From NCBI GenBank assembly GCA_026708645.1, contig JAPOUM010000026.1, positions 513 through 64,512 on the forward strand: a stretch of 64,000 bases of DNA, in the 5' to 3' direction. Source of the stretch: Acidimicrobiaceae bacterium. Lineage in GTDB: Bacteria > Actinomycetota > Acidimicrobiia > Acidimicrobiales > Aldehydirespiratoraceae. Below are positions 1-64,000 of this stretch, piece after piece; position 1 is the first letter of the stretch, and every line of letters begins with the position of its first letter. A program made the translations under genes and the position numbers. The notes under the pieces were generated by a model that saw nothing but the letters and a program-made list of their open reading frames with translations, was not told the DNA's origin and did not search any database.

Positions 1-55
1 ACCAGAACCGACAACACAACAAACAACGCACCAAACCAGACGCGAACCGCAGCCA

Positions 56-197
56 CACAAGACCGAGCCGCGGCCCGCAGCCGGGACCAGACCAAAGCCA
101 GCGACCCCGCGCATGGGCGGCAGCTCTTTGGCGCGGGCCATGTGGACGCCGTGGCTGGACCAGAGCCAGAGCTCGCGACCCTGCCTTGTGGTGACGG
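56..197. repeat. Left arm of an imperfect inverted repeat (partner at 4863-4946)
   Basis: 162-197 matches the reverse complement of 4863-4898 at 34/36 nt. 56-100 matches the reverse complement of 4899-4946 with small gaps. The left arm carries an extra ~61 bp (101-161). Confidence 0.7.
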
Positions 198-390
198 GTG
201 GCAGCTGGTTCGCCTCGGGCGGGTCGAGCACTCAAAGCCAAAGCCAGCGACCCCGCCTTGTGGTGACCGCCCCGGGTTCAGCGAACACGCAGCCACCAGA
301 TCTACCCCGACCATGCAGCCGCCTGGCACTGCGGTCGCCGTCGGCGGGTTCAGCGAACACGCAGCCACCACAGATCCACCCCGACACCAC
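91..390. repeat. Degenerate tandem array with a ~72-bp period (about 4 units)
   Basis: Core GCGACCC(C/T)GCC occurs at ~101, ~175 and ~247. GCCTTGTGGTGAC occurs at 183 and 255. GGGTTCAGCGAACACGCAGCCACCA occurs at 274-298 and 346-370 (exactly 72 bp apart). Confidence 0.7.
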
Positions 391-516
391 AACGGCATCA
401 CGCGCCAACAACCTCACGATAACCGACACCTAGCTGTCGGCTCGCGCGAGTTTGCGGCTCGTGTTACGGGTGCTCGTTGCGGGGCGTGGCACGGCTGGGT
501 TCGTAGGCTTTGAGTC

Positions 517-1014
517 ATGCGAGAAAATGCGAATGGTTCCATGGGCACTGCTTCGGAAGCAGCCTCAGCGGACGCAGCCCTGGCGGCAGCCGACGAGCGG
601 TCGCTGAAGGCCTGGGTCGACCGGTTCTCGGGCCATGTCGCCGATCTTCGCTACGACGAAGCGGCGGCCATGATGGACCCTTGCGTCAACAGCTTCAGCA
701 CCTGGACCGACGTGGTGGTCGGCATCGAGCAGTTCGTCAACAGCCAGTGGCGCAACGTCTGGCACACCATGACCGATTTCGTGCTGGTCACCGACAAGAT
801 GCACGCCCGGACCTCTCCGGACAGGCTGATGGCGTCGCTGATGGTGACTTGGACCTCGACGGGCTACAGCGCCGACGGCGAGCCCTTCGACCGGCCCGGA
901 CGCTGCTCGTTCGTCGTGGTCAGAGACTCGCTCAACGACGAGTGGCGGGGCGTGCAGGCCCACTTCTCGCTGATGCGCGGCGTCCCCCAGCAATCCTTCG
1001 GAACCCGCTGCTGA
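517..1014 (+). CDS. SnoaL-like / NTF2-fold (DUF4440-like) protein
   Basis: 165-aa ORF with high third-position GC. Its size and sequence pattern are typical of small NTF2-like/SnoaL polyketide-cyclase-fold proteins (family call from memory). Confidence 0.55.
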   Translation: MRENANGSMGTASEAASADAALAAADERSLKAWVDRFSGHVADLRYDEAAAMMDPCVNSFSTWTDVVVGIEQFVNSQWRNVWHTMTDFVLVTDKMHARTSPDRLMASLMVTWTSTGYSADGEPFDRPGRCSFVVVRDSLNDEWRGVQAHFSLMRGVPQQSFGTRC

Positions 1015-1092
1015 CGAGCTCAGCTGACAGGGCTCAGCTGACAGGGCTCACCGGCGGACGCCCGCCGTCAGGCGCGCCCATTTGCCGTTTCC

Positions 1093-1308
1093 GGCTGGTC
1101 GGGTCGCCGCCCGCCTCGAATTCCCGGCGGATTAGCAGCGCCGATCTGGCGCCGCTGTTGGGTTGGCCGACCGGCTCGCCGCCCGCCCCAAAGTTCCGAC
1201 GGCCGACGCCGTTCGTTCCGGGGATGTCTCACTCACGGCCGACCGGCTCGCCGCCCGCCCCAAAGTTTCGACCCTTCACTTGGTCACGACACGTTGAGCT
1301 TGGATGAA
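1093..1308. repeat. Three 72-bp-spaced units with a conserved ~31-nt core
   Basis: GGCCGACCGGCTCGCCGCCCGCCCCAAAGTT is perfect at 1165-1195 and 1237-1267. A degenerate copy (GGCTGGTCGGGTCGCCGCCCGCCTCGAATTC) starts at 1093. The remainder of each unit is unrelated. A tandem 14-mer GCTCAGCTGACAGG x2 lies at 1017-1044. Confidence 0.75.
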
Positions 1309-1354
1309 AGCGCAGTCTCCGGGTGCTCTCTCGCGCTTTCTAAGATGATTCACG

Positions 1355-3076
1355 GTGTTGACGAAGCTCACTGTCCGCAACTTCAAGCGCTTCTCTTCAG
1401 AGGAGATCGAACTCGACAGCCCGGTCGTTTTCGTCGGTCCGAACAACTCCGGTAAGACTTGCGCGATGCAGGCTCTTGCTCTGTGGGGAGTCGGGCTGAG
1501 GCGCTGGAACGAGCGGCACGCCGGCAAGACGGCCCCCGAGAAGCGACCGGGCGTGACCGTCGGTCGACGGGACTTGGTAGCAGCCCCTGTGCCCAGTGCG
1601 AGGCTGCTGTGGCGAGGGTTGTCAGTGCGCAAGCAGGCGGTCGCCGACGGAGCGCGCGGCACCTCCAATGTCCGCATGGACATCATCGTCGAGGGAGTGG
1701 GAGAGCATGGCGAATGGAAGTGCGGATTGGAGTTCGACTACGCCAATGAGGAGTCGTTCTACTGCCGGCCGCTTCGATCAGGAGAAAGCTCGACGGCTGA
1801 TCGTATGCCCATACCCGACGACGCCGCCCGTGTGACGCTGGCGTACCTGCCGCCGATGTCTGGTTTGGCCGCTACCGAGACCAGGCTCGAACACGGCGCC
1901 GTCAGCGTGCGGGTGGGCGAGGGCCGCACTGCGGAGGTGCTGCGCAATCTTTGTCATCGAGTCTGCGAGGAGAGCCCCGAGGACTGGGAGCGCCTCGTCG
2001 GGCGAGTCGAGCACCTTTTCGGAGTGGAGTTGAATCGACCGCGCCACATTGTCGAGCGCGGCGAGATCGATATGACCTACCGAGAGCGCGGCATAACCCT
2101 GGATCTGTCCAGCAGCGGACGCGGCCTGCAGCAGACGATGCTGTTGCTGGCGTATCTGTCCGTCAATCGCGGATCGGTTCTTCTGCTCGATGAACCCGAC
2201 GCCCACCTTGAGACGCTGCGCCAGCGACAGACGTATCGGACGATCACCGAGTCGGCGTCGGAGAGCGGCAGCCAAGTCATCGCAGCCAGCCACTCGGAGG
2301 TGGTGCTGAGCGAAGCCGCGAGCAAGGACGCTGTTGTGGCATTCGTGGGACGGCCCCACCGCATAGAAGACCGCTTCAGTCAAGTGCTGAAGTCTCTCAA
2401 ACAGATCAGTTTCGATCATTATCTTCAGGCGGAGCAGACCGGCTGGGTCCTGTATCTGGAGGGTTCTACCGATCTGGCTGTTCTGCAGGCGTTCGCCCGG
2501 CGCCTCGACCATGCGCCCGCGCTGTCAGCGTTGGACAAGCCGTTCGTTCACTACGTGGGCAACCAGCCCAACGAGGCCCGGTCGCATTTTTACGGTCTGC
2601 GTGAGGCGTTGCCTTCGCTTCGGGGCGTGGCACTGTTCGACCGGATGGAGACGGGCGCATCTGACACCGGCGACTTGGAGCATCTGACGTGGCGGCGCCG
2701 CGAGATCGAGAACTACTTGTGTACGGAGGCGACGCTCATGGCGTTCGCTGAGCGGCCCGAGGCCGGTCATGGACCGCTCGACCTGCTCGCACGCCGTCAG
2801 CACATGACCGAAGCGATCGAGCGGATCGCTTCGGCTATGCGGACCCTGGGACGGGGGTCGCCTTGGAGCGCGGACGCCAAGGTCAGCGACGACTTCCTCA
2901 AGCCGCTGTTCGGCGAGTATTTCAGCCGCGTCGGTCTGCCCAGCCTCTTAGCGAAGAAGAGCTTCCATGAGTTGGCTGATTTGGTGCCCGACGACGAGAT
3001 GGATCCTGAGATCACCGAGAAGCTCGATGCCATAGCAGCAGTAGCTTCGCCGGAAAGCCCGGTTGCGGAGTTCTGA
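1355..3076 (+). CDS. OLD-family-like ABC/AAA ATPase fused to a Toprim/DUF4435-like C-terminal domain (PARIS/Gabija-GajA-like architecture)
   Basis: The N-terminus LTKLTVRNFKRF...FVGPNNSGKT is a Walker A. LLLDEPDAHLE is a Walker B, followed by ASHSE. The C-terminal half has YLEGSTDLAVL, ALFDRME and REIENYL, resembling Toprim/DUF4435 signatures. Confidence 0.6.
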   Translation: MLTKLTVRNFKRFSSEEIELDSPVVFVGPNNSGKTCAMQALALWGVGLRRWNERHAGKTAPEKRPGVTVGRRDLVAAPVPSARLLWRGLSVRKQAVADGARGTSNVRMDIIVEGVGEHGEWKCGLEFDYANEESFYCRPLRSGESSTADRMPIPDDAARVTLAYLPPMSGLAATETRLEHGAVSVRVGEGRTAEVLRNLCHRVCEESPEDWERLVGRVEHLFGVELNRPRHIVERGEIDMTYRERGITLDLSSSGRGLQQTMLLLAYLSVNRGSVLLLDEPDAHLETLRQRQTYRTITESASESGSQVIAASHSEVVLSEAASKDAVVAFVGRPHRIEDRFSQVLKSLKQISFDHYLQAEQTGWVLYLEGSTDLAVLQAFARRLDHAPALSALDKPFVHYVGNQPNEARSHFYGLREALPSLRGVALFDRMETGASDTGDLEHLTWRRREIENYLCTEATLMAFAERPEAGHGPLDLLARRQHMTEAIERIASAMRTLGRGSPWSADAKVSDDFLKPLFGEYFSRVGLPSLLAKKSFHELADLVPDDEMDPEITEKLDAIAAVASPESPVAEF

Positions 3077-3190
3077 GCCGCCACTCAGCGATCCCGCAGT
3101 CTGCGCCTGACGCTGCACAACGAGATAACGGTTCTGTCATCCCGGCCGGGATCTGAAAGTTATAACATAGATAGTCTGAACTGATGATCT

Positions 3191-3571
3191 GTGAAGTTGG
3201 CTCGCTTCTCCGACCGGCTACATGCCCCGAGCGGGAGACGCGAATGGGCCTGCTCTTTGAGTCGCTGGTGGTCGCGACCTGTGTGTTTATGCAGCCGCCT
3301 GCAAGGCCGACGTCATCACTGTCGCACTAGCTATGGCGACGAGATCGACGCGATCGTCGAACGACGCGACGGGGCTTGGATGGCCGTCGAGGTCGAGTTG
3401 AGTCCGTCGAGAGCGGACGAAGCCGCTCAATCTTTGCGTAAAGCGTGCGCCACGATCGACGCCGGCGAGCGCGGCGAGACGGTGAAGAAGGTCGTGGTGA
3501 CCGCCACCGGATACGGCTACGAACGAGACGACGGCATCTCGGTGGTGCCCATCACCGCTCTAGGCCCCTGA
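3191..3571 (+). pseudogene. C-terminal remnant of an AAA_14/DUF4143 ATP-binding protein (N-terminus missing, frameshifted)
   Basis: The tail YGDEIDAIVERRDGAWMAVEVELS... matches the DUF4143 end. The preceding GLLFESLVV segment (from 3244) is in a different frame. No ATPase domain lies upstream. Confidence 0.55.
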
Positions 3572-3664
3572 CTTCCGCGGCCCGGCGCCCAGGAAGAGCG
3601 CGCCGACCCGTCAATGTTCAGAGTCGAGTGGGAATCCGCCCCTGACTTCCGCGGCCCGGCGCCC
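3565..3664. repeat. 26-bp direct repeat pair (3565-3590 and 3639-3664), 74 bp apart
   Basis: CCCCTGACTTCCGCGGCCCGGCGCCC occurs twice. It is ~70% identical to the CCCCAAAGTTCCGACGGCCGACGCC core at 1185. Confidence 0.7.
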
Positions 3665-3727
3665 TTACAGAGAGTGCCAGGCGATCGAACGACTTGGGCA
3701 GAGGAGGCTGGGTATTAAATCGCTTGC

Positions 3728-4696
3728 TCAGTCTCGTAGCTGCTGCTGGGAGCGCTGGTGGGCGAGTGTGGCGATCGCCACGTCTTGGAGAGCTACGCCC
3801 TGGGATTCGAACAGCACTATGCCGCTGCCGGGGCCTGGGCCGGCCTGTGCAGCCGGGAGCGAAACCGGGATCGTGACCGTGCCTGCGATCACTTCGGTGA
3901 GGTCGACCAGACTGGCCCAGTCGAAGCTTCCCTCCGCCGCGGCGTGTATCAGGTCTCCGGCTTCGCTGCGGGCGCCTTCTTCGCTGTCGCTCACCACGAG
4001 CGCCGCGCGGGCCACGGTCGTGGTGTCGACCTCTTGGCGGGTGGCTTTGGTCGAGCCCACAGCGCACACTAGAGCGGACGCCTCCAGACGCTCGCCGTCG
4101 AACAACGGGGTGCGGCTCGAGGTCACGGTGACCACCACTCGGGCGCCTTCCACCGCTTCGTCGGCGCCGGCCGTCGCCCTTGCCGGTATGCCCCGTTGCT
4201 GGGCCCAGGCGGCGACCTGCTCGGCCTTGTGCAGGTCGCGCCCCCAGACTCGCAGGTCGGTCAGCGGCATCTCCTGGGCGAGTGCCTGCAGGTGAGGCCG
4301 GCTCTGTCTGCCCGTGCCGAGCACTGCTGCGGTGGTGGCGTCCGACGGCGCCAGATGCCTCACGGCCAGCGCGCTGGCGGCTGCGGTGCGGATGGCGGTG
4401 AGGCCTGCCCCGTCGAAGGTGGCGACCAGCCCGGCCTCGGGTTTGAAGAGACCCACAAGAAAGGAGAAACCGCCGGGGTGGGTGATGTACAGCTTGCCGC
4501 CGGCCACGCCGTGCCGGGGCCATGAGGCGGCCATGGCGCTGCCCATCAGCCCTCCGGCCTCGGCCCTCACCCGCAGCGTGGTGGCCGCCTCGGCGGCGGC
4601 GAGGTCGCGCCAAGCCTGCTCCAGCCAGTCGGTGACAGTCGCCAGATCGCACAGTTCCGCGACCTGGTTCTCGGTGAAGTGAGGCACAGCGCTCAT
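3728..4696 (-). CDS. Ornithine cyclodeaminase / mu-crystallin family protein
   Basis: 322-aa ORF with a Rossmann-like LGTGRQ segment and the overall family pattern. High GC3. Confidence 0.7.
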   Translation of the reverse strand: MSAVPHFTENQVAELCDLATVTDWLEQAWRDLAAAEAATTLRVRAEAGGLMGSAMAASWPRHGVAGGKLYITHPGGFSFLVGLFKPEAGLVATFDGAGLTAIRTAAASALAVRHLAPSDATTAAVLGTGRQSRPHLQALAQEMPLTDLRVWGRDLHKAEQVAAWAQQRGIPARATAGADEAVEGARVVVTVTSSRTPLFDGERLEASALVCAVGSTKATRQEVDTTTVARAALVVSDSEEGARSEAGDLIHAAAEGSFDWASLVDLTEVIAGTVTIPVSLPAAQAGPGPGSGIVLFESQGVALQDVAIATLAHQRSQQQLRD

Positions 4697-4703
4697 GTCG
4701 GCT

Positions 4704-4812
4704 CCTCGGACGGCCAGTAGCCAAGCACTCTAAGTTTCGCGTGCAAACTGGATGTGTCTTCGCGCATAGCGACTACCTCGGACGGCATGTAGCCAGGCAC
4801 TCTGAGTTCTCG
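4704..4812. repeat. 37-bp direct repeat pair, 72 bp apart
   Basis: CCTCGGACGGCCAGTAGCCAAGCACTCTAAGTTTCGC starts at 4704 and CCTCGGACGGCATGTAGCCAGGCACTCTGAGTTCTCG at 4776. Both share the ...CTAAGTTTCG end with the 1165/1237 core. Confidence 0.7.
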
Positions 4813-4862
4813 TCGCTTTTCGCGTGGCGGATCGAAAGTAGGAGCAGCGTGTCCGCTCTACA

Positions 4863-4946
4863 GGCCGTCACCACAGGGCAGGGTCACGAGCTCTGGCTCT
4901 GGTCTGGCCGCGCGGCTGCGGGTCGCGGCTTGCGGCTTGGTCTTGT
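4863..4946. repeat. Right arm of the inverted repeat (partner at 56-197)
   Basis: See the left arm. The reverse complement reads ACAAGACCAAGCCGCAAGCCGCGACCCGCAGCC...AGAGCCAGAGCTCGTGACCCTGCCCTGTGGTGACGG. Confidence 0.7.
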
Positions 4947-4949
4947 CTA

Positions 4950-6780
4950 GCTGTAGTGGTCACAGAGGTTGGGAGCAGCGTGTAGGGGGTGGGCCTCCTG
5001 TGTGAGTGTGGGGTTGCAACAGCAAACGACATGAACACAGTAGGCTTGATGCCGCATGCGAATGCAAGCCTGATGTCTGGCAGCGGGTGATGATGTTGCA
5101 GCTGGCTGGCGAACTCTAACGTGCGTTAGAGTTATGCGAGCCGACAAAATAAACTGGTATTGAATTGAGCCGCACAAGATAGCCGCACAAAATAATAGTA
5201 GATATTACTGACCACGGGTTCTCTCCTTTTTATTGACGTGATACTGTCCCGAGGCCCCATCGTCCTTGCGATCGCCCCTTCTTCGGCGACTCATGTGTCA
5301 CGTCGCTACCGATGCCGCGGAACTGTTTACGTGCGGGGCGAACTCTAAGCTTCGGCGAACTCTAGTGGTGGTTGCGAGTGGGGGCGGGGTAGATGCTGGG
5401 CACTGAGTGCCAGAGGTGGCGCGGCCCACACCACTGGGCAGCGCTTTACGCGGGTGCGCGCCTCCACATCCGCCCATCGACAGCTCGTGGGCGTAACGCC
5501 ACGACACTCGCGGCGCGCCTTTGGGAAGTAATCACTACTATTACTAACCGCCCTTCAAGGCAGGGTCGATCACAACCTGCTCGAAGCGGCCATCTGATCC
5601 CGGCGGCTGGAGGGCCTCGTCGGCTGCCTCTATCCTGAACTGCTGACAGACTTGATCGGCTCGGCTTGGCGCGACCGCAGCTTGACCGCTCTTCCCATTC
5701 AGGGGCCTGACATCTTGCGAAGCCCAGATCCGATGGCGTGCGCGCAGGCTCTGCACCGAGTAAGTAATAATTACTATTACTATATCATCAACGCTGAGGT
5801 ATTACCTTTGCCGGGCAGCCGCGGTCGAGCAGATCGCGAAGCGGAACGACAGCCGGGCGGCGACGCTGAGGCCTTGCTTCTGCCGGTCAGCCATGAAAGT
5901 AATAATTTTTATCACTTTCTACGGACAGCGCCGAATAATGGCTCTTCTCATTTGGGGTGGAGCAGGGCTGACGGCCATCCTCGCCGGGGATGTGAGATCC
6001 CCGGCGAATCTGAGCTGTGCGGCAAGCGAGATCTGGAGGATGGCGAACTCCACCGGTCGGATGCCGGCAGTGGCACTGGTCATCATGACTTATCTCTTGC
6101 AGCCACTCGGTGAAGTCCGCCGTGCACTTCAGGGATCAAGCCGCGAGACAGAGGCACAACTGCTCACTTGCATCCAACGCTGAAGTTCGACGTGAACTTC
6201 AGATCACCGCGGCCTTGCCCGATGTCGAGTTCGTTCAACTGCTCTCCAGTTATGAAGCTTTGTGCGCGACCACTGAATAGCCGCAGTCGCACTCGTGCGG
6301 TATCGTCACGCGAGCTGCCAGCAATAAACTAGATGCATGTTGCCCGCACGGGCAGGTTAGAACAATAATGAATACTATTTACCGCGGATCTACTGTTCCC
6401 TACTGACGGGCTGCTGCACCAATCCAGCATATAAGAATGATTATTACATTCTAGTTTCGCTTGCCTCAGCGGGCAAATCGGGCAAGGAGAATTCCGAGTA
6501 CAAGCCGCAATTAGTAGTAGTAATAACAAATTAATAGTAGTAATAACAGTTGTGTTCTACCAGTGCTGCCAGCCCTGTCGCCCTCGCAACGCAGCCAACG
6601 ATGCAAGGGCGCGCCACAGGCAGGCTGCCGTGCGGAGGGACTAGCCGATACAGTCATCATTGTTATTACGTTCGACAGAGCGACCTGCCCGCCCCGCCTG
6701 CTCAGCCCATCCTCGACACCTTGACCACGCACTACGGCGACCGGATCACCAGCCACAACCAATGAGAACCACCATCAGAC
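4950..6780. other. ORF-poor, motif-dense 1.8-kb tract with AT-rich AGTAAT/ATTACT islands
   Basis: No ORF longer than 153 aa and none with a recognisable family. AT islands lie at 5188-5209, 5525-5546, 5759-5787, 5895-5915, 6322-6452, 6508-6548 and 6660-6668 within GC-rich DNA. Confidence 0.6.
5111..5132. promoter_or_regulatory. Perfect 10-bp inverted repeat AACTCTAACG-TG-CGTTAGAGTT (operator-like)
   Basis: Read directly from the sequence. Related half-sites GCGAACTCTAAG (5337-5348) and GCGAACTCTAG (5354-5364) lie nearby. Confidence 0.4.
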
Positions 6781-6809
6781 ACACAAAAAATCGCACATGC
6801 CTGCCATTC

Positions 6810-7040
6810 CAGAGGCTCCCTGTGAGCCCGGCTTCTGGGCGACCTCGTCGGCTGGGCCGGCATCGACAGAGCCGCACACTCCCGACACCCCGATCATTTT
6901 CGAGGCTCTCTGTGAGCCCGGCTTCTGAGCGACACTCTCGACCGCGGCGAGCGCAACGAGATGTGGTGCTCCCGACGCTCCTAGTGAGCCCGGATTCTGA
7001 GCGACTGGCGCACTCCTCGTGAGCCCGGATTCTGTGCCCA
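6810..7040 (+). repeat. Four copies of the purB start segment GTGAGCCCGG(C/A)TTCTG
   Basis: Copies start at about 6820, 6911, 6984 and 7019 (the real purB start). The three upstream copies are in one frame (ORF 6660-7022), whose TGA overlaps the purB GTG as GTGA. Confidence 0.75.
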
Positions 7041-8449
7041 ACGTGTTGGCGAGTCGTTATGCCGGCACGGCCATGCGTGCCTTGTGGGCGCCGGAGCATC
7101 GTGTCGTGCTCGAGCGCCGCCTGTGGCTGGCGGTCCTGGAGGCGCAACGCCTGCTGGGTCTCGATGTCGAGCAGCCTGTGGCAGACGCCTACCGAGATGT
7201 GCTCGAGCAGGTCGACCTCGAGTCGATAGCCGCCCGTGAAGCAGTGACGCGCCATGACGTGAAAGCTCGCATCGACGAGTTCTGCGCGTTGGCGGGCCAT
7301 GAGGCGATCCATCTGGGCATGACCTCACGCGACGTCACCGAGAACACCGAACAGCTCCTGATCGTCGAATCTCTGAAAGTGGTCCGAGACGGTCTGGTGG
7401 CGACGCTGGCTCGTCTGGCCGACCTGGCCGCAACCCATGCCGAGACCCTGATGGTGGCGCGCACCCACAATGTCGCCGCGCAGGCCACCACCCTGGGGAA
7501 GCGCTTCGCCGACGCGGCAGCCGAAACCCTGGTCGGCTACCAGCGGATCACGGAGCTCTTGCAGCGCTATCGGTTGCGCGGCATCAAGGGCGCGGTCGGA
7601 ACACAGCAGGACCAGCTCGATCTGCTCGGGTCCGTGGAAGCCGTCGATTCCTTGGAGCGGATCGTGGCCGAGCGTCTCGGTTGGGGAGGCGTGCTCGAGG
7701 CTTCGGGCCAGGTTTATCCGCGTTCGTTGGATCTGGATGTGGTGACGGCGCTGCTGCAGGCGGTCTCCGGTGTCGGGTCGCTGGCAACGACTCTGCGGCT
7801 CATGGCCGGGCACGGGCTCGTGTCGGAAGGCTTCCGTGACGGCCAGGTCGGCTCGTCGGTCATGCCCCACAAAGTCAACGCGCGCTCCTGCGAACGCATC
7901 GCTGCGCTGCGGGCAGTGCTGAACGGGCATGTCGCAGTCGCGGCCTCGTTGGCGGGGACCCAATGGAACGAGGGCGACGTGAGCTGTTCAGCGGCTCGCC
8001 GGGTGATGCTGCCCGATGCGTTCTGCGCGGCTGACGGCATTTTGCACACCGCGCTGGGCGTGCTAGCCGAACTGCAGATCAACGAGGCCGCTCTGACATC
8101 AGAGTTCGAGCGTTATGAGCCTCTGCTGATCACGACGCGCCTGCTCGGGGCTTTGACCCGGGCAGGGATGGGCCGCGAAGCCGCCCATGCAGCGCTCTCC
8201 GGACCCGCGCGGCGGGCTGCGCAGCACGCCTGCGGCGAAGAGTCCGCCGGCTTGGAGTCGCTGATCGACGAACTTGCCGAGGATCCGCTGGTGCCGCTGG
8301 ATCGATCCGATCTGGCCGGCTTGACGGCGGACCGGCACCGCCTGGCGGGAACCGCGGCCCAGCAGGTGGAGCGTGTCGTCGCCGCGGCACATGAAGTGAC
8401 GCGCCATCATCCGCAGGCCGCGCAACAGAAAGCCGAGGTCCGCCTGTGA
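7019..8449 (+). CDS. purB: Adenylosuccinate lyase
   Basis: 476 aa. Contains the fumarate-lyase superfamily signature region GSSVMPHKVNA. The N-terminal NVLASRY and the length are typical of PurB. Confidence 0.9.
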   Translation: MSPDSVPNVLASRYAGTAMRALWAPEHRVVLERRLWLAVLEAQRLLGLDVEQPVADAYRDVLEQVDLESIAAREAVTRHDVKARIDEFCALAGHEAIHLGMTSRDVTENTEQLLIVESLKVVRDGLVATLARLADLAATHAETLMVARTHNVAAQATTLGKRFADAAAETLVGYQRITELLQRYRLRGIKGAVGTQQDQLDLLGSVEAVDSLERIVAERLGWGGVLEASGQVYPRSLDLDVVTALLQAVSGVGSLATTLRLMAGHGLVSEGFRDGQVGSSVMPHKVNARSCERIAALRAVLNGHVAVAASLAGTQWNEGDVSCSAARRVMLPDAFCAADGILHTALGVLAELQINEAALTSEFERYEPLLITTRLLGALTRAGMGREAAHAALSGPARRAAQHACGEESAGLESLIDELAEDPLVPLDRSDLAGLTADRHRLAGTAAQQVERVVAAAHEVTRHHPQAAQQKAEVRL

Positions 8450-8484
8450 CTCAGGCGAACCTCCAGCCTTCCAAAATCACGGCC

Positions 8485-8575
8485 GCAGCCTGGCCGCAGA
8501 TCAGCAGCCGCAGCACAGCCGCAGATCGGCTGCAAATCAAGCTCGTAGCCCGGCTGCAGATCAGCAGCCGCGGCT
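8485..8575. repeat. Intergenic GCCGCAGATC(A/G)GC repeats between convergent genes
   Basis: GCCGCAGATCAGCAGCCGC, GCCGCAGATCGGCTGC and GCTGCAGATCAGCAGCCGC lie within 90 bp, and short hairpins are possible. Confidence 0.55.
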
Positions 8576-8586
8576 GACGAATCCGA

Positions 8587-9012
8587 TCAGGCGCCGCCTC
8601 GCGTGATGCCGGCGCGCTTCAACACCGAAGCAGGGACATTCACCTCACGCCAGGCGGCGTAAGTGATTCCCTTGCGTCCGCTGTAGGACACCGCGACATC
8701 CACGAAGCGGTCCTCGAGTGCGCTGATGTCGACGTCCTCAGTCGGAACGGACAAGGCGCGCTCAAGGTCGATGCGCTCCTGAATGAGTTGAACCCGCCGT
8801 ATCGGCGCAGCTGACTCCAGAGCGTCGCTGATGGCTTCCATGCGATTGCGGATTGATTCTGCGGTGCGCTGGCGGCCCCGCTTGGGCTTGTGCGCCTCAA
8901 GGGCTTCGAGGTATTCACCCACAGCTCGGTTCTCTTCGCGAGCTTTGGCGTTCGCCGCCCGGTGCTCATCTGACATGTATCGTACCAATGCCTTGTCCTT
9001 TCGCTGGTACAT
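8587..9012 (-). CDS. Conserved hypothetical protein (helical; C-terminal GRKGITYAAWREVNVPASVLKRAGI)
   Basis: ORF 8587-9183 trimmed to the ATG at 9012 (an alternative ATG is at 8976). An AT-rich putative promoter lies just upstream. I could not name a family. Confidence 0.5.
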   Translation of the reverse strand: MYQRKDKALVRYMSDEHRAANAKAREENRAVGEYLEALEAHKPKRGRQRTAESIRNRMEAISDALESAAPIRRVQLIQERIDLERALSVPTEDVDISALEDRFVDVAVSYSGRKGITYAAWREVNVPASVLKRAGITRGGA

Positions 9013-9202
9013 GATTTGTGAGAACAATACTATTGGCGTGTCCGCGAATTCAGACGCCTCGTCGGCACGATTATTTTCGTTCGGGAATGTGCCTCTCCAC
9101 AACAGGGGCGATCGAACAGGAGAGTCAATAGCGTCATCACTGTCGCAGGCCGCCGGCGCAGGCACATGAACCGCGAATCTCAAGACACGGAGGGGCGCCC
9201 GA

Positions 9203-9367
9203 ATGGAGACCCCTACTCCTGCCTATTCCATAACAATCAAGGTGTCTCGAGGCAACCGCCCCGGCACTCTGGGCCGTTTCGCCTCGGCGGTCGGCGCCGC
9301 CAGCGGCAACATCGAGATCAATCCGCTCTGCTCGGTGGAGGATGCTCACGACTTGGTGATGGCCTGA
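9203..9367 (+). pseudogene. 54-codon ACT-domain-like fragment (possible N-terminal remnant of an ACT-containing enzyme such as malic enzyme)
   Basis: ITIKVSRGNRPGTLGRFASAVGAASGNIE resembles the beta-alpha-beta start of an ACT domain. It is too short for a full domain and ends 85 bp before the convergent ilvD stop. Confidence 0.3.
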
Positions 9368-9451
9368 AGGGCGCCGATGTTTTGTCGGCGTTTCGGCGCC
9401 GGGTGTCCTCACACAGCGCGGTTCGAATGCCAGTGTCCGTCGTGCGGCGTC

Positions 9452-11305
9452 TCAGCTCTTGAGGCGGGACACGTCGCGCACAGCGCCCTTGTCGGCTGAC
9501 GTGGCCATGGCGGCGTAAGCCTGCAAAGCGGCCGACACTTCACGTCGGCGCGCCCGCGGCTTCCAGCCGTCGCTGCGGGTTTCGTGTTCGTCTCGGCGGC
9601 GTTGCAGCTCGGCTTCGTCCACCCGCAGATTGACTGTGCGTTCGGGAATGTCGATGTCGATGATGTCGCCGTCGCGGATCAGCGCTATCGCCCCGCCCTC
9701 GGCCGCTTCAGGGGATGCGTGACCGATAGAGAGCCCCGAGGTCCCTCCCGAGAAGCGTCCGTCGGTGAACAGCGCGCACTGCTTGCCCAGCCCTCGTGAC
9801 TTGATGTACGAAGTGGGATAGAGCATCTCTTGCATGCCCGGGCCGCCGCGCGGGCCTTCATAGCGCACGATCACCACATCGCCGGGTTGTATCCCGTTGT
9901 CGGTGTCGAGAATCCCGTCGCACGCCTCTTCTTGGCTCTCGAAAACTCTCGCAGGACCCGAGAACCGCATGATCGAAGAGTCGACGCCGGCGGTCTTGAC
10001 GATGCAGCCGTCGGCGGCGATGTTGCCGTAGAGCACTGCGAGCCCGCCGTCGGCGTTGTACGGGTCGGCTGCTGAGCGGATGCAGCCGTTGCTGCGGTCG
10101 GTGTCGAGCGTCGGCCATCTGCTCGACTGGCTGAACGGCTGCTGCGTGGCAATGCCCGCGGGCCCCGCCTTGAAGAACTCGACCACCTCGGCGGAAGGGT
10201 CGCGCCTCACGTCCCAGACCTGCAAGGCGTCGGCCAGCGTGTCCGCATGCACGGTGCTCACCGAAGTGTCGAGCAGTCCGCCGCGGTCGAGCTCTCCGAG
10301 GATGCCCATGATCCCCCCGGCGCGGTGCACGTCCTCGACATGGAACTCCTCGGTGGAGGGCGCCACTTTGCAGATGTTGGGGGTGCTGCGGCTGAGCCGG
10401 TCGATGTCGGCCATCGTGAAGTCCACCTGCCCCTCCCGGGCGGCGGCCAGGATGTGCAGCACCGTGTTGGTGGAGCCGCCCATGGCGATGTCGAGGCGCA
10501 TGGCGTTCTCGAAAGCGGCTTTGGTGGCGATGCGGCGCGGCAGCACCGACTCGTCGTCCTTCTCGTAGTGGCGCCGAGCCAGGTCGACGACCCGCCGCCC
10601 GGCCTCGCGGAACAGTTCCCGCCGGTCCGAGTGCGTGGCCAGGGTGGTGCCGTTGCCGGGCAGCGACAGCCCCAGCGCCTCGGTGAGGCAGTTCATGGAG
10701 TTGGCGGTGAACATCCCCGAGCACGATCCGCAGGTGGGGCACGCGGCGCGTTCCATTTCCAGCAAGTCCTCGTCGCTCACCGTCGGGTCGCCTGCGGAGA
10801 TCATCGGGTTGATCAAGTCGAGCTTCACGCTGACCCCGGCCAGCTTGGTCTTGCCGGCTTCCATCGGCCCGCCCGACACGAACACGGTCGGCACGTTGAG
10901 CCGCATCGCCGCCATCAGCATGCCCGGAGTGATCTTGTCGCAGTTGGAGATGCAGACCAGCGCGTCGGCGCAGTGGGCGTTGACCATGTACTCGACCGAG
11001 TCGGCTATCAAGTCGCGGCTCGGCAGGCTGTAGAGCATCCCGCTGTGGCCCATGGCGATGCCGTCGTCGACTGCGATGGTGTTGAATTCTTTGGCCACGC
11101 CCCCCGCGTCGGTTATCTCGTCGGCCACCAGCTTGCCGAGATCGCGCAGATGCACGTGACCGGGCACGAACTGGGTGAACGAGTTGGCCACGGCCACGAT
11201 CGGCTTGTCGAAGTCGTCGTCGGTCATGCCGGTGGCGCGCCACAGGGCGCGCGCCCCGGCCATGTTGCGGCCCTGGGTGGTGGTGTGGGATCGAAGCTGC
11301 GGCAT
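9452..11305 (-). CDS. ilvD: Dihydroxy-acid dehydratase
   Basis: 617 aa. The N-terminus [22 protein letters not shown] and the conserved cysteines (CDKITPG, CPTCGSC) are typical of IlvD. Confidence 0.92.
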
Positions 11306-11404
11306 GGCAGGAACCCTACCGAGCCACGGCCGGCGGAGGCCAATCCGCCGAAGTTCAGAAATTTGAGGTTGTGATCTGATGTGTAATAAAGTTATATTAG
11401 ATGT

Positions 11405-11842
11405 ATGAGCACAAACTACGTTCCATCAGATGATTTCCTGAAGTATTTAGCGAACACGGCTCGGGAGTTGGCTGAGATGGGCAGACGCGCGGAGCGTGCT
11501 ATGGAAAAGCGCCACGCCGCGGTAGTCGCCTCTCGGGAAGACTCGAGGCGGGCCAGAGAGGCTCTGCTCGAGGCTGCGTCGGGGCTCCATGTTATGGCAT
11601 CGAGCCTCAACGACTTCAACAAGACGGCTTATCAGGCCACTGAGCAGGCCACGGCGTCGCTGGTGGAATTCTTCGAGGAATACAAGAAGGACATGAGACG
11701 CCTGGCAGAGTTGAGCGACATGATGGCGGCCTATCTGTCGGCGCCGCCTGACGACGGCCTTGAATCCGGAGACGAGCCGTCCGACCCGCCGCTAGGAGAC
11801 GAGCCGTCCGACCTGTTGGCAGAAGACGACCCGACCGAGTAG
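11405..11842 (+). CDS. Hypothetical helical protein with an acidic GDEPSD-repeat tail
   Basis: 145-aa ORF preceded by an AT-rich stretch (11360-11404). The 5' end has lower GC. No family recognised. Confidence 0.45.
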
Positions 11843-11870
11843 CTGCCGCGACAGCTCAGCTGAAGGCGTC

Positions 11871-13187
11871 TCAGGCGGTCGCTGCCACCGGCTTGGAAGG
11901 CGTGAACGCCGCGTGCAGATGCTTGATGCCGTGAATGAAAGCCGACGAGAGCAGTTCGGGCTCGCCGAGGGCCTCGATGTCGCCGAGGCGCGCGAGCAGT
12001 TCCCGGTACATCACCTTGATCTGGCGTCGGGCCAGGTGCGCTCCCAGGCAGAAATGCGGGCCGGGGCCTCCGAAGCCGACATGCGGGTTCGGGTCGCGTC
12101 GCACGTCGAAGGCAAGCGGATCGTCGAACACCGACTCGTCGCGGTTGGCGCTCAGATAGTTCATGGCCACCATTTCGCCCTCGCTGATCTTGACGCCCTC
12201 GATGGTGGTGTCGCACAGCGCGGTGCGCCGCATGTAGGTGACCGGGCTGGCGATGCGCACGATCTCCTCGACGGCGCTGTCGGCTACCGCCTCGAAGTCG
12301 TCGGCCCAGACGCGGCGCTGATCGGGATGCTCGGTGAGGTAGATGAGCGCCCAGCTGATCGAGTTGCGGGTCGTCTCGTTGCCGGCCACCAAAAGCAGGA
12401 TGAAGAAGCTGGCCAGTTCGGCGCGGGTCAGCCGCTCGCCGTCGACTTCGGCGTTGACGAGCACGCTGGTCAGGTCGTCGTCGTTGCTGCCGATTTTGGA
12501 GTCGGCAACATCGTCCATGAGCCGGGTCAGTTCCGCGCCCGCGGTGAGGATGGCGGTTATGAGGCCGTCTAGATCGGGGACGTACTCTTCGTCGGCGGCG
12601 CCGAGTATCACATTCGACTGGTCGAACACGAAGTCGTGATGCGAGGCCGGGACGCCCATGAGGTCGCACACGATCCGCAGCGGCAGCCGGGCGGCCACGT
12701 CGGTGACGAAGTCGCAGCTGCCTCTTTCGCAGATCTCGTCGACGATCATCCGAGCCTGTCCGTTGATCGAGTCGTCGAGCTGTGCCAGCATCCTGGGCGT
12801 GAATCCGGCCGACACGAGGCGTCGCAGCCGGGCGTGGCGCGGGTCGTCCATGGTGATGATCGAGTTGAAATACTCGTTGAACTCCGGAGTCAGGTCGTTG
12901 ACGGTCACCCCTCGGGCCGAGGAGAAGATCTCAGGCTTGCGAGAGATCTCGAGGATCGGTGCATGACGTGCGACGACCCAGGCGCCCGGTGTGTGAATGC
13001 TCGACAGCGCGCCGGTGAAATCGAAGCCGGGGAAGAACGTCAGCGGCTCTGAGCGCAGCTTCTGGAGTTCGGCTTCGATCTCGCTGCGGTGACGCCGCCA
13101 GAAGGCGGTATGCAGCGGGTTGTGCGGGTCGGGCCGCACCATCGGCGCCGACTCGGCCGTCGGGGGCTCGGTTGTGACGGTCGTCAT
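11871..13187 (-). CDS. Cytochrome P450
   Basis: Haem-thiolate loop FGGPGPHFCLGAHLAR. I-helix LLLVAGNETT. An ExxR motif is present. Confidence 0.9.
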   Translation of the reverse strand: MTTVTTEPPTAESAPMVRPDPHNPLHTAFWRRHRSEIEAELQKLRSEPLTFFPGFDFTGALSSIHTPGAWVVARHAPILEISRKPEIFSSARGVTVNDLTPEFNEYFNSIITMDDPRHARLRRLVSAGFTPRMLAQLDDSINGQARMIVDEICERGSCDFVTDVAARLPLRIVCDLMGVPASHHDFVFDQSNVILGAADEEYVPDLDGLITAILTAGAELTRLMDDVADSKIGSNDDDLTSVLVNAEVDGERLTRAELASFFILLLVAGNETTRNSISWALIYLTEHPDQRRVWADDFEAVADSAVEEIVRIASPVTYMRRTALCDTTIEGVKISEGEMVAMNYLSANRDESVFDDPLAFDVRRDPNPHVGFGGPGPHFCLGAHLARRQIKVMYRELLARLGDIEALGEPELLSSAFIHGIKHLHAAFTPSKPVAATA

Positions 13188-13253
13188 GGTGCTCGCAGAT
13201 CGGTCAAGAACTCAGGGCGCGGCCCGGTGAGCGGTCCGGCGTGTCCGTCGATG

Positions 13254-13329
13254 TGGTGGTCGGGCGCGGCGTCGATCCGCGGACCTTCCGCTTTTCAGGC
13301 GGACGCTCTGCCAACTGAGCTACCCGACC
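13254..13329 (-). tRNA. tRNA-Phe (GAA), CCA encoded
   Basis: The reverse complement reads GGTCGGGTAGCTCAGTTGGCAGAGCGTCCGCCTGAAAAGCGGAAGGTCCGCGGATCGACGCCGCGCCCGACCACCA. It folds as a cloverleaf with a GAA anticodon. Confidence 0.9.
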
Positions 13330-13363
13330 GGGGTGTGCCGCCGGCTCATGAAAGCCGGCAACG

Positions 13364-13438
13364 CGGTCCTGACGGGATTTGAACCCGCGGCCTCCACCTT
13401 GACAGGGTGGCGATCACTCCAGACTGATCTACAGGACC
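13364..13438 (-). tRNA. tRNA-Asp (GTC)
   Basis: The reverse complement reads GGTCCTGTAGATCAGTCTGGAGTGATCGCCACCCTGTCAAGGTGGAGGCCGCGGGTTCAAATCCCGTCAGGACCG. Confidence 0.9.
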
Positions 13439-13493
13439 TGGCGCACGACGAGCGTGCGGAACCCGAAACGCTAGCGAACCGCCGCGCCGCTCG

Positions 13494-13566
13494 CACCCCC
13501 AACGGGATTCGAACCCGTGTTTCCGGCGTGAAAGGCCGGCGTCCTAGGCCGCTGGACGATGGGGGC
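13494..13566 (-). tRNA. tRNA-Glu (TTC)
   Basis: The reverse complement reads GCCCCCATCGTCCAGCGGCCTAGGACGCCGGCCTTTCACGCCGGAAACACGGGTTCGAATCCCGTTGGGGGTG. Confidence 0.9.
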
Positions 13567-13645
13567 ATGTCGACATTGACCGACAGATCAGGTTAGGCCG
13601 CTCAGGCTAGGCCTCCGGCCTGCCGCTGCCCCCGGCGCCCGGCGG

Positions 13646-14552
13646 TCAGGTCTCTGAGAAGCCGCTGCCCTCTTCGAATTGAAGAGTTTGAGTGTTCTCG
13701 GCGACGGTCTGGACGGTGTGCTCGGAGAAACCTTCAGGATTGCGGATCTCGACTTCCACCCTCACTTCGGCCTCGATGTCGGGCTGTTTCAGGAGGTGGG
13801 TGAGAACTTCTTCGCTGATCGTAGTGAACGCCTTGGTGGGCCGTTCGGGGTCGAGCTTGACCGAGCCCCGGAACGCGGTGAGCGGCGTCGGGTTCCAGAA
13901 CGACCAGACGGGCGCGGGGCTCGTCGGCCACGTCCGCTCCCCCGGCCGGCGCATAGTGGATGCTAGCGAACTCGCTTCTTGCGCGCGGCTGCTCCTTCAG
14001 CTTCGCGACGATCGGCTCTCTGACTTCGTGACGGTCGCCGGCGAGCAGGCGCTCGGCGTCGTCGCGGGCGGTGCGGGTGACGTTCTGTTGGCGGTCGAAC
14101 CAGTAGCGGTCGCGGTCGACGTAGAGGTGCGGGGCTGTGGCGGCGAGTCTGTTGAGAGCGTCGGATATCGGTCCGGGCTTGTCGCCTGCGAAGGTCGCCC
14201 CGAGCCGCACGCGACGCACCTCCAAGCCTTGATTCGTGGCGCCCACGTTGGGGGTGGCGCCCACGAATATGGCGCGGGCGACCCGTCGGGTGGCGTGCAG
14301 CGCTCCCAGGTGGGGCGTCTCGCGGTCGATCTTGAAAGACGATGATTCACGGCCGTCGACGTCGGCGTCGATCACCGGGTGCCAGTAGTCGGGGAGCCTG
14401 CCGGCTAGTTCGCTAGTGACTCGTGGATCGCCCAACGGGATCGAGCAGGGCAGGATCAGCGGGGAGCTGTCCTCGCTGCGCAGCAGCGAGTCGATTCCTG
14501 CCCGCGTCCGTCCGTCCTCGCCATGTGCTTCGACACGAACGGTTGCAAGCAT
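13646..14552 (-). pseudogene. Truncated, frameshifted C-terminal remnant of a DUF499-type ATPase (restriction-like system component)
   Basis: Two overlapping frames (13734-14552 and 13646-13954). Segments such as LYVDRDRYWFDRQQN, ADVADEPRARLVVLEP and the tail VQTVAENTQTLQFEEGSGFSE match my recollection of DUF499 C-terminal regions. The ~700-aa N-terminal part is absent. Confidence 0.5.
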
Positions 14553-14636
14553 TGCGCCAGCAGGTCGAAAGCGTCCCCCACCCGAGCCCGATTGCTAACC
14601 TCCGCCACAGCTCAAAAACTCACGCCGAACCGACTG

Positions 14637-15509
14637 CTAGAGAGCGTCCGGCGAAAACCGAAATGAGACTCTGCGCCCCTCAATGAGAGTCTCCACAAAG
14701 CGCAAACCCAGCAAAACGACATAGAAGGTATGCAGTCGCCACAATGCGTTCCATTCTGGCGACTGGGGTGACAAGTATGCAGCTGGTATCCCCAGAGATT
14801 TGGCCTGATCGTAGCCGATGGTTGCCGAGTGCATCGCATGGCTTTGTAGAGCTTTAGCAATCCGGTCGGTTTCTTCTGCGGAGGGAGGGGTTTGACGCAA
14901 ACTCAGCACTTCGGGAACCAGTTCCCTCGTTCGTCTGATGGCAGCCTTGGCAATCTGATAGATAACAGCATCGATGTCGGCCAAAAGAGCAGCGTAAAGC
15001 TCAAGTGCTACTGGGTTGTTTGTTGTGCGCTTCTCCAAGTCGTCTACGATTTCAACGATGTCTTTAGCAGGAATATAGGCTTGCCTTGTCGCCATTGGGA
15101 CTTGAGGATCGATCGGTCCGAGGGCCGATGAGTTGCTCATCACGACGGACTCCGCGGCCAGCGCAAGCAGTGTTGCGGCTGATGCAGCGGTGTCGGGAAC
15201 TATGACCCGGAAGTCTTGGCGTTCTGCGTGGCACATTCTGGCAAGCCTGACGGCTGTCTCGGCATCACCGCCTGGCGAAGTAAGCATAAGGTCAAGAGGC
15301 TTTTCCTGCTGAGCCTCACCAACAGCGTCGGCAAAAGGAGCTATGATGCTGTGGTCAATCTTGCCGTAGAACACGATCAATGAGCGACCGGTGAGTTCCT
15401 CGTATTTGCATATGCCCGCCTGACGCCCATAGCGGTCCGACTCGACGGCGCGAAAAAGAGGGCTTTGGGTGGGAGTCTCCGGCTCGGAAGGCTGTGTCTC
15501 AGAGGACAC
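14637..15509 (-). CDS. SDH-family Clp-fold serine protease (SppA/ClpP-like, PF01972-type)
   Basis: LDLMLTSPGGDAETAVRLARM...VIVPDTAASAATLLALAAESVVMSNSSALGPIDPQV is the characteristic core. GC is clearly lower than in the flanks. Confidence 0.75.
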   Translation of the reverse strand: MSSETQPSEPETPTQSPLFRAVESDRYGRQAGICKYEELTGRSLIVFYGKIDHSIIAPFADAVGEAQQEKPLDLMLTSPGGDAETAVRLARMCHAERQDFRVIVPDTAASAATLLALAAESVVMSNSSALGPIDPQVPMATRQAYIPAKDIVEIVDDLEKRTTNNPVALELYAALLADIDAVIYQIAKAAIRRTRELVPEVLSLRQTPPSAEETDRIAKALQSHAMHSATIGYDQAKSLGIPAAYLSPQSPEWNALWRLHTFYVVLLGLRFVETLIEGRRVSFRFSPDAL

Positions 15510-15699
15510 GCAGAGGCTCCGACGGAATTTTCAGCGGCTCTCGAGTTCGCCAGCTGCGCTCGTCGGGCTTGATGTTGGCGTAGCGCTCCGCGACTCGCGC
15601 GGCGGCGTCCTCGCGGGCTTTGCGGGCACGGGCGATACGGTCTTGCAGGGTCTCGTCGTCCTTGCGTCCCTCGGGGAGGAAGGGCGGCTCGTAGGTCAT
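15499..15699 (-). CDS. Small charged protein (66 aa) overlapping the start of the protease gene
   Basis: The ORF overlaps the downstream protease ORF by 11 nt, and a GGAGG-like sequence (GGGAGGATCACC) precedes its ATG. No family recognised. Confidence 0.45.
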   Translation of the reverse strand: MTYEPPFLPEGRKDDETLQDRIARARKAREDAAARVAERYANIKPDERSWRTREPLKIPSEPLRVL

Positions 15700-15726
15700 T
15701 GGCGGTGATCCTCCCTGAGATGTGGT

Positions 15727-15739
15727 GATATTTGATATC
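15727..15739. promoter_or_regulatory. Short palindrome GATAT-TTG-ATATC in the AT-richer leader of the small-ORF/protease pair
   Basis: Read directly from the sequence, ~30 bp upstream of the 15699 start. Confidence 0.3.
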
Positions 15740-15769
15740 TAGTGTATCGCAAGCTAACGACATGGCCGA

Positions 15770-16472
15770 TCAGCATTTCAGATGCAGCGCTTCCTGGCTT
15801 TGCGGGGGTAGAGCGGCGAGGAGGCTCATAGTGGGACAAGACTGCACCTGGTCGTTGTAGGCGAGTGCCTCGTCGGTCCAGCCTCTCTTCTCGCAGGTGG
15901 CGTAGAGGCGGTAGAGGAGCTCGCGGGCCGGGTCGGCGAGCCCTGGCGCGGCGCCGACCTCGCGGCTGCGGTTGCGCACCGCCAGCGGCGCCCGGTCGAT
16001 CTGATAGCGGCCGCCGTCCGCTCGTGCGGCCGTCCGCCGAGCTGCGTGCGAGCGGCATCGAAAAAGGCGTGAATGTGATGGGGTTGGAGGCGGCGCAACG
16101 CGACTTCGTCCATGTCGCGCCGGATGCGGTCCATGTCGGAGTAGCCGATGTTGTCAGCCGCGGAGCACCGGGTCTGTGATGGCAGCGGCAACCCGCTCGG
16201 GCACGTCGGTGTCGATGACCTGTTCGAGCTGGCGGCGCACCTCGGGCTGATCCCCGTAGCGGATTGCGTCGGGCAGCAGCCGTCGCGGCTCGCGGCCTGA
16301 GAGCACCTCGCCGACAACGTCGTAGACCTGCCCATCGAAAGCCTCGCGCAGCCTCTTCAGCGTGGCGCTCTCGCCCTCCAACTCGGCGATCGTCGCGGCG
16401 GCGGGGGTGGACGCCGGTCACCTGCACGTCGGGCTTCAGGTCCTCCAGCGGGATCGGCGGGTGCTCAGGCAC
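15770..16472 (-). pseudogene. Multiply frameshifted remnant of a DUF1156-type methyltransferase and/or partner helicase C-terminus
   Basis: Protein-like segments are scattered over three minus frames: AELEGESATLKRLREAFDGQVYDVVGEVL...IRYGDQPEVRRQLEQV, then RLQPHHIHAFFDAARTQLGG, then ARELLYRLYATCEKRGWTDEALAYNDQV. The last resembles DUF1156 methylase ends as I recall them. Confidence 0.35.
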
Positions 16473-16571
16473 TCGTCGAGCATACGGCGACGCCTGACGT
16501 GCTCAGGCGTGACAGCACCCACAGCGCTGTGCGTGCGAGGCCGTCCATCTTGAGAGGCAGCTGCAGCGTCC

Positions 16572-16623
16572 GGCTTGCGCTGGGCGATGTTGCCGCTGGC
16601 TTGCGCTGGGCGATGTTGCCGCG
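16572..16623. repeat. Tandem 26-bp repeat x2 (plus a partial third)
   Basis: GGCTTGCGCTGGGCGATGTTGCCGC(T/G) lies at 16572-16597 and 16598-16623, followed by GCTTGCGTT. It is ~90 bp upstream of the GPP34-P450 gene. Confidence 0.8.
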
Positions 16624-16708
16624 GCTTGCGTTATGATAACCTTGTGCCAAACATTGCGAACCGCACTGATTGCGTTGCTCTTGACGGCAGAGCCCGAAAG
16701 GATATTCG

Positions 16709-18772
16709 ATGACGATTATTGAGCGTGAAGTTGCAGATGGGAGCGTTGATCCTGGCAGACCTCTGACGCTGGTTGATGAGCTGGTGTTGACTCTTCTCAA
16801 TGAGGAATCCGGCTATTTCCGTCAGGTGCCGATCTGGAACCTCAACTGCGCCGTTATCGGCGGGGCTCTGGCTGAGTTGTCGTTGCGGGGCCGCATCGAC
16901 ACTGATCTCGACTCGTTGATCTTCGTGGACGGCGCACCTACCGGCGACCCGGCGCTTGATCGGCTGCTTGAAAAGATCGGAGCTTCGACCGGGCAGCACA
17001 ACGCTCAATATTGGATCGAGAAGCTTGTGCCGGAGGCCGAGCCCATTATCGATATGACCCTTGAGCGTCTGACCGAGATGAACATTCTGCGGCATCACGA
17101 AGGCGAATTTTGGTCGCTGTCGAAGGTCGTCTGGGGCGCAGCAGACGGATCCGCTGACGGTGCCGACGATCAGGCCAGTAACGAGTTCGTCAAGACTCGT
17201 ATCAGTAGAGCTATCTTCACCGATGAGATCCCGTCGCCTGTGGACGTGATCATCGTTTGTATCACCGATGTCTGTGATGTGCTGCGTTTCATCTTTGAGC
17301 TTGACGAGGCAGCTGAGCAGAGGGTGGTCGAAATCTGCAAGATGGATCTGATCGGGCGTGCCATTGCCGACGCGGTTCGCGAGAATTTCGTCACTGCGCA
17401 AGTTATTCCCACCGCGATCACCAAGCAGATTCCCTCTGTGAAGCTGATGGACATGATTCGCAGTCCAAACGCTCGCAACGGGAATATGCCGGCGTTCTTC
17501 GCTGAATGTTACAAAAAATACGGCCCTGTCTTCAGGCTCAAGCAGCCGTTTCAGCAGCCTTTTACCTGCGTAGCCGGTCCCGAAGTCAATGCGTGGGTTC
17601 ACCGCCACGGTCGATTGTATCTGTCATCAAGGCATGCTCTTGATGATTTCCTAAAAGCTGTCGGTGCAAGAAATTTTGTGAACACGCTTGACGGTGTTGA
17701 TCACTTCAAGTGTCGCAAGTCCTTTCAACAGTCTTTTTCGCGCTCCAGATTAGTGGAGCGATCTGATGAAATGCTCAATTATGGTCTCGACAGTATCTCT
17801 AGTCTGGAAATCGGTAGTGAGATTCCGTTAGTAGAACTTGGATATCGGGTATCCAACTCGCAGATGTCGCCGTTGTTGCTTGGTGTTGAAACTCAGGACG
17901 TCTTTGATGATGTATCTAAATTTATATTGCGAATTCTAATGACGGATTTTGCTGGCTACCTTCCCAAGCTCATGAATCATACTCCTGGAATGCGGCGCCG
18001 CAAGAAACTCTTCAATGAGCTTGTGGATCAGGTCTTTGCTAGTCATACAGCTGCTCAACGAGCCGGTTGCCCCAGAGATTACATTGATGATCTGGTGAGC
18101 TTCAATGCCAGCGACCCTCAGCTGATGCCCCAAGCCAACATGCGCTTTGCAATCATCAACGCCCTGATAAATTCCATGTACACTGGGCAGCAGATGTCGA
18201 CCTTAATGTACTTACTGCTGTCAAACCCGGAAGTTTATCAGCAAGTCACTGCCGAGGCTGATGCAGTATTCGGTGAAGGCGGCAAAGTTGATTTTGAAGT
18301 TTTCACTGGCCCGGCAACTGATGTAACTCAACGGGTAGTCACTGAAAATTTGCGCTTATATCCTACAATATTCGGATCATTCCGCCATGCGATAAACAAC
18401 TGCTTGATCGGTGGATATCAAATGTCGGTGGGAGAAAGACTTTGGATTCTGTCAGCAGTTACTCACTATCTAGACGATCAATTTCCAGAGCCAATGAAGT
18501 TTGACATTGACAGGTACAAGTCTCCGCGTAATGAACATCGCGGCACCGGATATGCCCCGTTTGGACTTGATACTCATACCTGTCTTGGCCAACGTTTAGT
18601 TTCTCTGCAATTGGCAATCAACATTCTGATGTTGTCACACTACTTTGAAATGGAACTGGTAAACAAGGATTCCGATATCAAGATGACTGTTTTGCCTTTG
18701 CCGGGCTTGGCAGCGAGAAGGAAAATCAAAGCCCGCTTCGTCGCGCGCCGCCACGAAGTAACCAAGCCCTGA
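16709..18772 (+). CDS. GPP34/GOLPH3-family domain fused to a cytochrome P450 domain
   Basis: The N-terminal ~210 aa (LTLVDELVLTLLNEESGYF...GGALAELSLRGRID) look like bacterial GPP34 proteins. The C-terminal ~470 aa have ExxR (ENLRLYP) and a Cys-ligand loop PFGLDTHTCLGQRL. GC is far lower than the genome average. Confidence 0.7.
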   Translation: MTIIEREVADGSVDPGRPLTLVDELVLTLLNEESGYFRQVPIWNLNCAVIGGALAELSLRGRIDTDLDSLIFVDGAPTGDPALDRLLEKIGASTGQHNAQYWIEKLVPEAEPIIDMTLERLTEMNILRHHEGEFWSLSKVVWGAADGSADGADDQASNEFVKTRISRAIFTDEIPSPVDVIIVCITDVCDVLRFIFELDEAAEQRVVEICKMDLIGRAIADAVRENFVTAQVIPTAITKQIPSVKLMDMIRSPNARNGNMPAFFAECYKKYGPVFRLKQPFQQPFTCVAGPEVNAWVHRHGRLYLSSRHALDDFLKAVGARNFVNTLDGVDHFKCRKSFQQSFSRSRLVERSDEMLNYGLDSISSLEIGSEIPLVELGYRVSNSQMSPLLLGVETQDVFDDVSKFILRILMTDFAGYLPKLMNHTPGMRRRKKLFNELVDQVFASHTAAQRAGCPRDYIDDLVSFNASDPQLMPQANMRFAIINALINSMYTGQQMSTLMYLLLSNPEVYQQVTAEADAVFGEGGKVDFEVFTGPATDVTQRVVTENLRLYPTIFGSFRHAINNCLIGGYQMSVGERLWILSAVTHYLDDQFPEPMKFDIDRYKSPRNEHRGTGYAPFGLDTHTCLGQRLVSLQLAINILMLSHYFEMELVNKDSDIKMTVLPLPGLAARRKIKARFVARRHEVTKP

Positions 18773-18784
18773 AGTCCGCCAGTA

Positions 18785-19282
18785 TCAAGACAGCTCATCG
18801 CTGTCACCCTCTGGAAGAGTCTCGGCTGCGGTCTCCACAAGCTGGTCGAGTATCCCGCCGAGCCACTCATAAAGCATGTAGCGAGCCGTGTCGTGATCGC
18901 TGTCGCCCAAGTCGGCCGGATCAAAAGACGCTGAGCCCACCTCAAGTGTGTTCCCCAAATACAGCCGCAGGCTGTTGAGGGTCTGCAGCCAGGCAGAAAC
19001 CGCGTCAGCAGCGATCACGCCGGCCGCCAATCCGGCCTCGACGACGTCGATGGCCTCCAGGCGGTGCTTCAGCAGAGGCGCAGCGGCCATCTCCCAGAAC
19101 TCGTCGGAAGCTTTCTCGTCGGCGATGTGCACAGGCGGCTGGAAACGCAGCATGGAAGCGTCACTGCCTTCGGTGAGCAGATCACGGAACTGTTGCAGCA
19201 CCGTCGCCAGCCCGGAGCGTTCATCGGCGTGCAAGTTCACGGCGATGCCGTCGGGTCCGTGTCGGAACATGCGTCGTGCCAT
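18785..19282 (-). CDS. DUF2017 domain protein (ClpS-associated)
   Basis: 165 aa, immediately downstream of clpS as in many actinobacteria. The acidic pattern is typical of the family. Confidence 0.65.
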   Translation of the reverse strand: MARRMFRHGPDGIAVNLHADERSGLATVLQQFRDLLTEGSDASMLRFQPPVHIADEKASDEFWEMAAAPLLKHRLEAIDVVEAGLAAGVIAADAVSAWLQTLNSLRLYLGNTLEVGSASFDPADLGDSDHDTARYMLYEWLGGILDQLVETAAETLPEGDSDELS

Positions 19283-19299
19283 CGCTGCTGCTCTGCTGC

Positions 19300-19620
19300 T
19301 CAGTCCTGCTCGAGCACAGCCCAGAGGCCGTGCTCGTGGAGCCGGTAAGCGTCGAATTCGGCCTTCTCGAGCGGCCCCGACGCCACCACGGCCCTGCCCT
19401 CGGTGTGAACCTGCATCATCAGCCGGTGCGCCTTGGCTGCCGAATAGCCGAACAATTTGCGGAACACGTAGACCACATACGACATCAAGTTGACCGGGTC
19501 ATCGAGAACGATCACCTTCCAGGGCAGATCAGGCCGCCGGTCGGTCTCGTCCACCGGATCCTTCACAGGAGCGGTGACCGGCGACGCCGAAGCGAGCACC
19601 GCAAAACAGAGTTCGGTCAT
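19300..19620 (-). CDS. clpS: ATP-dependent Clp protease adaptor ClpS
   Basis: [27 protein letters not shown]...[12 protein letters not shown] is the ClpS core. Its ATG overlaps the ctaA stop as ATGA. Confidence 0.9.
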
Positions 19621-20702
19621 GTCGTGCCAATCAGTGGTCTGAAGTCAGAGGGCCTGCTGTCCGGGCGACCGCTGCGCGGTGACGCCCCAGCGTAGGCCGC
19701 CTTGACTATCTGAATCCAAGTGATCGAAGCCAGAGTAACATGAATACCCACTAAAAGCACAGGCACACCCAGAAAATACTGCGCATAACCGACAGCCGCC
19801 TGCACGATCAGCAGTTCGGCGATTCTGCGCATGCGGACTTGTTCGGACGACCCTGACGCCCGCATCCGCCACCAGGCCCAGATCACCAGCACCAGCAGAG
19901 CGATCGCGATGACGCTGTGGACTCGCACCACTTCTCGCACCAGCAGCGGCAGCCGCTCGGCTCGGCTGTCTCCCGCGTGCGGTCCCGCTCCTGTGACCAG
20001 AGTGCCGCTGACCAGCAGCACCGCAGCGACGGTCATCACAGCCCACACCAGCAGCCGAGTGACGCCGTCGGTGCCGCCTGTGCCGTCGGTGCCGCCTGTG
20101 CCGTCGGTGTCGCCTGTGCCAGCGGTGCCGCCTGTATCCCCCGCGTCGTCTTGGTCGTCTTCGCCGCCTCGTCGCTCTGAGCGGCTCGCGTCGTCACCGG
20201 CGAGTTCGACAGCCCGGCCAGGGTCGCCGGGTTCGAAATCGCGGGCTTTCACGTCGAGCAGGGACGCATTCCAAAGCAGCACCATCGACAACAAGAAGTG
20301 CCCCATCGTGAAACGGGGATCGAGCTCCGACAGCACCAGCAGAGCCCCCAGCCCGACTTGGGCCAGCACACCGGCCACCAGACCCAGCGACAACCATGCC
20401 AGATCGGCCCGACGCGGCCTGCGCCGCCAAGCGCCGAGCACGGCGCCGAGCACGGCGACGGCCACGACCCCGGTGAACAGCCGGTTCACGAACTCGACCA
20501 GAGCGTGGAACTCCAAATCCGCCAAGAAGCGGTCCTGTGAGCAGGCGGGCCAGTCCTCGCACCCCAGCCCCGAACCGGTGAGCCGCACGGACACGCCGGT
20601 CACCACGATCGCCGCCAGCGCCCACAAGGCGAACCGAGTGAGCCGTGCATAGGCGGTCGGAGCCACGAGCCGATGGTAGGGCCCGGTCGGCTCGCCGAGC
20701 AC
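19617..20702 (-). CDS. ctaA: Haem A synthase (COX15/CtaA family)
   Basis: [17 protein letters not shown] and multiple TM helices with conserved His. The start is trimmed to the GTG at 20702, because the longest ORF (to 20921) has an Arg/Ser-rich non-protein-like N-terminus and would abut ctaB. Confidence 0.8.
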
Positions 20703-20923
20703 CTGAGCGCTCCACGGACGGCGACTGCCGCTGGCGAGTAGTCGCCTCTGCGATGCTCTCTTGGACGAGCGCCTGTCGGCGTGCAGCCGCGACCCGACGA
20801 TCGCAACACGATCTGACGATCTGGACGATCTGCTGGTGTGGCCCGTCGGCGCGGCGCCGTTCGATCGTCGCCCCCCGGCAGTCAGATGACCAGATGACCG
20901 GTGTGATCTTCTAGCCTGCAAGC

Positions 20924-21823
20924 GTGACCGGAACTGTGACCGGCGAAGTGAGATCGCCTCGCCGCTGGCGAGCCGGGGCTTTTGTTGCTTTGACCAAGCC
21001 CCGCATCGTCGAACTGCTGCTCGTCACCACCGTTCCGTCGATGATCCTGGCCACCGGCGGGCTGCCGTCGCTGTGGCTCATGGCCGCCACCGTGGTGGGA
21101 GGCGCCATGTCAGCGGGCGGCGCCAACGCCTTGAACATGTACATCGACCGTGACATCGACAAACTGATGCACCGCACCCGCAACCGGCCTCTGGTCACGG
21201 GCGCGGTCCGTCCGGTCGAGGCGCTGCTGTTCGCGTCGGCTCTCATAGTCGTCTCGTTCGTGTGGCTCTGGGCTTTCGCCAATCTGTTGGCGGCGGCGCT
21301 GGCCACCGCCGCGGCCGCCTTCTACGTGTTCGTCTACTCGCTGTGGCTGAAACGCTCTTCGGTGCGCAACATCGTGATCGGCGGCGCTGCCGGCGCAATG
21401 CCTGCCCTGGTGGGCTGGGCTGCCGTCACCGGTTCGCTGGACTGGCCGCCGCTGGTGCTGTTCGCGGTGGTCTTCTATTGGACCCCGCCGCATTTCTGGG
21501 CTCTGGCGATCCGCTACCGCAACGATTATCGCAACGCCGATGTCCCCATGCTGCCGGCAGTGACGAGCCTCGCGGTCACAGCACGGCGGATCGTGGCCTA
21601 CACGGTGCTGCTGGTGGCGTTGTCGCTGCTGCTGGTGCCGGTGGCCGACATGGGCGTCGTCTATCTGCTGTCGGCGAGCGTCGCCGGCGGCGGATTCATC
21701 GGTCTGGCCATAGACGTGATGCGCAATCCCGACCCGGCACGGTCGATGCGCCTGTTCGGATGGTCCAATGCGTATCTGATGATTTTGTTCGGCGCGGTCG
21801 CGGCTGATGTGCTCATTGTGTAG
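20924..21823 (+). CDS. ctaB: Protohaem IX farnesyltransferase (haem O synthase)
   Basis: UbiA-family motifs NMYIDRDIDKLMHRTRNRP and WTPPHFWALA. Confidence 0.9.
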   Translation: MTGTVTGEVRSPRRWRAGAFVALTKPRIVELLLVTTVPSMILATGGLPSLWLMAATVVGGAMSAGGANALNMYIDRDIDKLMHRTRNRPLVTGAVRPVEALLFASALIVVSFVWLWAFANLLAAALATAAAAFYVFVYSLWLKRSSVRNIVIGGAAGAMPALVGWAAVTGSLDWPPLVLFAVVFYWTPPHFWALAIRYRNDYRNADVPMLPAVTSLAVTARRIVAYTVLLVALSLLLVPVADMGVVYLLSASVAGGGFIGLAIDVMRNPDPARSMRLFGWSNAYLMILFGAVAADVLIV

Positions 21824-21835
21824 CATCGCGCCACG

Positions 21836-23437
21836 ATGACGCTGACAGAACCGGCCACAGCGGACCCGCTGGCCGACCCAGACGCCGGCGCAGCAGCCGC
21901 ATCACCTGCGCCCTCTGCTGACTCCGCGACCTCGACGCCTGACTCTGCGGCGCAGGTCTTGGCTCAGCGGATCGTCACCAGCGACGGCGCTGCCGTGGGC
22001 CGACTGTTCGTGGCGGTCTCGCTGCTTTGGGGGCTGTTCGCTGCGGTGCTCGCGGCGCTGGTCGCCTTCGGCCGCAGCGACGCCGTCGAGCCCGCGGAGC
22101 TCTTCTCGGGGCTCAACGCCTACTTCCGCATGTGGACCCTCTACCGCATGTCGCTGCTGCTGCTGGTGCTGCTGCCGCTGCTGCTGGGCGTGGCCATGGT
22201 CGTTGTGCCGCGGCAGGTGGGGGCGAGCAACCTCGCTTTCCCGCGCGCCGCCTTGGCGTCTTTCTGGTCGTGGCTCATCGGCTCGGTGATCATGGTGGTG
22301 TCAGTGCTCGCGGGCGGCGGCTGGGGCGCCTTGGACGGGGTGACCCGCAACGAGGGCGACGCCATGGCGCTGACCCTGCTGGGCACCGCTGTGGTGATCG
22401 TGGCGCTGCTGATGGGCGCGGTTTCGCTGGCGACGACGATCATCGCTCTGCGCGGCCCTGACGTGAGGCTCCTGGATGTGCCGCCTTTCGCGTGGTCGAT
22501 GCTCGTGGCTTCGGCAGCGTGGCTTTTCACGCTGCCGATCGCCGTCGCCAACATCGTCGTGATCTACGCGGATCTGCGCGGTCGCCCCGCCGTCGCTTTC
22601 GGCCGGGCCGAAGGCCCTGACATCTGGCTGCAACTCGACTGGCTGCTGGAGCAGCCTGCCGTCTATCTCATGGCGGTGCCGCTGCTGGGCGTCGTCGCTG
22701 AAGTCGTCAGAGGAGTGCTCGGCGCCGGTGTCGGCCGCCCCGAAGTCCCGGCGGTGATCGTGGGCCTGTTCGGGCTGTTGGCCGTGGGCGGCTGGTCGCA
22801 GGACTATTTCACGGCGCCTCAAGATCTGCGCGACGGTCTCGTCTACGTGGCTTTCGGCTTGGCCGCGGTCGTTCCGGTCGCAGCCCTGGCAGGCTTCGTC
22901 GGCCTGCAAGTCGCGCAGAGCCGGCGGAGCGTTCCGCAGCTGCTCGACCTGCGAATCATCGGCGCCGCGGCGGCTCTGGCGCTTCTGGCCGCTGCGACTC
23001 TGGCAGGGGCGTTGCGAGTCGTCGAGCCTTTCGACCTGCTTGAGAGCGCCGCCACCTGGGCTGTGTTCCACGGCGTGGCCGCGGCGGCGCTGCTGGGGGC
23101 TTTCGTCGCTTTGGTCCACTGGTCCGACGAGTTGTTCGGGGCGCCGGTATCGCAACGGGCCGCCGCCGCTAGCGTTGCGCTGGTGGGAGCAGGAGGCGCA
23201 GCGCTGCTGCTGTCTGATCTGCTCTCAGGATTCATTGCCGACGAACCTGATCTCATGGCTTTGGCGCTGGACGGAAAAGTGTTTTTGAATGTGGTGAACT
23301 TTGTGGGGGCCGGGCTGCTCCTCGCCGGGGTCGCCGTTGCGACGGCCGGCGTGGCCCAGGCGACGCGAGCCGGGACAGGAACCGCCGAAGCATCCGCCGT
23401 CGCACAGCCCGCCGCTGAACAGATCGCCGCGCCATGA
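21836..23437 (+). CDS. Haem-copper oxidase subunit I-like membrane protein lacking most metal ligands
   Basis: It aligns by eye with CtaD of this window: FPRAALASFWSWL vs FPRLNALSFWIWL, LEQPAVYLMAVPLLGVVAEVV vs FGHPEVYIIILPAFGVVSEVI, WSQDYF vs WAHHMF, and WAVFHGV vs AHFHYV. Only 2 His remain in 533 aa. Confidence 0.7.
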   Translation: MTLTEPATADPLADPDAGAAAASPAPSADSATSTPDSAAQVLAQRIVTSDGAAVGRLFVAVSLLWGLFAAVLAALVAFGRSDAVEPAELFSGLNAYFRMWTLYRMSLLLLVLLPLLLGVAMVVVPRQVGASNLAFPRAALASFWSWLIGSVIMVVSVLAGGGWGALDGVTRNEGDAMALTLLGTAVVIVALLMGAVSLATTIIALRGPDVRLLDVPPFAWSMLVASAAWLFTLPIAVANIVVIYADLRGRPAVAFGRAEGPDIWLQLDWLLEQPAVYLMAVPLLGVVAEVVRGVLGAGVGRPEVPAVIVGLFGLLAVGGWSQDYFTAPQDLRDGLVYVAFGLAAVVPVAALAGFVGLQVAQSRRSVPQLLDLRIIGAAAALALLAAATLAGALRVVEPFDLLESAATWAVFHGVAAAALLGAFVALVHWSDELFGAPVSQRAAAASVALVGAGGAALLLSDLLSGFIADEPDLMALALDGKVFLNVVNFVGAGLLLAGVAVATAGVAQATRAGTGTAEASAVAQPAAEQIAAP

Positions 23438-23447
23438 GCATCCCGGC

Positions 23448-24032
23448 ATGAGAACCGCTGCCCTGCCCGCTCCGGTCGTCACACGACCGCGTACCGTGGC
23501 CGTCGGGTCGCTGCTGGCCACCGGCGCGGCTTTCATGGCCTTCGCCGGCCTGGTCGCGATCTATGTGCAGCAGCGTCAGCAGGCTCGGGCCACAGGCCAG
23601 GAATGGTTCCCGGAAGGCAGCGTGGAACTGGGGCCCGCGGGCATGATGATGATGACCCTGGCGCTGTCGGTGGTGACAGTCCAATGGGCGGTGCAGGCGG
23701 CCCGCAACGAGGACCGACCGCACGGTTTCGTGGCGCTGGCGGTGACTCTGCTGTTCGGCGCGGCGGTCGTCAATCAGTTCTGGTTCGTCTACTCCGACAC
23801 GGCTTTCGCCATCGACGCAGGCACCGCGCAGCTGCTCTTCTACGCGGTGACGGGTTCGTTCGTCGCCATGCTGGTCGCAGGCTCAGCAATGCTCACAGTC
23901 ACCACCATCCGCGCCCTGATGGGATCGTCCGGGCGTGATCTGGCCCAAGGGGTGCAGGCCGCCGCCGTCTACTGGCACATGTGCGTGTTCTGCTACTTCA
24001 TCGTCTGGTACGTCGTGTTCATCAACAAGTAG
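23448..24032 (+). CDS. Cytochrome c oxidase subunit III-like membrane protein
   Basis: 194 aa with 5 TM helices. The C-terminal VYWHMCVFCYFIVWYVVF resembles the subunit III end (YWHFVDIVWIFIF in the ctaE of this window). The start is the ATG at 23448 within ORF 23301-24032. Confidence 0.6.
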   Translation: MRTAALPAPVVTRPRTVAVGSLLATGAAFMAFAGLVAIYVQQRQQARATGQEWFPEGSVELGPAGMMMMTLALSVVTVQWAVQAARNEDRPHGFVALAVTLLFGAAVVNQFWFVYSDTAFAIDAGTAQLLFYAVTGSFVAMLVAGSAMLTVTTIRALMGSSGRDLAQGVQAAAVYWHMCVFCYFIVWYVVFINK

Positions 24033-24047
24033 CGGCAGCCGACTCAG

Positions 24048-24860
24048 ATGTTCACCACGGGATTCAAACTCTTCTTCGGATTGTTCGGCGCTTTCGTGCT
24101 GGCTGCGCTCGCCTACGGCTACTCCACCGGCGGCGACGGCGTCGGCCCTTTGTCGCTGGGCTGGAAGGGAGGGGTCGGCGATCACATCGGCTACACCCTG
24201 CTGGTGGCTCTGGCGGCGGTGTCGTTGACGATCAGCGTGGTGCTGGTGTCGTATCGCGACGCCGACGCCGACGCCCAGGCCCGCTTGCGCCAGCTCGCCG
24301 AAGTGCCCGCCGACTCCGCGGTCACCGCCAGCGTCTGGCCGGTTCTGGCCTCCTTCGGCGTGGGCGCCGCAGTCTTGGGGCTGGTGCTTCATCCGCTGGT
24401 GTTCACTCTGGGCTTGGCCCTGGTGGCGTTGTCGCTCATCGAGTGGACCATGGACGCTTGGGCTGACAGCGCCACCGGCGACGCCGCGGCCAACCGAGAA
24501 CTGCGCAACCGCATCATGGCGCCGATCGAGATCCCGGTCATCGGGGCTCTGGCCATCGGTGTGGTAGTGCTGGCGGCGTCGCGGATCTTCTTGAACGTCT
24601 CACAGCTGCAGGCGGTGGCGGCGGCCGGCGTGGTGTCGTCTTTGATTCTCGCGGGCGCTTGGCTGTATGTGGCCCGCCCGGGCCAGGGCCGTCGTCTGGT
24701 GAGGGTGCTCGGTGCGGTGGCGGCTCTCGGGCTGCTGGTCGGCGGGGTGCTCGCCGCGGTCGCCGGCGAGCGGGACTTCGAGCATCACCACGGCGACGAC
24801 CATCATGAGGAACATCAGGAATCTTCCAGCGAGCCGACCGGAGGAGCAGGCAGTGGCTGA
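24048..24860 (+). CDS. Polytopic membrane protein with a CtaF-like (actinobacterial subunit IV) N-terminal half and a His/Asp/Glu-rich tail
   Basis: The layout TM-TM-loop-(SVWPVLASFGV...)-TM-TM...EW resembles CtaF. It ends FEHHHGDDHHEEHQE. Confidence 0.5.
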   Translation: MFTTGFKLFFGLFGAFVLAALAYGYSTGGDGVGPLSLGWKGGVGDHIGYTLLVALAAVSLTISVVLVSYRDADADAQARLRQLAEVPADSAVTASVWPVLASFGVGAAVLGLVLHPLVFTLGLALVALSLIEWTMDAWADSATGDAAANRELRNRIMAPIEIPVIGALAIGVVVLAASRIFLNVSQLQAVAAAGVVSSLILAGAWLYVARPGQGRRLVRVLGAVAALGLLVGGVLAAVAGERDFEHHHGDDHHEEHQESSSEPTGGAGSG

Positions 24861-26217
24861 GACACTCGAGACCGCCGCGACGGTCGATCCGCCGGCCGTG
24901 CCGCCGACAGGAACGCCTGCAGGAACGCCGACGCCTGAAGTCGCTGTGAAGTCTGTGCCTGCGCCTGCGCCTGCCCGCGCCTCTGCGCCTCTCGCTGCGG
25001 CGCGCCGCCGAGTCGGCGGGCTGCTGCTGGCCGCGGCAGGGCTGCTGGCGGTCGGAGGTTGCGCGTCCGACGCCGAACTCGACACTTTCGCCCCGCAAGG
25101 CCCCATCGCCGAAGAACTCCACAGCCGCGCCGTGATGCCGGTGATCTGGATCGCGGCGGTGGTGTTCGTGGGGATCGGCGTCGCCTTGGGCCTGCTGATC
25201 TGGCGCAACCGGGTCAAGAGCTACGCCGGCGACGACGAATGGCCTTCGCAGACTCACGGCCACATCCCCCTCGAGGTCGGCTGGACCGTCGGCTTCTTCG
25301 TGACGATGGCGGCAGTGGCCGGGCTGATGCTCTGGTCGCTGCCCACAGTCAACGCCACCGAAGACAACGCCATGGTCGTCGAGATCGACGGTCGCAGCGT
25401 CGACTGGGAACCCACCGTCGTGGTGGTCGGCAACCAGTGGTGGTGGGAGTTCCGCTATTACTTCTCAGATCAGGTGGACCTCGCCGACCTGCGCCGGCAC
25501 GGAGACGCCAAGACCCTGCCTCCCGCGGACATCGTCACCTCCGGGCAGATGGTGATACCCACCGGCGAGGAGGTCGAGTTGATCGTCACGTCGCGCGACG
25601 TGATCCACTCGTTCTGGATACCGGCGCTCAACGGCAAGCGCGACGCCGTCCCCAACCGCTTCTCGCCCTGGAAGATCCAAGCGTCGGCGCCGGGGTTCTA
25701 TTTCGGGCAGTGCACGGAGTTCTGCGGCTTGTCGCATTCGCGCATGAGAATGCAAACCGTGGCGCTCGACCCCGCGGATTTCCAGGCCTGGGTGGACGAC
25801 ACCAGCCTCGACGCCGTGGCGCCTGTCGACCCCGAAGCCCTGGCCGGCCAGGAAGTGTTCTCAGGCATCTGCACTTCTTGCCATGTGGTCGAAGGCCTCA
25901 ACGACGACGTCTTCGAGCGCGCCGATCAGGCGTCGGGCGCCGCGCCGAACCTCACCCATTTCGCGAGTCGCAGCACTTTCGCGGGCGGGATCTTCGACAC
26001 TTACAACGCCGACGGCTCGCTGAACCGCACCGTTTTGGAGGCCTGGCTGCGCAACCCCGGCGAGCTCAAAGCCAACTACATCGTGCCCGGCGAGCAGTAC
26101 CGGGGAATGCCCGACCTGGACCTCAGCGAAGCGCAGATCGACCAGTTGGTGGCTTACCTCGCAGGGCTGGGCGCCAAGCCCGCCGGATGGATAATCGACG
26201 CGACCCGGGTGGAATGA
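24853..26217 (+). CDS. ctaC: Cytochrome c oxidase subunit II with a fused C-terminal cytochrome c domain (caa3-type)
   Basis: CuA motif HSFWIPALNGKRD...GQCTEFCGLSHSRM and haem c site CTSCH. A lipoprotein-like LLAVGGC is present. The start is either GTG 24853 or GTG 24946 (the ORF opens at 24712). Confidence 0.88.
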   Translation: MAETLETAATVDPPAVPPTGTPAGTPTPEVAVKSVPAPAPARASAPLAAARRRVGGLLLAAAGLLAVGGCASDAELDTFAPQGPIAEELHSRAVMPVIWIAAVVFVGIGVALGLLIWRNRVKSYAGDDEWPSQTHGHIPLEVGWTVGFFVTMAAVAGLMLWSLPTVNATEDNAMVVEIDGRSVDWEPTVVVVGNQWWWEFRYYFSDQVDLADLRRHGDAKTLPPADIVTSGQMVIPTGEEVELIVTSRDVIHSFWIPALNGKRDAVPNRFSPWKIQASAPGFYFGQCTEFCGLSHSRMRMQTVALDPADFQAWVDDTSLDAVAPVDPEALAGQEVFSGICTSCHVVEGLNDDVFERADQASGAAPNLTHFASRSTFAGGIFDTYNADGSLNRTVLEAWLRNPGELKANYIVPGEQYRGMPDLDLSEAQIDQLVAYLAGLGAKPAGWIIDATRVE

Positions 26218-26218
26218 A

Positions 26219-28291
26219 ATGTCCATAATTGAGAAGCCTGAAATAATTGAGAAGCCTGAAGTTGAGAAGCCGGACGCCCCGCCGCTGGAACTCGAGGCCG
26301 GCGAGGTCGTCAGGCACGCCGAGAGGCCTCTCGGAGTGTTCACGCGCCCGCAAGGCGGACGCGGCTGGCGCGACTGGCTCAGCACCGTCGACCACAAGCG
26401 CATCGGCATCCTCTACGGCGTCTCGGCGATGTTCTTCTTCTTGGTCGGAGGCGTCCAGGCGCTGCTGATCCGTCTGCAGCTGGCCGTGCCTGACGGCAGC
26501 GTGCTCAGCGCCGACGTCTACAACCAGATCTACACCATGCACGGCGTCACCATGGTGTTCCTGTTCATCATGCCCCTAGCCGCGGCTTTCGCGAACTACT
26601 TCATCCCTCTGCAGATCGGCGCGCGCGACGTGGCGTTCCCGCGGCTCAACGCTCTGTCTTTCTGGATCTGGCTCTCGGGCGCCATCTTCTTGAACACGTC
26701 CTGGATCGTGGGCGGCGGAGGCGCCGACTGCGGCTGGTTCTGCTATTCGCCCAACAGCGGAGTGGCCTTCTCTCCGAGTCACGGCGTTGACTTCTACGCC
26801 ATCGGATTGCAGATACTGGGTCTCGCCTCCCTGATTTCGGCGGTCAACTTGATCGTCACCTGCCTCAACATGCGCGCCCCCGGCATGACCTTGATGCGCA
26901 TGCCGATCTTCACCTGGATGCTGCTGATCACGCAGTTCCTGCTGCTGTTCGCTCTTCCGGTGATCACCGTGGCGCTGTTCTTGTTGATGTTCGACCGGGT
27001 CTTCGACGCGCAGTTCTTCAATGTCGACGCCGGCGCCGACCCGCTGCTGTGGCAGCACCTCTTCTGGATTTTCGGGCATCCCGAGGTCTACATCATCATC
27101 CTGCCAGCCTTCGGGGTGGTCTCCGAAGTGATCCCGACGTTCAGCCGCAAGCCCCTGTTCGGCTACGAGTTCATGGTGTTCTCCGGCGTCGCCATCGGTT
27201 TCATGGGCTGGGGGGTGTGGGCACACCACATGTTCGTGTCGGGCATGGGCCCCATATCCGTGGCGGCGTTCTCGCTGTCGACGATGTTCATAGCGGTGCC
27301 CACGGGCGTGAAAGTCCTCAACTGGCTGGCCACGATGTGGGGCGGCAAGCTGAGGTTCACAGTGGCCATGAAGTTCGCTGTGGCGACGGTGGCGATGTTC
27401 ACCATCGGGGGTCTGTCGGGCGTGACCCATTCGGTGGCGCCGGCCAACACTCAGCACACCGACACCTACTACATCGTGGCGCATTTCCACTATGTGATCT
27501 TCGGCGGCGGCGTGCTCGGACTGTTCGCGGGACTGTATTTCTGGTGGCCCAAGATCTGGGGGCATTTCCTCAACGAACGCGTCGGCAACTGGCATTTCTG
27601 GATGACTCTGGTCGGCTTCAACCTGACCTTCGGCCCGATGCACATTCTGGGGCTGCAAGGCATGTCGCGCCGCATCGACACTTACGCGCGCGGCTACGGC
27701 TTCGAGTTCTGGAACCTGATCGCCACTGTCGGCTCGCTGCTGATAGCCGCAGCCACGGCGCTGTTCATCTGGAACGTGATCAAGTCCAGACGCGAAGCCC
27801 GTCACCTGCCGCCGCCCGGGCCGGATCCCTGGGACGCCCGCAGCCTCGAATGGTCGGTGCCTTCGCCGGTGCCGGTACACAACTTCGACACGGTGCCGCA
27901 GATTCGCAGCCGCGACGACTGGTGGCACACCAAGTACGGCGAGGGCGCCGACGGCAGTGTGGTGCGACTGGCCACCGCCGAGGAGGCCGCTCAGACCGGC
28001 GAAGCTCAAGACGTGCATCTGCCTTCACCCTCTTTCTGGCCGCTGGCCGTGGCCGTGGGACTGCCTTTGATCGGCTACGGCTTGATCTTCAATCTCTGGT
28101 TCGCGCTGATCGGCGCGCTGATCGCGGTCGGTTCGCTGTATTCGTGGGCGCTGGAGCCGGTCGATGATCCCGACGCTGTCCACGACCATCACGACGACCA
28201 CACCGGCCATGACGACTCTTCCGGCCCGCCGCCGCCACCGCCTGAGTCGCCGGAGACGCCGCCGCCCGCCCCGGCCGAGGCCGCGTCATGA
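26219..28291 (+). CDS. ctaD: Cytochrome c oxidase subunit I with a C-terminal CtaF-like two-helix extension
   Basis: All canonical ligand motifs are present (GHPEVY, WAHHMF, HFHYV). The N-terminus has the IIEKPE IIEKPE VEKPD repeat. The extra C-terminal SFWPLAVAVGLPLIGYG... is followed by an HDHHDDHTGHDD tail. Confidence 0.92.
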   Translation: MSIIEKPEIIEKPEVEKPDAPPLELEAGEVVRHAERPLGVFTRPQGGRGWRDWLSTVDHKRIGILYGVSAMFFFLVGGVQALLIRLQLAVPDGSVLSADVYNQIYTMHGVTMVFLFIMPLAAAFANYFIPLQIGARDVAFPRLNALSFWIWLSGAIFLNTSWIVGGGGADCGWFCYSPNSGVAFSPSHGVDFYAIGLQILGLASLISAVNLIVTCLNMRAPGMTLMRMPIFTWMLLITQFLLLFALPVITVALFLLMFDRVFDAQFFNVDAGADPLLWQHLFWIFGHPEVYIIILPAFGVVSEVIPTFSRKPLFGYEFMVFSGVAIGFMGWGVWAHHMFVSGMGPISVAAFSLSTMFIAVPTGVKVLNWLATMWGGKLRFTVAMKFAVATVAMFTIGGLSGVTHSVAPANTQHTDTYYIVAHFHYVIFGGGVLGLFAGLYFWWPKIWGHFLNERVGNWHFWMTLVGFNLTFGPMHILGLQGMSRRIDTYARGYGFEFWNLIATVGSLLIAAATALFIWNVIKSRREARHLPPPGPDPWDARSLEWSVPSPVPVHNFDTVPQIRSRDDWWHTKYGEGADGSVVRLATAEEAAQTGEAQDVHLPSPSFWPLAVAVGLPLIGYGLIFNLWFALIGALIAVGSLYSWALEPVDDPDAVHDHHDDHTGHDDSSGPPPPPPESPETPPPAPAEAAS

Positions 28292-28923
28292 GCGCCGAGC
28301 CGGTGACGACCGATCCCGCGGCGGCCGCCGAGGCGGCTGTCGGCCACGACCCGCACGCCACTTCCACGGGCTTGTCGCACACCAAGCTCGCCATGTGGGT
28401 GTTCCTGGGCTCGGAGTGCCTGCTGTTCGGCGGGCTGGTCTCCACTTATCTGCTGTATGCCACCCGCGGCAACGGGCGAACGCTGCCTGCCGAAGTCTTC
28501 GACATCCCGTTCACGTCGGTGAGCTCGTTCGTGCTGTTGATGAGCTCGCTCACGATGGTGCTGGCTCTGTCGGCGGTGTCCCGAGGCGAGCCGGAGTCGG
28601 GAAGAGCCTGGTTGCTGGCCACAGCGCTGCTCGGCGGAGTGTTCCTCGGTGGGCAGGTGTACGAGTTCACGGCTTTCGTGCGCGAGGGGGTGGGCTTCAC
28701 CACCAGCCCGGCCAGCAGCGCATTCTTCACTCTGACCGGCTTCCACGGAGTACACGTGGCTCTGGGCATCGTCATGCTGATGTCGCTGTTCGTGCGATCA
28801 GTCAAAGGCAATCTCACCAAGAAGAACTCCGAGACCGTTGAGATCATCGGCCTTTACTGGCACTTCGTGGACATCGTGTGGATCTTCATCTTCACCGTCA
28901 TCTACCTGATCCCAGTCGACTGA
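28288..28923 (+). CDS. ctaE: Cytochrome c oxidase subunit III
   Basis: 211 aa with FFTLTGFHGVHV and YWHFVDIVW motifs. Its ATGA start overlaps the ctaD stop. Confidence 0.9.
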   Translation: MSAEPVTTDPAAAAEAAVGHDPHATSTGLSHTKLAMWVFLGSECLLFGGLVSTYLLYATRGNGRTLPAEVFDIPFTSVSSFVLLMSSLTMVLALSAVSRGEPESGRAWLLATALLGGVFLGGQVYEFTAFVREGVGFTTSPASSAFFTLTGFHGVHVALGIVMLMSLFVRSVKGNLTKKNSETVEIIGLYWHFVDIVWIFIFTVIYLIPVD

Positions 28924-28972
28924 TTCCCTAGAGCCGCGTCGAGCCACCGCCGCATAGCAGGACCATCACACA

Positions 28973-29344
28973 ATGAGCGAAACGACCACCACCGAACGAG
29001 CCGCAGAGCACGCTGCGGCGTCGAGCGACCCGAGCGCCGACACCGAGGCCCATAGCGAAGGGCACGCCCATCCTTCCGACTGGGCATACGTCAAGATCGC
29101 CTTGGCGTTGGCGGTGATAACCGCGCTGGAGGTTTTCACCTACTTCGAGTCGGTGCTCGACTGGGGCGTGGCGCTGGTGCCGTCGCTGCTGTTCATGATG
29201 GTCGTCAAGTTCTATTTGGTGGCTACCTGGTTCATGCATCTGCGTTTCGACAGCAAGCTGTTCGGCCGGATGTTCACCGCCGGGCTGCTGCTCGCCGTGG
29301 GCGTCTACGTCGCCACGCTGGCCGCCTCGGAGTTCTTCGCCTAG
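28973..29344 (+). CDS. Cytochrome c oxidase subunit IV (prokaryotic caa3/Bacillus type)
   Basis: 123 aa with 3 TM helices. The YVKIALALAVITALEV...KFYLVATWFMHL pattern is typical of the COX4_pro family. Confidence 0.75.
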   Translation: MSETTTTERAAEHAAASSDPSADTEAHSEGHAHPSDWAYVKIALALAVITALEVFTYFESVLDWGVALVPSLLFMMVVKFYLVATWFMHLRFDSKLFGRMFTAGLLLAVGVYVATLAASEFFA

Positions 29345-29414
29345 AGGCCGAGCGAGCTTCCTTAGAGGCCTGCCGCGACCCGGATAACTCCCCCGACTTC
29401 AGAGGTTCCTTCGA

Positions 29415-30320
29415 ATGCCGGCCGCCGCCGACGCTTGGCGATTCCAGTTCCACCCGGAGGTGTGGCTGATGATCGCGGCGATCGTCGGCCTCGGCTACTA
29501 CGTGGTCCGCGTGGTGGCGCCCGTGGCCGCCCCTGCCGGCGCCGCAGTGACACGCCGTCAGCGGCTGTGCTTCGTGGCCGGGGTGCTGCTGTTGTGGGTG
29601 TCGGCCGATTGGCCCATGCACGACATCGCCGAGGATTACCTCTACTCGGTCCACATGGTGCAGCATCTGCTGATCAGCTTCGTGGTGCCGCCGCTGCTGG
29701 TCATGGCCGTGCCCGAATGGCTGGCTCGGCTTATTCTGACCGAAGACTCGCGTGCGTCTCGTATGATCCGCCGTGCGACGCATCCGCTGGTGGCCGGCGT
29801 GGTCTTCAACGCCTTGCAAGGTTTGATGCACTGGAGCGCTCTGGTGGACCTGTCGGTGCGCAACGGCGCGTTCCACTACTCCATGCACCTGCTGATGTTC
29901 ACCAGCGCTCTGGCGATGTGGACGCCGCTGGTCTCCCCGCTCAAGGAGATGCAGCTCTCCGAGCCGTTGAAGATGCTCTATTTGTTCGCCATGTCGATAG
30001 TGCCGACTGTGCCCGCCGGCTGGCTCACCTTCGCTGAAGGTTCGGTCTACCCGGTCTACGACCACGCGCAGCGGCTCTGGGGTGTTTCTGTGACAGCCGA
30101 CCAGCAGGCGGCGGGCGCGGTTATGAAAGTGCTGGGCGGCCTTTACCTGTGGACGCTCATCGCCATCAAGTTCTTTCGCTTCTCGGCTGCGCAGCGCCAA
30201 GCCGACGCATCCGAGCGCCGCCGACGCCTGGAGGACGACACCCTCACCACAGCAGACGTGACAGCCGAATTCGAGCGGTTGGGCCGGCCGCCCGTCGAAC
30301 ATTCGAGACCAGCCGAATAG
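29415..30320 (+). CDS. ctaG: Cytochrome c oxidase assembly factor CtaG (Caa3_CtaG family)
   Basis: WRFQFHPEVW..., YLYSVHMVQHLLISFVVPPLLV and the polytopic membrane pattern. Confidence 0.8.
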   Translation: MPAAADAWRFQFHPEVWLMIAAIVGLGYYVVRVVAPVAAPAGAAVTRRQRLCFVAGVLLLWVSADWPMHDIAEDYLYSVHMVQHLLISFVVPPLLVMAVPEWLARLILTEDSRASRMIRRATHPLVAGVVFNALQGLMHWSALVDLSVRNGAFHYSMHLLMFTSALAMWTPLVSPLKEMQLSEPLKMLYLFAMSIVPTVPAGWLTFAEGSVYPVYDHAQRLWGVSVTADQQAAGAVMKVLGGLYLWTLIAIKFFRFSAAQRQADASERRRRLEDDTLTTADVTAEFERLGRPPVEHSRPAE

Positions 30321-30375
30321 CAGCGCCCGTCGGGTCGGGGTCCGGTCGTCAGGCGGTACGGTCGTCAGGCGTCTG

Positions 30376-30445
30376 ACTCGTATTCCTGAGCCGCTGCCTC
30401 AGACGCTTTCTGAGCCGCCGTCTCAGGCGTTTCCTCAGCCGCCGG
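30376..30445. repeat. Tandem ~24-bp units, each a short hairpin (CTGAGCCGC..CTCAG), between convergent ctaG and the KamA gene
   Basis: The sequence CCTGAGCCGCTGCCTCAGACGCTTTC TGAGCCGCCGTCTCAGGCGTTTCC TCAGCCGCC was read directly. Confidence 0.6.
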
Positions 30446-32036
30446 CTTTGCGGCCCGCCGACGCGGAACGCTGCTTGTGCAGTTCCTCGTCGTGTCTTCG
30501 CTGCGCCGGGGTGAGACGGGCTTTGGCACCGCCGCCGGAGTCCTGCTGGGAGCGCGCCGTCTCGGCGGCGGCGGCGATCTCCACCCGCTTCGGCCGCTTG
30601 AAGTTGAACAAGCCGGCCTCGTCCACGATCACCCTGTCGTCGTAGTCGTCGAACCACAAAGCCTCGGGGTTGCGCCCCACGATCGCGGTCCTGCCGCGTC
30701 CGGAGGCGTCTTGCGGGCTGCGCAGCACCTTGAACACCACCACGCCGTTCTCGGCGCCCGGCACTCCCGGAATCGGTTCGTCGGTCACCGCGGCCACCTC
30801 GGTCTTGCCCTTGAAGTGGACCAGAGTGAGCCGTGCGTGGGCTTCGACGCCCGACAGCCCCTGCTGCGACTCGTTGAGAATTCGCCAGGCGGTCTCGACG
30901 GGCACGTTGAACGCCTTGTAGGCGACGATGTTGCGACCGCCGAAGAAGTAATGGTTCTCGATGCCGGCGGCTTTCAGGGTCTGCTGAAGCAGCCGCAGAG
31001 CGTCGGGGTCGTCGTTCACGCCGCGAATGATCGGCGACTGGTTCTCGACGCAGATCCAGCCTCTCGAAGTGATCTGCTCCACGGCTTGCGCCACTCTGCG
31101 ATTCCATCGGAAGCGGCCGTTCTCGCCGGCGACGTAGCCGGCGACGTAGCCGCCGTCGGGCGCCTTGTCCAGGAGTTCGTCGGGATGGTTGAAATGCACC
31201 ATGAACCGCAGCGCCACATCGGGGTAGACCTCATGGAACAGGTCGAGCATCGACATCAGGGCCCCGTCGAAGCGCTGCGGATGGAACGCCAGCTCTTTGG
31301 TGCCGATCCTGATCACTTCGGCGCCAGCCTCAGCCAGAGCGGTCAGCCAGCCGGCCAGCTTGGAGTTGGGCAGCACCATCGGGTCGCCGCCGGACAGCAG
31401 GATCTCGCGCAGCTTGGGCCGCCCGGTCTCGGGATGCCTGCCGCCGTTGGCCGCCACTGCGGCGTTGTGGGCGCGGATGTAATCGGTCACCTCGCCGGGC
31501 TGCGCCAGACCCTTCTTCTTGACGGTGCCGTCGGCGTGGGCGACCTCTTTGCGGGCGATCAGCTCTTCGCGGTAGCAGAACCTGCAATGCGCCGAGCAGG
31601 TGGAGATCACATACAGCAACGCCATCTCGTATTTGTGGAGCAGCCCCTCCACCGGGCTGTAGTCGAGTTGCCCGGCGGGGTCCTCGTCGCCTTCGAGGTC
31701 GGCGGTCTCGTCGGCGGAGGCCTTGACCAGGCGCTGCAAGGAGCGGCTGTTGCGGGCCATCTCGAAGTAGTGGCGGGTGATCTTCACCGGCATCCGCGCC
31801 TCGACGTCGCGTGCGCTGCCGGTGAGGGGCTGCAACTCTGCCAGCTCGTCGGACGAGTAGAAGCCTCGCATCTCCTCGGGAGCGGACCCGCTGATGAACG
31901 GGTCCAGGCCGTTGACGATCTGGCGGTCATAGCGCGGGTTCTCGACGTGATCGAGCACTCGCCGCTCGGTTTCGGTGGGCTGATATTTCGCTTTGCGCTG
32001 GATTTTGGTGTTGGCAGTCATGGCACCTTCAGTCAT
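30435..32036 (-). CDS. KamA-family radical SAM protein (lysine 2,3-aminomutase-like) with a long C-terminal extension
   Basis: Radical SAM cluster motif CSAHCRFCYREE and the KamA-like pattern around it. The start is taken at the ATG with an upstream GGGAG (the ORF opens at 32111 with TTG). Confidence 0.8.
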   Translation of the reverse strand: MTEGAMTANTKIQRKAKYQPTETERRVLDHVENPRYDRQIVNGLDPFISGSAPEEMRGFYSSDELAELQPLTGSARDVEARMPVKITRHYFEMARNSRSLQRLVKASADETADLEGDEDPAGQLDYSPVEGLLHKYEMALLYVISTCSAHCRFCYREELIARKEVAHADGTVKKKGLAQPGEVTDYIRAHNAAVAANGGRHPETGRPKLREILLSGGDPMVLPNSKLAGWLTALAEAGAEVIRIGTKELAFHPQRFDGALMSMLDLFHEVYPDVALRFMVHFNHPDELLDKAPDGGYVAGYVAGENGRFRWNRRVAQAVEQITSRGWICVENQSPIIRGVNDDPDALRLLQQTLKAAGIENHYFFGGRNIVAYKAFNVPVETAWRILNESQQGLSGVEAHARLTLVHFKGKTEVAAVTDEPIPGVPGAENGVVVFKVLRSPQDASGRGRTAIVGRNPEALWFDDYDDRVIVDEAGLFNFKRPKRVEIAAAAETARSQQDSGGGAKARLTPAQRRHDEELHKQRSASAGRKAGG

Positions 32037-32270
32037 AGAACTTTTGCTCCCGACCCGGTCGGCGGAGAGGATCACTCTCGGAGAGCCGTCGTAGTCAGCA
32101 CATCCCTCCAACGGTCACGGCCGCCGTCGCTGACACGGGCTATCGAGAGTCCTCGCTTCAGTCTGCCAGATAATCCACAGCTGTGCAAAACCGTGCGGTG
32201 AGAGCCTGCTAATCCAGCGGGCGGAATGCCGGGAGTTTCTCCGCCGTTCGCAGGCGCTACCGTCACAGTC

Positions 32271-33557
32271 GTGCTGGACCTGAGGCTGCTGCGAGCCGAC
32301 CCCGAGACAGTGAAAGCCGCGGTCGCCCGCAGAGGAGAGCCCACTGCGCCGCTCGACGAGGTGATCGCCCACGACCGGCGCCGGCGCCGTCTGGTGGCCG
32401 AAGCCGACGAGCTGAGAGCCGAAGTCAAGAAGATCTCGGCGTCGGTGGGCGCTCTGTTCCGTGAGGATCGAGCCGACGAAGCCGAGGAGCTGCGCGCCGG
32501 CAGCCGTGAGCTGACCGAGCGCATCGACGGGCTCTCCGACGAAGCCGAGCAGCTCGCGGAATGGATCCGTCGCATCCTTCTCTACGTGCCCAACATGGTG
32601 GCCGACGACTGCCCCGACGGCGCCGGACCTGACGACAATGTCGCTTTGCGCACCGTAGGTTATGACCCCGACTCCTACGGCGAGCATCAGCGGGTGGAGC
32701 ACACCGACATCGGCGAGCAGCTCGGCATCCTGGACTTTCAGCGGGCGGTGCGCATGTCGGGCGCCATGTTCGCCATGTACCGCGGGCTCGGCGCACGGCT
32801 GGTGCGAGCCCTGATCGACTACGGGCTGGACCGCAACCGCGACCTCTACGAGGAGATCCGTCCGCCGACGCTGGTGCGCACCGAGACCATGACCAGCACC
32901 GGCCATCTGCCGAAGTTCTCTGACGACGCCTACCTGCTCGAACGCGACAACCTGTGGGCGATACCGACCGCCGAGGTGCCGCTGACTTCGCTCCTCGCCG
33001 GAGAGACAGTCGACGAGGACGCTCTGCCGATCCGGCTGATGAGCCACACGTCATGCTTCCGCCGCGAGGCGGGATCCGCCGGAAGCGACACTCGCGGGCT
33101 GCTGCGCCTGCACGAGTTCGACAAGGTGGAGCTCTACGGTTTCTGCACGCCCGAACAGGCTCAGGACATGCACCGCGAGATCCTGCATCGAGCTGAGAGC
33201 GCCATAGCCGACCTGGGCTTGGCGTACCGCGTGCTGGATCTCTGCACCGCTGATCTGGGGGCCGCGTCGGCGCGGACTTTCGACATCGAGGCGTATGCGC
33301 CCGGCGCCGACCGCTGGCTGGAGGTGTCAAGCGTCTCCTGGTGCCGCGACTATCAGGCTCGCAGAGCCGAAGTCCGCTACCGGCCCGCAGACGACGGGCG
33401 CACACGGATGGTTCACAGCCTCAACGGTTCGGGGCTGGCGGTGCCGCGAGTGTGGGTGGCTCTGGTGGAGACCTGCCGCCGCCCCGACGGCTCGGTGGCG
33501 ATTCCCGAGGCGCTGCTGCCCTACATGGGAGGCATCGTTTCGATCCCGGCCCGCTGA
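32271..33557 (+). CDS. serS: Serine--tRNA ligase
   Basis: VLDLRLLRADPETVKAAVARRG is the canonical SerS N-terminus (GTG at 32271; the ORF opens at 32226). Class II motifs (FRREAGS...TRGLLRLHEF) are present. Confidence 0.9.
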   Translation: MLDLRLLRADPETVKAAVARRGEPTAPLDEVIAHDRRRRRLVAEADELRAEVKKISASVGALFREDRADEAEELRAGSRELTERIDGLSDEAEQLAEWIRRILLYVPNMVADDCPDGAGPDDNVALRTVGYDPDSYGEHQRVEHTDIGEQLGILDFQRAVRMSGAMFAMYRGLGARLVRALIDYGLDRNRDLYEEIRPPTLVRTETMTSTGHLPKFSDDAYLLERDNLWAIPTAEVPLTSLLAGETVDEDALPIRLMSHTSCFRREAGSAGSDTRGLLRLHEFDKVELYGFCTPEQAQDMHREILHRAESAIADLGLAYRVLDLCTADLGAASARTFDIEAYAPGADRWLEVSSVSWCRDYQARRAEVRYRPADDGRTRMVHSLNGSGLAVPRVWVALVETCRRPDGSVAIPEALLPYMGGIVSIPAR

Positions 33558-33568
33558 GGCGCCGGCCG

Positions 33569-34213
33569 ATGGACCTGGCTCGGCTGCGCGAGCACTACTC
33601 CGAGACGGGCTTCAGCGAGTCCGAAGCGGCCGACGATCCGATGACGCAGTTCGAGGAATGGTTCGGGGCGTGGCTGGCCACGGCGCCCTACGACGCCTCC
33701 GCCTGCGTGGTCGCCACCACCGACAACGACGGCTGGCCGTCGGCGCGGGCGGTGCTGCTCAAAGGCTTCGACGAGCGCGGTTTCGTGTTCCACACCAACC
33801 GACGCTCGGCCAAAGGGTCGGATCTGGAGCTCAGCGGACGCGCCGCGCTGTGCTTCTTGTGGCATCCCGTGGAGCGCCAAGTGCGTGTGGTGGGCAGCGC
33901 GGAGCATCTGCCCGACCATGAGAGCGACGCCTATTTCGCGTCGCGGCCACGGGGCTCGCAGATCGCGGCCTGTGCCTCGCCGCAGTCGCAGCCGCTGGCC
34001 GACCGCGGCGAACTCGAACGCCTCGTCGCGCAGACAGAAGCCCGCTACGAAGGCGCGACCGTGCCGCGCCCGCAACATTGGGGCGGCTATCTGGTGCGCC
34101 CGCATCTGGTGGAGTTCTGGCAGGGCCGTCGCAGCCGCCTGCATGATCGGCTGCGTTTCAGCCGCGACGACTCGACCGCCGCCGGCTGGCGCTTGGAGCG
34201 CTTAGCGCCCTAG
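33569..34213 (+). CDS. pdxH: Pyridoxamine 5'-phosphate oxidase
   Basis: 214 aa from the ATG at 33569. Motifs PSARAVLLKGFDERGFVFHTN, WGGYLV and FWQGRRSRLHDRLRF. Confidence 0.88.
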   Translation: MDLARLREHYSETGFSESEAADDPMTQFEEWFGAWLATAPYDASACVVATTDNDGWPSARAVLLKGFDERGFVFHTNRRSAKGSDLELSGRAALCFLWHPVERQVRVVGSAEHLPDHESDAYFASRPRGSQIAACASPQSQPLADRGELERLVAQTEARYEGATVPRPQHWGGYLVRPHLVEFWQGRRSRLHDRLRFSRDDSTAAGWRLERLAP

Positions 34214-34255
34214 AGACCGAGCGCGCCGGCGAGTCAACAACGTCTGACGCCGTCG

Positions 34256-35407
34256 TCAAGCTTGGGGCGCGTGCGCGGCTTCGGGGCTTGAGTTGGGGGT
34301 GCTGCGCTGCTGGCGTATCCGGCGTATCCGCCGCAGCAGGATCCACACCATCACTGCAGCGACGACTATCTCCAACGGCGTTCCGAAACGAAGCGGGTCG
34401 CTGAACCAGTTGCCTGCACGCTGCGGCCAGCCGGCGACGAAACGCAGCACCGGCAACAGCACGAACTCGCCCTGGTTGAAGCCGAACTCCACCACCAGGT
34501 AGAGCAGCGCGTAAACGGACGTCACCACTCTGCGGGCCAGCACGTTGGTGGCGCCCTGCCGCCAGGCCAGCACCAGGCTGCCCAACACTCCCAGTGCGCA
34601 GATCACCCCCAGACGCTGAGAGCCGACGTCGTCGATCCAGTTGGTGACCGCGCTCTGGAACTCGGCGAACCGCTCGACCAGCACATTGTGGGCGCTGGGA
34701 TCGTCGATGATCTGCAGCTCCCACCAGCCGTAGTTCGCCAGATAGACCCCGGACGCCAGCAGCGCCAAGCCCGAGATCGGGTTGATCCAGCGGAACACTC
34801 TGCGCATCGACTGCACCACACTGTTGCGAGCCAGCGCCAGAGCCATTGTCAGGAACGCGATCACCGCGCCCATGCCGACGCCGTAGGCGATGAAGTTGGC
34901 GGTGCCGTCGGCCACTCCGTCGGCCGAGAAGCTCGCGGCCACAGCGGCGATGAACAGCCCGATGGTGCATGAGAGCGACACCACCGCATAGCTGACCCCG
35001 AACATGAAAACCGACCCCAGGCCGCGGCCTTCTGTGCCTCGGCTGAGTTTCGGCAAGCGCAGGTTGACGGTTCTGCCGGCCAGCATCCACACTCCGAGAA
35101 TCGCCATGAGCACACCCACGACGATGGTGACGTAGCCGATGTTCTCGAGCACGGCGCCCTGGCTGAGCACGGTTTCGAACAGGGTGCCGAAAGCCCCGAA
35201 AACGATCACGAAACCGGCTGTGAGCGTCAGCGCCACAGCCATCGCCCGCAGCATCGCTTTGAGCCCTTGCGCTCCTGAGGCGGGCGCGGAGACGTTCTCG
35301 ACGCCTATGAAATAGCCGAGATAGGCGGGCAGCAGAGCGAAACCGCAGGGGTTGAACGCCGCTACCAGCCCCAACGAGAACGGATAACTGAGCGCCGCCC
35401 AGTCCAT
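34256..35407 (-). CDS. ccdA: Cytochrome c biogenesis protein CcdA/DsbD-family thiol-disulfide transporter (extended)
   Basis: The N-terminal AAFNPCGFALLPAYLGYF motif and multiple TM helices. 383 aa, longer than typical CcdA. Confidence 0.7.
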   Translation of the reverse strand: MDWAALSYPFSLGLVAAFNPCGFALLPAYLGYFIGVENVSAPASGAQGLKAMLRAMAVALTLTAGFVIVFGAFGTLFETVLSQGAVLENIGYVTIVVGVLMAILGVWMLAGRTVNLRLPKLSRGTEGRGLGSVFMFGVSYAVVSLSCTIGLFIAAVAASFSADGVADGTANFIAYGVGMGAVIAFLTMALALARNSVVQSMRRVFRWINPISGLALLASGVYLANYGWWELQIIDDPSAHNVLVERFAEFQSAVTNWIDDVGSQRLGVICALGVLGSLVLAWRQGATNVLARRVVTSVYALLYLVVEFGFNQGEFVLLPVLRFVAGWPQRAGNWFSDPLRFGTPLEIVVAAVMVWILLRRIRRIRQQRSTPNSSPEAAHAPQA

Positions 35408-35411
35408 TGCT

Positions 35412-36059
35412 CTAACTGTCCGCGCCGACGCCGAACAAGCGCCGGATCCGCTCGGTCAGCGCCTCTTGGTCGAGCGCTCCGGCGAAAGTGTCGAGCAGTT
35501 CGCCTTCAGGCGACACGAACGCGGTGGTGGGCATGGAGATGCTCCCGGTTGCCTGGTAGACCTCGAGGTCGAGATCCCAGCCTATGTCATAGGTCACGCC
35601 GGTGGCTGCGACCAGATCCAAGGTGTCTTGCACGGTGCGGTCCTGCGAAAGCCCCAGGAACTCGACTCGCCCTTCGAGGGCTTCGAAGACTCGCTGGAAT
35701 TCGGGCATCTCCCGCACGCAGGGCGGGCACCACGCCGCAAAGAAGTTGACCACCAGCGGCCTTCCGCCGTATTCGGCGAGCCTGCGGCCGGCTGCGTCGA
35801 CCGGGGCGCCGGTTTCTTGCAAGCCGTCGAAGGTCAGTTCCGAGACGCTCAGGTGAGCATCGTCGCGGTCTGAGTCCCCGGCTTCGAGCAGCGGCCCGAC
35901 CAAGAAGGCGATCAGCGTGGCTGCGACCACCGCCGCGAGCCCCGCAGCGTGGCGCGCCCGCAGGCGCGACCGCAGTCCCCGGGACGGCTCTTCGAGCGCC
36001 GCTTCGGTGGCTTCGCTTGACGCGGGTTCCTGCTCCTGGCGTGCGCAGGCCGTGTTCAT
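35412..36059 (-). CDS. TlpA/ResA-like thioredoxin-fold disulfide reductase (membrane-anchored)
   Basis: VVNFFAAWCPPCVREMPEF active site with one N-terminal TM. The ATG at 36059 overlaps the orn stop. Confidence 0.8.
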   Translation of the reverse strand: MNTACARQEQEPASSEATEAALEEPSRGLRSRLRARHAAGLAAVVAATLIAFLVGPLLEAGDSDRDDAHLSVSELTFDGLQETGAPVDAAGRRLAEYGGRPLVVNFFAAWCPPCVREMPEFQRVFEALEGRVEFLGLSQDRTVQDTLDLVAATGVTYDIGWDLDLEVYQATGSISMPTTAFVSPEGELLDTFAGALDQEALTERIRRLFGVGADS

Positions 36060-36721
36060 GGCCCGGTCAAGAACCCGCAGTCGCGGTACCAGCGCAGCTC
36101 CTCGAGGCTTTCGAGTATGTCGTCTAGGGCGCGGTGTCCCTTCTTCTTGACGGGCGCAGACTCGTACAGCGACGGCTGCCAGCGTCGCGCCAGCTCCTTG
36201 ACGGTGGACACGTCGATCGAGCGGTAATGCAGGAACTCGTCGATCTGCGGCAGATGCCGGGCCAGGAAGCGCCGGTCGGTGCCGATCGAGTTTCCGCACA
36301 GAGGCACGCTTTTGGGCGCCTCGATGTGACTTCGCAGAAACGACAGGACCTGTGCGCCGGCGTCTTCGAGGGTCAGCCGCGAAGACTCGATCCGCGCCAG
36401 CAGGCCGCTACCTCTGTGCATGTCCCTCACAGTTTCGTCCATGCGGTCGAGCGCCTCGGCGGGTTGATGGATGACCAGGTCGGGTCCGGTGGCGATCAAC
36501 TCCAGCCGGTCGTCGGTCATCAGCACGGCGATCTCGACGATGCAGTGAACTTGAGGATCAAGACCGGTCATTTCCAGGTCCATCCACGCGAGCACCGCGG
36601 CAGGATAACCCAGAGCCCGAGCTCCAGCGGCACCGGCAGCGTCGCTGATCCGGCGAGGCCGCAGCCCGAGCGGCCCTCTGAGCGCAGCCGACGACAGCGT
36701 CCGAATGAGAGCCTGCCACAA
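36056..36721 (-). CDS. orn: Oligoribonuclease
   Basis: DEDDh motifs WMDLEMTGLD, CGNSIGTDRRFL and HYRSIDVS. The true start may be the GTG near 36595. Confidence 0.88.
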   Translation of the reverse strand: MWQALIRTLSSAALRGPLGLRPRRISDAAGAAGARALGYPAAVLAWMDLEMTGLDPQVHCIVEIAVLMTDDRLELIATGPDLVIHQPAEALDRMDETVRDMHRGSGLLARIESSRLTLEDAGAQVLSFLRSHIEAPKSVPLCGNSIGTDRRFLARHLPQIDEFLHYRSIDVSTVKELARRWQPSLYESAPVKKKGHRALDDILESLEELRWYRDCGFLTGP

Positions 36722-36742
36722 TCGGCGCTAGTGTCGCCGCCG

Positions 36743-37180
36743 ATGCTTGAGATCCCGATACTGCGCCTAGATCCTGGTCTCGACCTGCCGCGCTATTCAC
36801 GGCCCGGTGACGCAGGCATGGATCTGCTGGCTCGTGTCGGCACGGTGCTGGATCCCGCAGGAGGCCGGGGACTGGTGCCCACCGGCGTGGCCGTGGCGCT
36901 GCCGGAAGGGTATGCCGGTTTTGTGATGCCTCGCAGCGGGCTTGCTCTCAAGCACGGAGTGACTTGTCTCAACACTCCGGGGCTCATCGACTCCGGGTAC
37001 CGGGGCGAGATCAAAGTGATCTTGGTGAACACCGACCCGACAGAGCCGTTCGAAGTGCGGCGCGGCGACCGCATAGCTCAGATGGTGATAATGGCCGCGG
37101 GGCAGGCGCGGCTGTTGGAGGCAGACGACTTGGGCGACTCGTCGAGAGGCGCCCGAGGCTTCGGCTCGACCGGCCTCTGA
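36743..37180 (+). CDS. dut: dUTP diphosphatase
   Basis: 145 aa with AGMDL, PRSGLALKHG, GLIDSGYRGEI and a C-terminal RGARGFGSTG. Confidence 0.9.
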   Translation: MLEIPILRLDPGLDLPRYSRPGDAGMDLLARVGTVLDPAGGRGLVPTGVAVALPEGYAGFVMPRSGLALKHGVTCLNTPGLIDSGYRGEIKVILVNTDPTEPFEVRRGDRIAQMVIMAAGQARLLEADDLGDSSRGARGFGSTGL

Positions 37181-37255
37181 AGACCCGCGGGTTGCGCCCG
37201 GCCCGCCTCACCGTCGCCGCCGTCGTGTTCGCAGCGCCTGGGCGCGCAGGCGGTT

Positions 37256-37672
37256 TCAGCAGCGCGGCGTTCGGGCGTCGCCGCCGTGGTCGAAGCGTCT
37301 GTTGAAGCGCAGATCGGGCCGGTCGCGCCGCCGCGCCCGCATCTCCAGACGATCATGCTGGGCTCTGAAGACGAACTCGATGACGGCGCCGCTTCCGGCT
37401 GTCTGATCCGACAGCAGCTCGCCGGCCTGTGCCACCGCAGCTCGCAGCTCGTCGGTCTCGCTCGACGACATGACTTGGCGCCGGGCCACGGACACCGCGC
37501 CGACTTGCGCGATACGAACGTGGCTGGTCGCCGCCGGCACTCTGATCACGATCTCGTCAACGTTGCCGACGGACCCCGCGCCGGGCGCCTGGGCGGCCTC
37601 GTCGTCGCGGTCGTCGGCGAGCATTCGGCTCACTGTCTCAGGTTGCCACGCGGCAGCCGTCATCAGGGCCAT
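37256..37672 (-). CDS. Hypothetical protein (weak resemblance to the N-terminal part of anti-sigma-factor/HATPase-like regulators)
   Basis: 138-aa ORF with high GC3. The IRVPAATSHVRIAQ...DELRAAVAQAGELL pattern is only suggestive. Confidence 0.35.
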   Translation of the reverse strand: MALMTAAAWQPETVSRMLADDRDDEAAQAPGAGSVGNVDEIVIRVPAATSHVRIAQVGAVSVARRQVMSSSETDELRAAVAQAGELLSDQTAGSGAVIEFVFRAQHDRLEMRARRRDRPDLRFNRRFDHGGDARTPRC

Positions 37673-37750
37673 CCCGAGGTTAAATCTTTGTTGAGTCGAG
37701 GTGAAACCTCAGCCGGGGCGTTCGCGGGCGGCCCGCTAGCCTGAACAGCC

Positions 37751-38989
37751 GTGGCTCTGGTGGTCGAAAAGTTCGGCGGCACGTCGGTGGCCGGCCCCGA
37801 GCGCATCCGTGTGGTGGCCGACCATGTGGCGCGCCGTCGCAGCGCCGGCGACGCGGTGGTGCTCGTGGTTTCGGCCATGGGCAGCGAAACCGACGAACTG
37901 CTGAGAATGGCCTCCGACGTCGCCTCCGCGCCGCCGGGACGCGAGCTCGACATGCTGATCACCGGCGGAGAGCGCAAAGCCTGCGCGCTCATGGCGATGG
38001 CCATCAACGACCTGGGCGTGCCCGCGGCCTCCTTCACCGGCAGTCAGGCGGGCTTTCACACAGACTCATCGCACACCGCCGCCAAAATCGTCGAGATCAC
38101 CCCGAAACGGGTCACCGAAGCCCTGGCGGACGGCTTGGTGCCGGTAGTCGGCGGCTCTCAGGGAGTCTCGGTCAGCGGGGACGTGACCTTCTTCGGTCGT
38201 GGCGGCTCTGACACCACCGCCGTGGCTCTGGCGCATGCGCTCGGTGCCGATCAATGCGAGATCTTCACCGATGTGCCGGGAGTCTTCAGCGCCGATCCCC
38301 GGGTCGTGGCGCAGGCCCGCCGCATGGATGCGGTGTCGTTCGACGAGCTGCTCGAGATGACCGCGAGCGGTTGTCCGAAACCGGCCATGAGAGCAGTGGA
38401 ACTAGCTCGGACCTACGGGGTGGAACTGCATGTCAGATCCGCTTTCAGTTGGATGCCGGGCACGACAGTGACGGGAGCGAAAGCTATGGAACGCGCCGTG
38501 ATTTCTGCGGTCACTCACAACACCGGCGAAGCCAAAATGACGGTTTCGGGGGTTGCCGACAAGCCTGGCGTGGCCGCGCGGCTGTTCAGGGCGCTGGCTG
38601 ACAGCGACGTGAACGTCGACATGATCGTGCAGAACGTGTCGGTGCAAGGAATCACCGACATCAGCTTCACCGTGCCGCGCTCGCAGGTCGAAGCGTCGCG
38701 CGCGGTCGCCGAGGGACTGGTCGCCGAGCTGGGCGTGAACGCCGTGGCCGCCGACGACGACATCGCCCGGGTGAGCCTGATCGGCGCCGGCATGCAAACC
38801 AATCCGGGTGTTGCGGCGCGAATGTTCGAAACGCTCGCAGACGAAGGGATCAACATCGAGATGATCTCCACGTCGGCGATCCGCATCTCCTGCGTGGTGC
38901 GCGCCGCCGACGCCGAGCGGGCGGTGGCCGCGCTGCACCGATCCTTCGAGCTGGACGTGGCGCCCGCGCAACGCCCGATCGGCTACTAG
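37751..38989 (+). CDS. lysC: Aspartate kinase (alpha subunit reading frame)
   Basis: VVEKFGGTSVA kinase N-terminus and two C-terminal ACT domains. GTG start. Confidence 0.92.
   Translation: MALVVEKFGGTSVAGPERIRVVADHVARRRSAGDAVVLVVSAMGSETDELLRMASDVASAPPGRELDMLITGGERKACALMAMAINDLGVPAASFTGSQAGFHTDSSHTAAKIVEITPKRVTEALADGLVPVVGGSQGVSVSGDVTFFGRGGSDTTAVALAHALGADQCEIFTDVPGVFSADPRVVAQARRMDAVSFDELLEMTASGCPKPAMRAVELARTYGVELHVRSAFSWMPGTTVTGAKAMERAVISAVTHNTGEAKMTVSGVADKPGVAARLFRALADSDVNVDMIVQNVSVQGITDISFTVPRSQVEASRAVAEGLVAELGVNAVAADDDIARVSLIGAGMQTNPGVAARMFETLADEGINIEMISTSAIRISCVVRAADAERAVAALHRSFELDVAPAQRPIGY
38486..38989 (+). CDS. lysC: Putative aspartate kinase beta subunit from an in-frame internal start
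   Basis: The internal ATG at 38486 is preceded by GGGAGCGAAAGCT. MERAVISAVTHNTGEAKMTVSGVADKPG parallels the known Corynebacterium/Mycobacterium LysC-beta N-terminus. Confidence 0.45.
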   Translation: MERAVISAVTHNTGEAKMTVSGVADKPGVAARLFRALADSDVNVDMIVQNVSVQGITDISFTVPRSQVEASRAVAEGLVAELGVNAVAADDDIARVSLIGAGMQTNPGVAARMFETLADEGINIEMISTSAIRISCVVRAADAERAVAALHRSFELDVAPAQRPIGY

Positions 38990-39055
38990 TCGGCTCTCTG
39001 ACGCTTGCTGGGCGGCTGTTTGCCGGTCGTTGGTCGAATGCCCGGGGTCGGCTGA

Positions 39056-40144
<1,089 letters not shown>

Positions 40145-40214
40145 ACAGCGCCCGCCTCCCCGCGCGACCGGTTCAGCGCGGCGGCACGGGCCGTCTCGCG
40201 GTTCAGAGCGACAA

Positions 40215-41102
40215 TCAACGGTCGTCGCGGTCGCGGCCCGGTTCTTGGTGTCCGCCTATTGCGGGGCGTGCTTCGGGCGCCGGCCTGCTCGCGGCGATGG
40301 CTGCGATCACCAAGCCGATGCCGACAGCGTCCGCCGCGGTCGGCACTTCCGTCAGCGCTGCCAGCCCCACGACGACGGCGGTCGCCGGCAGCAGAGCCTG
40401 CAGCAGAGCGAAGCGGTGCGGGTCGACGCGGCGCATCACCGACTGGTCGATCCGGTACGGGATCACATTGGACAGCAGGCCGGTGAGCAAGCCCAGCGCC
40501 AGCACCAGCGGCTGGCCCGCTGCCGCGCCCACGTCGCCGGCGCCGAACGGGCTTATCGCCACCGCGCCTGCCAGCATCCCCACGCCCAATGCGTCATGGG
40601 AGTCGCGCCCGTGCGCCACCCGATGCCCGAGCAGGATGTAGCCGGCCCAGAAGCCGCCTGCCAGCAGCGCGAAGCCGACGCCTGCGAAGGTGCCGCTTCC
40701 CTCCACCCCGGCCAGCACCAGCACCCCGCAGCCGGCCAGGGCCACCGCCGCGGCCGACCGCAGCGTGCGCGTCCCGATCGCGGCCACCACCACCGGGCCG
40801 ATGAACTCGATGGCGACCGTGTTGCCCAGCGGCAGCCTGTCGAGGGCCAAATAGAAGCAGAGGTTCATCGCTGCCAGCGACACTCCGAAACTGGCCGCCA
40901 GCGCCAACTCTGGAGCTTTCCAGCGTCTGCGCCATGAGCGGCGCAGCACCACGATCACCACCGCCGCTCCCAGCACCCTCAGCCAGGTCACGCCCGCCGG
41001 GGACAGATGATCGAACAGCAACGCTGCCACCGCCGCGCCGGAATACTGCGACACCGCTCCGATCACGAACAACGGCTCCGCTGAGAGCTCGCGGCTGCGC
41101 AT
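40215..41102 (-). CDS. EamA/DMT-family transporter (RhtA-like)
   Basis: 295 aa with 10 predicted TM helices and the duplicated EamA pattern. Confidence 0.7.
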   Translation of the reverse strand: MRSRELSAEPLFVIGAVSQYSGAAVAALLFDHLSPAGVTWLRVLGAAVVIVVLRRSWRRRWKAPELALAASFGVSLAAMNLCFYLALDRLPLGNTVAIEFIGPVVVAAIGTRTLRSAAAVALAGCGVLVLAGVEGSGTFAGVGFALLAGGFWAGYILLGHRVAHGRDSHDALGVGMLAGAVAISPFGAGDVGAAAGQPLVLALGLLTGLLSNVIPYRIDQSVMRRVDPHRFALLQALLPATAVVVGLAALTEVPTAADAVGIGLVIAAIAASRPAPEARPAIGGHQEPGRDRDDR

Positions 41103-41126
41103 CAGGCTCGCCGATAGGGTGCCGCG

Positions 41127-41633
41127 ATGAAACTTGACGACCAGCTGGTGAACCGGCTCACCTGGAAGATCCCCAACGCCTTGGCCTTGATCGGCTCGCG
41201 TTCAGGCGAAGAACGCAACGGCATGACCGCCAGCTGGATCACGCAGCTGTCGATGGAACCGGTGCTCATAGGCGTGTCCGTGGACAATACCGCGGTGACG
41301 CATCGGCTCATTTCCGAAGGGGGCTCGTTCACAGTCAACCTTTGGGACTCCCAAGACACTCGAGTGTTCGTCAAGTTCTCGAAACCCGCAAACTACGCGG
41401 ACGGGGCCCTCAATGCGCGGGCCGTGCGATCCGCCGCCACTGGAGCGCCGGTGTTCGACGAGGCGACCGCCTGGATGGACTGCGAGGTGCGCCAGGCCAT
41501 CGACTTCGGAACGCACACCCTGTTCGTGGGCGAGCTAGTCGACGGCGCCATCCGCGATGACGAGGCCCGCCCGGCTTCGATGAGCGACACCCGCATGAAA
41601 TACGGAGGCGTCAAACGCGGCGGCCACGGCTAG
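41127..41633 (+). CDS. Flavin reductase-like FMN-binding protein
   Basis: NGMTASWITQLSMEPVLIGVSV and the split-barrel pattern. 168 aa. Confidence 0.75.
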   Translation: MKLDDQLVNRLTWKIPNALALIGSRSGEERNGMTASWITQLSMEPVLIGVSVDNTAVTHRLISEGGSFTVNLWDSQDTRVFVKFSKPANYADGALNARAVRSAATGAPVFDEATAWMDCEVRQAIDFGTHTLFVGELVDGAIRDDEARPASMSDTRMKYGGVKRGGHG

Positions 41634-41758
41634 ACCCCGTCCGGCAACCAAAGCACCGCCACCGCTTCGATTATATGAACTGACTTGTCATACCCTTCAT
41701 GTAGTGTCGTGTCACTGGTTGAGGCGAGTCGCCGGCAGCGCGGACAGAGGGAGGGATC

Positions 41759-41911
41759 ATGCCGCTACTCAGAGGCATCAAGCAGATGACAGAGCGTGAA
41801 GCGTCTCTGGCCGTCGATTCGGCTGCGTCGCATCCGACGGGCTCAAAAATCGGAACAATCACAACCATCGACCTTTTCGCAGGGGCAGGCGGGCTCAGCC
41901 GTAGGCCCTGA
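41759..41911 (+). pseudogene. 50-codon N-terminal stub of a DNA (cytosine-5)-methyltransferase
   Basis: A GGAGGG RBS, then MPLLRG...GTITTIDLFAGAGGLS (C5-MTase motif I, FxGxG), followed by a stop. It abuts the 3' end of tRNA-Pro. Confidence 0.55.
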
Positions 41912-41966
41912 GGTCGTTGAGATCACGCACCCGAGTGGGACTTGCGTGCGGAGCATAGGTGGGGTG

Positions 41967-42040
41967 TCGGGCAGGCGGGATTTGAACCCACGACCTCCTC
42001 GTCCCGAACGAGGCGCGCTACCAAGCTGCGCCACTGCCCG
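41967..42040 (-). tRNA. tRNA-Pro (CGG)
   Basis: The reverse complement reads CGGGCAGTGGCGCAGCTTGGTAGCGCGCCTCGTTCGGGACGAGGAGGTCGTGGGTTCAAATCCCGCCTGCCCGA. Confidence 0.9.
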
Positions 42041-42103
42041 TGTGCAGCGACTGTGCAGGCTAGCCGTGATGCCTGCGTTCGCGCCACGCGCTCTTTGAGC
42101 GGC

Positions 42104-42496
42104 TCAAGCGTCGACCGGGGCGTCTGCCGCTTCGGCCAGTGACTGCGAAACCTGTCGGGCCAGCCGCAGCGGATCCACCGGCTTGACCAGCCAAGCGTCG
42201 GCTTCGCTGCGGCGAGCCAGGAACTCGTCGGCGTCACGGTCGAGCATCATCAGCACCGGCCGCGTCGCCAGTCGGCCCATCTGCTCCTCTTGGCGGATGG
42301 CCAGGCAAGTCGCCATGCCGCCCATGTTGCCGACCTGCATGTCGAGCAGCACCAAATGCGGCTCGACCGAGCGGATCGCATCCAGCGTGTCGCTGCCTTT
42401 GCGCACTCGATGCAGGCGATGCTCGCCGCCCAGCGCCGCCTCGCACTGCTGCGCGAGCCAGTCGGCGTCCGTCACCAGCAGAACTTTGCTCACCAT
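42104..42496 (-). CDS. Single-domain response regulator (CheY-like receiver)
   Basis: VLLVTDAD, LVLLDMQVGNMGG (phospho-acceptor Asp) and LVKPVDP (conserved Lys). Confidence 0.8.
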   Translation of the reverse strand: MVSKVLLVTDADWLAQQCEAALGGEHRLHRVRKGSDTLDAIRSVEPHLVLLDMQVGNMGGMATCLAIRQEEQMGRLATRPVLMMLDRDADEFLARRSEADAWLVKPVDPLRLARQVSQSLAEAADAPVDA

Positions 42497-42645
42497 GTTT
42501 GAGGGTAGCGCTTGCTGGCGCCTTCCTGAAGTGTCCGGACTTCACTGTGCGGTCATCGCCGTCAGAGCTACACGGGCCTCGCTGACTGCTGCCTGCGGGC
42601 TTCGGCCTGACGGTTGGCCGTGAAGCGCCGCTAGCCTCTTCAGCC

Positions 42646-43023
42646 ATGCTGCAACTGGAGTCGATTCACCATGAAGGAGACGAAGGCGGCGGCAGTGCGG
42701 CGTCTTATCACCTGCTGCGCCCCACCGGCGAACTCGATGCCTACACGGTGGCGCAGTTTCGTGAGGCGCTGGCCTCCCACGCCGCTTCGGGGCGCCTGGT
42801 GGTGGACCTCTGCGGCGTGCCGTTCATCGACTCAGCCGGTCTCGGCGCTTTGATCGGAGGCATCCGTCGCATCCGCGAGAACGAGGGCCGTGTCGTCGTC
42901 CATTGCGACGGCGCCACGCTGCTGCGCCTGCTGCACACCACCGGCTTCGACCGGATCGTGCCGGTGAAAGAGACCCTCGAAGCCGCCGTCGCAGCGCTTG
43001 ATGACGACGCCGCAGGCAGCTGA
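42646..43023 (+). CDS. STAS-domain anti-sigma-factor antagonist
   Basis: GELDAYTVAQFREAL...VDLCGVPFIDSAGLGALIGG is the SpoIIAA/RsbV-type core. Confidence 0.8.
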   Translation: MLQLESIHHEGDEGGGSAASYHLLRPTGELDAYTVAQFREALASHAASGRLVVDLCGVPFIDSAGLGALIGGIRRIRENEGRVVVHCDGATLLRLLHTTGFDRIVPVKETLEAAVAALDDDAAGS

Positions 43024-43075
43024 CCCGGCCGCCGACGGGTCCGCGACGACACCAGCAGCAAGAAACTTCTCCGGA

Positions 43076-44452
43076 GTGAGGTGCCCTCGACGCGCCGTCG
43101 GTGCCGTCTCTTTGGCTCTGGGTCTGATACTGGCTCTGGTTCCCGCCGCCTTGGCAGGCACTGCAGGTGCCGCCTCCGCTTCCGACGGCAGCAACCCTGT
43201 TGAAGCGAGCATTGTTGCCGTTGATTCTGCTGCCGGCGCCGCAGCAGGTCTCGCAGCTCAGGCGTCGGCCGGCGTGGTGGACGTGATCCAGGTCTCGGGT
43301 TACCTCGACGCCATCATGGCCGACTTCATCGAGCGGTCCATCGACAAGGCCCAGGCCCGCGGCGCTTTGGCGCTGGTGCTGCAGACCAACAGTTCCAGAG
43401 CCACTGTCAGCGAGCAGCGCCTGATCGAGCTCGGTGAGCGCATCAGCGGTTCCAGAGTGCCGGTCACGATGTGGGTCGGTCCGTCCGGCGCCGTCGCCGC
43501 CGGAGGCGTCGGGCAGCTGGGGGGACTGGTCTCTGATCTGGCGCTGGCGCCCGGATCCGAGCTGGGCGACCTCGGCGAGCCGATCTTCTCATCCCAGCAG
43601 ATGTCGGAGAGCTTCGCTCAGAGCTATCCGCGCCTGCGCTCCGAGCGGATCTCCTCAGCGCGAGCCATCGAGACGGGCCTCGCCCGAGAGGCGCCCACCT
43701 TGCCGTTCTTCGTGCTCGACCTGCCCGGCTTCGAAACCGAGATAGACGACTCCGGCGCCGAGCCGGTGAGGGTGCCGGTGAGCTCTGTCCGCTTCTCCAA
43801 GCTCGCCCAGTTCGATCAGTTCATGCACACCGTGGCCAGCCCGGCGGTCGCTTACCTGCTCTTTCTGGCAGGCGCGGGGCTTCTGGTGTTCGAGTTGTTC
43901 ACCGGCGGGGTCGGCATCGCAGGCGGGCTAGGCGCCGCCTCTTTTTTGCTCGGCTGCTACGGGCTGGCGGCGCTGCCGGCTCGAGGCTGGGCGATGGCGC
44001 TGCTGCTGGTCGCCATGTTCGGCTATGCGGTGGACATACAGACCGGCGTGCCCAGGGTCTGGACTGTGATCGCGACCCTGTGCCTGGTTACAGGATCGCT
44101 GGCGTTGTTCCACGGTCAGCTGCTTTCGTGGATCACTCTGCTGGCGGGCATCGTCGGGACCTTCACGGGCATGGTGGCCGGGATGCCCGCAATGGTGCGA
44201 ACCCGCTACGGCACCCCGAGAATCGGACGGGACTGGATGATCGGCGCGTCCGGGGTCGCCCGAGGCAGCGTCAGCCCTGAAGGCGTGGTGATGATCGAAG
44301 GCGCCCCGTGGCGCGCCCGCACCCAGCGTGCCACGCCCATCGCCGAAGGCGACCCCGTGACGGTTGTGGCGCTGGAAGGCCTGATCCTCACAGTGGCGCC
44401 TGCTGAAGCAGCGCCTGCCGACAGTCGTGAAGAGTCCGCTGGCGGCGCTTGA
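43076..44452 (+). CDS. NfeD-family membrane-bound ClpP-class serine protease
   Basis: Signal-like N-terminus from the GTG at 43076 (the ORF opens at 42998). IQVSGYLDAIMADFIERSIDKAQ, a central TM bundle and a C-terminal OB-like domain (GVVMIEGAPWRARTQ). Confidence 0.75.
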   Translation: MRCPRRAVGAVSLALGLILALVPAALAGTAGAASASDGSNPVEASIVAVDSAAGAAAGLAAQASAGVVDVIQVSGYLDAIMADFIERSIDKAQARGALALVLQTNSSRATVSEQRLIELGERISGSRVPVTMWVGPSGAVAAGGVGQLGGLVSDLALAPGSELGDLGEPIFSSQQMSESFAQSYPRLRSERISSARAIETGLAREAPTLPFFVLDLPGFETEIDDSGAEPVRVPVSSVRFSKLAQFDQFMHTVASPAVAYLLFLAGAGLLVFELFTGGVGIAGGLGAASFLLGCYGLAALPARGWAMALLLVAMFGYAVDIQTGVPRVWTVIATLCLVTGSLALFHGQLLSWITLLAGIVGTFTGMVAGMPAMVRTRYGTPRIGRDWMIGASGVARGSVSPEGVVMIEGAPWRARTQRATPIAEGDPVTVVALEGLILTVAPAEAAPADSREESAGGA

Positions 44453-44548
44453 AGAAACGCTTGGAGCAAGCAGAGGCAGAAAGCAGCCGCTCGGCTTTGT
44501 ATCGAAGCCGTGGTGTGTGCTAGCCCATTGGGCGGGAGGGCATCGCCG

Positions 44549-44812
44549 ATGAGGACTGCTGCAAGAGAACAATCCGAATGGCAGCTGAGAGCCGCCTGCA
44601 GAGGACCTCACTCTTCGGTCTTCTATCCGCCGGAGTACGTGGAGAAACGCCACGAGAAGCGTCAGCGTGAGTTGCGGGCCAAAGACATCTGCGCCACCTG
44701 CTCTGTTCAGCCGCAATGCCTTCAGTACGCCTTGGACATAGGCGAACAGCACGGCATCTGGGGCGGCCTCAACGAGATCGAGCGTCGCAAACTGCTGTTG
44801 CGCATCTCCTGA
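44549..44812 (+). CDS. WhiB-family (Wbl) transcriptional regulator
   Basis: Four Cys in the Wbl arrangement (RAAC...CATCSVQPQC) followed by GIWGG and a basic tail. Confidence 0.88.
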   Translation: MRTAAREQSEWQLRAACRGPHSSVFYPPEYVEKRHEKRQRELRAKDICATCSVQPQCLQYALDIGEQHGIWGGLNEIERRKLLLRIS

Positions 44813-44881
44813 GTCCAGCCGCCCAGTCAGCCAGGCGGCCGGTCCGTTTGGGATGGCCGGTCCGTCGCCTGGGTCAGCCGG

Positions 44882-46597
44882 TCAGATCTCCGGCAGCCGA
44901 GGTCCAGCCACACGCAGATCCCCGCGGCGGCGAGTCACTCCCGTGCTGTCGAGATGTGCCAGCAACGCCAGAGCGAACTTGCGGGTGGTGCGCCAGGCGT
45001 CGCGGATCTCCGCCACTGTGACCCCTTCGGGTTTGACGGCCAGCAGCCGAGCCACGGCAGCGGCTGCGCCGGCGACGGCGTCAGCCCCGAAATACAGCCC
45101 GCCGCTCTCCGTCAGCCGGCCCTGACGCACCAGCATCCGCAGTTCGTCGCGGGGCACGCCGTCCGGCGCCGGCGGAGCGAACGGCGCAGCCTCGGCCGCG
45201 GCTGCGAACCAGTGATCCGCCAGAGGATCTCCGCCGCCGTGCCGGATCCGCCCCTCAGCGGATTCCATGCCTTCCACTCCGGTGATCACGGCCCGTTCGA
45301 AGTCGTCCAGGGCCGCCAGGTCAAGGCCGAGCGGCCCGGCGTCGTCAACCGCCTGCAGCAGACGCTGCTCGGTGCTGGCGAGATGATCCGCGGCCACCGC
45401 CCAGCGTCCCAGATCCGCCGGACGGGCGCTGCCGGTCAGTTTCTCGAGATGGGCGACCTCGATCAGGCCGCGCTCGGCGATGATCCTCTCGACGGATCGG
45501 TCGGGACGGGCTCTGGACGCTGCCAGCACCGGTTCGACATCGAGAATCTCGCCGCCGCCGACGGTGGTGGAGCGGCCCCACTCGCGCAGAATGAACCGGT
45601 CGCCCATCGTCAGCGGCAGCCGCGCAGGCAGGTGCAGGCGCACGAAGCCGCTCGACGCGGGCTCGATCGCCGAAGGCCCCAGCACACGCAGCTTCACGGG
45701 ATGCTCGCCCGAGCCGATGTAGGCCACGTAGGCGCCGCGGCGTGTGACGCGATGCTCGAACGACGCCAGCACCGACAACTCGGCGTCGACGGTGTCGCTG
45801 GCCTGCCACTGCCCGGCTCTGACCAGCGCGTCGCCGCGAGCCGCTTCGCGGTGGCCGACCCCGACGACGTTGACCGCCACCCGACTGCCCGGCTCGATCA
45901 CGTCGCAGCGTCGATGCAGGCTCTGCAGGCTGCGCACTCGCACGTCGCGACCCTCCGGCAGCAGCGTCAGGCTGTCGTCGGAAACGAGCCGGCCTCCGGT
46001 CAGGGTCCCGGTCACGACCGTGCCCGAGCCTTTGATCGCGAAAGCCCGGTCCACCCACAACCGGGGGCGCTGCAGATCGCTCGCCGTGGGGGTGCGCGCC
46101 AGCAGGCTGTCGAGCTCGTCGGTCAGCGTGTCGAGGCCGCTGCCGGTGACCGCGTCCGTGGCGACTATCGGCGCCTCTGCCAGGAAGGTGCCCGCCACAT
46201 GCTCGGCCGCGTCGAGGCGCGCCAACTCCACCAGCTCGTCGTCGGCCTCGTCGGCTTTGGTCAGCACCACCAGCCCGTGCCTCAGTCCCAGCAGCTGCAG
46301 GATCCTCAGATGCTCCTCCGACTGGGGTTTCCAGCCTTCGGTGGAGTCCACCACGAACACGCAGGCGTCCACTCCGCTGACCCCTGCGAGCATGTTCTTG
46401 AGGAAGCGGACGTGCCCCGGCACGTCGATGAAGGCCAGCCGCCGCCCCGACGGCAGCGCCAACGACGCGAAACCCAGGTCGATGGTGAGGCCGCGACGCT
46501 TCTCCTCGGCGAGCCGGTCGGGGTCCTCGCCGGTTAGCGCCCGCACCAGAGTGCTTTTGCCGTGGTCGACGTGGCCTGCTGTGGCGACTACATGCAT
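44882..46597 (-). CDS. selB: Selenocysteine-specific elongation factor SelB
   Basis: Starts MHVVATAGHVDHGKSTL (G1), then DVPGH (G3) and TKAD (G4), plus C-terminal winged-helix repeats. The longest ORF (to 47203) overlaps selA and is Arg-rich. Confidence 0.88.
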   Translation of the reverse strand: MHVVATAGHVDHGKSTLVRALTGEDPDRLAEEKRRGLTIDLGFASLALPSGRRLAFIDVPGHVRFLKNMLAGVSGVDACVFVVDSTEGWKPQSEEHLRILQLLGLRHGLVVLTKADEADDELVELARLDAAEHVAGTFLAEAPIVATDAVTGSGLDTLTDELDSLLARTPTASDLQRPRLWVDRAFAIKGSGTVVTGTLTGGRLVSDDSLTLLPEGRDVRVRSLQSLHRRCDVIEPGSRVAVNVVGVGHREAARGDALVRAGQWQASDTVDAELSVLASFEHRVTRRGAYVAYIGSGEHPVKLRVLGPSAIEPASSGFVRLHLPARLPLTMGDRFILREWGRSTTVGGGEILDVEPVLAASRARPDRSVERIIAERGLIEVAHLEKLTGSARPADLGRWAVAADHLASTEQRLLQAVDDAGPLGLDLAALDDFERAVITGVEGMESAEGRIRHGGGDPLADHWFAAAAEAAPFAPPAPDGVPRDELRMLVRQGRLTESGGLYFGADAVAGAAAAVARLLAVKPEGVTVAEIRDAWRTTRKFALALLAHLDSTGVTRRRGDLRVAGPRLPEI

Positions 46598-46635
46598 CGT
46601 TGACGGGGGGAGGGAGGCGCCTTCGCTCGGCGGGC

Positions 46636-47907
46636 TCAATCCGACGGCTGCGCGGCTGCCTGACGCAGCGCGTCGGCTACTTCGGCGTCGTCGTCGGGAT
46701 GCACGGTCCGCAGATCCACGACGGTCGCGTCGTCGCGGACCCGAGCGATGATCGGCCGCGGCCGCGACCTCAGCCTGCCGGTGCAGTCTCCGGCCACGGA
46801 CACCCCCAGCGACTCGATCTCCACGCCGGGAAGAGTGCCGCCGCCGGGAGTGGACGAAGCTTCCGTCGCCTGCAGGCCTTCGTAGGCGCCGAGGCGGCTG
46901 CGCAGCTGCTCGGTGCTGAGCACGGCCATGCGCCAGAAGTCGATGGCTTCGCCGTCTCGGCGCAGATAAGCCAAAGCGGTCTCCTGCAAAGCGGCCAGCA
47001 CCAGCGAGCCGGGCCGCAGGGCGCGGGCCAGCGGATGCTTGCGGCAGGCTTCCACCAGATCGGCGCGCCCGGCGATGACGCCGGCCTGCGGACCGCCGAA
47101 GAGCTTGTCGCCCGAGAAGGTCACGAGGCTCGCGCCCGCCTCCAGACTCTGGCGCGCGGCCGGCTCGGCGTCCAGCCATCCGGGCGGCCCGCCGGTCAGC
47201 CACGGGCAGCGACTGTCCAGCAAACCCGAACCGATGTTGGACACCAGCGGCGGCCCGAGGCTCGCGAGCTCAGCGGTGCGGGGGGCTTCGGTGTAGCCCA
47301 CCAGCCGGAAGTTGGACCTGTGGACTTGCACCACCAGCGCCGCGTCGCTGCCGGGATCAGCCAGCGCGGCGGCGTAGTCCTCCCAGCGTGTGCGGTTGGT
47401 GGTGCCCACCTCCACCAGCTTCGCTCCCGACCAGGCCATCACGTCGGGCACACGGAAACCGCCGCCGATCTCCACCAGCTCGCCTCGCGAGACCAGCGCC
47501 TCGCGGCCCTGCGCCAAAGCTGCGAGCGTCAGCAGCACCGCGGCGGCGCAGTTGTTGACCACCATCGCCGACTCGGCGCCGCACGCCTGAGCCAGCAGCA
47601 TCCCGATCCCTCGCTGCCGGTCGCCGCGGCCGCCGGTGTCCAGATCCAGTTCCAGGTTGGAGTAGTCGGCGTTCTGCGACCAACTCAGCGGAGCTCGCCC
47701 CAGATTGGTGTGGAGCAGCACGCCGGTGCCGTTGATCACCGGCGCCAGCAGGCGCCTGCTGATGACGCGGGCGCGTTCGACGGCCGAGTCCGGGTCGCCT
47801 GCTGCGATGGCCTGACGGGCGGCGTCCACCAGCAGCGCCATGGGCAGGCCGACGTGGTCCAGTGAGCGGGCTAGCCGGTCGACTGAAGGCGGTCGGTCCT
47901 GCGGCAT
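46636..47907 (-). CDS. selA: L-seryl-tRNA(Sec) selenium transferase SelA
   Basis: LLHTNLGRAPL and the PLP-lysine motif FSGDKLFGGPQAG. Confidence 0.88.
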   Translation of the reverse strand: MPQDRPPSVDRLARSLDHVGLPMALLVDAARQAIAAGDPDSAVERARVISRRLLAPVINGTGVLLHTNLGRAPLSWSQNADYSNLELDLDTGGRGDRQRGIGMLLAQACGAESAMVVNNCAAAVLLTLAALAQGREALVSRGELVEIGGGFRVPDVMAWSGAKLVEVGTTNRTRWEDYAAALADPGSDAALVVQVHRSNFRLVGYTEAPRTAELASLGPPLVSNIGSGLLDSRCPWLTGGPPGWLDAEPAARQSLEAGASLVTFSGDKLFGGPQAGVIAGRADLVEACRKHPLARALRPGSLVLAALQETALAYLRRDGEAIDFWRMAVLSTEQLRSRLGAYEGLQATEASSTPGGGTLPGVEIESLGVSVAGDCTGRLRSRPRPIIARVRDDATVVDLRTVHPDDDAEVADALRQAAAQPSD

Positions 47908-47990
47908 CCGCCCTCAGGCTAGACGGGCAGGCTCTTTTCGGTTCCACTCGGCACCGTGCCGGTTAGGGCTCGTCTTGAGGCTCTGCGCCG

Positions 47991-48557
47991 ATGCGGACGC
48001 TCGGGCCGTACGCTAGGAACGTGTTCGGCGTTCTGCTGCTGCTCTTGCTCGGCATGCCGCTGCTGGAGTTGTACGTGATCATCGTGGTGGCCGACCAGAC
48101 GGGCGCAGGCGCTGCCATCGCGCTGCTCGTGCTGGTGTCTGTGGTGGGCGCCTGGATGGTGCGCCGCTCGGGGATCGGGGTGCTCAACCAGATCCGCCGC
48201 CGCCTCGATGACGGCCAGCTGCCCGCAAAAGAGTTGGTGGACGGCGTGTTGATCCTGGTCGCGGGCGCCCTGATGCTGACGCCCGGTTTCGTCACCGACG
48301 CCGTGGGTTTGGGACTGCTTTTGCTGCCCGTGCGCGTGCTGACGCGGAATCTGCTGATGAGACGCTTCGTCAGGCGGGTCACGCTCGCCGCGGCGACGCC
48401 TGGGCCCGGGTCGTGGCAGGCCGCTTCATGGGACGTCGAAGCTCCCCCCGGCGGTAGCGCTCGACGCGGGCAGCGTGACGTCTGGGACGTGCAAGAGGTG
48501 CGAGAAGCGCGCCAGGCGCCGGGACGCGGCCCGGTCGATCCGCCCGACGTGACTTGA
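47991..48557 (+). CDS. fxsA: FxsA-family membrane protein
   Basis: LLELYVIIVVA...GALMLTPGFVTDAVGLGLLLLPVR is typical of FxsA/UPF0716. Confidence 0.75.
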   Translation: MRTLGPYARNVFGVLLLLLLGMPLLELYVIIVVADQTGAGAAIALLVLVSVVGAWMVRRSGIGVLNQIRRRLDDGQLPAKELVDGVLILVAGALMLTPGFVTDAVGLGLLLLPVRVLTRNLLMRRFVRRVTLAAATPGPGSWQAASWDVEAPPGGSARRGQRDVWDVQEVREARQAPGRGPVDPPDVT

Positions 48558-48757
48558 GGCATACCGCCGGACGAGACGACCGGCCTGCGCGAACGACGGA
48601 TATCGACTCCTCCGCACCGGTGTTGCCTGCGCGGTCTGGGTGCAGCCTCGCCCGATTTTTAGGGCGTGCGATCAGGGTGTGCGATCGCTGAGTGCCGCGG
48701 TGACATACTTAGACTGCGAACCGAACACAAGGCAATGAGCCGACCACAAGGCAAGGT

Positions 48758-49909
48758 GTGAAGATGGCAGTGTCAAGCGCATTAGCGACCTCTCGGAGGT
48801 CGCTCGTGGCTGCCGTTGCGGCTGTGCTGATCGCAATCGCTGCACTGGTCGTTGCGTCGCTTAGCGGATCAGACTCGGGCTCGGCCGACAGCGACGACAC
48901 CTCGGAGGCTCTGGCTGAAGCTGCTGCGCTGCTGACCGACGTCCAGGAGACCGTGGCCGCAGCTCAGGCTGCAGCCGACCGCGCCCAGGAAGCGGCGGCG
49001 CGGGTCTCAGCCGCTTCGACTGCTGCCGAGCAGGCCGCGGCCGACGCCGCGTCCGCCTCTGAACTGGCTCGAGAATCGGCTGCGTCCGCCGCTGTGGAAG
49101 CGGCCGCGGCGTCGCGTCTGGTCGCAGGCGCCTCGCCTGACGGCAGCGCCGCCGACACGCCGTCAGACTCCACGGACAGCGACGACGCCGACGACCCGCC
49201 CGAAGTCCCGACAGACGGCGAGAGCGGGGCTGCTGCAGCATCCGAGGACGAACTGCCGGGTGAGCCCTACAACGACTACGGTCCTGCCTCAGGCGCCGCT
49301 CTGGCGGTGGTGGGCGTCGAATACGACTCCAGGCTCAACGTGCGCGACGTTCCCATAGGCGATGTCGTCGCCCGTCTCAGCAACTCGATCAACGCCGACA
49401 GTGAGTCTGCTGTGATCGTGAGCGCGCCCGACTCGCCTGAGCGTCTCGCCACTCTCGACTTGAACAGCGGCGTGATAGCCACCGGCAACACCCGCAGACT
49501 GAAGACCACGGTGTGGCACGAGATCCGCATGGGCGCCATGCGGGGCTGGGCTTCCAGCGCGTTCCTGTCGCCTTTGGGCGCCAACTCGGACGTTACCGCT
49601 GACGTGATCGACAGCCTCGGTGAGACGCCTTCGGCGCCGTCGCTGACCCAGATGGCGCAGATCGTCGCCCGATGGGCCGCGGCCGGCGACTCGTCGTCGC
49701 GCGTCGTGGTGTCGGGAGCGCCCGTCGACGGAGATCCCGGCGAAGTCACGGTCGACGTTCTGGATCTGCCCGACGATTCCATCCGCGGCTACCGGCTGCA
49801 GATTTCCGCCGCGAGGGACAACTCCGGGCCTTACACGCTGCGAAGCGTGGAGTCCACGCTGATCTGCAGCAGCCACCGAGGGGTCAGCGACTCGGGAGTG
49901 TGCAACTAG
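48758..49909 (+). CDS. Membrane-anchored hypothetical protein with an Ala-rich low-complexity linker and a C-terminal globular (SH3b-like?) domain
   Basis: One N-terminal TM, an AAAQAAADRAQEAAARV-type region and high GC3. No confident family call. Confidence 0.5.
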   Translation: MKMAVSSALATSRRSLVAAVAAVLIAIAALVVASLSGSDSGSADSDDTSEALAEAAALLTDVQETVAAAQAAADRAQEAAARVSAASTAAEQAAADAASASELARESAASAAVEAAAASRLVAGASPDGSAADTPSDSTDSDDADDPPEVPTDGESGAAAASEDELPGEPYNDYGPASGAALAVVGVEYDSRLNVRDVPIGDVVARLSNSINADSESAVIVSAPDSPERLATLDLNSGVIATGNTRRLKTTVWHEIRMGAMRGWASSAFLSPLGANSDVTADVIDSLGETPSAPSLTQMAQIVARWAAAGDSSSRVVVSGAPVDGDPGEVTVDVLDLPDDSIRGYRLQISAARDNSGPYTLRSVESTLICSSHRGVSDSGVCN

Positions 49910-50005
49910 CCTGCGCGCCGCAGACCGCCTGACGCCGCAGCGCAGGCTTGGCCGGAGAGCCGCAGACTGCTTGGCGCCGCGTGCGACAAGACCCGCCGCC
50001 GGGAT

Positions 50006-51178
50006 TCAGGATTCAGCGTTGTCGAGCGCGTCGAGTGCTGCGGCCGCCGCGTCGAGCATCCGCGCGCTGCAGCCGGCCATCTCCACCGGCGGCACATGCT
50101 CGGATGACAGCGCCTCGGCCACCGCCTTGAACGCCGCGGCTGCGGCGCCTTCGCCGAGCACCGCCGGCTCGCCCCGGTCAGAGCCGTCGGCCACAGCCGC
50201 CTCGAGCGGGATCCGCCCCAGCAGCGGCGCACCGACCTCGGCCGCGAGCGTGTCGCCGCCGCCCGAGCCGAAGACCGCGTGCTGCTCCCCGGTCGCGGTG
50301 ACGAGAGCGCTCATGTTCTCGATCACGCCCACGATCCGCAGATAGTTCTTGCGGCCCATGTCCACCACCCTGGCCGCCACTTTCTGAGCGGCTACCGCAG
50401 GCGTGGTCACCACGATCATCTCGGCTCGCGGCAGCATCTTGGCCAGGCCCATCTGCACGTCTCCCGTGCCGGGCGGCATGTCGATCAGCAGGTAGTCCAG
50501 GTCGTCGCTCCAGGCGACGTCTTCGCAGAAATGCTGCACCGCTCGGTTGAGCATCAGCCCGCGCCACATCAGCGCCGAGTCTTCGCGGTCGACCAAGAAC
50601 CCCATCGACACCACATCGAGGCGCCCGTCGCCGATGCTGCGCGTGATCGGCACGATCCTGCCTTCGAGCGAGCGCAGGTCGCCGCCCACGCCCAGCATCC
50701 GCGGAACCGAATAGCCCCAGATGTCGGCGTCCATCACGCCCACTTTGAAACTGAGCGCGGCCAACGCCGCAGCCAGGTTGGTGGTGACCGTGGACTTGCC
50801 CACGCCCCCCTTGCCGCTGGCCACCATGAGCACCTTGGTGGTGGGCGGAATGGCGGTGTCCGGCGCCTGCTGGGCCACGTTGAAACGCGCCTTCGCCATG
50901 GCCGCGGCCTTCTCTTCGGCGGTCAGTTCACCCCAGAGGATGCGCACTTTGGTGACGCCCGGCAGCGACTCCAGGCGCGCTTTGACGTCGCGCTGGATCT
51001 GAGCCCGCAGCGGGCATCCCGAAGTGGTCAAAGCGATCTTGATGCGTATCTCGCCCTCGTCGGACACTTCGGCGCCGCGGGCCATCCCCAGTTCCACGAG
51101 GTTGCTGCCCAGTTCAGGGTCGATCACGCCTCGCATCATGTCCATCACGTCCTCCGATGTGGGCAAGGCCGCGATCAT
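50006..51178 (-). CDS. Mrp/ApbC/NBP35-family Fe-S cluster carrier ATPase with an N-terminal DUF59 domain
   Basis: DUF59 (VIDPELGSNLVELGM...TTSGCPL), the deviant Walker A SGKGGVGKST and a conserved CxxC-like region. The ATG at 51178 lies within ORF 50006-51298. Confidence 0.88.
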   Translation of the reverse strand: MIAALPTSEDVMDMMRGVIDPELGSNLVELGMARGAEVSDEGEIRIKIALTTSGCPLRAQIQRDVKARLESLPGVTKVRILWGELTAEEKAAAMAKARFNVAQQAPDTAIPPTTKVLMVASGKGGVGKSTVTTNLAAALAALSFKVGVMDADIWGYSVPRMLGVGGDLRSLEGRIVPITRSIGDGRLDVVSMGFLVDREDSALMWRGLMLNRAVQHFCEDVAWSDDLDYLLIDMPPGTGDVQMGLAKMLPRAEMIVVTTPAVAAQKVAARVVDMGRKNYLRIVGVIENMSALVTATGEQHAVFGSGGGDTLAAEVGAPLLGRIPLEAAVADGSDRGEPAVLGEGAAAAAFKAVAEALSSEHVPPVEMAGCSARMLDAAAAALDALDNAES

Positions 51179-51345
51179 GGCTGCGATGCTAGCGGGGCCG
51201 TGTCGAGCGTCGTTCCGGCGACGCCGCGTCCGGTAGTCGCGGCTGACGGCAGACGCTAAATTGTACGCTGTCCTCACCAAAGAACTAAACACCAGCACCC
51301 AACACCAGCACTCAACACCGAAGCACTCAACACGGAGACACGGTC

Positions 51346-51666
51346 GTGATCACACTCACAGACAAAGCATCCGACAAGGTTTCTCAGCTGATCAAAGCCG
51401 AGGACACAGAAGGGCTGTCGCTGCGAGTGGCTGTGCAGCCCGGCGGCTGCTCGGGATTCTCATATGAGATGTATTTCGACAGCGACATAGCCGACACCGA
51501 CACCACAGCGATGTTCGGCGACGTGAAAGTGGTGGTCGACCCCTCCTCTGCGATGCTGCTCGCAGGCGCCACGCTCGACTACTCCGACAGCCTGCAGTCG
51601 GCGGGGTTCTCGATCGACAACCCCAACGCTCAGCGCACCTGCGGCTGCGGACAGAGCTTCAGCTAG
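51346..51666 (+). CDS. erpA: Iron-sulfur cluster insertion protein ErpA/IscA (HesB family)
   Basis: GGCSGFSY and a C-terminal CGCGQSF. 106 aa. Confidence 0.9.
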   Translation: MITLTDKASDKVSQLIKAEDTEGLSLRVAVQPGGCSGFSYEMYFDSDIADTDTTAMFGDVKVVVDPSSAMLLAGATLDYSDSLQSAGFSIDNPNAQRTCGCGQSFS

Positions 51667-51670
51667 CCCC

Positions 51671-51740
51671 AGGCCGAAGGCCTGAGCACAAGCGGCCGAG
51701 CCTTTCGGCCCATGGAGGCGCAGGCGCGGGCTGAGCCCGC
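51671..51740 (+). terminator. Three consecutive GC-rich hairpins downstream of erpA
   Basis: AGGCCGAAGGCCT (51671-51683), GGCCGAGCCTTTCGGCC (51694-51710) and GCGGGCTGAGCCCGC (51725-51740). No U-tract is present. Confidence 0.35.
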
Positions 51741-51824
51741 TTAGCCTGCCTGGTCCGCGGCTTCCCCTCGCCCTCAGAGGCTTCGCCTTCGGGCCTCAGA
51801 ACCCCGGAACGCGGCGAAGCCGGT

Positions 51825-52028
51825 TCAGAGCGGGCGCGGATAGTCGGTTTCGGCTTCTTTGCGGGCCAGCTGCAAGTACTCGTTCGGTCCGTCCTCGCTG
51901 CGGTTGGACGCGTCGGATTCGGCCTTCAGGAAGCCGCCCAGAAGCGCTGTCAGCACCGCGCCGCCCATCAACACCATCACCGGGAAGACCACCAGCAGCA
52001 CTGTCACCATGATTATCGCTCCGGCCAT
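51825..52028 (-). CDS. Small membrane protein (67 aa)
   Basis: One long hydrophobic segment (AIIMVTVLLVVFPVMVLMGGAVLTALLGGF) and a charged tail. High GC3. Confidence 0.4.
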   Translation of the reverse strand: MAGAIIMVTVLLVVFPVMVLMGGAVLTALLGGFLKAESDASNRSEDGPNEYLQLARKEAETDYPRPL

Positions 52029-52118
52029 GTCGAAGATCCTAGGCCCCGAGCGACGCTGCCGCCGAGCTGATCAGCTCACAGCGCAGGCAGCAGGCAGCCA
52101 GACAGGCCCCGAGCTTTC

Positions 52119-53258
52119 TCAGGGACTGGTCGGACGCGCCAGCGTGTCGCTCACCAGCGCGTCGACCACAGCCTTCAGAGCTTCGCCGTCGTCGGCCCCG
52201 TCAGCGATTGCTTGCCGGTGTACGGCCAGTTGGCGATCCGCGGACGTGCCGCGCCGGCTGATGGCTCGGGCGTGCTCCACTTCGGTCACGCAGTCCAACG
52301 CTCGGGCGTCGGGCATGACCAACTCGATCATCTCCTCCAACAGGTCGCCGAAAGGCACCAGCGATCCCTTGCCCAAGTCGATCAGGTCGCCTTCGGTGCC
52401 GTAGCGCTGCGCCCGCCAGAGGTTCTCCGCTATCAGGAAGTTGGCGTAGCTGCGCCAGCGCCGGTTCTCCACCTTGAGCCGCCAGAGCATTCGCAGCAGA
52501 CACACGTACAAAGCAGCGACGGCGATGGTGTCCTCCATCCGGGTGGGCAGATCAGCCACCCGCACCTCCAAGGTGGGGTAGCGCTCCGAAGGGCGGATGT
52601 GCCACCAGACCATGCTGGAATCTTTGATCACCCCGGCTTTCACCAGCATGTCGGTGTGGCGCTTGAAGTCCGACCAAGAGCCGAACTTCTCGGGCAGCCC
52701 GGTGCGCGGCAGCGTCTCCATCACCGACATGCGGTAGCTCTTGAGGCCGGTGTTGCGTCCCTCCCAGAACGGCGAAGAAGTCGACAGTGCCAGCAGATGC
52801 GGCAGGAAGTAGGTGACCTGGTCCATCAGATCGATCCGCAGGTCGGGATCCTCGATGCCCACGTGGACGTGCATGCCCGACACGACGAGCCGCCGCGTCA
52901 CGCCCTGCAGGTCGGCGGTGATCGCCTGGTAGCGCTCGCCTTCGGTGTACTCCTGTTGCAGCCACCGCGCGAACGGGTGCGACGACGCGGCGATCGGCGC
53001 CATGCCGTGTTCGGCCGCCGCCTCAGCCACTGCCAGACGCAGCATGCCGATCTCGGCCCGCAGATCGCGGACGCTGCTGCAGACCTCGGTGCCGATCTCG
53101 ATCTGTGAGCTGAACAGCTCTCGGGCCACCAAGCCGTAGTCCAGATTCGCGACCTTCTCGAGCAGTCCGGGCGGCTGTTTGGTGATGAGTGCGCCGGTGT
53201 CGCGCTCCACCAGCAGGTACTCCTCTTCGATGCCCATCGTCCAGGTTGGCTCGTCCAT
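52119..53258 (-). CDS. Carboxylate-amine ligase (YbdK / glutamate-cysteine ligase family 2)
   Basis: MGIEEEYLLV start, HVHVG and the overall GCS2 pattern. 379 aa. Confidence 0.82.
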   Translation of the reverse strand: MDEPTWTMGIEEEYLLVERDTGALITKQPPGLLEKVANLDYGLVARELFSSQIEIGTEVCSSVRDLRAEIGMLRLAVAEAAAEHGMAPIAASSHPFARWLQQEYTEGERYQAITADLQGVTRRLVVSGMHVHVGIEDPDLRIDLMDQVTYFLPHLLALSTSSPFWEGRNTGLKSYRMSVMETLPRTGLPEKFGSWSDFKRHTDMLVKAGVIKDSSMVWWHIRPSERYPTLEVRVADLPTRMEDTIAVAALYVCLLRMLWRLKVENRRWRSYANFLIAENLWRAQRYGTEGDLIDLGKGSLVPFGDLLEEMIELVMPDARALDCVTEVEHARAISRRGTSADRQLAVHRQAIADGADDGEALKAVVDALVSDTLARPTSP

Positions 53259-53355
53259 CCGTGAAGCTCTCCTATCCCATGTCGGCGCGAGATTAGCCGC
53301 TGAGGCCTCGGTTCATCATGGCAGCCGGCAGGAAGCGGCCAAGAACGCGGCCAAA

Positions 53356-53389
53356 GCCGGGGCGCCGACTTGTGTGCGGGCGCCCCGGC
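53356..53389 (-). terminator. 11-bp perfect GC stem hairpin downstream of potD
   Basis: GCCGGGGCGCC-12 nt-GGCGCCCCGGC, ~80 nt after the potD stop on the minus strand. Confidence 0.45.
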
Positions 53390-53468
53390 CTCGCAGGCTT
53401 AAGCGAACAGGTAAACGAACAGGAGAGCCGAGCCGGCAGTCGGTAGAAGAAGCGTCGGCCTGTCAGTG

Positions 53469-54635
53469 TCAGCTCTTGGCTCTGCTGTGCTGGTCTTGGA
53501 TCAGCACTTGGCGCTCGCCCGCTTGGGGGATCAACTCGAGCCTTTCGGTCACCTCAGGCGGCGGATAGATCCCGGGATCTCCGAGGATCTCGGCGTCGAC
53601 GAAAGGAGTGGCGGCTGCGTTGGGGCTGCCGTAGAAGGTCCAGTTGGTGAGCTGGGCGCCGTTTTGCGCGTCGGTCAAGAAGTTGATCATGGCGTGAGCC
53701 GAGCAGACGTTGTTGGCGTTGTGGGGAATGGCCATGGTGTCCACCCAGCGCACCGCGCCCTCCTTGGGGATGGTGTAGACGTGAGTGTCATAGGCGTCGG
53801 CGTTGTCGATAGACAGCGCGAAACCGCCGCTCCAGCCGTGGGACACGTCCACTTCGCCGTTGACCAAGTCGTCGCCGTAGGTGGCCGAGTCGTATTTGAC
53901 GAGTCGAGCGTTGGTGGCGCGCAGCAGGTCGCCGGCTTCGCGGATGGCGCCTTCGGAGTCTTCGTATTCGCCGCTGAACACGTCCGCGATGCTGTAGCCG
54001 AGATATTTCAGCGCCGCTGAGACAGTCTCGGGGGCGTCGTCGAGCATGGAGATGCCTCCGGGCGCCAATGCCGCAACCTCCGGGTCGAAGATCACTGCCC
54101 AAGTGGATTCGCCGCCCAGCTCTTCGAGCACGTCGTAGGTCATGCCGATGCCCGTGGTGCCCCACTGGAAAGCCACGTGGTACTTGTGCTCGGGATCGAA
54201 CGGCGGGTTCTGGAACTCGTCGCCGATGTTGGCTGCGTTGGGTATGGCGTCGTAGTTCAGCTCGAGCAGCAGGTCGTCGAATCGCATGGTGGCGAGCATG
54301 TAGTCAGACGGCACCACCAAGTCGTATATGGCGGCTTCCTCCTCCACCTTCTCGAGCATCTCCTCGTTGGACTCATAAGTGGTGTACTGGACGTTGATGC
54401 CGGTCTCTGCGGTGAACTTGGTGAGCAGGTCCTCGTCCATGTAGTCGACCCAGTTGTAGAACACCAAGTCACCGTCGCCCACTCCCGGTTCGCAGTCGGA
54501 GGCTGCCGACGCGTCTTCGTCCTCACCGCAGGCAGCGGCCAGCATCGCCAGAGCGGCGACGGCAGCCGCCAGCACCACGAGCCTGCGTCTGCGCGGGCTC
54601 TGCCGGCGGACAAGGGTTTGTGTCGAGGCGGTCAT
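53469..54635 (-). CDS. potD: Spermidine/putrescine ABC transporter substrate-binding lipoprotein
   Basis: Lipobox LAAAC, and a PotD/PotF-like pattern (YNWVDYM..., VPSDYM, WGTTGI). GGGAGGA lies upstream of the ATG at 54635. Confidence 0.82.
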   Translation of the reverse strand: MTASTQTLVRRQSPRRRRLVVLAAAVAALAMLAAACGEDEDASAASDCEPGVGDGDLVFYNWVDYMDEDLLTKFTAETGINVQYTTYESNEEMLEKVEEEAAIYDLVVPSDYMLATMRFDDLLLELNYDAIPNAANIGDEFQNPPFDPEHKYHVAFQWGTTGIGMTYDVLEELGGESTWAVIFDPEVAALAPGGISMLDDAPETVSAALKYLGYSIADVFSGEYEDSEGAIREAGDLLRATNARLVKYDSATYGDDLVNGEVDVSHGWSGGFALSIDNADAYDTHVYTIPKEGAVRWVDTMAIPHNANNVCSAHAMINFLTDAQNGAQLTNWTFYGSPNAAATPFVDAEILGDPGIYPPPEVTERLELIPQAGERQVLIQDQHSRAKS

Positions 54636-54793
54636 GGATCCTCCCTGAAGGGCTAAGTCGGGCTTGAACCCGGATGCGCAGACTATAGAGGATGACGAGC
54701 TGCGCTGCCCGGCTGAACCGCGCTTTAGGACCGGGTTTCCGGGCTGCGGCGGGCCGCGACGATCTCTCACCCGCCGGCGCGCTCTCGGACGCG

Positions 54794-55651
54794 TTACAGG
54801 ATCTGGGCCTGCTGCGAGCTGCTGGCACGACGGCGCTGCACCGCCAGCGCGGCCAGCACTATCGTCATCGACGCGGCGAGCATCAGCGTGGAGATGGCGT
54901 TGAGTTCGGGGGTCACCCCCCGGCGGATGCTGCCGAACACGTAGACCGGCAGCGTGGTCGAGCCGGGACCCGACACGAACGCCGAGATCACCAGATCGTC
55001 GAGCGACAGGGTCAGCGCCAGCAGGCCGCCGGCGGCTATTCCGGGCATGATCAGCGGCAGAGTGACCCGGCGGAAGGTCTGCCATGCGGTCGCGTAGAGG
55101 TCGCGTGCGGCTTCCTCCAAGGTCCGGTCGAACTGGTCGAGACGGGCTCTCACCACCACGCACACGAACGAGATGTTGAATGCGACGTGCGACAGGGTCA
55201 CGGTGGTGATTCCCAGCGTGTAACGGGGACCGAACGAGTCGATCAACTTGAACGCCTCGGCGAAGAACACCAGCAGCATCACCGCCATGGTGATGTCGGG
55301 GATCACGATCGGCAGATAGACGGTGCCGTCGAGGGCTCGGCGCCCCCGGAACCTGTGGCGGTGCAGAGCCAGTGCCAGGGCGGTGCCGATCACCACCGAC
55401 ACCGCGGTCGATGCCGCAGCCACGATCAGCGACACCCGGATCGCTGAGGTGATGGCGTCGTTGCGCAGCGCCTCGCCGTACCACGAGACCGAGAACCCGC
55501 CCCAGATGTTGACCTGCGACGACGCGTTGAACGAGAAGATAACCAGCACGATGATGGGCACATACAAAAAGGCGAACACCGCCCCGGCCCAGACGGCCAT
55601 CCCTCGCCGGGTTCTCTGACCGAGTCCCGTCTCGACGGCCGCTTCGCTCAT
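54794..55651 (-). CDS. potC: Polyamine ABC transporter permease
   Basis: 285 aa with 6 TM helices and an EAA-loop region (EEAARDLYAT). Overlaps the potB stop. Confidence 0.8.
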   Translation of the reverse strand: MSEAAVETGLGQRTRRGMAVWAGAVFAFLYVPIIVLVIFSFNASSQVNIWGGFSVSWYGEALRNDAITSAIRVSLIVAAASTAVSVVIGTALALALHRHRFRGRRALDGTVYLPIVIPDITMAVMLLVFFAEAFKLIDSFGPRYTLGITTVTLSHVAFNISFVCVVVRARLDQFDRTLEEAARDLYATAWQTFRRVTLPLIMPGIAAGGLLALTLSLDDLVISAFVSGPGSTTLPVYVFGSIRRGVTPELNAISTLMLAASMTIVLAALAVQRRRASSSQQAQIL

Positions 55652-56646
55652 AGCCCCGCCGGCGCCGGTTCGGTTCGGGTTTCGGCTTCACTGCCGCTGC
55701 TGCTGTCGGCGTCGGTGTCGGCGCCGCGTCGGCGTCGGCGCGGCCTGTCAGAGCCGGCGTCGTCGGAGTTCTCCGCGCCGCTGCCGGAGCGCTGGTTGAG
55801 CGCCACAGCTATCAGCATCGCCACGATCAGCAGCACGCTCAGCGCCGCGCCGAGGGGCCGGTTGCGGGCGTCGCTGAACTGCTGCGCTATGTACGACCCG
55901 ACCAGCAGGGTCTTGGCGCCGCCGAGGATGTCGGGCACCACGTAGGAGCCGAAGCTCGGCACGAACACCAGCACGCAGCCGGCCACGATCCCTGACCTGG
56001 TGAGCGGCAGGGTCACCTTCCAGAAAGCTTTGGCGCCGTTGGCGTAGAGGTCGCGCGCGGCTTCGGCGAGGCGCCAGTCCATCCGTTCCAACGCCACATA
56101 GAGGGGCAGCACCATGAAGGTCAGGAAGGTGTAGACCATGCCTATGGTCACCGCTGTGGGCGTGAACAGGATCCGGAAGGCGCCGAACCCCAGAGACTCG
56201 CTGAGCGTCGAGGCCGGCCCGTTGGATCCCAGCAGGAAGCGGATGGCGTAAACCCGCACCAGGCCGTTGGTCCAGAACGGGATCATCACCAGCACCAGCA
56301 GGATGGCTCGCAGGCTCCGCGGCCGGGTGGCGATGTAGTAGGCGAACGGGTAGCCGATCACCAGGCAGAGGGCGGTGGTCAGAGTGGCCAGCCAGCCTGA
56401 CCGCCAGATGATCCCCACGACGATCTCGTCGCCGACGCTGCGGTATGCGTCGATGTTCCAGTCGCTCAGCGAGGTGCGACCGGTGACCGTGCGGGTGGCG
56501 AAGGAGTAGACCGTGATCAGGCCCAGCGGGACGACGAAGAAGATCAGCAGATAAACGGCCGCGGGCGCGGCCAGCAGCATCCCCTGTCGTCGTCCGGCTC
56601 GCGCCGCCGCCTCCTCGCCGCCTCGGGCTTCGGGGCTTCGCGGCAT
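55648..56646 (-). CDS. potB: Polyamine ABC transporter permease
   Basis: 332 aa. EAARDLYANGAKAFWKVTLPL is an MsbA-unrelated binding-protein-dependent permease signature. Confidence 0.8.
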   Translation of the reverse strand: MPRSPEARGGEEAAARAGRRQGMLLAAPAAVYLLIFFVVPLGLITVYSFATRTVTGRTSLSDWNIDAYRSVGDEIVVGIIWRSGWLATLTTALCLVIGYPFAYYIATRPRSLRAILLVLVMIPFWTNGLVRVYAIRFLLGSNGPASTLSESLGFGAFRILFTPTAVTIGMVYTFLTFMVLPLYVALERMDWRLAEAARDLYANGAKAFWKVTLPLTRSGIVAGCVLVFVPSFGSYVVPDILGGAKTLLVGSYIAQQFSDARNRPLGAALSVLLIVAMLIAVALNQRSGSGAENSDDAGSDRPRRRRRGADTDADSSSGSEAETRTEPAPAGL

Positions 56647-56667
56647 CCGGGCGTTCCTGTCGGTTGT

Positions 56668-57756
56668 TCAGTCTTCGATCACTGCGACAGCGCCGTGATC
56701 CCAGCTGACGGTGACCGAGGCGCCCACAGCGAGCGGCTCGCCGAGATCGCCCTCGCGGCGCGCCTCGATGGTTGTGGGGCCTGCCGCCACCGAATACACC
56801 ACTGCATGACCGAGGTAGGTGACGTCGGCGATCGTGCCGTCGAGGCTGTCGCCGCCGGGGTCACCGGGGTCGCCGCGGCTGGCGGAGGCGTCTCGTGGAT
56901 GCACGCGGATGTGCTCGGGTCTCAGGCTCACCGCCACGGCGGCGCCGGACGGCGCCGAGATTCCGGCTGCGATGAGCTTGCCGTTTTGCAGCCGCAGAGT
57001 GCCGGCGGACTCGACTTCGGCCTCGATCAGGTTGGTGCGGCCGATGAAGTCGGCCACGAACCGGCTGGTGGGGTGCTCGTAGATCTCCCGGGGGCTGCCG
57101 ACCTGCAGCAGATGGCCCTGCGACATCACCCCGATGCGCTCGCTCATGGCCAGCGCCTCTTCCTGGTCGTGGGTCACGAAGATGAAGGTGATCCCGACCT
57201 GTTGTTGCAGCGCCTTGAGCTCCTGTTGCATTTCTTGGCGCAGTTTCAGGTCGAGCGCGCCGAGCGGCTCGTCGAGCAGCAGCACTTTGGGCTGGTTCAC
57301 CAATGCTCGGGCCAGCGCCACCCGCTGCTGCTGACCGCCTGAGAGCTGCGACGGTCTGCGTTCTTCCATTCCTGCGAGGCGCACCATGGCTATGGCCTGC
57401 TCTGTGCGCTGCGACATCTCGGACTTGTTGACGCGCCGCATGCGCAGCCCGAACTCGATGTTCTGCCGCACGGTCATATGCGGGAACAGGGCATAAGCCT
57501 GGAACACGGTGTTCACCGGGCGCCGGTCCGGCGGCGCCATGCCGACTTCGTCGCCGAAGATGCGCAGGCTTCCCGAGCTGGGCAGGTCCAAGCCTGCGAT
57601 CATCCTCAGAGTGGTGGTCTTGCCGCAGCCTGACGGGCCGAGCAGGGCGAAGAACTCGCCGTCGTCGATGGTGAGAGTGATGTCGTCCACCGCCACCACG
57701 TCACCGAAGCGCTTGGTGACGCCGTCGATCTCTACCGCCGGGGTTGGTGCTGCCAT
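56668..57756 (-). CDS. potA: Polyamine ABC transporter ATP-binding protein
   Basis: Walker A GPSGCGKTT, signature LSGGQQQRVALARAL, Walker B LLLDEP and a C-terminal TOBE-like domain. Confidence 0.88.
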   Translation of the reverse strand: MAAPTPAVEIDGVTKRFGDVVAVDDITLTIDDGEFFALLGPSGCGKTTTLRMIAGLDLPSSGSLRIFGDEVGMAPPDRRPVNTVFQAYALFPHMTVRQNIEFGLRMRRVNKSEMSQRTEQAIAMVRLAGMEERRPSQLSGGQQQRVALARALVNQPKVLLLDEPLGALDLKLRQEMQQELKALQQQVGITFIFVTHDQEEALAMSERIGVMSQGHLLQVGSPREIYEHPTSRFVADFIGRTNLIEAEVESAGTLRLQNGKLIAAGISAPSGAAVAVSLRPEHIRVHPRDASASRGDPGDPGGDSLDGTIADVTYLGHAVVYSVAAGPTTIEARREGDLGEPLAVGASVTVSWDHGAVAVIED

Positions 57757-57888
57757 CTGCTCCTCCTGCCCCGTGGAGAATATTCCCCGCAGCGTCGGCG
57801 TGCACGACCGCCGTCCGGCGCGCCGACGGTGTGGGCGCTTAGGGCGCTTAGAGGCCGAGCGAAGCGTTCAGCATTGTCAGCGCTGCGG

Positions 57889-58740
57889 TCAGTAGTCGTA
57901 GAACCCGCGTCCGGTCTTGCGGCCGAGCCGCCCTGCGGCCACCATCCTGCGCAGCAGAGGAGGCGGCGCATAGAAGCGCTCGTCGTACTCGGCGTGCAGC
58001 GACTCAGCCGCGAGCAGGCACACGTCCAAGCCGACCAGATCCGCCAGAGCGAGCGGCCCCATGGGATGGCCCGCGCCCAGCTTCATGGCGTCGTCGATGT
58101 CGGCTGCGGTGGCGTGTCCTGATTCGTACATCTCGATGGCCTGGCACAGATAGGGCACCAACAGCTTGTTGACCACGAACCCGGCACGGTCCCGTGCGGC
58201 CACCACCCGCTTGCCGAGCTTGTCCGTCGCGAACGCCGCTGCCGCCGCGGTCACCGTCGGATCGGTGAGCTCGGTGTCGATCACCTCGACGAGTTTCATC
58301 ACCGTCGCCGGGTTGAAGAAGTGCATGCCCAGCACCTGCTGAGGCCGCGACGTGCCCATGGCCACGTCGATGACCGGCAGCGACGACGTGTTGGTGGCCA
58401 TCACCGCGGAGGGATCCAGCACCCGGTCGAGCTCGGCGAATATCTCCAGCTTGACTGCCAAGTTCTCGGTGACCGCCTCGATCACCAGGTCGCAGCCGCT
58501 GAGATCGTCGAAGTCGGTGGTCCACGAGATCGCCTGCCACGCCGCGTCGCGTTCGGCGTCGTCGAGCTTGCCTCGCGCGACGGCGCGCCCCATCGATCCG
58601 GTCACTCTGCCCTGCCCCGCCTCCAGAAGTTCCGGCGCGGCCTCACGGGCCACCACCGCTGCACCGCTGCGGGCCGCGACCTCGACGATGCCGCTGCCCA
58701 TGGTTCCCACGCCGACGACGCCGACTGTGCGGATCTCCAT
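57889..58740 (-). CDS. 3-hydroxybutyryl-CoA / 3-hydroxyacyl-CoA dehydrogenase
   Basis: VGVVGVGTMGSGI NAD fold and the HFFNPA motif. 283 aa. Confidence 0.88.
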   Translation of the reverse strand: MEIRTVGVVGVGTMGSGIVEVAARSGAAVVAREAAPELLEAGQGRVTGSMGRAVARGKLDDAERDAAWQAISWTTDFDDLSGCDLVIEAVTENLAVKLEIFAELDRVLDPSAVMATNTSSLPVIDVAMGTSRPQQVLGMHFFNPATVMKLVEVIDTELTDPTVTAAAAAFATDKLGKRVVAARDRAGFVVNKLLVPYLCQAIEMYESGHATAADIDDAMKLGAGHPMGPLALADLVGLDVCLLAAESLHAEYDERFYAPPPLLRRMVAAGRLGRKTGRGFYDY

Positions 58741-58800
58741 ATGCCTGCCCCTTTATGCCTGCCTCTTTTTGAGTTCGTCGGTGAGCGCGCGTCGGCTCGT

Positions 58801-58856
58801 GCTGGTCAGTCCGCGCTGGTCAGTCCGTGCTGGTCAGTCCGTGCTGGTCAGTCAGC
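58801..58856. repeat. 14-bp tandem repeat x4 (GCTGGTCAGTCCG[C/T])
   Basis: Copies at 58801, 58815, 58829 and 58843. The last runs into the ppi stop codon. The array lies between ppi and hbd. Confidence 0.85.
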
Positions 58857-59342
58857 GGCGCTTTCGCTGATCGTCACCGAGTTGATGGTCACATCGACCA
58901 AAGGACGGTCGTTGCGGTCGGTGTCGACCTGCTGCATGGTCTCCACCACATCCAGGCCTTTGACCACCTTGCCGAAGAGCGAGTACTGCGGCGGCAGCCG
59001 CGTGCCCTGCGGTCCGCTGATGATGAAAAACTGGCTGCCGTTGGTGTCGGGTCCGGCATTGGCCATCGCCAGAGACCCGATCTCGTAGCGTCCCGGTCGA
59101 GGCAGCTCGTCGGCGAACCGGTAGCCGGGCCCGCCCCGGCCGGTGCCTTCAGGATCGCCGCCCTGACACACGAAACCTTTGATGACTCGATGGAATGTCA
59201 CACCGTCGTAGTAGTGATATCGGGCCAGCACAACAAAGTTGTTCACAGTCGTCGGCGCCGCGGCCGCGTCGAGGGCGATGACCAGCGAACCCAGGGAGGT
59301 GTCCATGGCAGCGGTGTAACGCTTCGAAGCGTCGATGCACAT
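58848..59342 (-). CDS. Peptidyl-prolyl cis-trans isomerase (cyclophilin type)
   Basis: FHRVIKGFVCQGGDP...GSLAMANAGPDTNGSQFFI. The start is uncertain (ATG 59342 or 59306). The longer ORF, which extends to 59753, is not protein-like. Confidence 0.85.
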   Translation of the reverse strand: MCIDASKRYTAAMDTSLGSLVIALDAAAAPTTVNNFVVLARYHYYDGVTFHRVIKGFVCQGGDPEGTGRGGPGYRFADELPRPGRYEIGSLAMANAGPDTNGSQFFIISGPQGTRLPPQYSLFGKVVKGLDVVETMQQVDTDRNDRPLVDVTINSVTISESAAD

Positions 59343-59505
59343 CGGCGGCGGCTGATCGAACTTGCGGCGAACCGGGCTCGATCCGTCTGCGGCTGGGCAA
59401 GGTGTGGCATCCACGGCTGAACTCCTAGCGGGCTGGTTCTGTGACGAGAGTCGCTGCTTGCGGCAGGCGTCGCCGCCGGCAGCGGCGCCGGCACCGGAAG
59501 CAGGC

Positions 59506-59784
59506 GTCGCCCATGACGCTAAACGTCGCTGCGGGCAATGCCACACGGCATCATCCACCAGCGCGATAGCGCGCTCTATGGTGACGCTCGTGCGGTTCTG
59601 GATGCGGCGCTCGATCCCGACGGATGCCTCGACGGCCGCGCCTGCGGCGACGCTGGCGGATTCGTACAGCCTGCTGCGCTGCGAGCGCTGCGATGTCACT
59701 TGGCGCGGCCCGTCCAACGCTCCCTGCTGGTGCTGCGGGGCGCCCGGCCACATCCGCGGCGAGGTGCGAATCTTCGCCGACTAG
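59506..59784 (+). CDS. Small Cys-rich (zinc-ribbon-like) hypothetical protein
   Basis: High GC3. CGQC...CERC...CWCC spacing. Start is GTG 59506 or ATG 59578. No family recognised. Confidence 0.3.
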   Translation, partial: VAHDAKRRCGQCHTASSTSAIARSMVTLVRFWMRRSIPTDASTAAPAATLADSYSLLRCERCDVTWRGPSNAPCWCCGAPGHIRGEVRIFAD

Positions 59785-59794
59785 TCGATGGGAG

Positions 59795-59940
59795 CCGCGT
59801 TGATGAGGGGGGCGTTGATGAGGGGGGCGTCGATGAGGTCAAGCGGGTGAGTCTCTGCTCGATGGCCACGGTGTCGTTCGGCAGCGCCTTCCAGTCGCGT
59901 CGATGGAAGTCAAGCGGGAGTCAAGCGGGTGAGTCTCTGC
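59795..59940. repeat. Short direct repeats (GCGTTGATGAGGGGG x2-3; GTCAAGCGGGTGAGTCTCTGC x2)
   Basis: Read directly from the sequence. The second motif starts at about 59838 and 59916. Confidence 0.6.
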
Positions 59941-60172
59941 GGTGCTGCTGCGGCTAGCCTCGCAGTTCCGATGTCAGCCGATCAGCCGCTGCGGCGCGAC
60001 CCGCTCCCGAAGCACGGTTTGATCAGGCACTGTTGATCCGACCCGGTTGATCCGATTCGGCCCGACCGACAACAAGACAACGTCGACACAAGACAGCGAC
60101 ACAAGACAGCACAGACAACAAGGCAACGCCGGCAACAACACAACAAGGCAACACAGAGACCCAGGAGGTTCC

Positions 60173-61105
60173 ATGGCTCGGCTTCTCGAAGGCAAAGTGG
60201 CGCTCGTCACCGGCGCAGGACGCGGCATAGGGCGCGAGCACGCGCTGATGCTCGCCGAGCACGGCGCCAAGGTGGTGGTCAACGATCTCGGCGGCGACGA
60301 GTTCGGGAGCGGAGCGGATCTGACCCCCGCCGCCGAGGTGGTGGAGGCCATCAAGGCAGCAGGCGGTGAAGCGGTGGTCAACGGCGGCAGCGTCGCCAGC
60401 CTCGACGACGCCGAAGCCATGGTGCGTCAGGCCATAGAGGTCTTCGGCGACATCCACATCGTCATCAACAACGCCGGCATCCTGCGTGACCGCATGATGT
60501 TCTCGATGAGCGAGGACGACTGGGACACGGTCATGGGCGTGCATCTCAAAGGCACTTTCGGTCCATCGCATCACGCCGCCAACTATTGGCGCAACAAGGC
60601 CAAGGCGGGCGAGGAGACCTACGGTCGGATCATCAACACTTCGTCGCCGTCGGGCATCTACGGCAACGTCGGCCAAACCAACTACGGCGCCGCCAAAGCC
60701 GGCATCGCCGCTTTCACGGTCATCGCCGCGCAAGAGCTGGTGCGCTACGGAGTCACCGTCAATTGTCTGGCGCCCTCGGCCTGGTCTCGGTTGACCGCTC
60801 CGTTGATGGGCGGCGACGAAGCCTCCGAAGAGTTCAAGGAGAGCATCAGTCCGCGCTGGATAGCGGTGGCCGCCGCCTGGCTGGCTAGCCCCGAAGCCGC
60901 CAACGTGACCGGGCGCGTCTTCGACATCCGCGGCGAGCAGCTGGGCATAGCCGAAGGCTGGCATCTCGGCCCGGTCGAGACTCAGCCCGACAATCCTGCC
61001 GAGCTGGGTCCGGTGATGTCCAAGCTGATGGAGGCGGCACGGCTCAACGCCAGCATGTCGGGTCTCGACCACGAAGGCCCCGGCTTCCCGAGCCAGTCGA
61101 TCTGA
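60173..61105 (+). CDS. SDR-family oxidoreductase
   Basis: AGGAGG RBS, TGAGRGIGRE cofactor motif, NNAG and catalytic YGAAKAG. Confidence 0.88.
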   Translation: MARLLEGKVALVTGAGRGIGREHALMLAEHGAKVVVNDLGGDEFGSGADLTPAAEVVEAIKAAGGEAVVNGGSVASLDDAEAMVRQAIEVFGDIHIVINNAGILRDRMMFSMSEDDWDTVMGVHLKGTFGPSHHAANYWRNKAKAGEETYGRIINTSSPSGIYGNVGQTNYGAAKAGIAAFTVIAAQELVRYGVTVNCLAPSAWSRLTAPLMGGDEASEEFKESISPRWIAVAAAWLASPEAANVTGRVFDIRGEQLGIAEGWHLGPVETQPDNPAELGPVMSKLMEAARLNASMSGLDHEGPGFPSQSI

Positions 61106-61405
61106 GCCGATTGCGCTAGTCCGGTCGGCGGAAACTCGGTCGGTTCATCGCCGGGACGGGGTTGGCGTGGTTCACGGCATTGCCCGAAGCGCTCGCAGCT
61201 CGCAGCGGCAAAAGCGGCGTCGCCCCGGCGCTCGCGCCGATCAGGCGCTTCAGTCCGCGGGGATCGGCCCGGGCCACAGCAGCCTCTACGGCGAGCGACC
61301 GCAGCCGACCTCCAGCCAACAACAATGACCGCTGTGGCAGTCGTCGCGACTGTGGCCGCGGTGGCGGCCGGGTTCCGTGCCACTTGGTCGCCTTGAGGGA
61401 TCTCG

Positions 61406-61993
61406 ATGCTCACCAGCATCAGCCCGCTCGGCGAGCAGGCACGCGGCAATCGATGGTCTCTCACCGTTTTGTGGCTCACCCTCGGCGCTGCCGTCGGCGG
61501 CGCCGCAGTCGGTTCAGCCTTCGGCGCCGTCGGCCGGATCTTTTTCGCGTCCACCAGCGATGGCGTCCGTCTCGGGGTGCTGGCCCTGGCATGTGCGGCG
61601 GCCTCGGCCTGGGACTTGTCGTCTCGACGAATCCCGGGTTCTCGCCAAGTCAACGAGGACTGGCTGGCGGCCTACCGCCGCTGGTTCTACGCCGCCGGTT
61701 TCGGCCTGCAACTCGGCGCGGCGGTGCTGACCGTGGTCAACACCGCTCTGGTGCCGCTGTTCTTGGTGTCGACTGTGCTGATCGGCGATCTTTTTGCGGG
61801 CACGGCTGTCGGAGCGGTTTTCGGCGCTTCCAGAGGCGTCAGCCTTCTGGCGTCCAGCCGTGTGCGTGATCCCGATGACCTGCGCAAGCTTCACCGCCTC
61901 GTGGATCAGCTCGCCGACCGGATCCGTGTCGGCGGCGCCGGCGTGGCCGCGGCATTGGGCCTCGCCGCCTCTGTGATCCTGTTGACGTTGTGA
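61406..61993 (+). CDS. Polytopic membrane protein of unknown family
   Basis: 195 aa with ~5 TM helices. GAGGGA lies 6 nt upstream of the ATG. An in-frame hydrophobic 23-codon ORF (61325-61396) is separated from it only by a TGA. Confidence 0.55.
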   Translation: MLTSISPLGEQARGNRWSLTVLWLTLGAAVGGAAVGSAFGAVGRIFFASTSDGVRLGVLALACAAASAWDLSSRRIPGSRQVNEDWLAAYRRWFYAAGFGLQLGAAVLTVVNTALVPLFLVSTVLIGDLFAGTAVGAVFGASRGVSLLASSRVRDPDDLRKLHRLVDQLADRIRVGGAGVAAALGLAASVILLTL

Positions 61994-62101
61994 CATCCAT
62001 GAGCACAGCTCAGCCGCTGTCCCGCCTTGGACTGCTGGTAGTCGTTCTGCCCGTAGCTCAGCTGCTTGTCCCGAGCCGAAGCTTCTGGAAGGGTCGGATC
62101 G

Positions 62102-62989
62102 TTACAAGACTTCGCCGTCGTGGAGCAGTCCGTAGACGTCGGTGCGACGGTCCGACCGCGGCGTGATCAGCTCGCTGCGTGCCTGAGCGCGGCGAGCCTC
62201 GCTCAGGTCTATGTCGCACACAGCCAGCTTCTCGTGCTGCGTCGACAGCGGTCCGCCCACCGTCCGTCCGTAGGGGTCCGCCACCACCGAGGACCCCAGC
62301 ATCTCGACACCGTCGCCTGCCCCGACCTGCGAGACGCAGGCGATGAAAACCTGGCTCAGGTTGGCTTGGATCAGAGCCCCCTCGGCGTGAGCGATCAGTT
62401 CCCCCTCGCGGTACTGGCGTCGGTCGAAGCCTCGCACCCATGCGGTGGGCACGCAGATCAGGTCTGCGCCACGCAACGCCAGAAGTCTCACCACCTCCAC
62501 GAAGCGCAGGTCGTAACAGATGCACAGCCCGATGCTGCCGTGGACGGTCTCCACCGTCCCGAGACCTGCGTCGCCGGGCGCGAAGCAGTGTTTCTCGGTG
62601 TCGAAGAGGTGCAGTTTGCGATAGTGCGCTATCACGCCGCTCGAATCCACGGCCACCGCCGAGTTGTAGACGGCGCCAATCGCGGCGTCGTTTTCGGAGT
62701 CGCTTGCTTCGTTGCTTGCGCCGCCGCGTTCGCACAGCCCGCCGATCACTATTCCGTTGTGGCGTTGGGCCTGTTCGTGCCAGGCGGCGACTGTGGCGCC
62801 GTCCAGCGGCTCGGCCAACGGTTCGAGCGCTCCGCGGTCGGTGCTGTACCACGGCACCGTCATCTCGGGCAGCACCACGATGTCGGCGCCCTGAGCGAAC
62901 AAGGCGGCGGCGGCGTCGATGCCGGCGGAGCGGTTGGCCTCGGCTGCGTGCGGCCGGCTGCGGATCTGGGCCAAACCGATTCGGGTCAT
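62102..62989 (-). CDS. Carbon-nitrogen hydrolase (nitrilase superfamily) protein
   Basis: Glu-Lys-Cys triad contexts VVLPEM, YRKLHLF and GLCICYDLRF. Confidence 0.85.
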   Translation of the reverse strand: MTRIGLAQIRSRPHAAEANRSAGIDAAAALFAQGADIVVLPEMTVPWYSTDRGALEPLAEPLDGATVAAWHEQAQRHNGIVIGGLCERGGASNEASDSENDAAIGAVYNSAVAVDSSGVIAHYRKLHLFDTEKHCFAPGDAGLGTVETVHGSIGLCICYDLRFVEVVRLLALRGADLICVPTAWVRGFDRRQYREGELIAHAEGALIQANLSQVFIACVSQVGAGDGVEMLGSSVVADPYGRTVGGPLSTQHEKLAVCDIDLSEARRAQARSELITPRSDRRTDVYGLLHDGEVL

Positions 62990-63063
62990 CGGTGCGCCCG
63001 CCTCGCCCGTGCTGTTTCAGCGTCAGAGATTCCGGCGCGCTCGCGGCCTTGAACTATCATGAG

Positions 63064-63137
63064 TGGAGCTGATCGGATTCGAACCGACGACCCCCTGCTT
63101 GCAAAGCAGGTGCTCTACCAGCCTGAGCTACAGCCCC
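63064..63137 (-). tRNA. tRNA-Ala (TGC)
   Basis: The reverse complement reads GGGGCTGTAGCTCAGGCTGGTAGAGCACCTGCTTTGCAAGCAGGGGGTCGTCGGTTCGAATCCGATCAGCTCCA. The G3:U70 context is present. Confidence 0.9.
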
Positions 63138-63299
63138 AGAGAAGTTGCAAGGGTACCTTTGGCGCAAGCCGCTTGGCTTAGAGGCCGAGCGAATCTAAAG
63201 AGTCGACGGCGTCGCTGCATCGCCGGCGCGGCGAGCCGGCACTGTTGTGTGAGCCCGCGCTCTTCGCCCGCTAGGTTGAAGCCGCGGAGGTGACCGAAG

Positions 63300-64000
63300 A
63301 TGTTCAACGCAGCCAAGACCTTCACGCTGCTGGCGCTGCTCGGCGGCTTGTGCGTGGTGATCGGCGGCGCCCTCGGCGGCCAAGCGGGCTTGGTCTTGGG
63401 TCTGATCCTCGGCTTCGCCATCACCGGCGGCAGCTACTGGTTCAGCGACCGGCTCGCCATCAGGTCGGCGCGCGCCGTCGAGGTCTCCGGCGACGACATG
63501 CCCGAGTACTACGAGATCATGGTCAACCTCTGCTGCCGCGCCGAGATGCCCATGCCCAAGCTCTACATCTCGCCAGAGCCTCAGCCCAACGCTTTCGCCA
63601 CGGGGCGCAACCCCCAGAACGCGGCGGTGTGCATCACGGCCGGGCTCATCCAAGCGCTGGGTTGGGACGAGATCCGCGGCGTGCTGGCCCACGAGCTGGC
63701 GCACATCCGCAACCGCGACATCCTCATCGGCTCGGTGGCCGCAGCGGTCGGCATGGCGGTGACGTTCATCGCCAACATGGCGATGTGGGGAGCGATTTTC
63801 GCCGGCGGACGCAACGACCGCGACGGTGGCAACGTCTTCGCGCAGCTGGCTCTGGCGATCCTGGCGCCGATCGCGGCAGCGATGATCCAGGCCGCGATCA
63901 GCCGCAGCCGCGAGTTCCAAGCGGACGCCTCCGCCGCCAAACTCATCGGCGACGGCAAGCCTCTGGCCCGTGCGCTGTCGAGCCTCGAGTCGTATTCGCT
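63300..64000 (+). CDS. htpX: Zinc metalloprotease HtpX (M48 family), 3' end beyond the window
   Basis: GGAGG RBS, then [16 protein letters not shown]..., [10 protein letters not shown] (HExxH) and [13 protein letters not shown]. No stop occurs before position 64000. Confidence 0.88.

What the first reader, a model, noticed from the sequence alone, without database searches (positions are those of the whole stretch)
91..4812. A related ~30-nt core recurs in 72-74-bp-spaced pairs or triplets in every intergenic gap of the first 5 kb
Five independent places show the same architecture of conserved core plus unrelated filler, with almost identical spacing.
- 101/175/247 (GCGACCC core).
- 274/346 (a perfect 25-mer).
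- 1093/1165/1237 (a perfect 31-mer, GGCCGACCGGCTCGCCGCCCGCCCCAAAGTT).
- 3565/3639 (a perfect 26-mer, 74 bp apart).
- 4704/4776 (a 37-mer).

The cores are related to each other. GCTCGC(C)G(A)CCC(G/T)CC is shared by the 165 and 1173 copies. CCCC-A-GTTCCG-C-GGCC-G-CGCC is shared by the 1185 and 3565 copies. ...CTAAGTTTCG ends are shared by the 1260 and 4728 copies.

So each gene of the SnoaL / ATPase-Toprim / DUF4143 / cyclodeaminase cassette is separated by phased copies of one element family. 72 bp is about 7 helical turns, and also 24 codons. That would fit cooperative binding of a protein on one DNA face, or a templated duplication process. I know of no described element with this layout.
Basis: seen in the sequence. 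Interest (0 to 1): 0.75.

Follow-up and report, generated by a model that had tools for sequence, protein, structure and literature searches.

The report
Unrelated short repeats at 72-base pitch
In a sponge-associated actinobacterium, many gaps between genes hold a local ~36-base sequence repeated two to six times exactly ~72 bases apart with unrelated filler between, a CRISPR-like layout with a different repeat at every site that fits no described element.

Summary
The spacing is real and far beyond chance. In the 64-kb window, seven direct-repeat pairs sit at offset 72 and one at 74, all in the first 7 kb; no other offset has more than two.

The cores are not one family. Cores from different gaps are no more alike than shuffled sequence and share no motif.

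Each array repeats a local sequence of about 36 nt (range 27-41). Often this is a gene's start or stop region, or the 3'-terminal motif of a multi-copy DUF222-HNH gene. The filler is unique and about 36 nt.

The geometry is genome-wide in this species. Four other regions of its 2.48-Mb contig, all around DUF222-HNH paralogs, hold about 20 more arrays at 71-74 nt. The 57 kb of conserved-order genome in the window holds none.

The arrays lie in DNA that is not syntenic with relatives. They are identical in unit number across eight assemblies and differ only by point changes.

No Rfam hit, no stable fold, no cas gene nearby and no match for any filler was found.

My best guess, with low confidence, is a length-measuring insertion with target duplication, as in off-target CRISPR spacer integration. 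The variable repeat length at a constant pitch argues against it.

The parts
89..124 (+). A1: partial copy of the A repeat; core 92-110 is identical to A3
161..195 (+). A2: copy of the 3'-terminal motif of the DUF222-HNH gene (..DPALW, stop); 72 nt before A3
233..267 (+). A3: same motif, followed by the flank seen in the paralogs (CGCCC)
273..311 (+). B1: 26 nt identical to B2, then 13 more after a 2-nt indel
   Evidence: The whole B array is homologous to an array with spacing 69 in relative L090.
345..385 (+). B2, 72 nt after B1
1093..1128 (+). C1: degenerate copy (75%) of the C repeat
   Evidence: D1
1165..1200 (+). C2: 36-nt repeat followed by 36-nt unique filler
1237..1272 (+). C3: 97% identical to C2; lies 83 nt upstream of the ATPase GTG
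3564..3590 (+). D1: includes the last codons and stop of the DUF4143 remnant plus 18 nt downstream
3638..3664 (+). D2: perfect copy of D1, 74 nt downstream
4704..4739 (-). E1: region -9 to -44 upstream of the cyclodeaminase ATG (includes GAGGAG); itself a decayed copy of the gene's first 36 nt
4776..4812 (-). E2: 88% copy of E1, 72 nt further upstream, followed by its own ATG
4693..4767 (-). Upstream reading frame of 24 codons created by the E duplication; its TGA overlaps the cyclodeaminase ATG (ATGA)
4865..4912 (-). Inverted copy of A2 with 11 nt of its left flank (90%): terminal motif of a second, decayed DUF222-HNH element
   Evidence: (I1)
5791..5820 (+). F1: 80% copy of F2
   Evidence: (D7)
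5863..5892 (+). F2: the 30 nt immediately upstream of the ATG of a 96-codon reading frame (5893-6183)
6812..7040 (+). G1-G4: four copies of the purB start region (GTGAGCCCGGMTTCTG) at 6812, 6902, 6974 and 7009, spaced 90, 72 and 35 nt; G4 is the real purB start (GTG 7019). A decayed tandem array with indels.
   Evidence: The 12-codon frame 6984-7022 ends in a GTGA overlap with the purB start.
517..1014 (+).
1355..3076 (+). AAA_15/AAA_21 ATPase (AriA/GajA/OLD-like), part of a two-gene module with DUF4143 inserted between the SnoaL-like and cyclodeaminase genes
3191..3571 (+). Remnant of a DUF4143 (PDC-S01-like) gene with an internal deletion of about 890 nt
3728..4696 (-). Ornithine cyclodeaminase/mu-crystallin family gene, a core gene of the clade
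7019..8449 (+). purB (adenylosuccinate lyase). In all relatives it directly follows purA; here that link is broken at the start codon.

Best explanation
The arrays are not copies of one element. Each is a local sequence X of about 36 nt that has been duplicated, sometimes repeatedly, at a fixed pitch of 72 nt (71-74). A unique filler Y of about 36 nt lies between the copies. X is often a gene's start or stop region, or the terminal motif of a DUF222-HNH gene.

I read the arrays as scars of a length-measuring process that inserts a short piece of DNA and duplicates the target around it. It acts, or is tolerated, in the flexible DNA around DUF222-HNH genes of this genome.

The only known machine with this geometry is the CRISPR adaptation integrase Cas1-Cas2. 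It duplicates a repeat-length target on both sides of a spacer-length insert, and it can do so outside CRISPR loci. So the most likely mechanism is ectopic integration of that type, by Cas1-Cas2 or by an unknown enzyme with similar geometry. Later insertions at the same site would give arrays of three to six units.

Copies survive where they do no harm. Next to a start codon they create short upstream reading frames whose stop overlaps the gene's start, which preserves translational coupling.

- Shown: the geometry, its statistical excess, the lack of sequence relatedness, the locations, and the stability between strains.
- Inferred: the insertion-duplication mechanism and the enzyme.
For: - Sharp excess at one pitch. 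The window has 7 pairs at offset 72 and 1 at 74, against 0-2 at every other offset. In 150 kb of this species, 26 of 38 scored repeat segments with offsets 60-89 fall at 71-74.
- Layout X-Y-X(-Y-X...). Left boundaries are sharp, and fillers are unrelated even where X is perfect: C 36+36, L095 13759 36+36, B, D.
- X clusters at half the pitch, about 36-39 nt in most arrays. This is the geometry of actinobacterial CRISPR arrays with 36-nt repeats and 35-41-nt spacers (my own knowledge of the M. tuberculosis DR locus).
- The repeat sequence differs at every site, as expected if whatever lay at the target is duplicated.
- C1 is a degenerate terminal repeat.
- The spacer between the SnoaL-like and ATPase genes is 338 nt here against 117 nt in the closest relative with the same gene order. 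That fits insertions rather than replacement.
- Off-target integration by Cas1-Cas2 that creates new arrays is documented in E. coli (Nivala et al. 2018, as cited in bioRxiv 10.1101/148544 and PMC7054753).
- No fold, Rfam family or shared motif suggests a sequence-specific function.
Against: - The pitch is constant while X is not. Perfect or near-perfect X measure 26 (39-41 allowing an indel), 27, 31, 36, 36 and 39 nt at pitches of 72-74. An integrase ruler should fix X.
- In D, all mismatches of a notional 36-nt X fall in its last 9 positions. By my calculation the probability of that under uniform drift is about 3e-4.
- No cas gene or canonical CRISPR array lies in the window or in the four other regions examined. 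The whole genome could not be searched.
- No filler matches anything: the loci held, phages, plasmids, or three viral-contig scans.
- Clustering around DUF222-HNH genes is unexplained. About 25 arrays lie in roughly 85 kb near them, and none in the 57 kb of core genome.
- In L095 11759 (pitch 62) the filler begins with the native flank seen in a paralog, so there the filler is not foreign.
- Two arrays are nearly whole-unit tandem repeats: 56 of 71 and 52 of 71 nt match.
- Relatives have filler-free tandem duplications of 35-38 nt at gene junctions.
- The B array is homologous, filler included, to an array in another species.
- There is no unit gain or loss between strains.
- This many ectopic events would be unprecedented.
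Confidence: 0.3

Rival explanations
1. Local copying by replication or repair, with no foreign insert. A patch of sequence is re-copied one fixed step (about 72 nt) away by template switching, or whole 72-nt units are duplicated in tandem. Afterwards only the half under selection (gene start or stop region) stays alike, helped by gene conversion between the copies, while the neutral half diverges.
For: - X is native gene-boundary sequence in D, E, F, G and A.
- The pitch is constant whatever the length of X.
- Some arrays are nearly full-unit tandem repeats at the same pitch (L095 18805, L097 18468).
- Multi-unit arrays show block duplications of 143-152 nt.
- Relatives carry junction duplications of 35, 38, 68, 69 and 73 nt.
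- In L095 11759 the filler starts with native flank.
- B is conserved as a whole array between species, yet its two copies are more alike within a genome than between genomes. That is the signature of concerted evolution.
Against: - Simple tandem duplication followed by drift cannot give a perfect 36-nt X next to a filler at chance-level identity.
- No known replication or repair process measures about 72 nt.
- It does not explain why X centres on half the pitch.
- It does not explain why arrays cluster near DUF222-HNH genes.
Confidence: 0.25
2. By-product or component of the multi-copy DUF222-HNH elements. Either the nuclease makes paired, staggered breaks at a fixed distance near its own gene and repair leaves duplications, or the short arrays that follow each HNH gene are functional parts of the element (end-binding sites or guide-like RNAs).
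For: - All five DUF222-HNH paralogs of this genome end in the same 21-nt motif.
- All five have a 62-74-nt-pitch array within about 250 nt downstream.
- In three of the five, the terminal motif itself is the repeated unit, with a different filler at each locus.
- All arrays found lie within about 9 kb of such a gene. The 57 kb without one has none.
- An inverted copy of the motif lies at 4867-4887.
- The family is amplified: at least 5 copies here and at least 18 in the closest relative.
Against: - Sampling outside the window was made only around HNH genes, so the association is partly built in.
- The closest relative's island with two HNH genes (L094) has no 72-nt intergenic arrays; there the end motif recurs about 300 nt apart.
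- Most arrays (C-G, trpD upstream, others) do not contain the HNH motif.
- No biochemical function is known for DUF222-HNH proteins. The only RNA-guided-nuclease hit is a weak HNH-domain match (29 bits against a cut-off of 175).
Confidence: 0.15
3. MIRU-like mobile mini-elements of about 72 nt that insert at gene boundaries and keep translational coupling.
For: - The organism is an actinobacterium, and the unit size is in the MIRU range.
- E and G create short frames whose stops overlap the gene start by 4 nt.
- L090 shows chains of such mini-frames.
- MIRUs are described as inserting at start codons with a -4 overlap (PMC12548453).
Against: - A mobile family must share sequence, and these units do not.
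- X is the local gene's own sequence.
- Pitches of 72 and 74 at sites away from start codons (C, D, A) have no coupling logic.
- There is no copy-number variation between strains.
Confidence: 0.07
4. Paired protein-binding sites (operators, iterons or partition sites) placed seven helical turns apart for cooperative binding.
For: 72-74 bp is close to seven turns. The sites are intergenic, and several lie upstream of genes.
Against: - No motif is shared between arrays, so each would need its own protein. No regulator genes lie nearby.
- Several X are coding ends or start regions.
- Differences between strains fall inside X as freely as outside it.
- Helical phasing alone would also give peaks near 63 and 84.
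Confidence: 0.04
5. Chance matches in GC-rich, low-complexity DNA, or an assembly artefact.
For: The genome is 65% G+C and the A region is CA-rich.
Against: - The offset spectrum has a single peak.
- There are perfect 26-36-mers.
- The sequence is identical in short-read, MEGAHIT, Logan and long-read assemblies from different samples.
Confidence: 0.01

Closest known systems
CRISPR arrays and 'neo-CRISPR' loci made by off-target Cas1-Cas2 spacer integration (Nivala, Shipman & Church 2018)
   Same: - Repeats of about 36 nt alternate with unique fillers of about 36 nt.
- The pitch varies by only 1-2 nt, and arrays begin and end with a repeat.
- One array has a degenerate end repeat.
- For ectopic events, the repeat is whatever sequence lay at the target, so it differs from site to site.
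   Different: - No cas genes or canonical array were seen.
- Repeat length is not fixed.
- Most arrays have only 2 units.
- There is no spacer turnover between strains and no protospacer match.
- There are dozens of sites per 150 kb, clustered around DUF222-HNH genes.
- Some units are conserved over their whole length.
Mycobacterial interspersed repetitive units (MIRUs)
   Same: - Actinobacterial, intergenic repeats at operon junctions, with units of tens of bases in tandem.
- Short reading frames overlap the downstream start codon by 4 nt (E and G here).
   Different: - MIRUs are one dispersed sequence family with whole-unit conservation and copy-number variation between strains.
- Here every site has its own sequence, only half of each unit is conserved, and copy number is fixed in all assemblies seen.
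REP13E12-type repeated elements (DUF222-HNH genes) of mycobacteria
   Same: The same protein family (DUF222 + HNH) is present in many copies per genome. Here each copy has a conserved 21-nt 3' end.
   Different: To my knowledge, no 72-nt-pitch arrays have been described next to REP13E12. Only the A array and its inverted copy are explained by this motif.

Membership tests
Canonical CRISPR array | Direct repeats of 23-47 nt separated by unique spacers of similar, nearly constant length | tested here: met
   C is 36+36 nt in three units. The pitch is 71-74 in 26 segments. Most arrays have only 2 units.
Canonical CRISPR array | One repeat sequence shared by all units and arrays of a system | tested here: not met
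   Cores of different arrays are unrelated.
Canonical CRISPR array | cas genes and a leader next to the array | tested here: not met
   No Cas family appears among called genes in the first ~33 kb of the window or in L095-L098. The rest of the window and the rest of the genome were not searchable.
Canonical CRISPR array | Repeat matches a described CRISPR direct-repeat family | tested here: not met
   No Rfam match, even at E up to 5 in positions 1-8000.
Canonical CRISPR array | Spacer gain or loss between strains | tested here: not met
   Unit numbers are the same in eight assemblies, including a strain about 1% diverged.
Off-target Cas1-Cas2 integration (neo-CRISPR) | Duplication of a fixed, repeat-length target around a spacer-length insert | tested here: inconclusive
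   X centres on 36-39 nt but ranges from 27 to 41 at a constant pitch.
Off-target Cas1-Cas2 integration (neo-CRISPR) | A Cas1-Cas2 system with matching repeat and spacer lengths in the same genome | not testable with these tools
   Only about 150 kb of the 2.48-Mb contig could be fetched.
Off-target Cas1-Cas2 integration (neo-CRISPR) | Insert derived from foreign or distant DNA | tested here: inconclusive
   No match for any filler. One filler at pitch 62 begins with native flank.
MIRU | Dispersed family with shared unit sequence | tested here: not met
MIRU | Short frame whose stop overlaps the downstream start by 4 nt | tested here: met
   Met for E (ATGA) and G3/G4 (GTGA). Not applicable to A-D.
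MIRU | Tandem copy-number variation between strains | tested here: not met
REP/BIME/MITE | Shared sequence with a palindromic stem-loop or terminal inverted repeats | tested here: not met
   Fold z-scores range from -1.7 to +1.3. There are no local inverted repeats and no family.
Integron cassette array (attC sites) | attC sites with imperfect inverted repeats that fold as single strands; an integrase nearby | tested here: not met
   No significant DNA or RNA structure. No integrase among neighbouring genes.
Iterons or operator arrays | A common binding motif repeated in phase | tested here: not met
   No motif is shared between arrays beyond what shuffles give.
Terminal motif of the DUF222-HNH element (A array only) | The same motif at the 3' end of every paralog | tested here: met
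   GCGACCCCGCCCTGTGGTGAC, with 0-4 substitutions, lies at the end of all five paralogs, with extra copies in the window and in L095.

The most novel reading that the evidence does not exclude
This genome has a so far undescribed DNA-writing activity, possibly tied to its amplified DUF222-HNH elements. It cuts at a fixed distance and pastes pieces of about 36 nt with duplication of a 36-nt target, producing CRISPR-geometry mini-arrays at many unrelated sites. In one version, the arrays directly downstream of each HNH gene share a terminal repeat and carry locus-specific fillers, and they serve as guide-like RNAs for the nuclease. Either way, this would be a natural system that generates proto-CRISPR arrays without a canonical CRISPR locus.
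Probability: 0.15. Interest if true: 0.9.

Novelty: new variant of a known kind. Interest (0 to 1): 0.7.

Why it matters
- **Origin of CRISPR arrays.** If the arrays are scars of an integrase acting outside a CRISPR locus, this genome would be the richest natural record of such events. It would make the question of how new CRISPR arrays arise directly testable.
- **An unknown ruler.** If they come from another process that measures 72 nt, that process is unknown. It is a source of new upstream reading frames, duplicated translation start sites and gene-boundary variation in a reduced symbiont genome.
- **Annotation.** These sites will be reported as low-confidence CRISPRs by array finders, and some inflate or extend gene calls. 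One example is the open frame running from the HNH gene through window position 513.

Tried and rejected
- **Rfam.** Gathering threshold on the window and E up to 5 on positions 1-8000: only tRNAs.
- **Folding.** RNA folding of five arrays on both strands gave no significant structure.
- **Promoter and terminator scan.** Nothing coincides with the arrays.
- **Relatedness of cores.** Pairwise alignment against shuffles, shared k-mers and nhmmer were all negative.
- **Register alignment.** Aligning all units at the start of X shows no conserved column.
- **Filler origin.** blastn-short against all held loci, phage and plasmid collections, and three exact scans of viral contigs found nothing.
- **Metagenome scans.** The C repeat gave no hit. 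The HNH end motif gave one unrelated coding match.
- **Empty-site search.** The closest ATPase, DUF4143 and HNH relatives (L092, L094, L097) have flanks too diverged to align. The look-up of the nearest HNH relative, P0241, failed.
- **Ideas rejected.** tRNA-derived units (no tRNA-like hit near the arrays). Coding repeats (pitches of 71, 73 and 74 are not multiples of 3). Integron attC sites. Transposon ends for arrays other than A.
- **Paper not available.** Nivala et al. 2018 could not be read. It is cited through papers that describe it and from my own knowledge.

Full report
**1. What is there**

I read window 1-7200 and looked for repeats in three ways.
- The repeat finder reports direct-repeat families with start-to-start spacing of 72 or 74 nt at 92/166/238, 161/233, 273/345, 1093/1165/1237, 3564/3638, 4704/4776 and 5791/5863.
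- An offset scan of the whole 64-kb window finds 5 hits at offset 72 and 1 at 74 under a strict threshold, and 7 and 1 under a looser one. Every other offset from 15 to 300 has 0-2 hits.
- The remaining 57 kb of the window has none, even at 21 of 30 matches.

Tandem Repeats Finder misses the arrays because only about half of each unit is repeated.

I label the arrays A to G:
- A: 89/161/233
- B: 273/345
- C: 1093/1165/1237
- D: 3564/3638
- E: 4704/4776
- F: 5791/5863
- G: 6812/6902/6974/7009

In-register comparison shows sharp left boundaries and fillers at chance-level identity, even where the repeat is perfect.

**2. It is real sequence**

- The ATPase gene of the window is carried by seven contigs from different samples and assemblers. 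These are 99.97-100% identical to the window, with the same arrays.
- A 2.48-Mb long-read contig of the same species is 99% identical. It has every array with the same number of units.
- Differences between the two strains are single-base changes, and they fall inside the repeats as well as outside (positions 283, 3585, 4807, 6990, 6994).
- So the arrays are neither artefacts nor rapidly turning over.

**3. The cores are not one family**

- All pairwise local alignments between representatives of the seven arrays, on both strands, fall within the range of shuffled sequences.
- No 7-, 8- or 10-mer, with mismatches allowed, is shared by more arrays than in shuffles.
- nhmmer with each array finds only itself in 1.6 Mb of related DNA. 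The one exception is an inverted copy of A at 4858-4911.
- Units aligned in register show no conserved column.
- Rfam has no match, and none of ten folds is significantly stable.
- What the arrays share is a length.

**4. Organism and context**

The purB gene places the window in sponge-associated Acidimicrobiia, in the clade labelled Candidatus Aldehydirespirator. The closest species representative has 79% PurB identity.

Downstream of purB, gene order is conserved in 24 relatives. Upstream it is not.
- In all relatives purA directly precedes purB, and in the closest one the purA stop overlaps the purB GTG. In this species that link is broken exactly at the purB start, where the G copies sit.
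- In relative L090 the SnoaL-like gene and the cyclodeaminase gene are convergent and overlap by 4 nt.
- In the window, 2.7 kb lies between those two genes. It holds the C array, an AriA/GajA/OLD-like ATPase, a DUF4143 gene with an internal deletion of about 890 nt, and the D array.
- Upstream of the SnoaL-like gene lies a DUF222-HNH gene. Its CA-rich tail holds A and B.

All arrays therefore lie in inserted or rearranged DNA, not between the genes of one cassette.

**5. What is being repeated**

| Array | What X is |
|---|---|
| A | The last codons and stop (..DPALW, stop) of the DUF222-HNH gene |
| D | The last codons and stop of the DUF4143 remnant plus 18 nt downstream; the same gene end is seen in L092 |
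| E | The 36 nt upstream of the cyclodeaminase ATG, including GAGGAG |
| F | The 30 nt before the ATG of a 96-codon frame |
| G | Copies of the purB start |

- The A motif, GCGACCCCGCCCTGTGGTGAC, closes all five paralogs of that gene in this genome. An inverted copy lies at 4867-4887.
- The E duplication places a second ATG 71 nt upstream. This creates a 24-codon frame whose TGA overlaps the gene's ATG.
- In G, the 12-codon frame from G3 ends in a GTGA overlap with the purB GTG. G also has indels and spacings of 90, 72 and 35, so it looks like a decayed tandem array. Its 72 may be a coincidence.
- Relatives show kindred junction duplications:
  - three 35-nt tandem copies of the cyclodeaminase start in L090, each ending in ATGA;
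  - three 38-nt copies of the purA end in L010;
  - X-Y-X arrays with spacings of 68, 69 and 73 in L090 and 73 in L031.
- The whole B array, filler included, is homologous to the 69-nt-pitch array upstream of an amidohydrolase gene in L090 (score 45 against 17.5 +/- 2.8 in shuffles).

**6. The geometry is genome-wide in this species**

The DUF222-HNH family is amplified: four further copies on the same 2.48-Mb contig, and at least 18 in the closest relative. I fetched 10 kb on each side of those four paralogs and repeated the scans.

They hold about 20 more arrays with pitches of 71-74, each with its own repeat. Examples:
- L095 13759: perfect 36-nt repeat, 36-nt filler.
- L097 4372: perfect 31-mer, pitch 73, upstream of trpD.
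- L097 11915: 39 nt, pitch 72, across the HNH stop.
- L096 11805: 36 nt, pitch 72.
- L095 18759-19010: four units at 72, 71 and 74.
- L097 18422-18830: six units at 71-73.
- L097 13494-13860: pitches 73 and 74.

Over the 150 kb of this species examined, 26 of 38 scored repeat segments with offsets 60-89 lie at 71-74. Most of the rest are coding repeats inside HNH genes.

All five HNH paralogs have an array within about 250 nt of their stop. In three of them the terminal motif itself is the repeated unit, with a different filler at each locus.

The island of the closest relative, which has two HNH genes (L094), has no 72-nt intergenic arrays.

**7. Measuring the parts**

- Allowing for single indels, X is 35 (A), 39-41 (B), 36 (C), 27 or 41 (D), 36-37 (E) and 30 (F).
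- In the other loci X is 31-33, 32, 32-33, 33, 36, 36, 36-38, 37, 37, 37, 39, 39 and 42.
- Two arrays match over 52-56 of 71 nt.
- X therefore centres on half the pitch, but it is more variable than the pitch itself.

**8. How it most likely arose**

A perfect X next to an unrelated Y cannot come from tandem duplication followed by drift. The structure L-X-Y-X-Z is what an insertion of Y with duplication of target X produces, and repeated events at one site give longer arrays.

The only known enzyme that inserts about 30-40 bp and duplicates about 28-37 bp is Cas1-Cas2. It is known to do this at non-CRISPR sites in E. coli, creating new arrays (Nivala et al. 2018, cited). Repeats of 36 nt with spacers of 35-41 nt are a known actinobacterial CRISPR geometry (my own knowledge). 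I therefore put ectopic integration of this type first, at about 0.3.

It has real problems:
- X is not fixed.
- No cas genes were seen locally.
- No filler has a source.
- One filler is native.
- Some units are conserved throughout.
- Filler-free 35-38-nt tandems exist in relatives.
- The events cluster around HNH genes.

The rivals, with rough weights:
- Copying one fixed step away by replication or repair, with concerted evolution of the selected half: about 0.25.
- An activity or architecture of the DUF222-HNH elements themselves: about 0.15.
- A MIRU-like mobile unit: about 0.07. MIRUs are described as inserting at start codons with a -4 overlap (PMC12548453), but they are a sequence family.
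- Phased binding sites: about 0.04.
- Chance or artefact: about 0.01.

The rest is unassigned. Whatever the origin, copies next to start codons have been kept in forms that preserve stop-start overlap. That points to a selective filter rather than to a designed function.

**9. Comparison with known systems, and verdict**

The arrays share geometry with CRISPR. They fail its defining tests: one repeat per system, cas genes nearby, spacer turnover, and a known repeat family. They share position and coupling logic with MIRUs at two sites, but they are not a family. They are not REP, MITE, attC or iteron-like.

Only the A array and the long inverted repeat I1 are explained by a known kind of thing, the conserved end of a multi-copy gene element related to mycobacterial REP13E12.

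I know of no description of dozens of arrays, each with its own sequence, at a 72-nt pitch in one genome. I could not search the whole genome or find empty sites, so the mechanism remains inferred.

I file it as a new variant of a known kind (CRISPR-geometry arrays or ectopic integration scars). There is a real chance that it is something new.

Noticed in passing
window 5193-5543: A segment of about 320 nt (5210-5533), flanked by 22-nt AT-rich inverted repeats (5193-5214 and 5522-5543), is absent from the same-species long-read contig. That contig has a TATTAC/TAGTAA-type microsatellite there instead. Related AT-rich boxes (TAATAGTAGTAATAACA-like) recur at 5526, 5762, 5897, 6509-6548 and 6660 in an otherwise 65% G+C genome.
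   Followed up: partly
window 6509-6548 and 11770-11838: Two short tandem repeats vary between assemblies of the same species. The 20-nt unit at 6509-6548 has one copy in L089. The 27-nt unit at 11770-11838 differs between contigs L001 and L002.
   Followed up: partly
window 16709-18772: A single 687-codon gene combines a GPP34 (Golgi phosphoprotein 3-like) domain with a cytochrome P450 domain. GPP34 has been reported as a family linked to sponge symbiosis in Actinobacteriota (PMC11706023).
   Followed up: no
window 1-112 and 60060-60160: There are stretches almost free of T and poor in G (ACAAC/CAAGAC-type). One forms the tail after the HNH domain. The other is the leader just upstream of the ribosome-binding site of a short-chain dehydrogenase gene. 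Similar CA-rich tails follow the other DUF222-HNH paralogs.
   Followed up: partly
L003 300-1370 (upstream of the window), L097 10804-11121, L094 1476-1874: The DUF222-HNH genes carry an internal block of Cys/Ser/Thr-rich coding repeats between the DUF222 and HNH parts. Periods are 66/69/135, or 72/138/144 nt. The family has at least 5 copies in this genome and at least 18 in the closest relative.
   Followed up: partly
window 3163-3180; L094 7700-7790: Upstream of the DUF4143 gene, the closest relative has four direct copies of a CTGAAAGTTCTAACAT box about 24 nt apart, which look operator-like. The window keeps one copy.
   Followed up: no
window 1010-1050: A 14-nt unit, GCTGACAGGGCTCA, is repeated three times immediately after the stop of the SnoaL-like gene. 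It overlaps that stop, at the left edge of the inserted ATPase module.
   Followed up: no
window 59797-59930: GCGTTGATGAGGGGG occurs three times in tandem, and GTCAAGCGGGTGAGTCTCTGC occurs twice 82 nt apart. Both lie in the gap before the CA-rich leader of the dehydrogenase gene.
   Followed up: no
L096 13617-14100: The ZnuA-like zinc-binding protein gene of the same genome contains a long 60-nt coding repeat, seen as GTCGTGGTC-type units on the plus strand of the locus (the gene is on the minus strand).
   Followed up: no
L011, L013-L015, L017, L020 about 9870-9990: Several relatives carry a conserved insert of about 110 nt between purA and purB (…GAGGCCGAGCG…CGAGCGAGGCCGTGGCCCGAGCGGCCCGTGAGCG…). 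It looks like a small dispersed intergenic element.
   Followed up: no

Follow-up and report, generated by a model that had tools for sequence, protein, structure and literature searches.

The OCD-purB spacer and its AT-rich islands

The window, that is, the whole 64-kb stretch of DNA that was analyzed, belongs to a sponge-associated Acidimicrobiia MAG and has a GC content of 65.5%. In it, OCD and purB lie head-to-head across a lineage-specific, gene-free spacer of 2.3 kb (4697-7018) with a GC content of 57.8%. A preliminary description of this DNA had placed the gene-free tract at 4950-6780; the lack of genes was confirmed, but the extent had been understated. All of the sequence features that it reported are present, each of them 1 nt higher than given there. 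The junction adjoins an inserted AriA/GajA-like defence-type ATPase gene. A neighbouring gene, orf126 (3191-3571), is a truncated gene remnant.

The tract was considered a real sequence because this DNA is present in independent short-read, unitig and long-read assemblies. A 26-mer from its flank gave 0 matches in the JGI metagenomes, and the species is therefore absent from them. No match to the tract DNA was found by blastn among phages and plasmids. The features of the spacer are as follows (R, repeat; S, spacer segment).

4697-7018: whole gene-free divergent spacer, from the OCD start at 4696 (minus strand) to the purB start at 7019 or 7034 (plus strand); 57.8% GC
4704-4808: repeat-spacer-repeat unit upstream of OCD, R 4704-4736 and 4776-4808, 72 nt apart
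5112-5133: perfect, G+C-containing hairpin, AACTCTAACG-TG-CGTTAGAGTT
5187-5209: island 1, left half, TAATAGTAG-AT-ATTACT, with ATTACT at 5204-5209
5210-5525: strain-specific segment of ~316 nt inside the palindrome of island 1, edges uncertain to within a few nt (322-327 nt in alignments)
5526-5546: island 1b, AAGTAATCACTACTATTACTA, with AGTAAT-N7-ATTACT at 5527-5545
5759-5788: island 2, AGTAAGTAATAATTACTATTACTATATCAT, holding the palindrome AGTAAT-A-ATTACT (AGTAATAATTACT, 5763-5775); fold z -2.5
5789-5894: repeat-spacer-repeat unit exactly between islands 2 and 3, R ~35 nt and S ~37 nt, 72 nt apart
5802-5894, minus strand: 30-codon ORF, GC3 0.87, codon-usage score 0.12
5893-5918: island 3, AAAGTAATAA-TTT-TTATCACTTT, imperfect palindrome with 10-bp arms, AGTAAT at 5898-5903; fold z -3.2
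5938-6183, plus strand: orphan ORF of 81 codons (96 from 5893), the sole tract ORF picked by gene callers, with no real homologue
5981-6007: strongest hairpin of the tract, 10-11-bp GC-rich stem; DNA fold z -6.1
6180-6202: hairpin with a 9-bp stem, the stop codon of ORF 5938-6183 in its 5' arm
6361-6381: island 4, AACAATAATGAATACTATTTA, non-palindromic, overlapping the promoter-like match TTGCCC-18-AATAAT (plus strand)
6429-6453: island 5, palindrome AGAATG-ATTATTA-CATTCT, overlapping the promoter-like match TTGCCC-17-TAGAAT (minus strand); fold z -3.2
6509-6548: island 6, two tandem copies of the 20-nt unit AATTARTAGTAGTAATAACA, each with five consecutive stop codons; TAGTAGTAATAACA at 6515-6528 and 6535-6548
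6651-6671: island 7, with TGTTATTAC at 6661-6669, in inverted orientation relative to its partner GTAATAACA of island 6
6805-7037: four copies of the ancestral purA-stop/purB-start junction sequence GTGAGCCCGGATTCTG, with spacings of 90, 72 and 35; the last copy overlaps the purB start

The gene order at this locus was compared with that of relatives, in which clpC-purA-purB forms a tight operon. In the 19 relatives examined, a gene of 428-433 aa (452 aa in one locus), identified as purA where tested (L010), ends ~20-130 nt before purB, and the downstream order purB-h198-ilvD-p450 is conserved. OCD closes the likewise tight operon ACAD-AMP ligase-DUF6282-IsoDH-OCD in the relatives, where a homologue of window 517-1014 comes next. 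The tract itself is restricted to one species-level lineage.

The AT-rich islands sharing AGTAAT/ATTACT are real, as had been described, and their structure, palindromic nature and enrichment far above chance were established directly. Of the 11 stretches in the window in which 12 or more of 14 nt are A/T, six fall inside the tract, which represents 3.6% of the window (binomial P ~1e-6), and so do nine of its 11 AGTAAT/ATTACT hexamers. The arrangement AGTAAT-N0-10-ATTACT occurs twice, compared with 0.00 in shuffles. TARTARTAR occurs 11 times, always in the tract (0.03 expected), and was absent from 1.42 Mb from 80 relatives' loci. The islands align to the consensus aGTAATnAnTACTATTA and are short palindromes, one arm being composed of (TAG/TAA)n and the other of (CTA/TTA)n; therefore, one reading frame is a run of stop codons, such as TAG TAA TAG TAG TGA on the minus strand of island 1b. 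DNA-hairpin folding exceeded that of shuffled sequences in five of the seven islands (z -2.5 to -4), and island 1 forms a perfect 10-bp stem in the version carried by L089.

Several candidate roles for the motif were discarded. A shared operator for other genes was rejected, since the motif is found nowhere else in the 64-kb window or in the extra 10 kb available for strain L092. The 91 single matches of TAATAGTAGTAATAACA in viral contigs were attributed to chance because all of them were in contigs of 20-52% GC. A leader peptide (plus-strand Val/Ile/Thr or Leu runs) was also rejected: the reading frame is not the same in all islands, the Leu frame has stops directly before it, and there is no start codon and no amino-acid operon downstream. 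With regard to a replication origin, the tract contains no TTNTCCACA DnaA box (up to one mismatch), the total in the window equals that expected by chance, and no skew switch was observed.

Coding, RNA and promoter signals in the tract

No coding, RNA-family or pseudogene signal was detected in the tract. No codon periodicity was observed, the six frames gave no Pfam match at E≤0.1, and all of the ORFs scored below real genes on codon statistics; the earlier statement that there is no recognisable gene holds for the whole of 4697-7018. The strain differences in ORF 5938-6183 were nonsynonymous in five out of five cases (P=0.002 if 30% nonsynonymous is expected), and this ORF is not under purifying selection. 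Searches with the concatenated tract ORFs retrieved no homologue and were unreliable, as the cluster representative P0003, which is 94% identical, was missed too. An exhaustive HMMER search was used in their place for the 96-codon ORF and, among 1.84 billion representative proteins, returned its own cluster and spurious repeat-protein matches only. The three non-self matches were discarded as ankyrin-repeat or other repeat proteins, matched via many weak repeated stretches. The other tract ORFs were never called as genes in any assembly.

Two further observations had been made on the ORFs. The 30-codon ORF does have the host-like GC3 noted for it, but its codon score is ordinary, being matched by 15% of the stop-free wrong-frame windows of real genes. 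That four islands lie directly upstream of minus-strand ORFs is true in a mechanical sense and would be expected anyway: the islands bound any open frame because they are almost the sole stop-rich places in this DNA.

An origin of the tract from decayed pseudogenes, or the presence in it of real micro-ORFs whose codon usage is atypical, was regarded as very improbable. The 81/96-codon ORF picked by gene callers, the GC3 of the 30-codon ORF and the genuinely truncated orf126 next to the tract are in line with it; the empty six-frame Pfam search, the non-genic codon scores, the exclusively nonsynonymous changes and the lack of any true homologue among the representative proteins argue against it. 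Moreover, tblastn with the relatives' purA, clpC, IsoDH, DUF6282, AMP ligase and ACAD genes, which flank OCD and purB there, revealed no remnant of them in the tract, and tblastx of the tract against 80 relatives' loci yielded compositional noise only. Relatives with intact ordinary genes at this position, which the preliminary description had named as one observation that would overturn it, were not found; the relatives lack the locus altogether.

The tract is rich in hairpins: of the eight perfect ones in the window whose stems reach 9 bp or more, three are located here (P=0.002). The 9-bp-stem hairpin reported previously exists, its true position being 6180-6202. Copies of the motif GGCGAACTCTA are present at 5108, 5337 and 5354, and the pattern GGCGAACTCTA-N0-30-GGCGAACTCTA gave 39 matches in JGI metagenomes, none of them with further similarity to the tract. 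The proposal that the tract encodes one large structured RNA found no support in Rfam, which gave no match at E≤1 in 3500-8500 and only tRNAs in the whole window at the gathering threshold. Local folding z-scores of about -3 at 5000-5150 and 5825-6124 would agree with such an RNA, but they are significant only locally, at simple palindromes, whose scores are the same for the two strands. Given also that the tract is not conserved beyond one species and tolerates an indel of 316 nt, a large structured RNA seems extremely unlikely.

A further proposal was that the islands are promoters or operators for micro-ORFs or sRNAs. The part concerning the ORFs found no support, in view of their non-genic codon statistics and of the changes and missing homologues of ORF 5938-6183. 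In a broader form, the islands would be AT-rich promoter/operator modules, partly bidirectional, giving rise to short non-coding transcripts that end at nearby hairpins or serving as new promoters for OCD and purB. Both genes are internal or distal in the relatives' operons and would need promoters after the rearrangement. Many TANNNT-type hexamers are present in the islands on both strands, two convergent promoter-like matches to the consensus lie at islands 4 and 5, and the hairpins at 5112-5133, 5981-6007 and 6180-6202 are located 60-90 nt from islands 1 and 3 or at the end of an ORF. However, the sigma-70-type -35/-10 matches show no clear enrichment (two, compared with 0.8±1.0 in shuffles, for an E. 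coli-type consensus; actinobacterial promoters are looser), and the gap to the closest island is ~490 nt for the OCD start and ~360 nt for that of purB. The remainder of the 64 kb and a further 10 kb of this genome lack the motif, the hairpins have no U-tails, and nothing downstream is a conserved ORF or RNA. One island also accommodates either 6 or 17 triplets, or an insert of 316 nt. A promoter function was considered unlikely.

Strain haplotypes, the 316-nt segment and the 72-nt units

The collections contain three haplotypes of this locus, ~99% identical to each other: that of the window, that of L092, and that shared by L093 and L089-91. They are collinear, with no inversion among them, and the differences are found mainly at the islands, in which the indels are concentrated. 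In the other strains, islands 1 and 1b form one continuous palindromic microsatellite, AGTAGTAGTA-GATAT-TACTACTACT..., with 6 ACT/ATT triplets in L089/L093 and 17 in L092, and the 20-nt unit of 6509-6548, present twice in the window, is found once in L092; these are copy-number differences of the VNTR type. Island 3 differs between strains by a 1-nt indel at 5905. The ~316-nt segment is carried by the window haplotype only, as a clean presence/absence difference (insertion or deletion) located a few nt from the dyad. Overall, four of the five indel events among the three haplotypes are in or at islands, and at least three of four independent indel events are in islands, which account for 11% of the columns (P=0.005). 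This pattern fits a generic instability caused by hairpins and slippage. The SNP density was 3.3% in the islands and 1.5% in the rest of the tract, a difference that was not significant (P=0.12).

Among the four explanations offered in the preliminary description, recombination sites came closest to these observations, as most of the indel events, including that of ~316 nt, took place in or at islands; there was no sign of a dedicated recombinase system. The islands as dedicated recombination sites, with the tract as an array of inserted non-coding cassettes, were judged an unlikely explanation, whether as MITE-like terminal inverted repeats, as targets of a hairpin- or TTAC-specific transposase (IS200/IS605-like) or as invertase/shufflon-type sites. 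As in MITEs or IS elements, the 316-nt segment is flanked by terminal inverted repeats with 22-nt arms (5193-5214 and 5522-5543, 82% complementary), its presence or absence is clean, and the junction is compatible with a precise insertion, without target duplication, 3' of TTAC. Islands 6 and 7, read together, make a palindrome split by ~111 nt, and several island pairs are inverted and 300-1000 nt apart. By contrast, no transposase, integrase or invertase was present among the neighbours tested, searches of the 64-kb window, of 1.42 Mb of relatives and of phages and plasmids gave no second copy of the segment, and no target-site duplication was evident at its junction. The candidate left- and right-end hairpins are unlike each other, the half-site spacing varies from N1 to N7, and no haplotype is inverted.

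Additionally, repeat-spacer-repeat units were observed in window 1-8600, with a constant length of 72 nt in 7 measured cases and of 60 or 90 nt in some others. The repeats measure ~33-41 nt and the spacer segments ~31-39 nt; the latter show no relationship among themselves or with the flanks. The repeat is a different one at each locus and is present there in only 2-4 copies, with 75-97% identity. Direct repeats around unrelated spacers of similar, constant length recall a CRISPR array, but no single repeat is shared along three or more units, and no cas gene was present among the window proteins tested. No match was found when the spacer segments were searched in phages as protospacers. A dispersed REP-like family was rejected, since nhmmer profiles of the purB-junction repeat and of the 150-197 repeat found no additional copies.

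It is conceivable, but improbable, that this spacer, like the other oversized stretches between genes in 1-8600, is being built piecemeal by a DNA-insertion activity, the 72-nt units, of which at least eight would be independent, being ectopic Cas1-Cas2-type ("neo-CRISPR") footprints in a plasticity hotspot and the AT palindromes a second kind of site prone to insertion. Ectopic integration of spacers by Cas1-Cas2 ("neo-CRISPR") has been described (Nivala et al., 2018, as cited in PMC7054753; bioRxiv 10.1101/148544). The likeness would concern the 72-nt units only, in the ~36-nt local duplication around an unrelated ~36-nt insert and in the constant unit length; the window has neither a cas gene among the proteins tested nor a canonical array, some units are of 60 or 90 nt, and the AT islands would be left unexplained. 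The 72-nt units could represent a natural test of off-target array seeding by the CRISPR adaptation machinery.

Proposed junction DNA and its comparison with known systems

The best explanation, to which we give about an even chance, is that the tract is fast-evolving, lineage-specific, non-coding junction DNA in which hairpin-prone AT palindromes act as hotspots of slippage and breakage. Two conserved blocks, one ending in IsoDH-OCD and the other clpC-purA-purB, would have been broken and joined head-to-head beside the inserted ATPase. The 2.3 kb of orphan DNA between OCD and purB would since have evolved by local duplication, inverted duplication and slippage. The islands would be unstable palindromic simple-sequence repeats that gain or lose whole triplets or 20-nt units and that are preferred breakpoints for the insertion or deletion of segments, probably through replication slippage and hairpin-provoked breakage and repair. 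The shared hexamers may then reflect common descent by duplication rather than protein recognition, and the -10-like hexamers and in-frame stops could be by-products with respect to transcription and translation.

Some observations weigh against junction DNA of this kind. The islands share specific sequences (AGTAAT, TACTATTA), which could equally indicate a binding protein. The persistence of AT-rich DNA in a GC-rich genome, beside repeat copies diverged by 3-25%, hints at ongoing homogenisation or selection. Furthermore, islands 2, 4, 5 and 7 are identical in all three haplotypes, and the SNP excess in the islands is non-significant, in a comparison of three haplotypes with ~1% divergence.

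The islands might also be nucleation sites for an AT-preferring nucleoid protein (Lsr2-like) in the silencing of recently assembled DNA. The sharp AT-rich islands within DNA of lower GC content (57.8% against 65.5%) and the location beside a horizontally inserted defence-type gene are compatible with it. Nevertheless, nothing sets such silencing apart from simple AT-richness, and it would explain neither the triplet and palindrome structure nor the concentration of indels. We consider it quite unlikely.

If the tract is indeed junction DNA, its meaning would be mostly one of caution, as a motif array that is striking and highly non-random, and that lies in a "gene desert" of a compact, GC-rich genome, may be a product of the way such DNA evolves (slippage, inverted duplication and hairpin breakage) and not a regulatory device. 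It would also document the break and rejoining of two conserved operons in an uncultivated sponge symbiont, together with the type of DNA that fills the junction.

To our knowledge, palindromes of TAG/TAA triplets within a genome of 65% GC have not been described as a class of repeats. The islands resemble invertons and shufflons in that inverted repeats of ~20 nt flank a segment of ~300 nt and several inverted site copies lie within 1.5 kb; unlike in those systems, no invertase is nearby, no haplotype is inverted, and the segment is absent from the other strains, not flipped. Yeast mitochondrial intergenic DNA is AT-rich and carries mobile GC clusters. These are likewise short palindromes of the "wrong" composition in non-coding spacers, tied to indels and recombination, but their composition is the inverse, they belong to another domain of life, and there is no sign that the islands move.

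Bacterial contingency repeats and VNTRs, such as the mycobacterial MIRU-VNTR, are similar in being intergenic and in differing by whole units between near-identical strains (here triplets, 20-nt and 72-nt units). In contrast to them, the islands have no demonstrable gene or promoter switch, no credible gene lying within ~360 nt of any island where a contingency repeat would sit within an ORF or between promoter elements, and they are AT-rich palindromes in a genome of high GC content. MIRU loci have sequence in common and, unlike the islands, are not built of stop triplets.

Finally, PATRRs (palindromic AT-rich repeats) lie at human translocation breakpoints and are AT-rich, palindromic and length-polymorphic, of hundreds of bp, and eukaryotic; they rearrange at or near the palindrome centre. 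In the tract, one clean event, that of the 316-nt segment, lies a few nt from the dyad, and islands 6 and 7 may be a second split palindrome. The islands are bacterial, with triplet-built arms of 6-30 nt and a putative breakage mechanism. They share with PATRRs the AT-rich, near-perfect palindrome with hairpin potential, the length polymorphism and the location at a rearrangement junction.

Gene content of the divergent spacer

The tract lies between two divergent genes, which form its borders:

3728-4696, minus strand, ornithine cyclodeaminase-family gene (OCD), left border
7019/7034-8449, plus strand, purB, right border

The true start of purB is probably the GTG at 7034 (MPNVLASRY...) rather than 7019. 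The preliminary description had placed an ORF-poor tract at 4950-6780; the gene-free DNA proved larger, occupying the full spacer (4697-7018), and all of the sequence features listed there exist, one base further right. Six of the 11 AT islands of the window fall in the tract (P about 1e-6), as do nine of its 11 AGTAAT/ATTACT hexamers.

No three-base periodicity was found across the tract, no tract ORF reached the codon-usage score of real genes, and no Pfam domain was matched in six frames. Islands had been described immediately upstream of small ORFs; this placement was confirmed and is expected, since hardly any stop-rich sequence exists outside the islands and ORFs are inevitably bounded by them. 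The one ORF chosen by gene callers (81 codons, 5938-6183, plus strand) carried five substitutions between haplotypes, all five nonsynonymous, and among 1.84 billion representative proteins matched only its own cluster and spuriously matched repeat proteins. Two protein searches by word index proved unreliable with short ORFs, as they missed the representative of this cluster (P0003, 81 aa, 94% identical), which was retrieved by an exhaustive HMMER search; short-ORF negatives from the word-index search are not trustworthy. That the tract consists of pseudogenes or micro-ORFs is poorly supported and very improbable. The large structured RNA proposed earlier, with no Rfam family matched in the tract, is also poorly supported and can hardly be credited.

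Source of the sequence and origin of the junction

The window has a GC content of 65.5%. The OCD sequence was identical on metagenome scaffolds and in two MAGs that NCBI lists as Acidimicrobiaceae bacterium (GCA_026709905.1 and GCA_026710015.1); all these loci match the window at 99.9% identity or more. A purB scan of species-representative genomes identified the nearest relatives as sponge-type Acidimicrobiia ('Candidatus Aldehydirespirator', Acidimicrobiales), at 71-79% amino-acid identity. The tract was found in short-read scaffolds, Logan contigs and a 2.48-Mb contig (L092, another strain haplotype), and therefore is not an assembly artefact. Phage and plasmid collections contained no tract-like sequence. 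Elsewhere in the window, the gene at 16709-18772 (plus strand) encodes a 687-aa protein in which a GPP34 (Golgi phosphoprotein 3) domain is fused to a cytochrome P450; the DNA around it (14-20 kb) is lower in GC (57-60%) and comes after a tRNA-Glu/Asp/Phe cluster; GPP34 is reported in the title of PMC11706023 as a sponge-symbiosis marker in Actinobacteriota.

In the 19 relatives examined, purB is preceded, at a distance of about 20-130 nt, by the end of a gene of 428-433 aa (452 aa in one locus). Where tested (relative L010), this gene was the adenylosuccinate synthetase gene purA, preceded by a ClpC-type ATPase gene of ~830 aa. The downstream order purB-h198-ilvD-P450 is the same in the relatives and the window. 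In the relatives, OCD closes a tight operon with the order acyl-CoA dehydrogenase / AMP ligase / DUF6282 / isocitrate-type dehydrogenase / OCD, and the next gene, convergent and 151 aa long, is homologous to window 517-1014. Judged by this operon order, the breaks in the two operons of this lineage fall precisely at the OCD and purB 5' ends, which now face each other across the tract. Remnants of the lost neighbour genes were not detectable in it.

On the other side of OCD, a 2.7-kb block (1015-3727) is inserted between OCD and the gene at 517-1014. It encodes an AAA_15/AAA_21 ATPase of 573 aa, whose best matches in PADLOC are AriA, NsnB, GajA and Old, and holds a truncated ORF, orf126 (3191-3571), with a match to the C-terminal end of PADLOC family PDC-S01; strain L093 has ~700 nt in place of 160 nt of the window (3085-3243). 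A 705-aa HNH protein is encoded just upstream of the window; some gene callers extend its ORF through 1-513 (635-824 aa), and another stops at about position 1 (705 aa). This stretch is probably non-coding, because it is C/A-rich, holds two repeat-spacer-repeat arrays and has a low-complexity translation. Additionally, a 48-nt inverted repeat (150-197 and 4865-4912, also 66-101 and 4893-4930; 90% complementary) flanks a 4.7-kb block comprising OCD, orf126, the AAA ATPase gene and a gene for 165 aa; this block could undergo, or have undergone, inversion by recombination between the arms.

Repeat-spacer-repeat units at gene boundaries

Repeat-spacer-repeat units are present in the first 8.6 kb of the window, tract included, all at gene boundaries.

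Loci of repeat-spacer-repeat units
89-420
1093-1272
3564-3678
4704-4808
5789-5894
6086-6202
6805-7037
8474-8574

The repeats are about 33-41 nt long; seven times the spacing was exactly 72 nt (elsewhere 71, 74, 90 and 60 nt), and the DNA between the copies (about 31-39 nt) was unrelated to the next spacer or the flank. The repeated sequence differed at every locus, and four repeat families terminate in CGAC. The ancestral purA-stop/purB-start junction occurs four times upstream of purB; GTGAGCCCGGATTCTG, just before purB (6978-7040), is ancestral and holds the purA stop codon in relative L009 (about 9900-10000). Since the junction is also in tandem duplicate in L010 (about 9900-10000, 38-nt units), it is duplication-prone across the clade. 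Copy number varied between strains in steps of entire units (-72 nt at 1165-1236; +146 nt at 92-256 in L093). Close relatives have similar units at gene boundaries with 66-74-nt spacing, and distant relatives show a broad spread.

In geometry the units correspond to one CRISPR repeat with its spacer, and to off-target Cas1-Cas2 integration, reported by Nivala et al. 2018 (as cited in PMC7054753 and bioRxiv 10.1101/148544). With no cas gene or canonical CRISPR array in the window, the reading of the 72-nt units as CRISPR repeats and spacers or as footprints of such integration is quite improbable. Other short repeats were a 9-nt-period tandem repeat (18-nt unit) at 20064-20135, within a COX15/CtaA-like ORF (19617-20921), four repeats of 14-nt period at 58777-58857, and, at 16572-16622, a 25-nt sequence repeated exactly with a spacing of 26 nt.

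Palindromic islands and strain variation

The islands are restricted to the tract core (5187-6671); the tract ends (4697 to about 5100; about 6690 to 7033) are C/A-rich on the sense strand of the gene, a composition also present upstream of other genes here. Nine aligned islands gave the consensus aGTAATnAnTACTATTA, with (TAG/TAA)n on one arm and (CTA/TTA)n on the other, so that one frame of one strand holds 3-5 consecutive stop codons (19 in L092). TARTARTAR occurred 11 times against 0.03 expected, and never in 1.42 Mb from 80 relatives. DNA hairpin folding was significantly better than for shuffled sequence in five of the seven islands tested, and of the window's eight perfect hairpins whose stems reach 9 bp or more, three lie in the tract. 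Some islands might be promoters of short transcripts that end at nearby hairpins, which we consider rather unlikely; their attracting an AT-binding silencer is quite improbable. Two AT islands outside the tract, at 3156-3173 (upstream of orf126) and 11382-11406 (within the ilvD upstream region), have AAAGTTATA..TAGAT in common, look unlike the tract islands and may represent promoters or operators of an ordinary kind.

The collections held only three haplotypes (window type, L092 and L093/L089-91), about 99% identical to each other and differing chiefly at the islands. At island 1, the window has two parts (1a and 1b) separated by ~316 nt, and the other strains a single continuous palindromic microsatellite: AGTAGTAGTA-GATAT-TACTACTACT and then ATT/ACT triplets (6 altogether) in L089/L093, as opposed to 17 triplets in L092. 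The 20-nt unit at 6509-6548 is present twice in the window and once in L092, and island 3 differs by a 1-nt indel. Across the three haplotypes, four of the five indel events fell in or at islands, which make up 11% of aligned columns (P=0.005 for at least three of four events in islands). SNP density was 3.3% in islands and 1.5% elsewhere, a difference that was not significant (P=0.12; three haplotypes, ~1% divergence).

The 316-nt segment bears on whether the islands are sites or ends of a dedicated recombination system: inverted sequences of 22 nt flank it, and an insertion 3' of TTAC is one way to read it, but it lacks a target duplication, a second copy and a nearby recombinase, and such a system is unlikely. 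With about even confidence, we read the tract as young, lineage-restricted junction DNA that would change through local duplication, inverted duplication and slippage, its AT palindromes behaving as unstable, hairpin-prone simple-sequence repeats and favoured indel breakpoints. Beside the structural, comparative and negative results observed for the tract, the mechanism, slippage together with hairpin-provoked breakage and repair, is one that we infer through analogy to palindromic AT-rich repeats and bacterial VNTRs.

Follow-up and report, generated by a model that had tools for sequence, protein, structure and literature searches.

The 64-kb window analysed here, a stretch of 64,000 nucleotides on a contig of an Acidimicrobiaceae metagenome-assembled genome, carries a genuine single gene belonging to the published GPP34_L family of sponge-symbiont bacteria, in which a short flexible linker joins an N-terminal GOLPH3-fold domain to a complete heme-thiolate P450 domain. 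Judging from sequence comparison and gene context, we give roughly even odds (about 50%) to a reading of this family as a membrane-docked P450 for a sterol-type lipid, encoded in a mobile gene cassette, of which the window copy would be a derived and orphaned case. The fusion architecture is already known, and the window adds no new one; what is new here is the replacement of the PI4P pocket across the family, the recognition of the I-helix as a clade trait and the sterol and lipid gene neighbourhood, together with a mechanism that we infer.

The published description covers 656 GPP34_L proteins (GPP34 plus cytochrome P450) of sponge symbionts, about 675 aa long (Ferreira et al., Microbiome 2025, PMC11706023). 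In the data sets of that paper the GPP34 family is limited to symbionts of sponges and corals, is lacking in free-living relatives, and has transcripts in metatranscriptomes of A. aerophoba. The paper also reports less common fusions of GPP34 to a Rieske protein or an ABC ATPase (PMC11706023), and their partners are protein kinds that also neighbour the fusion gene in the loci analysed here.

An earlier note on this DNA, drawn up from the sequence, had called the fusion unusual and proposed a taxonomic survey of its architecture. That survey places it in at least 565 stretches of GTDB species-representative genomes from about ten phyla, so that, with the published family, the word no longer applies. 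The 80 best loci come from Acidimicrobiia, Dehalococcoidia, Latescibacterota, Nitrospirales, Alpha- and Gammaproteobacteria, Thermodesulfobacteriota, Opitutia, Spirochaetia and Acidobacteriota; they were sought with the narrower alignment A2, as the 26-sequence alignment A1 held no stretch conserved enough. The 120 best database matches are all GPP34-P450 proteins, 49-77% identical to the window protein, with both domains aligning end to end. The window protein (P0001) and its sisters P0002 and P0003 form a long branch, 44-52% identical to all others; typical family members are 58-75% identical even between phyla.

The window locus and the state of its fusion gene

Table 1. Features of the fusion gene and its surroundings in the window
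Feature	Position	Strand	Basis
Stand-alone class-I-like P450, 438 aa	11871..13187	-	Pfam p450 on called gene
tRNA-Phe/Asp/Glu cluster	13254..13566	-	ARAGORN on window
Genome-specific insertion between tRNAs and fusion gene	13734..16381	-	PADLOC, NCBIfam, Pfam
SDH-family Clp-fold protease gene, inside insertion	14637-15509		NCBIfam, Pfam
26-bp tandem repeat, 2.4 copies	16571..16630		TRF score 111, 94% matches
Shine-Dalgarno-like GAAAGGA, 6 nt before ATG	16696..16702	+	Read from sequence
GPP34-P450 fusion protein P0001, intact 687-aa ORF, ATG to stop	16709..18772	+	ORF list of window, 100%-identical database protein
GPP34/GOLPH3-like domain, aa 21-225	16769..17383	+	Pfam 6e-27, full profile
Cytochrome P450 domain, aa 257-658, E-class, lipid/sterol-type by fold	17477..18682	+	Pfam 2.6e-32
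I-helix stretch NSMYTGQQMST, aa 488-498	18170..18202	+	Alignment with canonical AG[LI][DE]T members
ExxR motif ENLR, E546-R549	18344..18355	+	Invariant in family alignment
Cys-ligand loop FGLDTHTCLG, aa 618-627, Cys625	18560..18589	+	Motif read and alignment
DUF2017 gene	18785..19282	-	Pfam DUF2017 6e-23; synteny with L001, L002, L005

The earlier note set the start of the feature at 16572, which takes in the upstream repeat; the ORF itself begins at 16709 (Table 1). The repeat that it described is real and ends 78 bp before the ATG. The repeat is a local duplication; at the same site the closest relative, locus L001, carries some 1.5 copies, which have diverged, and is without 43 nt that the window has. 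No sigma-70-like promoter match was found on the forward strand around the fusion gene, and a scan for promoters and terminators there gave nothing above shuffled sequence on that strand, leaving the repeat tied to no function. From the Shine-Dalgarno region, CGAAAGGA is kept in L001.

The tRNA cluster is also found by ARAGORN in L001, L002 and L005, and in relatives it lies directly upstream of the fusion gene; Rfam detects nothing but tRNAs in the window. The insertion that now intervenes is missing from all three of those loci and carries what is left of an Hma defence system (HmaC, HmaB and HmaA fragments by PADLOC). On the other side, the DUF2017 gene begins 12 bp past the fusion-gene stop and marks the position where relatives have genes for an MMPL/SSD transporter, a FAD oxidase, a Rieske oxygenase or a sterol methyltransferase (SMT). 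By tblastn, no MMPL, AmOx, Rieske or SMT gene occurs anywhere in the 64-kb window, and none of the proposed cassette partners (SMT, KshA-like Rieske, FAD oxidase, ERG4/24, SSD-RND) lies within 10 kb of the fusion gene or elsewhere in the window. The only conserved cassette neighbour remaining is the stand-alone P450, of native composition (GC 0.654), which is found at the same place in 9 Acidimicrobiia loci and is 88% identical to the L001 copy. Next to the fusion gene of L005 is a 694-aa ORF that matches nothing in Pfam or NCBIfam and is not a diverged paralogue.

The foreign composition suggested earlier is borne out, with a GC of 0.504 for the fusion gene (GC3 0.557, and 0.473 in the P450 part) against 0.660 for the remaining 62 kb, a deficit of -0.15 that ranks in the top two of 92 genes. 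This low-GC state is older than the split between the window and L001, and could have arisen either by replacement with a foreign allele or by drift in place. The window fusion is nearest to Acidimicrobiia copies (50-52% vs 44-47% identity), and the databases hold no low-GC donor closer than 53% identity.

We regard the window copy as a derived case that has kept its ancestral chromosomal slot and lost its partner genes. These dwindle stepwise, from four in L002 to MMPL only in L001 and none in the window. The flanking proteins are 87-91% identical to those of L001 and the fusion protein 77%; between the same two genomes, dN/dS is 0.33 for the fusion (0.43 in the P450 part) vs 0.05-0.17 for the flanks, at comparable dS. 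The window protein also deviates at 14 of 137 conserved sites, vs a median of 3, with Gly621Asp among the changes. Partner loss, low GC, fast evolution and Gly621Asp together thus point to relaxed constraint or re-purposing of this copy.

Perhaps, then, the gene is a decaying relic under relaxed selection after the loss of its partners, and may no longer bind heme; to this we give a distinctly minor share of our belief. Beyond the stepwise loss, the raised dN/dS (neighbours reach at most 0.17), the 14 conserved-site changes and the GC deficit, the degraded defence island inserted next door speaks for decay. However, the 687-codon frame is intact in both the window genome and L001, dN/dS lies well below 1, and the protein retains the Cys ligand, every heme-contact motif and 123 of the 137 conserved sites; moreover, the low GC predates the window-L001 split, and the difference between orphan and clustered copies (median 7 vs 3 deviations, n=7) is not significant (p=0.09). 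The relic reading is compatible with any function at the level of the family.

The P450 domain and the company it keeps

The single ORF does join the two domains that the earlier note had recognised by eye, the Pfam p450 match (PF00067) scoring 112.6 bits against a cut-off of 22.8. Both ENLR and FGLDTHTCLG stand where they had been placed, as does the I-helix stretch. The family alignment shows no variation at the E-R-R triad (E546, R549, R602) or at C625, and the HxxxR motif of the C-helix is also present. Sequence matches in the PDB are to taxadiene hydroxylase, CYP51, CYP46A1 and BM3, and the nearest folds by Foldseek are CYP184A1, CYP51, CYP97, CYP102 and CYP46A1 (TMt 0.75-0.83); the solved structures include CYP184A1 with oleate and CYP51 with lanosterol.

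Two oddities had been singled out in this domain, and both are real, but they differ in kind. The first, an I-helix lacking the acid-alcohol pair, agrees with the alignment to canonical members (NSMY-TGQ, with Tyr at the usual acid position, a one-residue deletion and the conserved Thr absent) and proves to be a trait of the clade: the pair (AGx[DE]T[TS]) is missing from about 88 of 92 relatives, the consensus in this 92-protein survey being [IVL]AS[VMA]YLGD, and more distant fusion proteins retain AGLDT. The second, Asp in place of Gly in the Cys loop (at its second Gly), is all but confined to this protein. The window protein departs from the signature FxxGxRxCxG with Asp621 at the Gly position, which is nearly invariant in the family consensus ([FY]GLGTH[TR]CLG); just 2 of 92 proteins show the change, and the sister P0002, at 77% identity, has Gly. 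Gly621Asp may impair heme binding. Since Tyr stands for the acid and Leu or Val for the Thr across the clade, the I-helix suggests a chemistry other than standard proton-relay hydroxylation, possibly desaturation or substrate-assisted O2 activation. To P450 enzymology the family offers many natural members that share a non-canonical I-helix and are fused to a domain of GOLPH3 fold, not to a redox module.

Gene context was counted in 87 loci by clustering ORFs within 10 kb of the fusion gene and annotating them with Pfam; at least one of a Rieske/KshA oxygenase, an SSD-type RND transporter, a FAD oxidase and a sterol methyltransferase is present in 74 of them, counts that describe one clade, the analysed loci being the 80 best tblastn matches, and that include non-independent observations where a cassette has spread by transfer. 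Rieske plus KshA_C domains occur in 56 loci, an MMPL/Sterol-sensing/Patched transporter in 53, an Amino_oxidase FAD enzyme in 41, a Sterol_MT_C methyltransferase in 37 and an ERG4_ERG24 reductase (3e-71) in 9, with AcrB-type RND, LolA_like, LppX-like and MFS proteins in 11 each. Each of the four main partners directly adjoins the fusion gene in 20-25 loci. The best PDB matches of the Rieske partner are KshA (1e-22), the partner methyltransferases retain ESTCHAP/EATCHAP in 34 of 41 cases, and a stand-alone relative of the P450 domain likewise sits next to an SMT. Neither an oxidosqualene cyclase nor a ferredoxin or reductase is conserved beside the fusion gene in the analysed loci, and scanning small ORFs at 87 fusion genes for ferredoxins gave one real ferredoxin, otherwise noise, and no conserved redox partner.

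We propose that the substrate of the family's P450 would be a membrane lipid of the sterol type, and that the enzyme would belong to a horizontally mobile cassette whose usual members would be a sterol C-methyltransferase, a KshA-like Rieske oxygenase and a FAD amine-oxidase-fold oxidase or isomerase, sometimes with an ERG4/ERG24-type sterol reductase, and an SSD-bearing RND transporter with LolA-like or LppX-like lipid carriers. The GPP34 domain would serve as a peripheral module for membrane docking or for handing over lipid, standing in for the N-terminal anchor of eukaryotic P450s and keeping the enzyme at the cytoplasmic membrane, where its substrate is; the lipid-presenting role suggested in the earlier note fits this genomic context. 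A more specific version, possible but tentative, makes the fusion the signature enzyme of this cassette. With it, sponge symbionts of many phyla would take a sterol (from the host, from the diet or of their own making), alter the side chain or nucleus at the membrane and move the product on; the GOLPH3-like domain would dock to sterol or membrane and not read PI4P.

The sterol link is one of guilt by association, and methyltransferases of the Sterol_MT_C type and KshA-like oxygenases could act on other lipids. The enzyme may be a membrane-associated P450 for some non-sterol hydrophobic substrate and work together with an efflux pump in detoxification or export, although we think this unlikely. 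Fatty acids, hopanoids, carotenoids and natural products of the sponge or its symbionts are the candidates. No kind of neighbour is more frequent than RND pumps (63 of 87 loci), and the RND partner matches HAE3 (3e-65) and HpnN (3e-35) best; the closest Foldseek match of the P450 domain is the fatty-acid-binding CYP184A1, with CYP97 and CYP102 close; the FAD partner resembles LkcE and the fatty-acid double-bond isomerase 2B9W; and L009, a member with a canonical I-helix, sits with acyl-CoA synthetases, and P0140 with Mla genes. Against such substrates, Sterol_MT_C, ERG4_ERG24, KshA_C and Sterol-sensing/Patched, independent Pfam families that are all four associated with sterols, co-localise with the fusion gene, and an SMT or ERG4/24 protein is found in 39 of 87 loci.

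We found no prior description in the literature of GPP34 with sterol, or of a Rieske/P450/SMT cluster in sponge symbionts. The supplements of Brown et al. 2023 show no P450, GPP34, Rieske or MMPL genes in SMT clusters; those are oxidosqualene-cyclase/CYP51 clusters for de novo synthesis, and hence they gave no direct link to a tested SMT.

The GPP34 domain and the integrity of the fusion

The domain search proposed in the earlier note supports the GPP34 assignment over the full profile (PF05719, positions 1-200 of 201, 95.4 bits vs a cut-off of 29.1), and the family profile matches GOLPH3 (3KN1) with E=3.2e-12. The AF2 model of the domain (pLDDT 85.2, pTM 0.83) confirms a predicted GOLPH3 fold: Foldseek matches with E<=0.001 are GOLPH3/Vps74 only (TM 0.65-0.68), and the beta-hairpin is retained at aa 127-137 (strands 127-130 and 134-137).

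In GOLPH3/Vps74 the PI4P pocket consists of W81, R90, R171 and R174, and mutations there abolish binding (PMC2806290). The aligned residues in the window protein are W43, I50, E111 and I114, and the same holds for the family: the R90 equivalent is V/I/A in 86 of 92 fusion proteins, that of R171 is E/D in 89 and that of R174 is I/V in 81, so that W81 is the sole residue kept (80 of 92), and the segment equivalent to GOLPH3 residues 159-170 is deleted. From these alignments we infer that the basic pocket has been lost family-wide. There are other arginines that do not vary (R62, R164, R205, R217), and these could make up an alternative site for anionic lipids.

This bears on the sole published functional idea, in which GPP34 proteins, the P450 fusion included, are secreted and bind PI4P on the host phagosome, blocking its maturation and sparing the symbiont from digestion (PMC11706023). 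We consider it improbable for the fusion family. The restriction to sponge and coral symbionts in that paper's data sets, the expression in A. aerophoba and the true GOLPH3 homology of the domain are in its favour, as is the presence of the window gene in sponge metagenomes (three runs so labelled contain 99-100% of sampled words of the gene DNA; no RNA-seq run among those searched contains it). However, three of the four PI4P-binding residues are acidic or hydrophobic in about 90% of the 92 fusions, next to the deleted segment. There is no conserved signal peptide or Tat motif (an N-terminal signal-like segment is absent from the window protein and present in only 3 of 92 relatives), and the family spans monoderm and diderm phyla without a shared secretion system. 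A P450 also needs heme and a source of electrons. The genes conserved nearby are those of sterol and lipid enzymes and of RND pumps rather than secretion genes, and sterols, transporters and signal peptides go unmentioned in the paper (PMC11706023). The sterol-modifying and lipid-transport neighbours thus favour chemistry on membrane sterols over the host-effector idea.

A fused redox partner, as in P450 BM3 or CYP51-ferredoxin, an analogy made in the discussion of PMC11706023, is hardly credible for a domain that matches GOLPH3/Vps74 only and is all-helical but for one hairpin, with just two conserved Cys and no flavin or Fe-S motif.

That two genes were joined by a sequencing or assembly error, the weakest reading of all and one for which we found no supporting point, is refuted by an identical ORF on 11 contigs from three independent assembly sources (ENA, NCBI and Logan; among them JAPOTP010000023.1 of GCA_026709125.1, the database protein being named 'cytochrome P450 [Acidimicrobiaceae bacterium]'), by the continuous architecture in all 120 best database matches, in 80 of 80 genome loci (closed long-read chromosomes included) and in hundreds of genomes, and by a full-length AF2 model with a pTM of 0.75.

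The effector idea rests on a pocket that is not conserved in the bacterial domain. Across about ten phyla the gene lies beside sterol-type enzymes and lipid pumps, and this company gives a hypothesis that can be tested, with evident substrates and a delimited set of genes to reconstitute. It also bears on a live debate (PMC10070321) over whether bacterial symbionts contribute to the demosponge sterols with alkylated side chains that are taken as the earliest biomarkers of animals: if the more specific version above is true, part of the unusual demosponge sterols, including the alkylated 'sponge biomarkers', could be made or finished by bacteria with this cassette.

Likeness to known systems

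With GPP34_L (PMC11706023) the window protein shares domain order, length and an Acidimicrobiia sponge-symbiont host; it differs in its long branch, low GC, Gly621Asp and lost neighbours, and the pocket residues of the fusion family do not support the PI4P-effector function proposed there.

GOLPH3 and Vps74 are eukaryotic Golgi PI4P effectors. The bacterial domain resembles them (PDB 3KN1, 9QPQ, 2ZIH) in fold, hairpin and the Trp equivalent to W81, but has Ile/Val, Glu and Ile for R90, R171 and R174, lacks the 159-170 segment, and is fused to an enzyme in a host without a Golgi.

The E-class lipid and sterol P450s (CYP51, with the CYP51-ferredoxin fusion of M. capsulatus, CYP46A1, CYP102/BM3, CYP184A1, CYP97) share with the fusion their fold, ExxR, E-R-R triad, HxxxR motif and Cys ligand, at an identity of only 14-22%. 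Their I-helix reads AGx[DE]T (AGQHTS in CYP51), whereas the family has AS-x-YLGD and the window NSMYTGQ; the N-terminal partner is neither a redox domain nor a TM anchor. The fusion is accordingly no CYP51 sterol 14-alpha-demethylase (19-20% identity in structural alignments, with a different I-helix), nor is it of the BM3 or CYP51-ferredoxin type, its GPP34 domain lacking a cofactor motif.

Yeast ERG6 (SMT), ERG5 (P450 C-22 desaturase) and ERG4 (C-24(28) reductase) represent three enzyme kinds that are neighbours in 7 of 87 loci; another two loci have the ERG4/24 reductase with the fusion but no methyltransferase, and SMT with P450 occurs in 37. This is an analogy only, the sequence giving no evidence that the P450 is an ERG5/CYP61/CYP710 orthologue, and the bacterial clusters add a Rieske oxygenase, a FAD enzyme and an RND pump; the window has no partner.

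Finally, for lipid RND systems such as HpnN (hopanoid), BstA (sterol) and MmpL with LppX/LprG, all matches fall below equivalog cut-offs, that to BstA is weak (2e-10), and the transporter gene is missing from the window; yet the transporter adjoining the fusion gene in relatives matches HAE3, HpnN, MMPL, Sterol-sensing and Patched, and LolA-like or LppX-like proteins accompany it.

The fusion gene and its family

The 687-aa product carries two strong Pfam matches that do not overlap, PF05719 (GPP34) at aa 21-225 (E=6e-27, with all 201 profile positions covered) and PF00067 (p450) at aa 257-658 (E=2.6e-32). These bear out both domain assignments of the earlier note, whose observation of a GPP34-P450 fusion is confirmed, and the three motifs that it quoted are all found in the protein. 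The composition of the gene is clearly foreign, again as first noted: its GC is 0.504 (GC3 0.557) and that of its P450 half 0.473, against 0.660 in the remaining window.

Two genes joined by error can be ruled out by the recurrence of the identical protein in several assemblies and by hundreds of relatives. The identical protein occurs on 11 contigs from NCBI, ENA and Logan assemblies; the window has its counterpart in contig JAPOTP010000023.1 of the Acidimicrobiaceae MAG GCA_026709125.1. Of the sampled words of the gene, 99-100% are present in each of three runs with the label 'sponge metagenome'. Each of the best 120 relatives in the databases contains both Pfam domains (663-739 aa, 49-77% identity). 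When one genome from every GTDB species was scanned, at least 565 related stretches came up; in the best 80 loci the alignment spans essentially the whole protein, and many of these are closed long-read chromosomes. These 80 loci belong to Acidimicrobiia, Dehalococcoidia and other Chloroflexota, Latescibacterota, Nitrospirales, Acidobacteriota, Alpha- and Gammaproteobacteria, Thermodesulfobacteriota, Opitutia and Spirochaetia. Tandem paralogous fusion genes adjoin each other in four loci (L004 5795-10043, L017, L059 and L067), and two others (L029 and L073) are separate copies on one Dehalococcoidia chromosome.

The architecture is not 'unusual', as had been claimed, being both this widespread and already known. 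Ferreira et al. (Microbiome 2025, PMC11706023) distinguish GPP34_S, the domain alone, from the long forms GPP34_L, which they report to be monophyletic, to be expressed in Aplysina aerophoba metatranscriptomes and to comprise GPP34+P450 in 656 of 663 cases. In their proposal, GPP34 proteins act as secreted effectors that bind PI4P and stop the phagosome from maturing; nowhere does the text of that paper refer to sterols or steroid genes, nor to MMPL transporters or signal peptides.

Features of the window around the fusion gene and elsewhere
Feature	Position	Strand	Remarks
GPP34-P450 fusion ORF	16709-18772	+	ATG start, 687 aa
Shine-Dalgarno-like GAAAGGA	6 nt 5' of the ATG		
I-helix stretch NSMYTGQQMST	aa 488-498		
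ExxR-type motif ENLR	aa 546-549		
Cys loop FGLDTHTCLG	aa 618-627		
26-bp tandem repeat	16571-16630		2.4 copies, 94% matches
Upstream 160 bp	16404-16560		85% identical to syntenic locus L001
Hma anti-phage system remnants	13734-16381	-	
HmaC AAA+ fragment	13734-14552	-	profile 370-574 of 941
SDH-family Clp-fold serine protease gene	14637-15509	-	GC 0.55 (lower); interrupts Hma remnants
HmaB, last 55 aa	15770-15976	-	
HmaA helicase fragments	16154-16378 and 15826-16335	-	
Stretch upstream of purB	~4900-7040		~2 kb, GC 0.57; AT-rich AGTAATAGTAGTAATA-like motif, 5-7 copies
GTGAGCCCGGNTTCTGNGC	6805-7037		four copies
CtaA/COX15-like ORF	19617-20921	-	Gly/Thr/Asp-rich low-complexity insert

The GPP34 and P450 domains

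In the PDB, GOLPH3 and Vps74 are the only matches (TM 0.65-0.68) to an AF2 model of the GPP34 domain (pLDDT 85, pTM 0.83), which keeps their projecting β-hairpin. The PI4P pocket of GOLPH3 consists of W81, R90, R171 and R174, and binding is abolished in the double mutants W81A/R90A and R171A/R174A (PMC2806290). We placed the equivalent residues by pairwise and profile alignment to GOLPH3 and counted them over 92 fusion proteins: W81 corresponds to W43 of the window protein (W in 80/92), R90 to I50 (V/I/A in 86/92, R in one), R171 to E111 (E/D in 89/92) and R174 to I114 (I/V in 81/92). The stretch at GOLPH3 residues 159-170 has no counterpart either. Because three of the four pocket residues are replaced and this stretch is missing, we infer that the basic pocket is not conserved in the fusion family, which would weigh against the effector model. 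Four other arginines (R62, R164, R205 and R217) are nearly invariant, and could make up another site.

The protein has two domains and lacks a signal peptide, and is predicted to be cytoplasmic. The sequence N-terminal to the GPP34 domain is short and variable; a hydrophobic segment resembling a signal is absent from it in the window protein and was flagged in only 3/92 relatives. This lack of a secretion signal also speaks against a secreted effector. The most hydrophobic stretch, aa 174-198, was ruled out as a membrane span: it belongs to the core of the GPP34 fold, where it forms a charged helix.

In the P450 domain, the heme site looks competent: the heme-contact determinants are conserved, namely HxxxR of helix C (H332, R336), the E546/R549/R602 triad, H623, C625 and G627. 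The full-length model (pLDDT 84, pTM 0.75, with a disordered linker at aa 230-235) is closest to CYP184A1, M. capsulatus CYP51, CYP97, CYP102 and CYP46A1 (TMt 0.75-0.83), and sequence searches agree with these neighbours. Of the nearest folds, the CYP184A1 structure is an oleate complex and that of M. capsulatus CYP51 a lanosterol complex.

The I-helix does lack the acid-alcohol pair, as the earlier note had seen, but this is a clade-wide trait: in ~88/92 proteins, the large clade to which the window protein belongs, the consensus is [IVL]AS[VMA]YLGD, with a one-residue deletion, Tyr where the acid would be and Leu or Val in place of Thr, whilst the canonical AG[LI][DE]T persists in more distant fusion proteins. 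The window's NSMYTGQ deviates further than this consensus. The Asp in place of the second Gly of the Cys loop is likewise present, and is rare: the family consensus is [FY]GLGTH[TR]CLG, Asp occurs in 2/92, and the sister protein P0002 (77% identical) has Gly. The sole other case is an alphaproteobacterial gene (L086 1435-3456; 37% identical to the window protein, Cys loop YGLDAHKCAG) with the largest GC deficit (0.494 against flanks of 0.658); that two unrelated copies should combine low GC with Gly-to-Asp is a noteworthy coincidence, with n=2.

Sterol-type neighbours and the orphan copy in the window

In the closest relatives, the fusion gene occupies the same chromosomal slot as in the window, in the order ilvD, a stand-alone P450, tRNA-Phe/Asp/Glu, fusion gene, partner genes, DUF2017-ClpS-CtaA and CtaB-COX1. 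Which partners these are varies with the locus: an MMPL/Sterol-sensing/Patched transporter, an FAD enzyme of Amino_oxidase fold, a Rieske+KshA_C oxygenase or a Sterol_MT_C methyltransferase. For 87 loci, we clustered the ORFs of at least 100 aa that lie up to 10 kb from the fusion gene, discarded shadow ORFs and annotated cluster representatives. The commonest were Rieske+KshA_C (56/87 loci), MMPL/SSD RND (53), FAD Amino_oxidase (41) and sterol methyltransferase (SMT, 37), followed by SDR (15), AcrB-type RND, LolA_like, LppX/LprAFG-like and MFS (11 each), sulfatase (10) and ERG4/ERG24 sterol reductase (9; Pfam 3e-71; L024, L026, L036, L054, L065, L067, L069, L070 and L074). One or more of these four commonest partners are found in 74/87 loci, a sterol-specific marker (SMT or ERG4/24) in 39/87 and an RND pump in 63/87, with 20-25 loci showing direct adjacency for each main partner; these loci are best tblastn hits and therefore represent one clade, and cassettes spread by transfer are non-independent samples. 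The association of the fusion gene with sterol-type enzymes and with lipid pumps is conserved.

The Rieske partner has KshA as its best solved relatives (1e-22), the FAD partner is similar to LkcE and to the fatty-acid isomerase 2B9W, and ESTCHAP/EATCHAP, which we take to be an SMT hallmark, occurs in 34/41 neighbouring methyltransferases. One relative of the P450 domain that stands alone also has an SMT 3.4 kb away. An SMT accompanies the ERG4/ERG24 reductase in seven of its nine loci (not L054 or L070), and two each of methyltransferases and Rieske oxygenases are present in L036. No conserved ferredoxin, reductase or oxidosqualene cyclase was found in the 87 neighbourhoods. In L009, which has a canonical I-helix, the fusion gene stands instead beside acyl-CoA synthetases and CoA-transferases; two genes of each kind are flanked, together with the fusion gene, by a pair of inverted Tn5-like transposase genes of 779 aa (530-15012), in what looks like a composite transposon that carries the fusion gene. 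In the syntenic L005, a 694-aa ORF (5813-7897, GC 0.70) separates the fusion gene from the tRNA cluster; it matches nothing in Pfam or NCBIfam and does not resemble the fusion protein. Less common fusions on record (PMC11706023), GPP34-Rieske and GPP34-ABC-ATPase, link GPP34 to protein kinds that also neighbour the fusion gene here.

In the window itself, the copy is a derived orphan. MMPL/SSD, FAD, Rieske and SMT partners are absent from the whole 64 kb; the genes between fusion gene and DUF2017 in relatives are absent, and DUF2017 starts 12 bp past the fusion-gene stop codon. Compared with L001, flanking proteins are 87-91% identical (CtaA 71%) and the fusion protein 77%; for L002, another syntenic locus, the figures are 62-91% and 53% (P450 half 48%), and the L002 and L005 fusion proteins are 87% identical. 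Typical members share 58-75% identity even between phyla; the window protein shares 44-52% with all of them, and deviates at 14/137 sites that are at least 90% conserved (median 3). Against L001, dN/dS is 0.33 for the fusion gene (P450 half 0.43) and 0.05-0.17 for its neighbours, with similar dS; the low-GC, fast-evolving state therefore predates the split from L001, and purifying selection still acts. Over 92 genes, only L086 rivals the window's copy in its GC deficit against the flanks (-0.15 here), these two deficits being the largest; the low GC may reflect either replacement of the allele by that of a donor not yet sampled or drift at the original site.

The tandem repeat reported upstream of the gene was found, and we treat it as a local duplication; L001 has ~1.5 diverged copies of a GGCTTGCG[CT]T-containing unit and 43 nt fewer. 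No promoter-like site was found on the + strand around the gene. Between the tRNAs and the fusion gene lies a genome-specific insertion of Hma fragments and the SDH-family protease gene, wholly missing from L001, L002 and L005. Elsewhere in the window, the stretch upstream of purB has no convincing ORF and no Rfam match, and the CtaA/COX15-like ORF has 434 aa against 304-324 aa in relatives, or 348-360 aa from the gene callers' inner start.

Possible function

We give a probability of roughly 0.5 to the whole proposal, in which the fusion would be a sterol-type lipid P450 with GPP34 as its membrane or substrate module; the earlier interpretation, of a ligand- or lipid-presenting domain and atypical chemistry, is partly supported. 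Within a tailoring-and-trafficking cassette, the P450 would oxidise or desaturate a sterol-type membrane lipid, GPP34 would either hold it at the membrane or pass substrate to it, and the non-canonical I-helix would imply chemistry independent of the usual proton relay.

The published model of secreted effectors (PMC11706023) seems to us improbable for these proteins: the host phyla have no common secretion system, a P450 requires heme and an electron supply, and the neighbours are sterol and lipid enzymes, not secretion genes. Both ideas could meet if sterol remodelling were itself the symbionts' way to avoid digestion. The interest lies at the level of the family, where a sterol cassette and a GPP34 domain that probably lacks the PI4P pocket go against the sole published hypothesis, and are directly testable.

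As for a membrane-held, sterol-type P450, eukaryotic P450s are kept on the membrane by a TM anchor, whose part GPP34 would play here. In yeast, the sterol side-chain module is ERG6-ERG5-ERG4, and it is mirrored by the ERG6-like methyltransferase, the P450 and the ERG4/24-like reductase of these loci; this is an analogy with established yeast sterol biochemistry and implies no homology of the P450.
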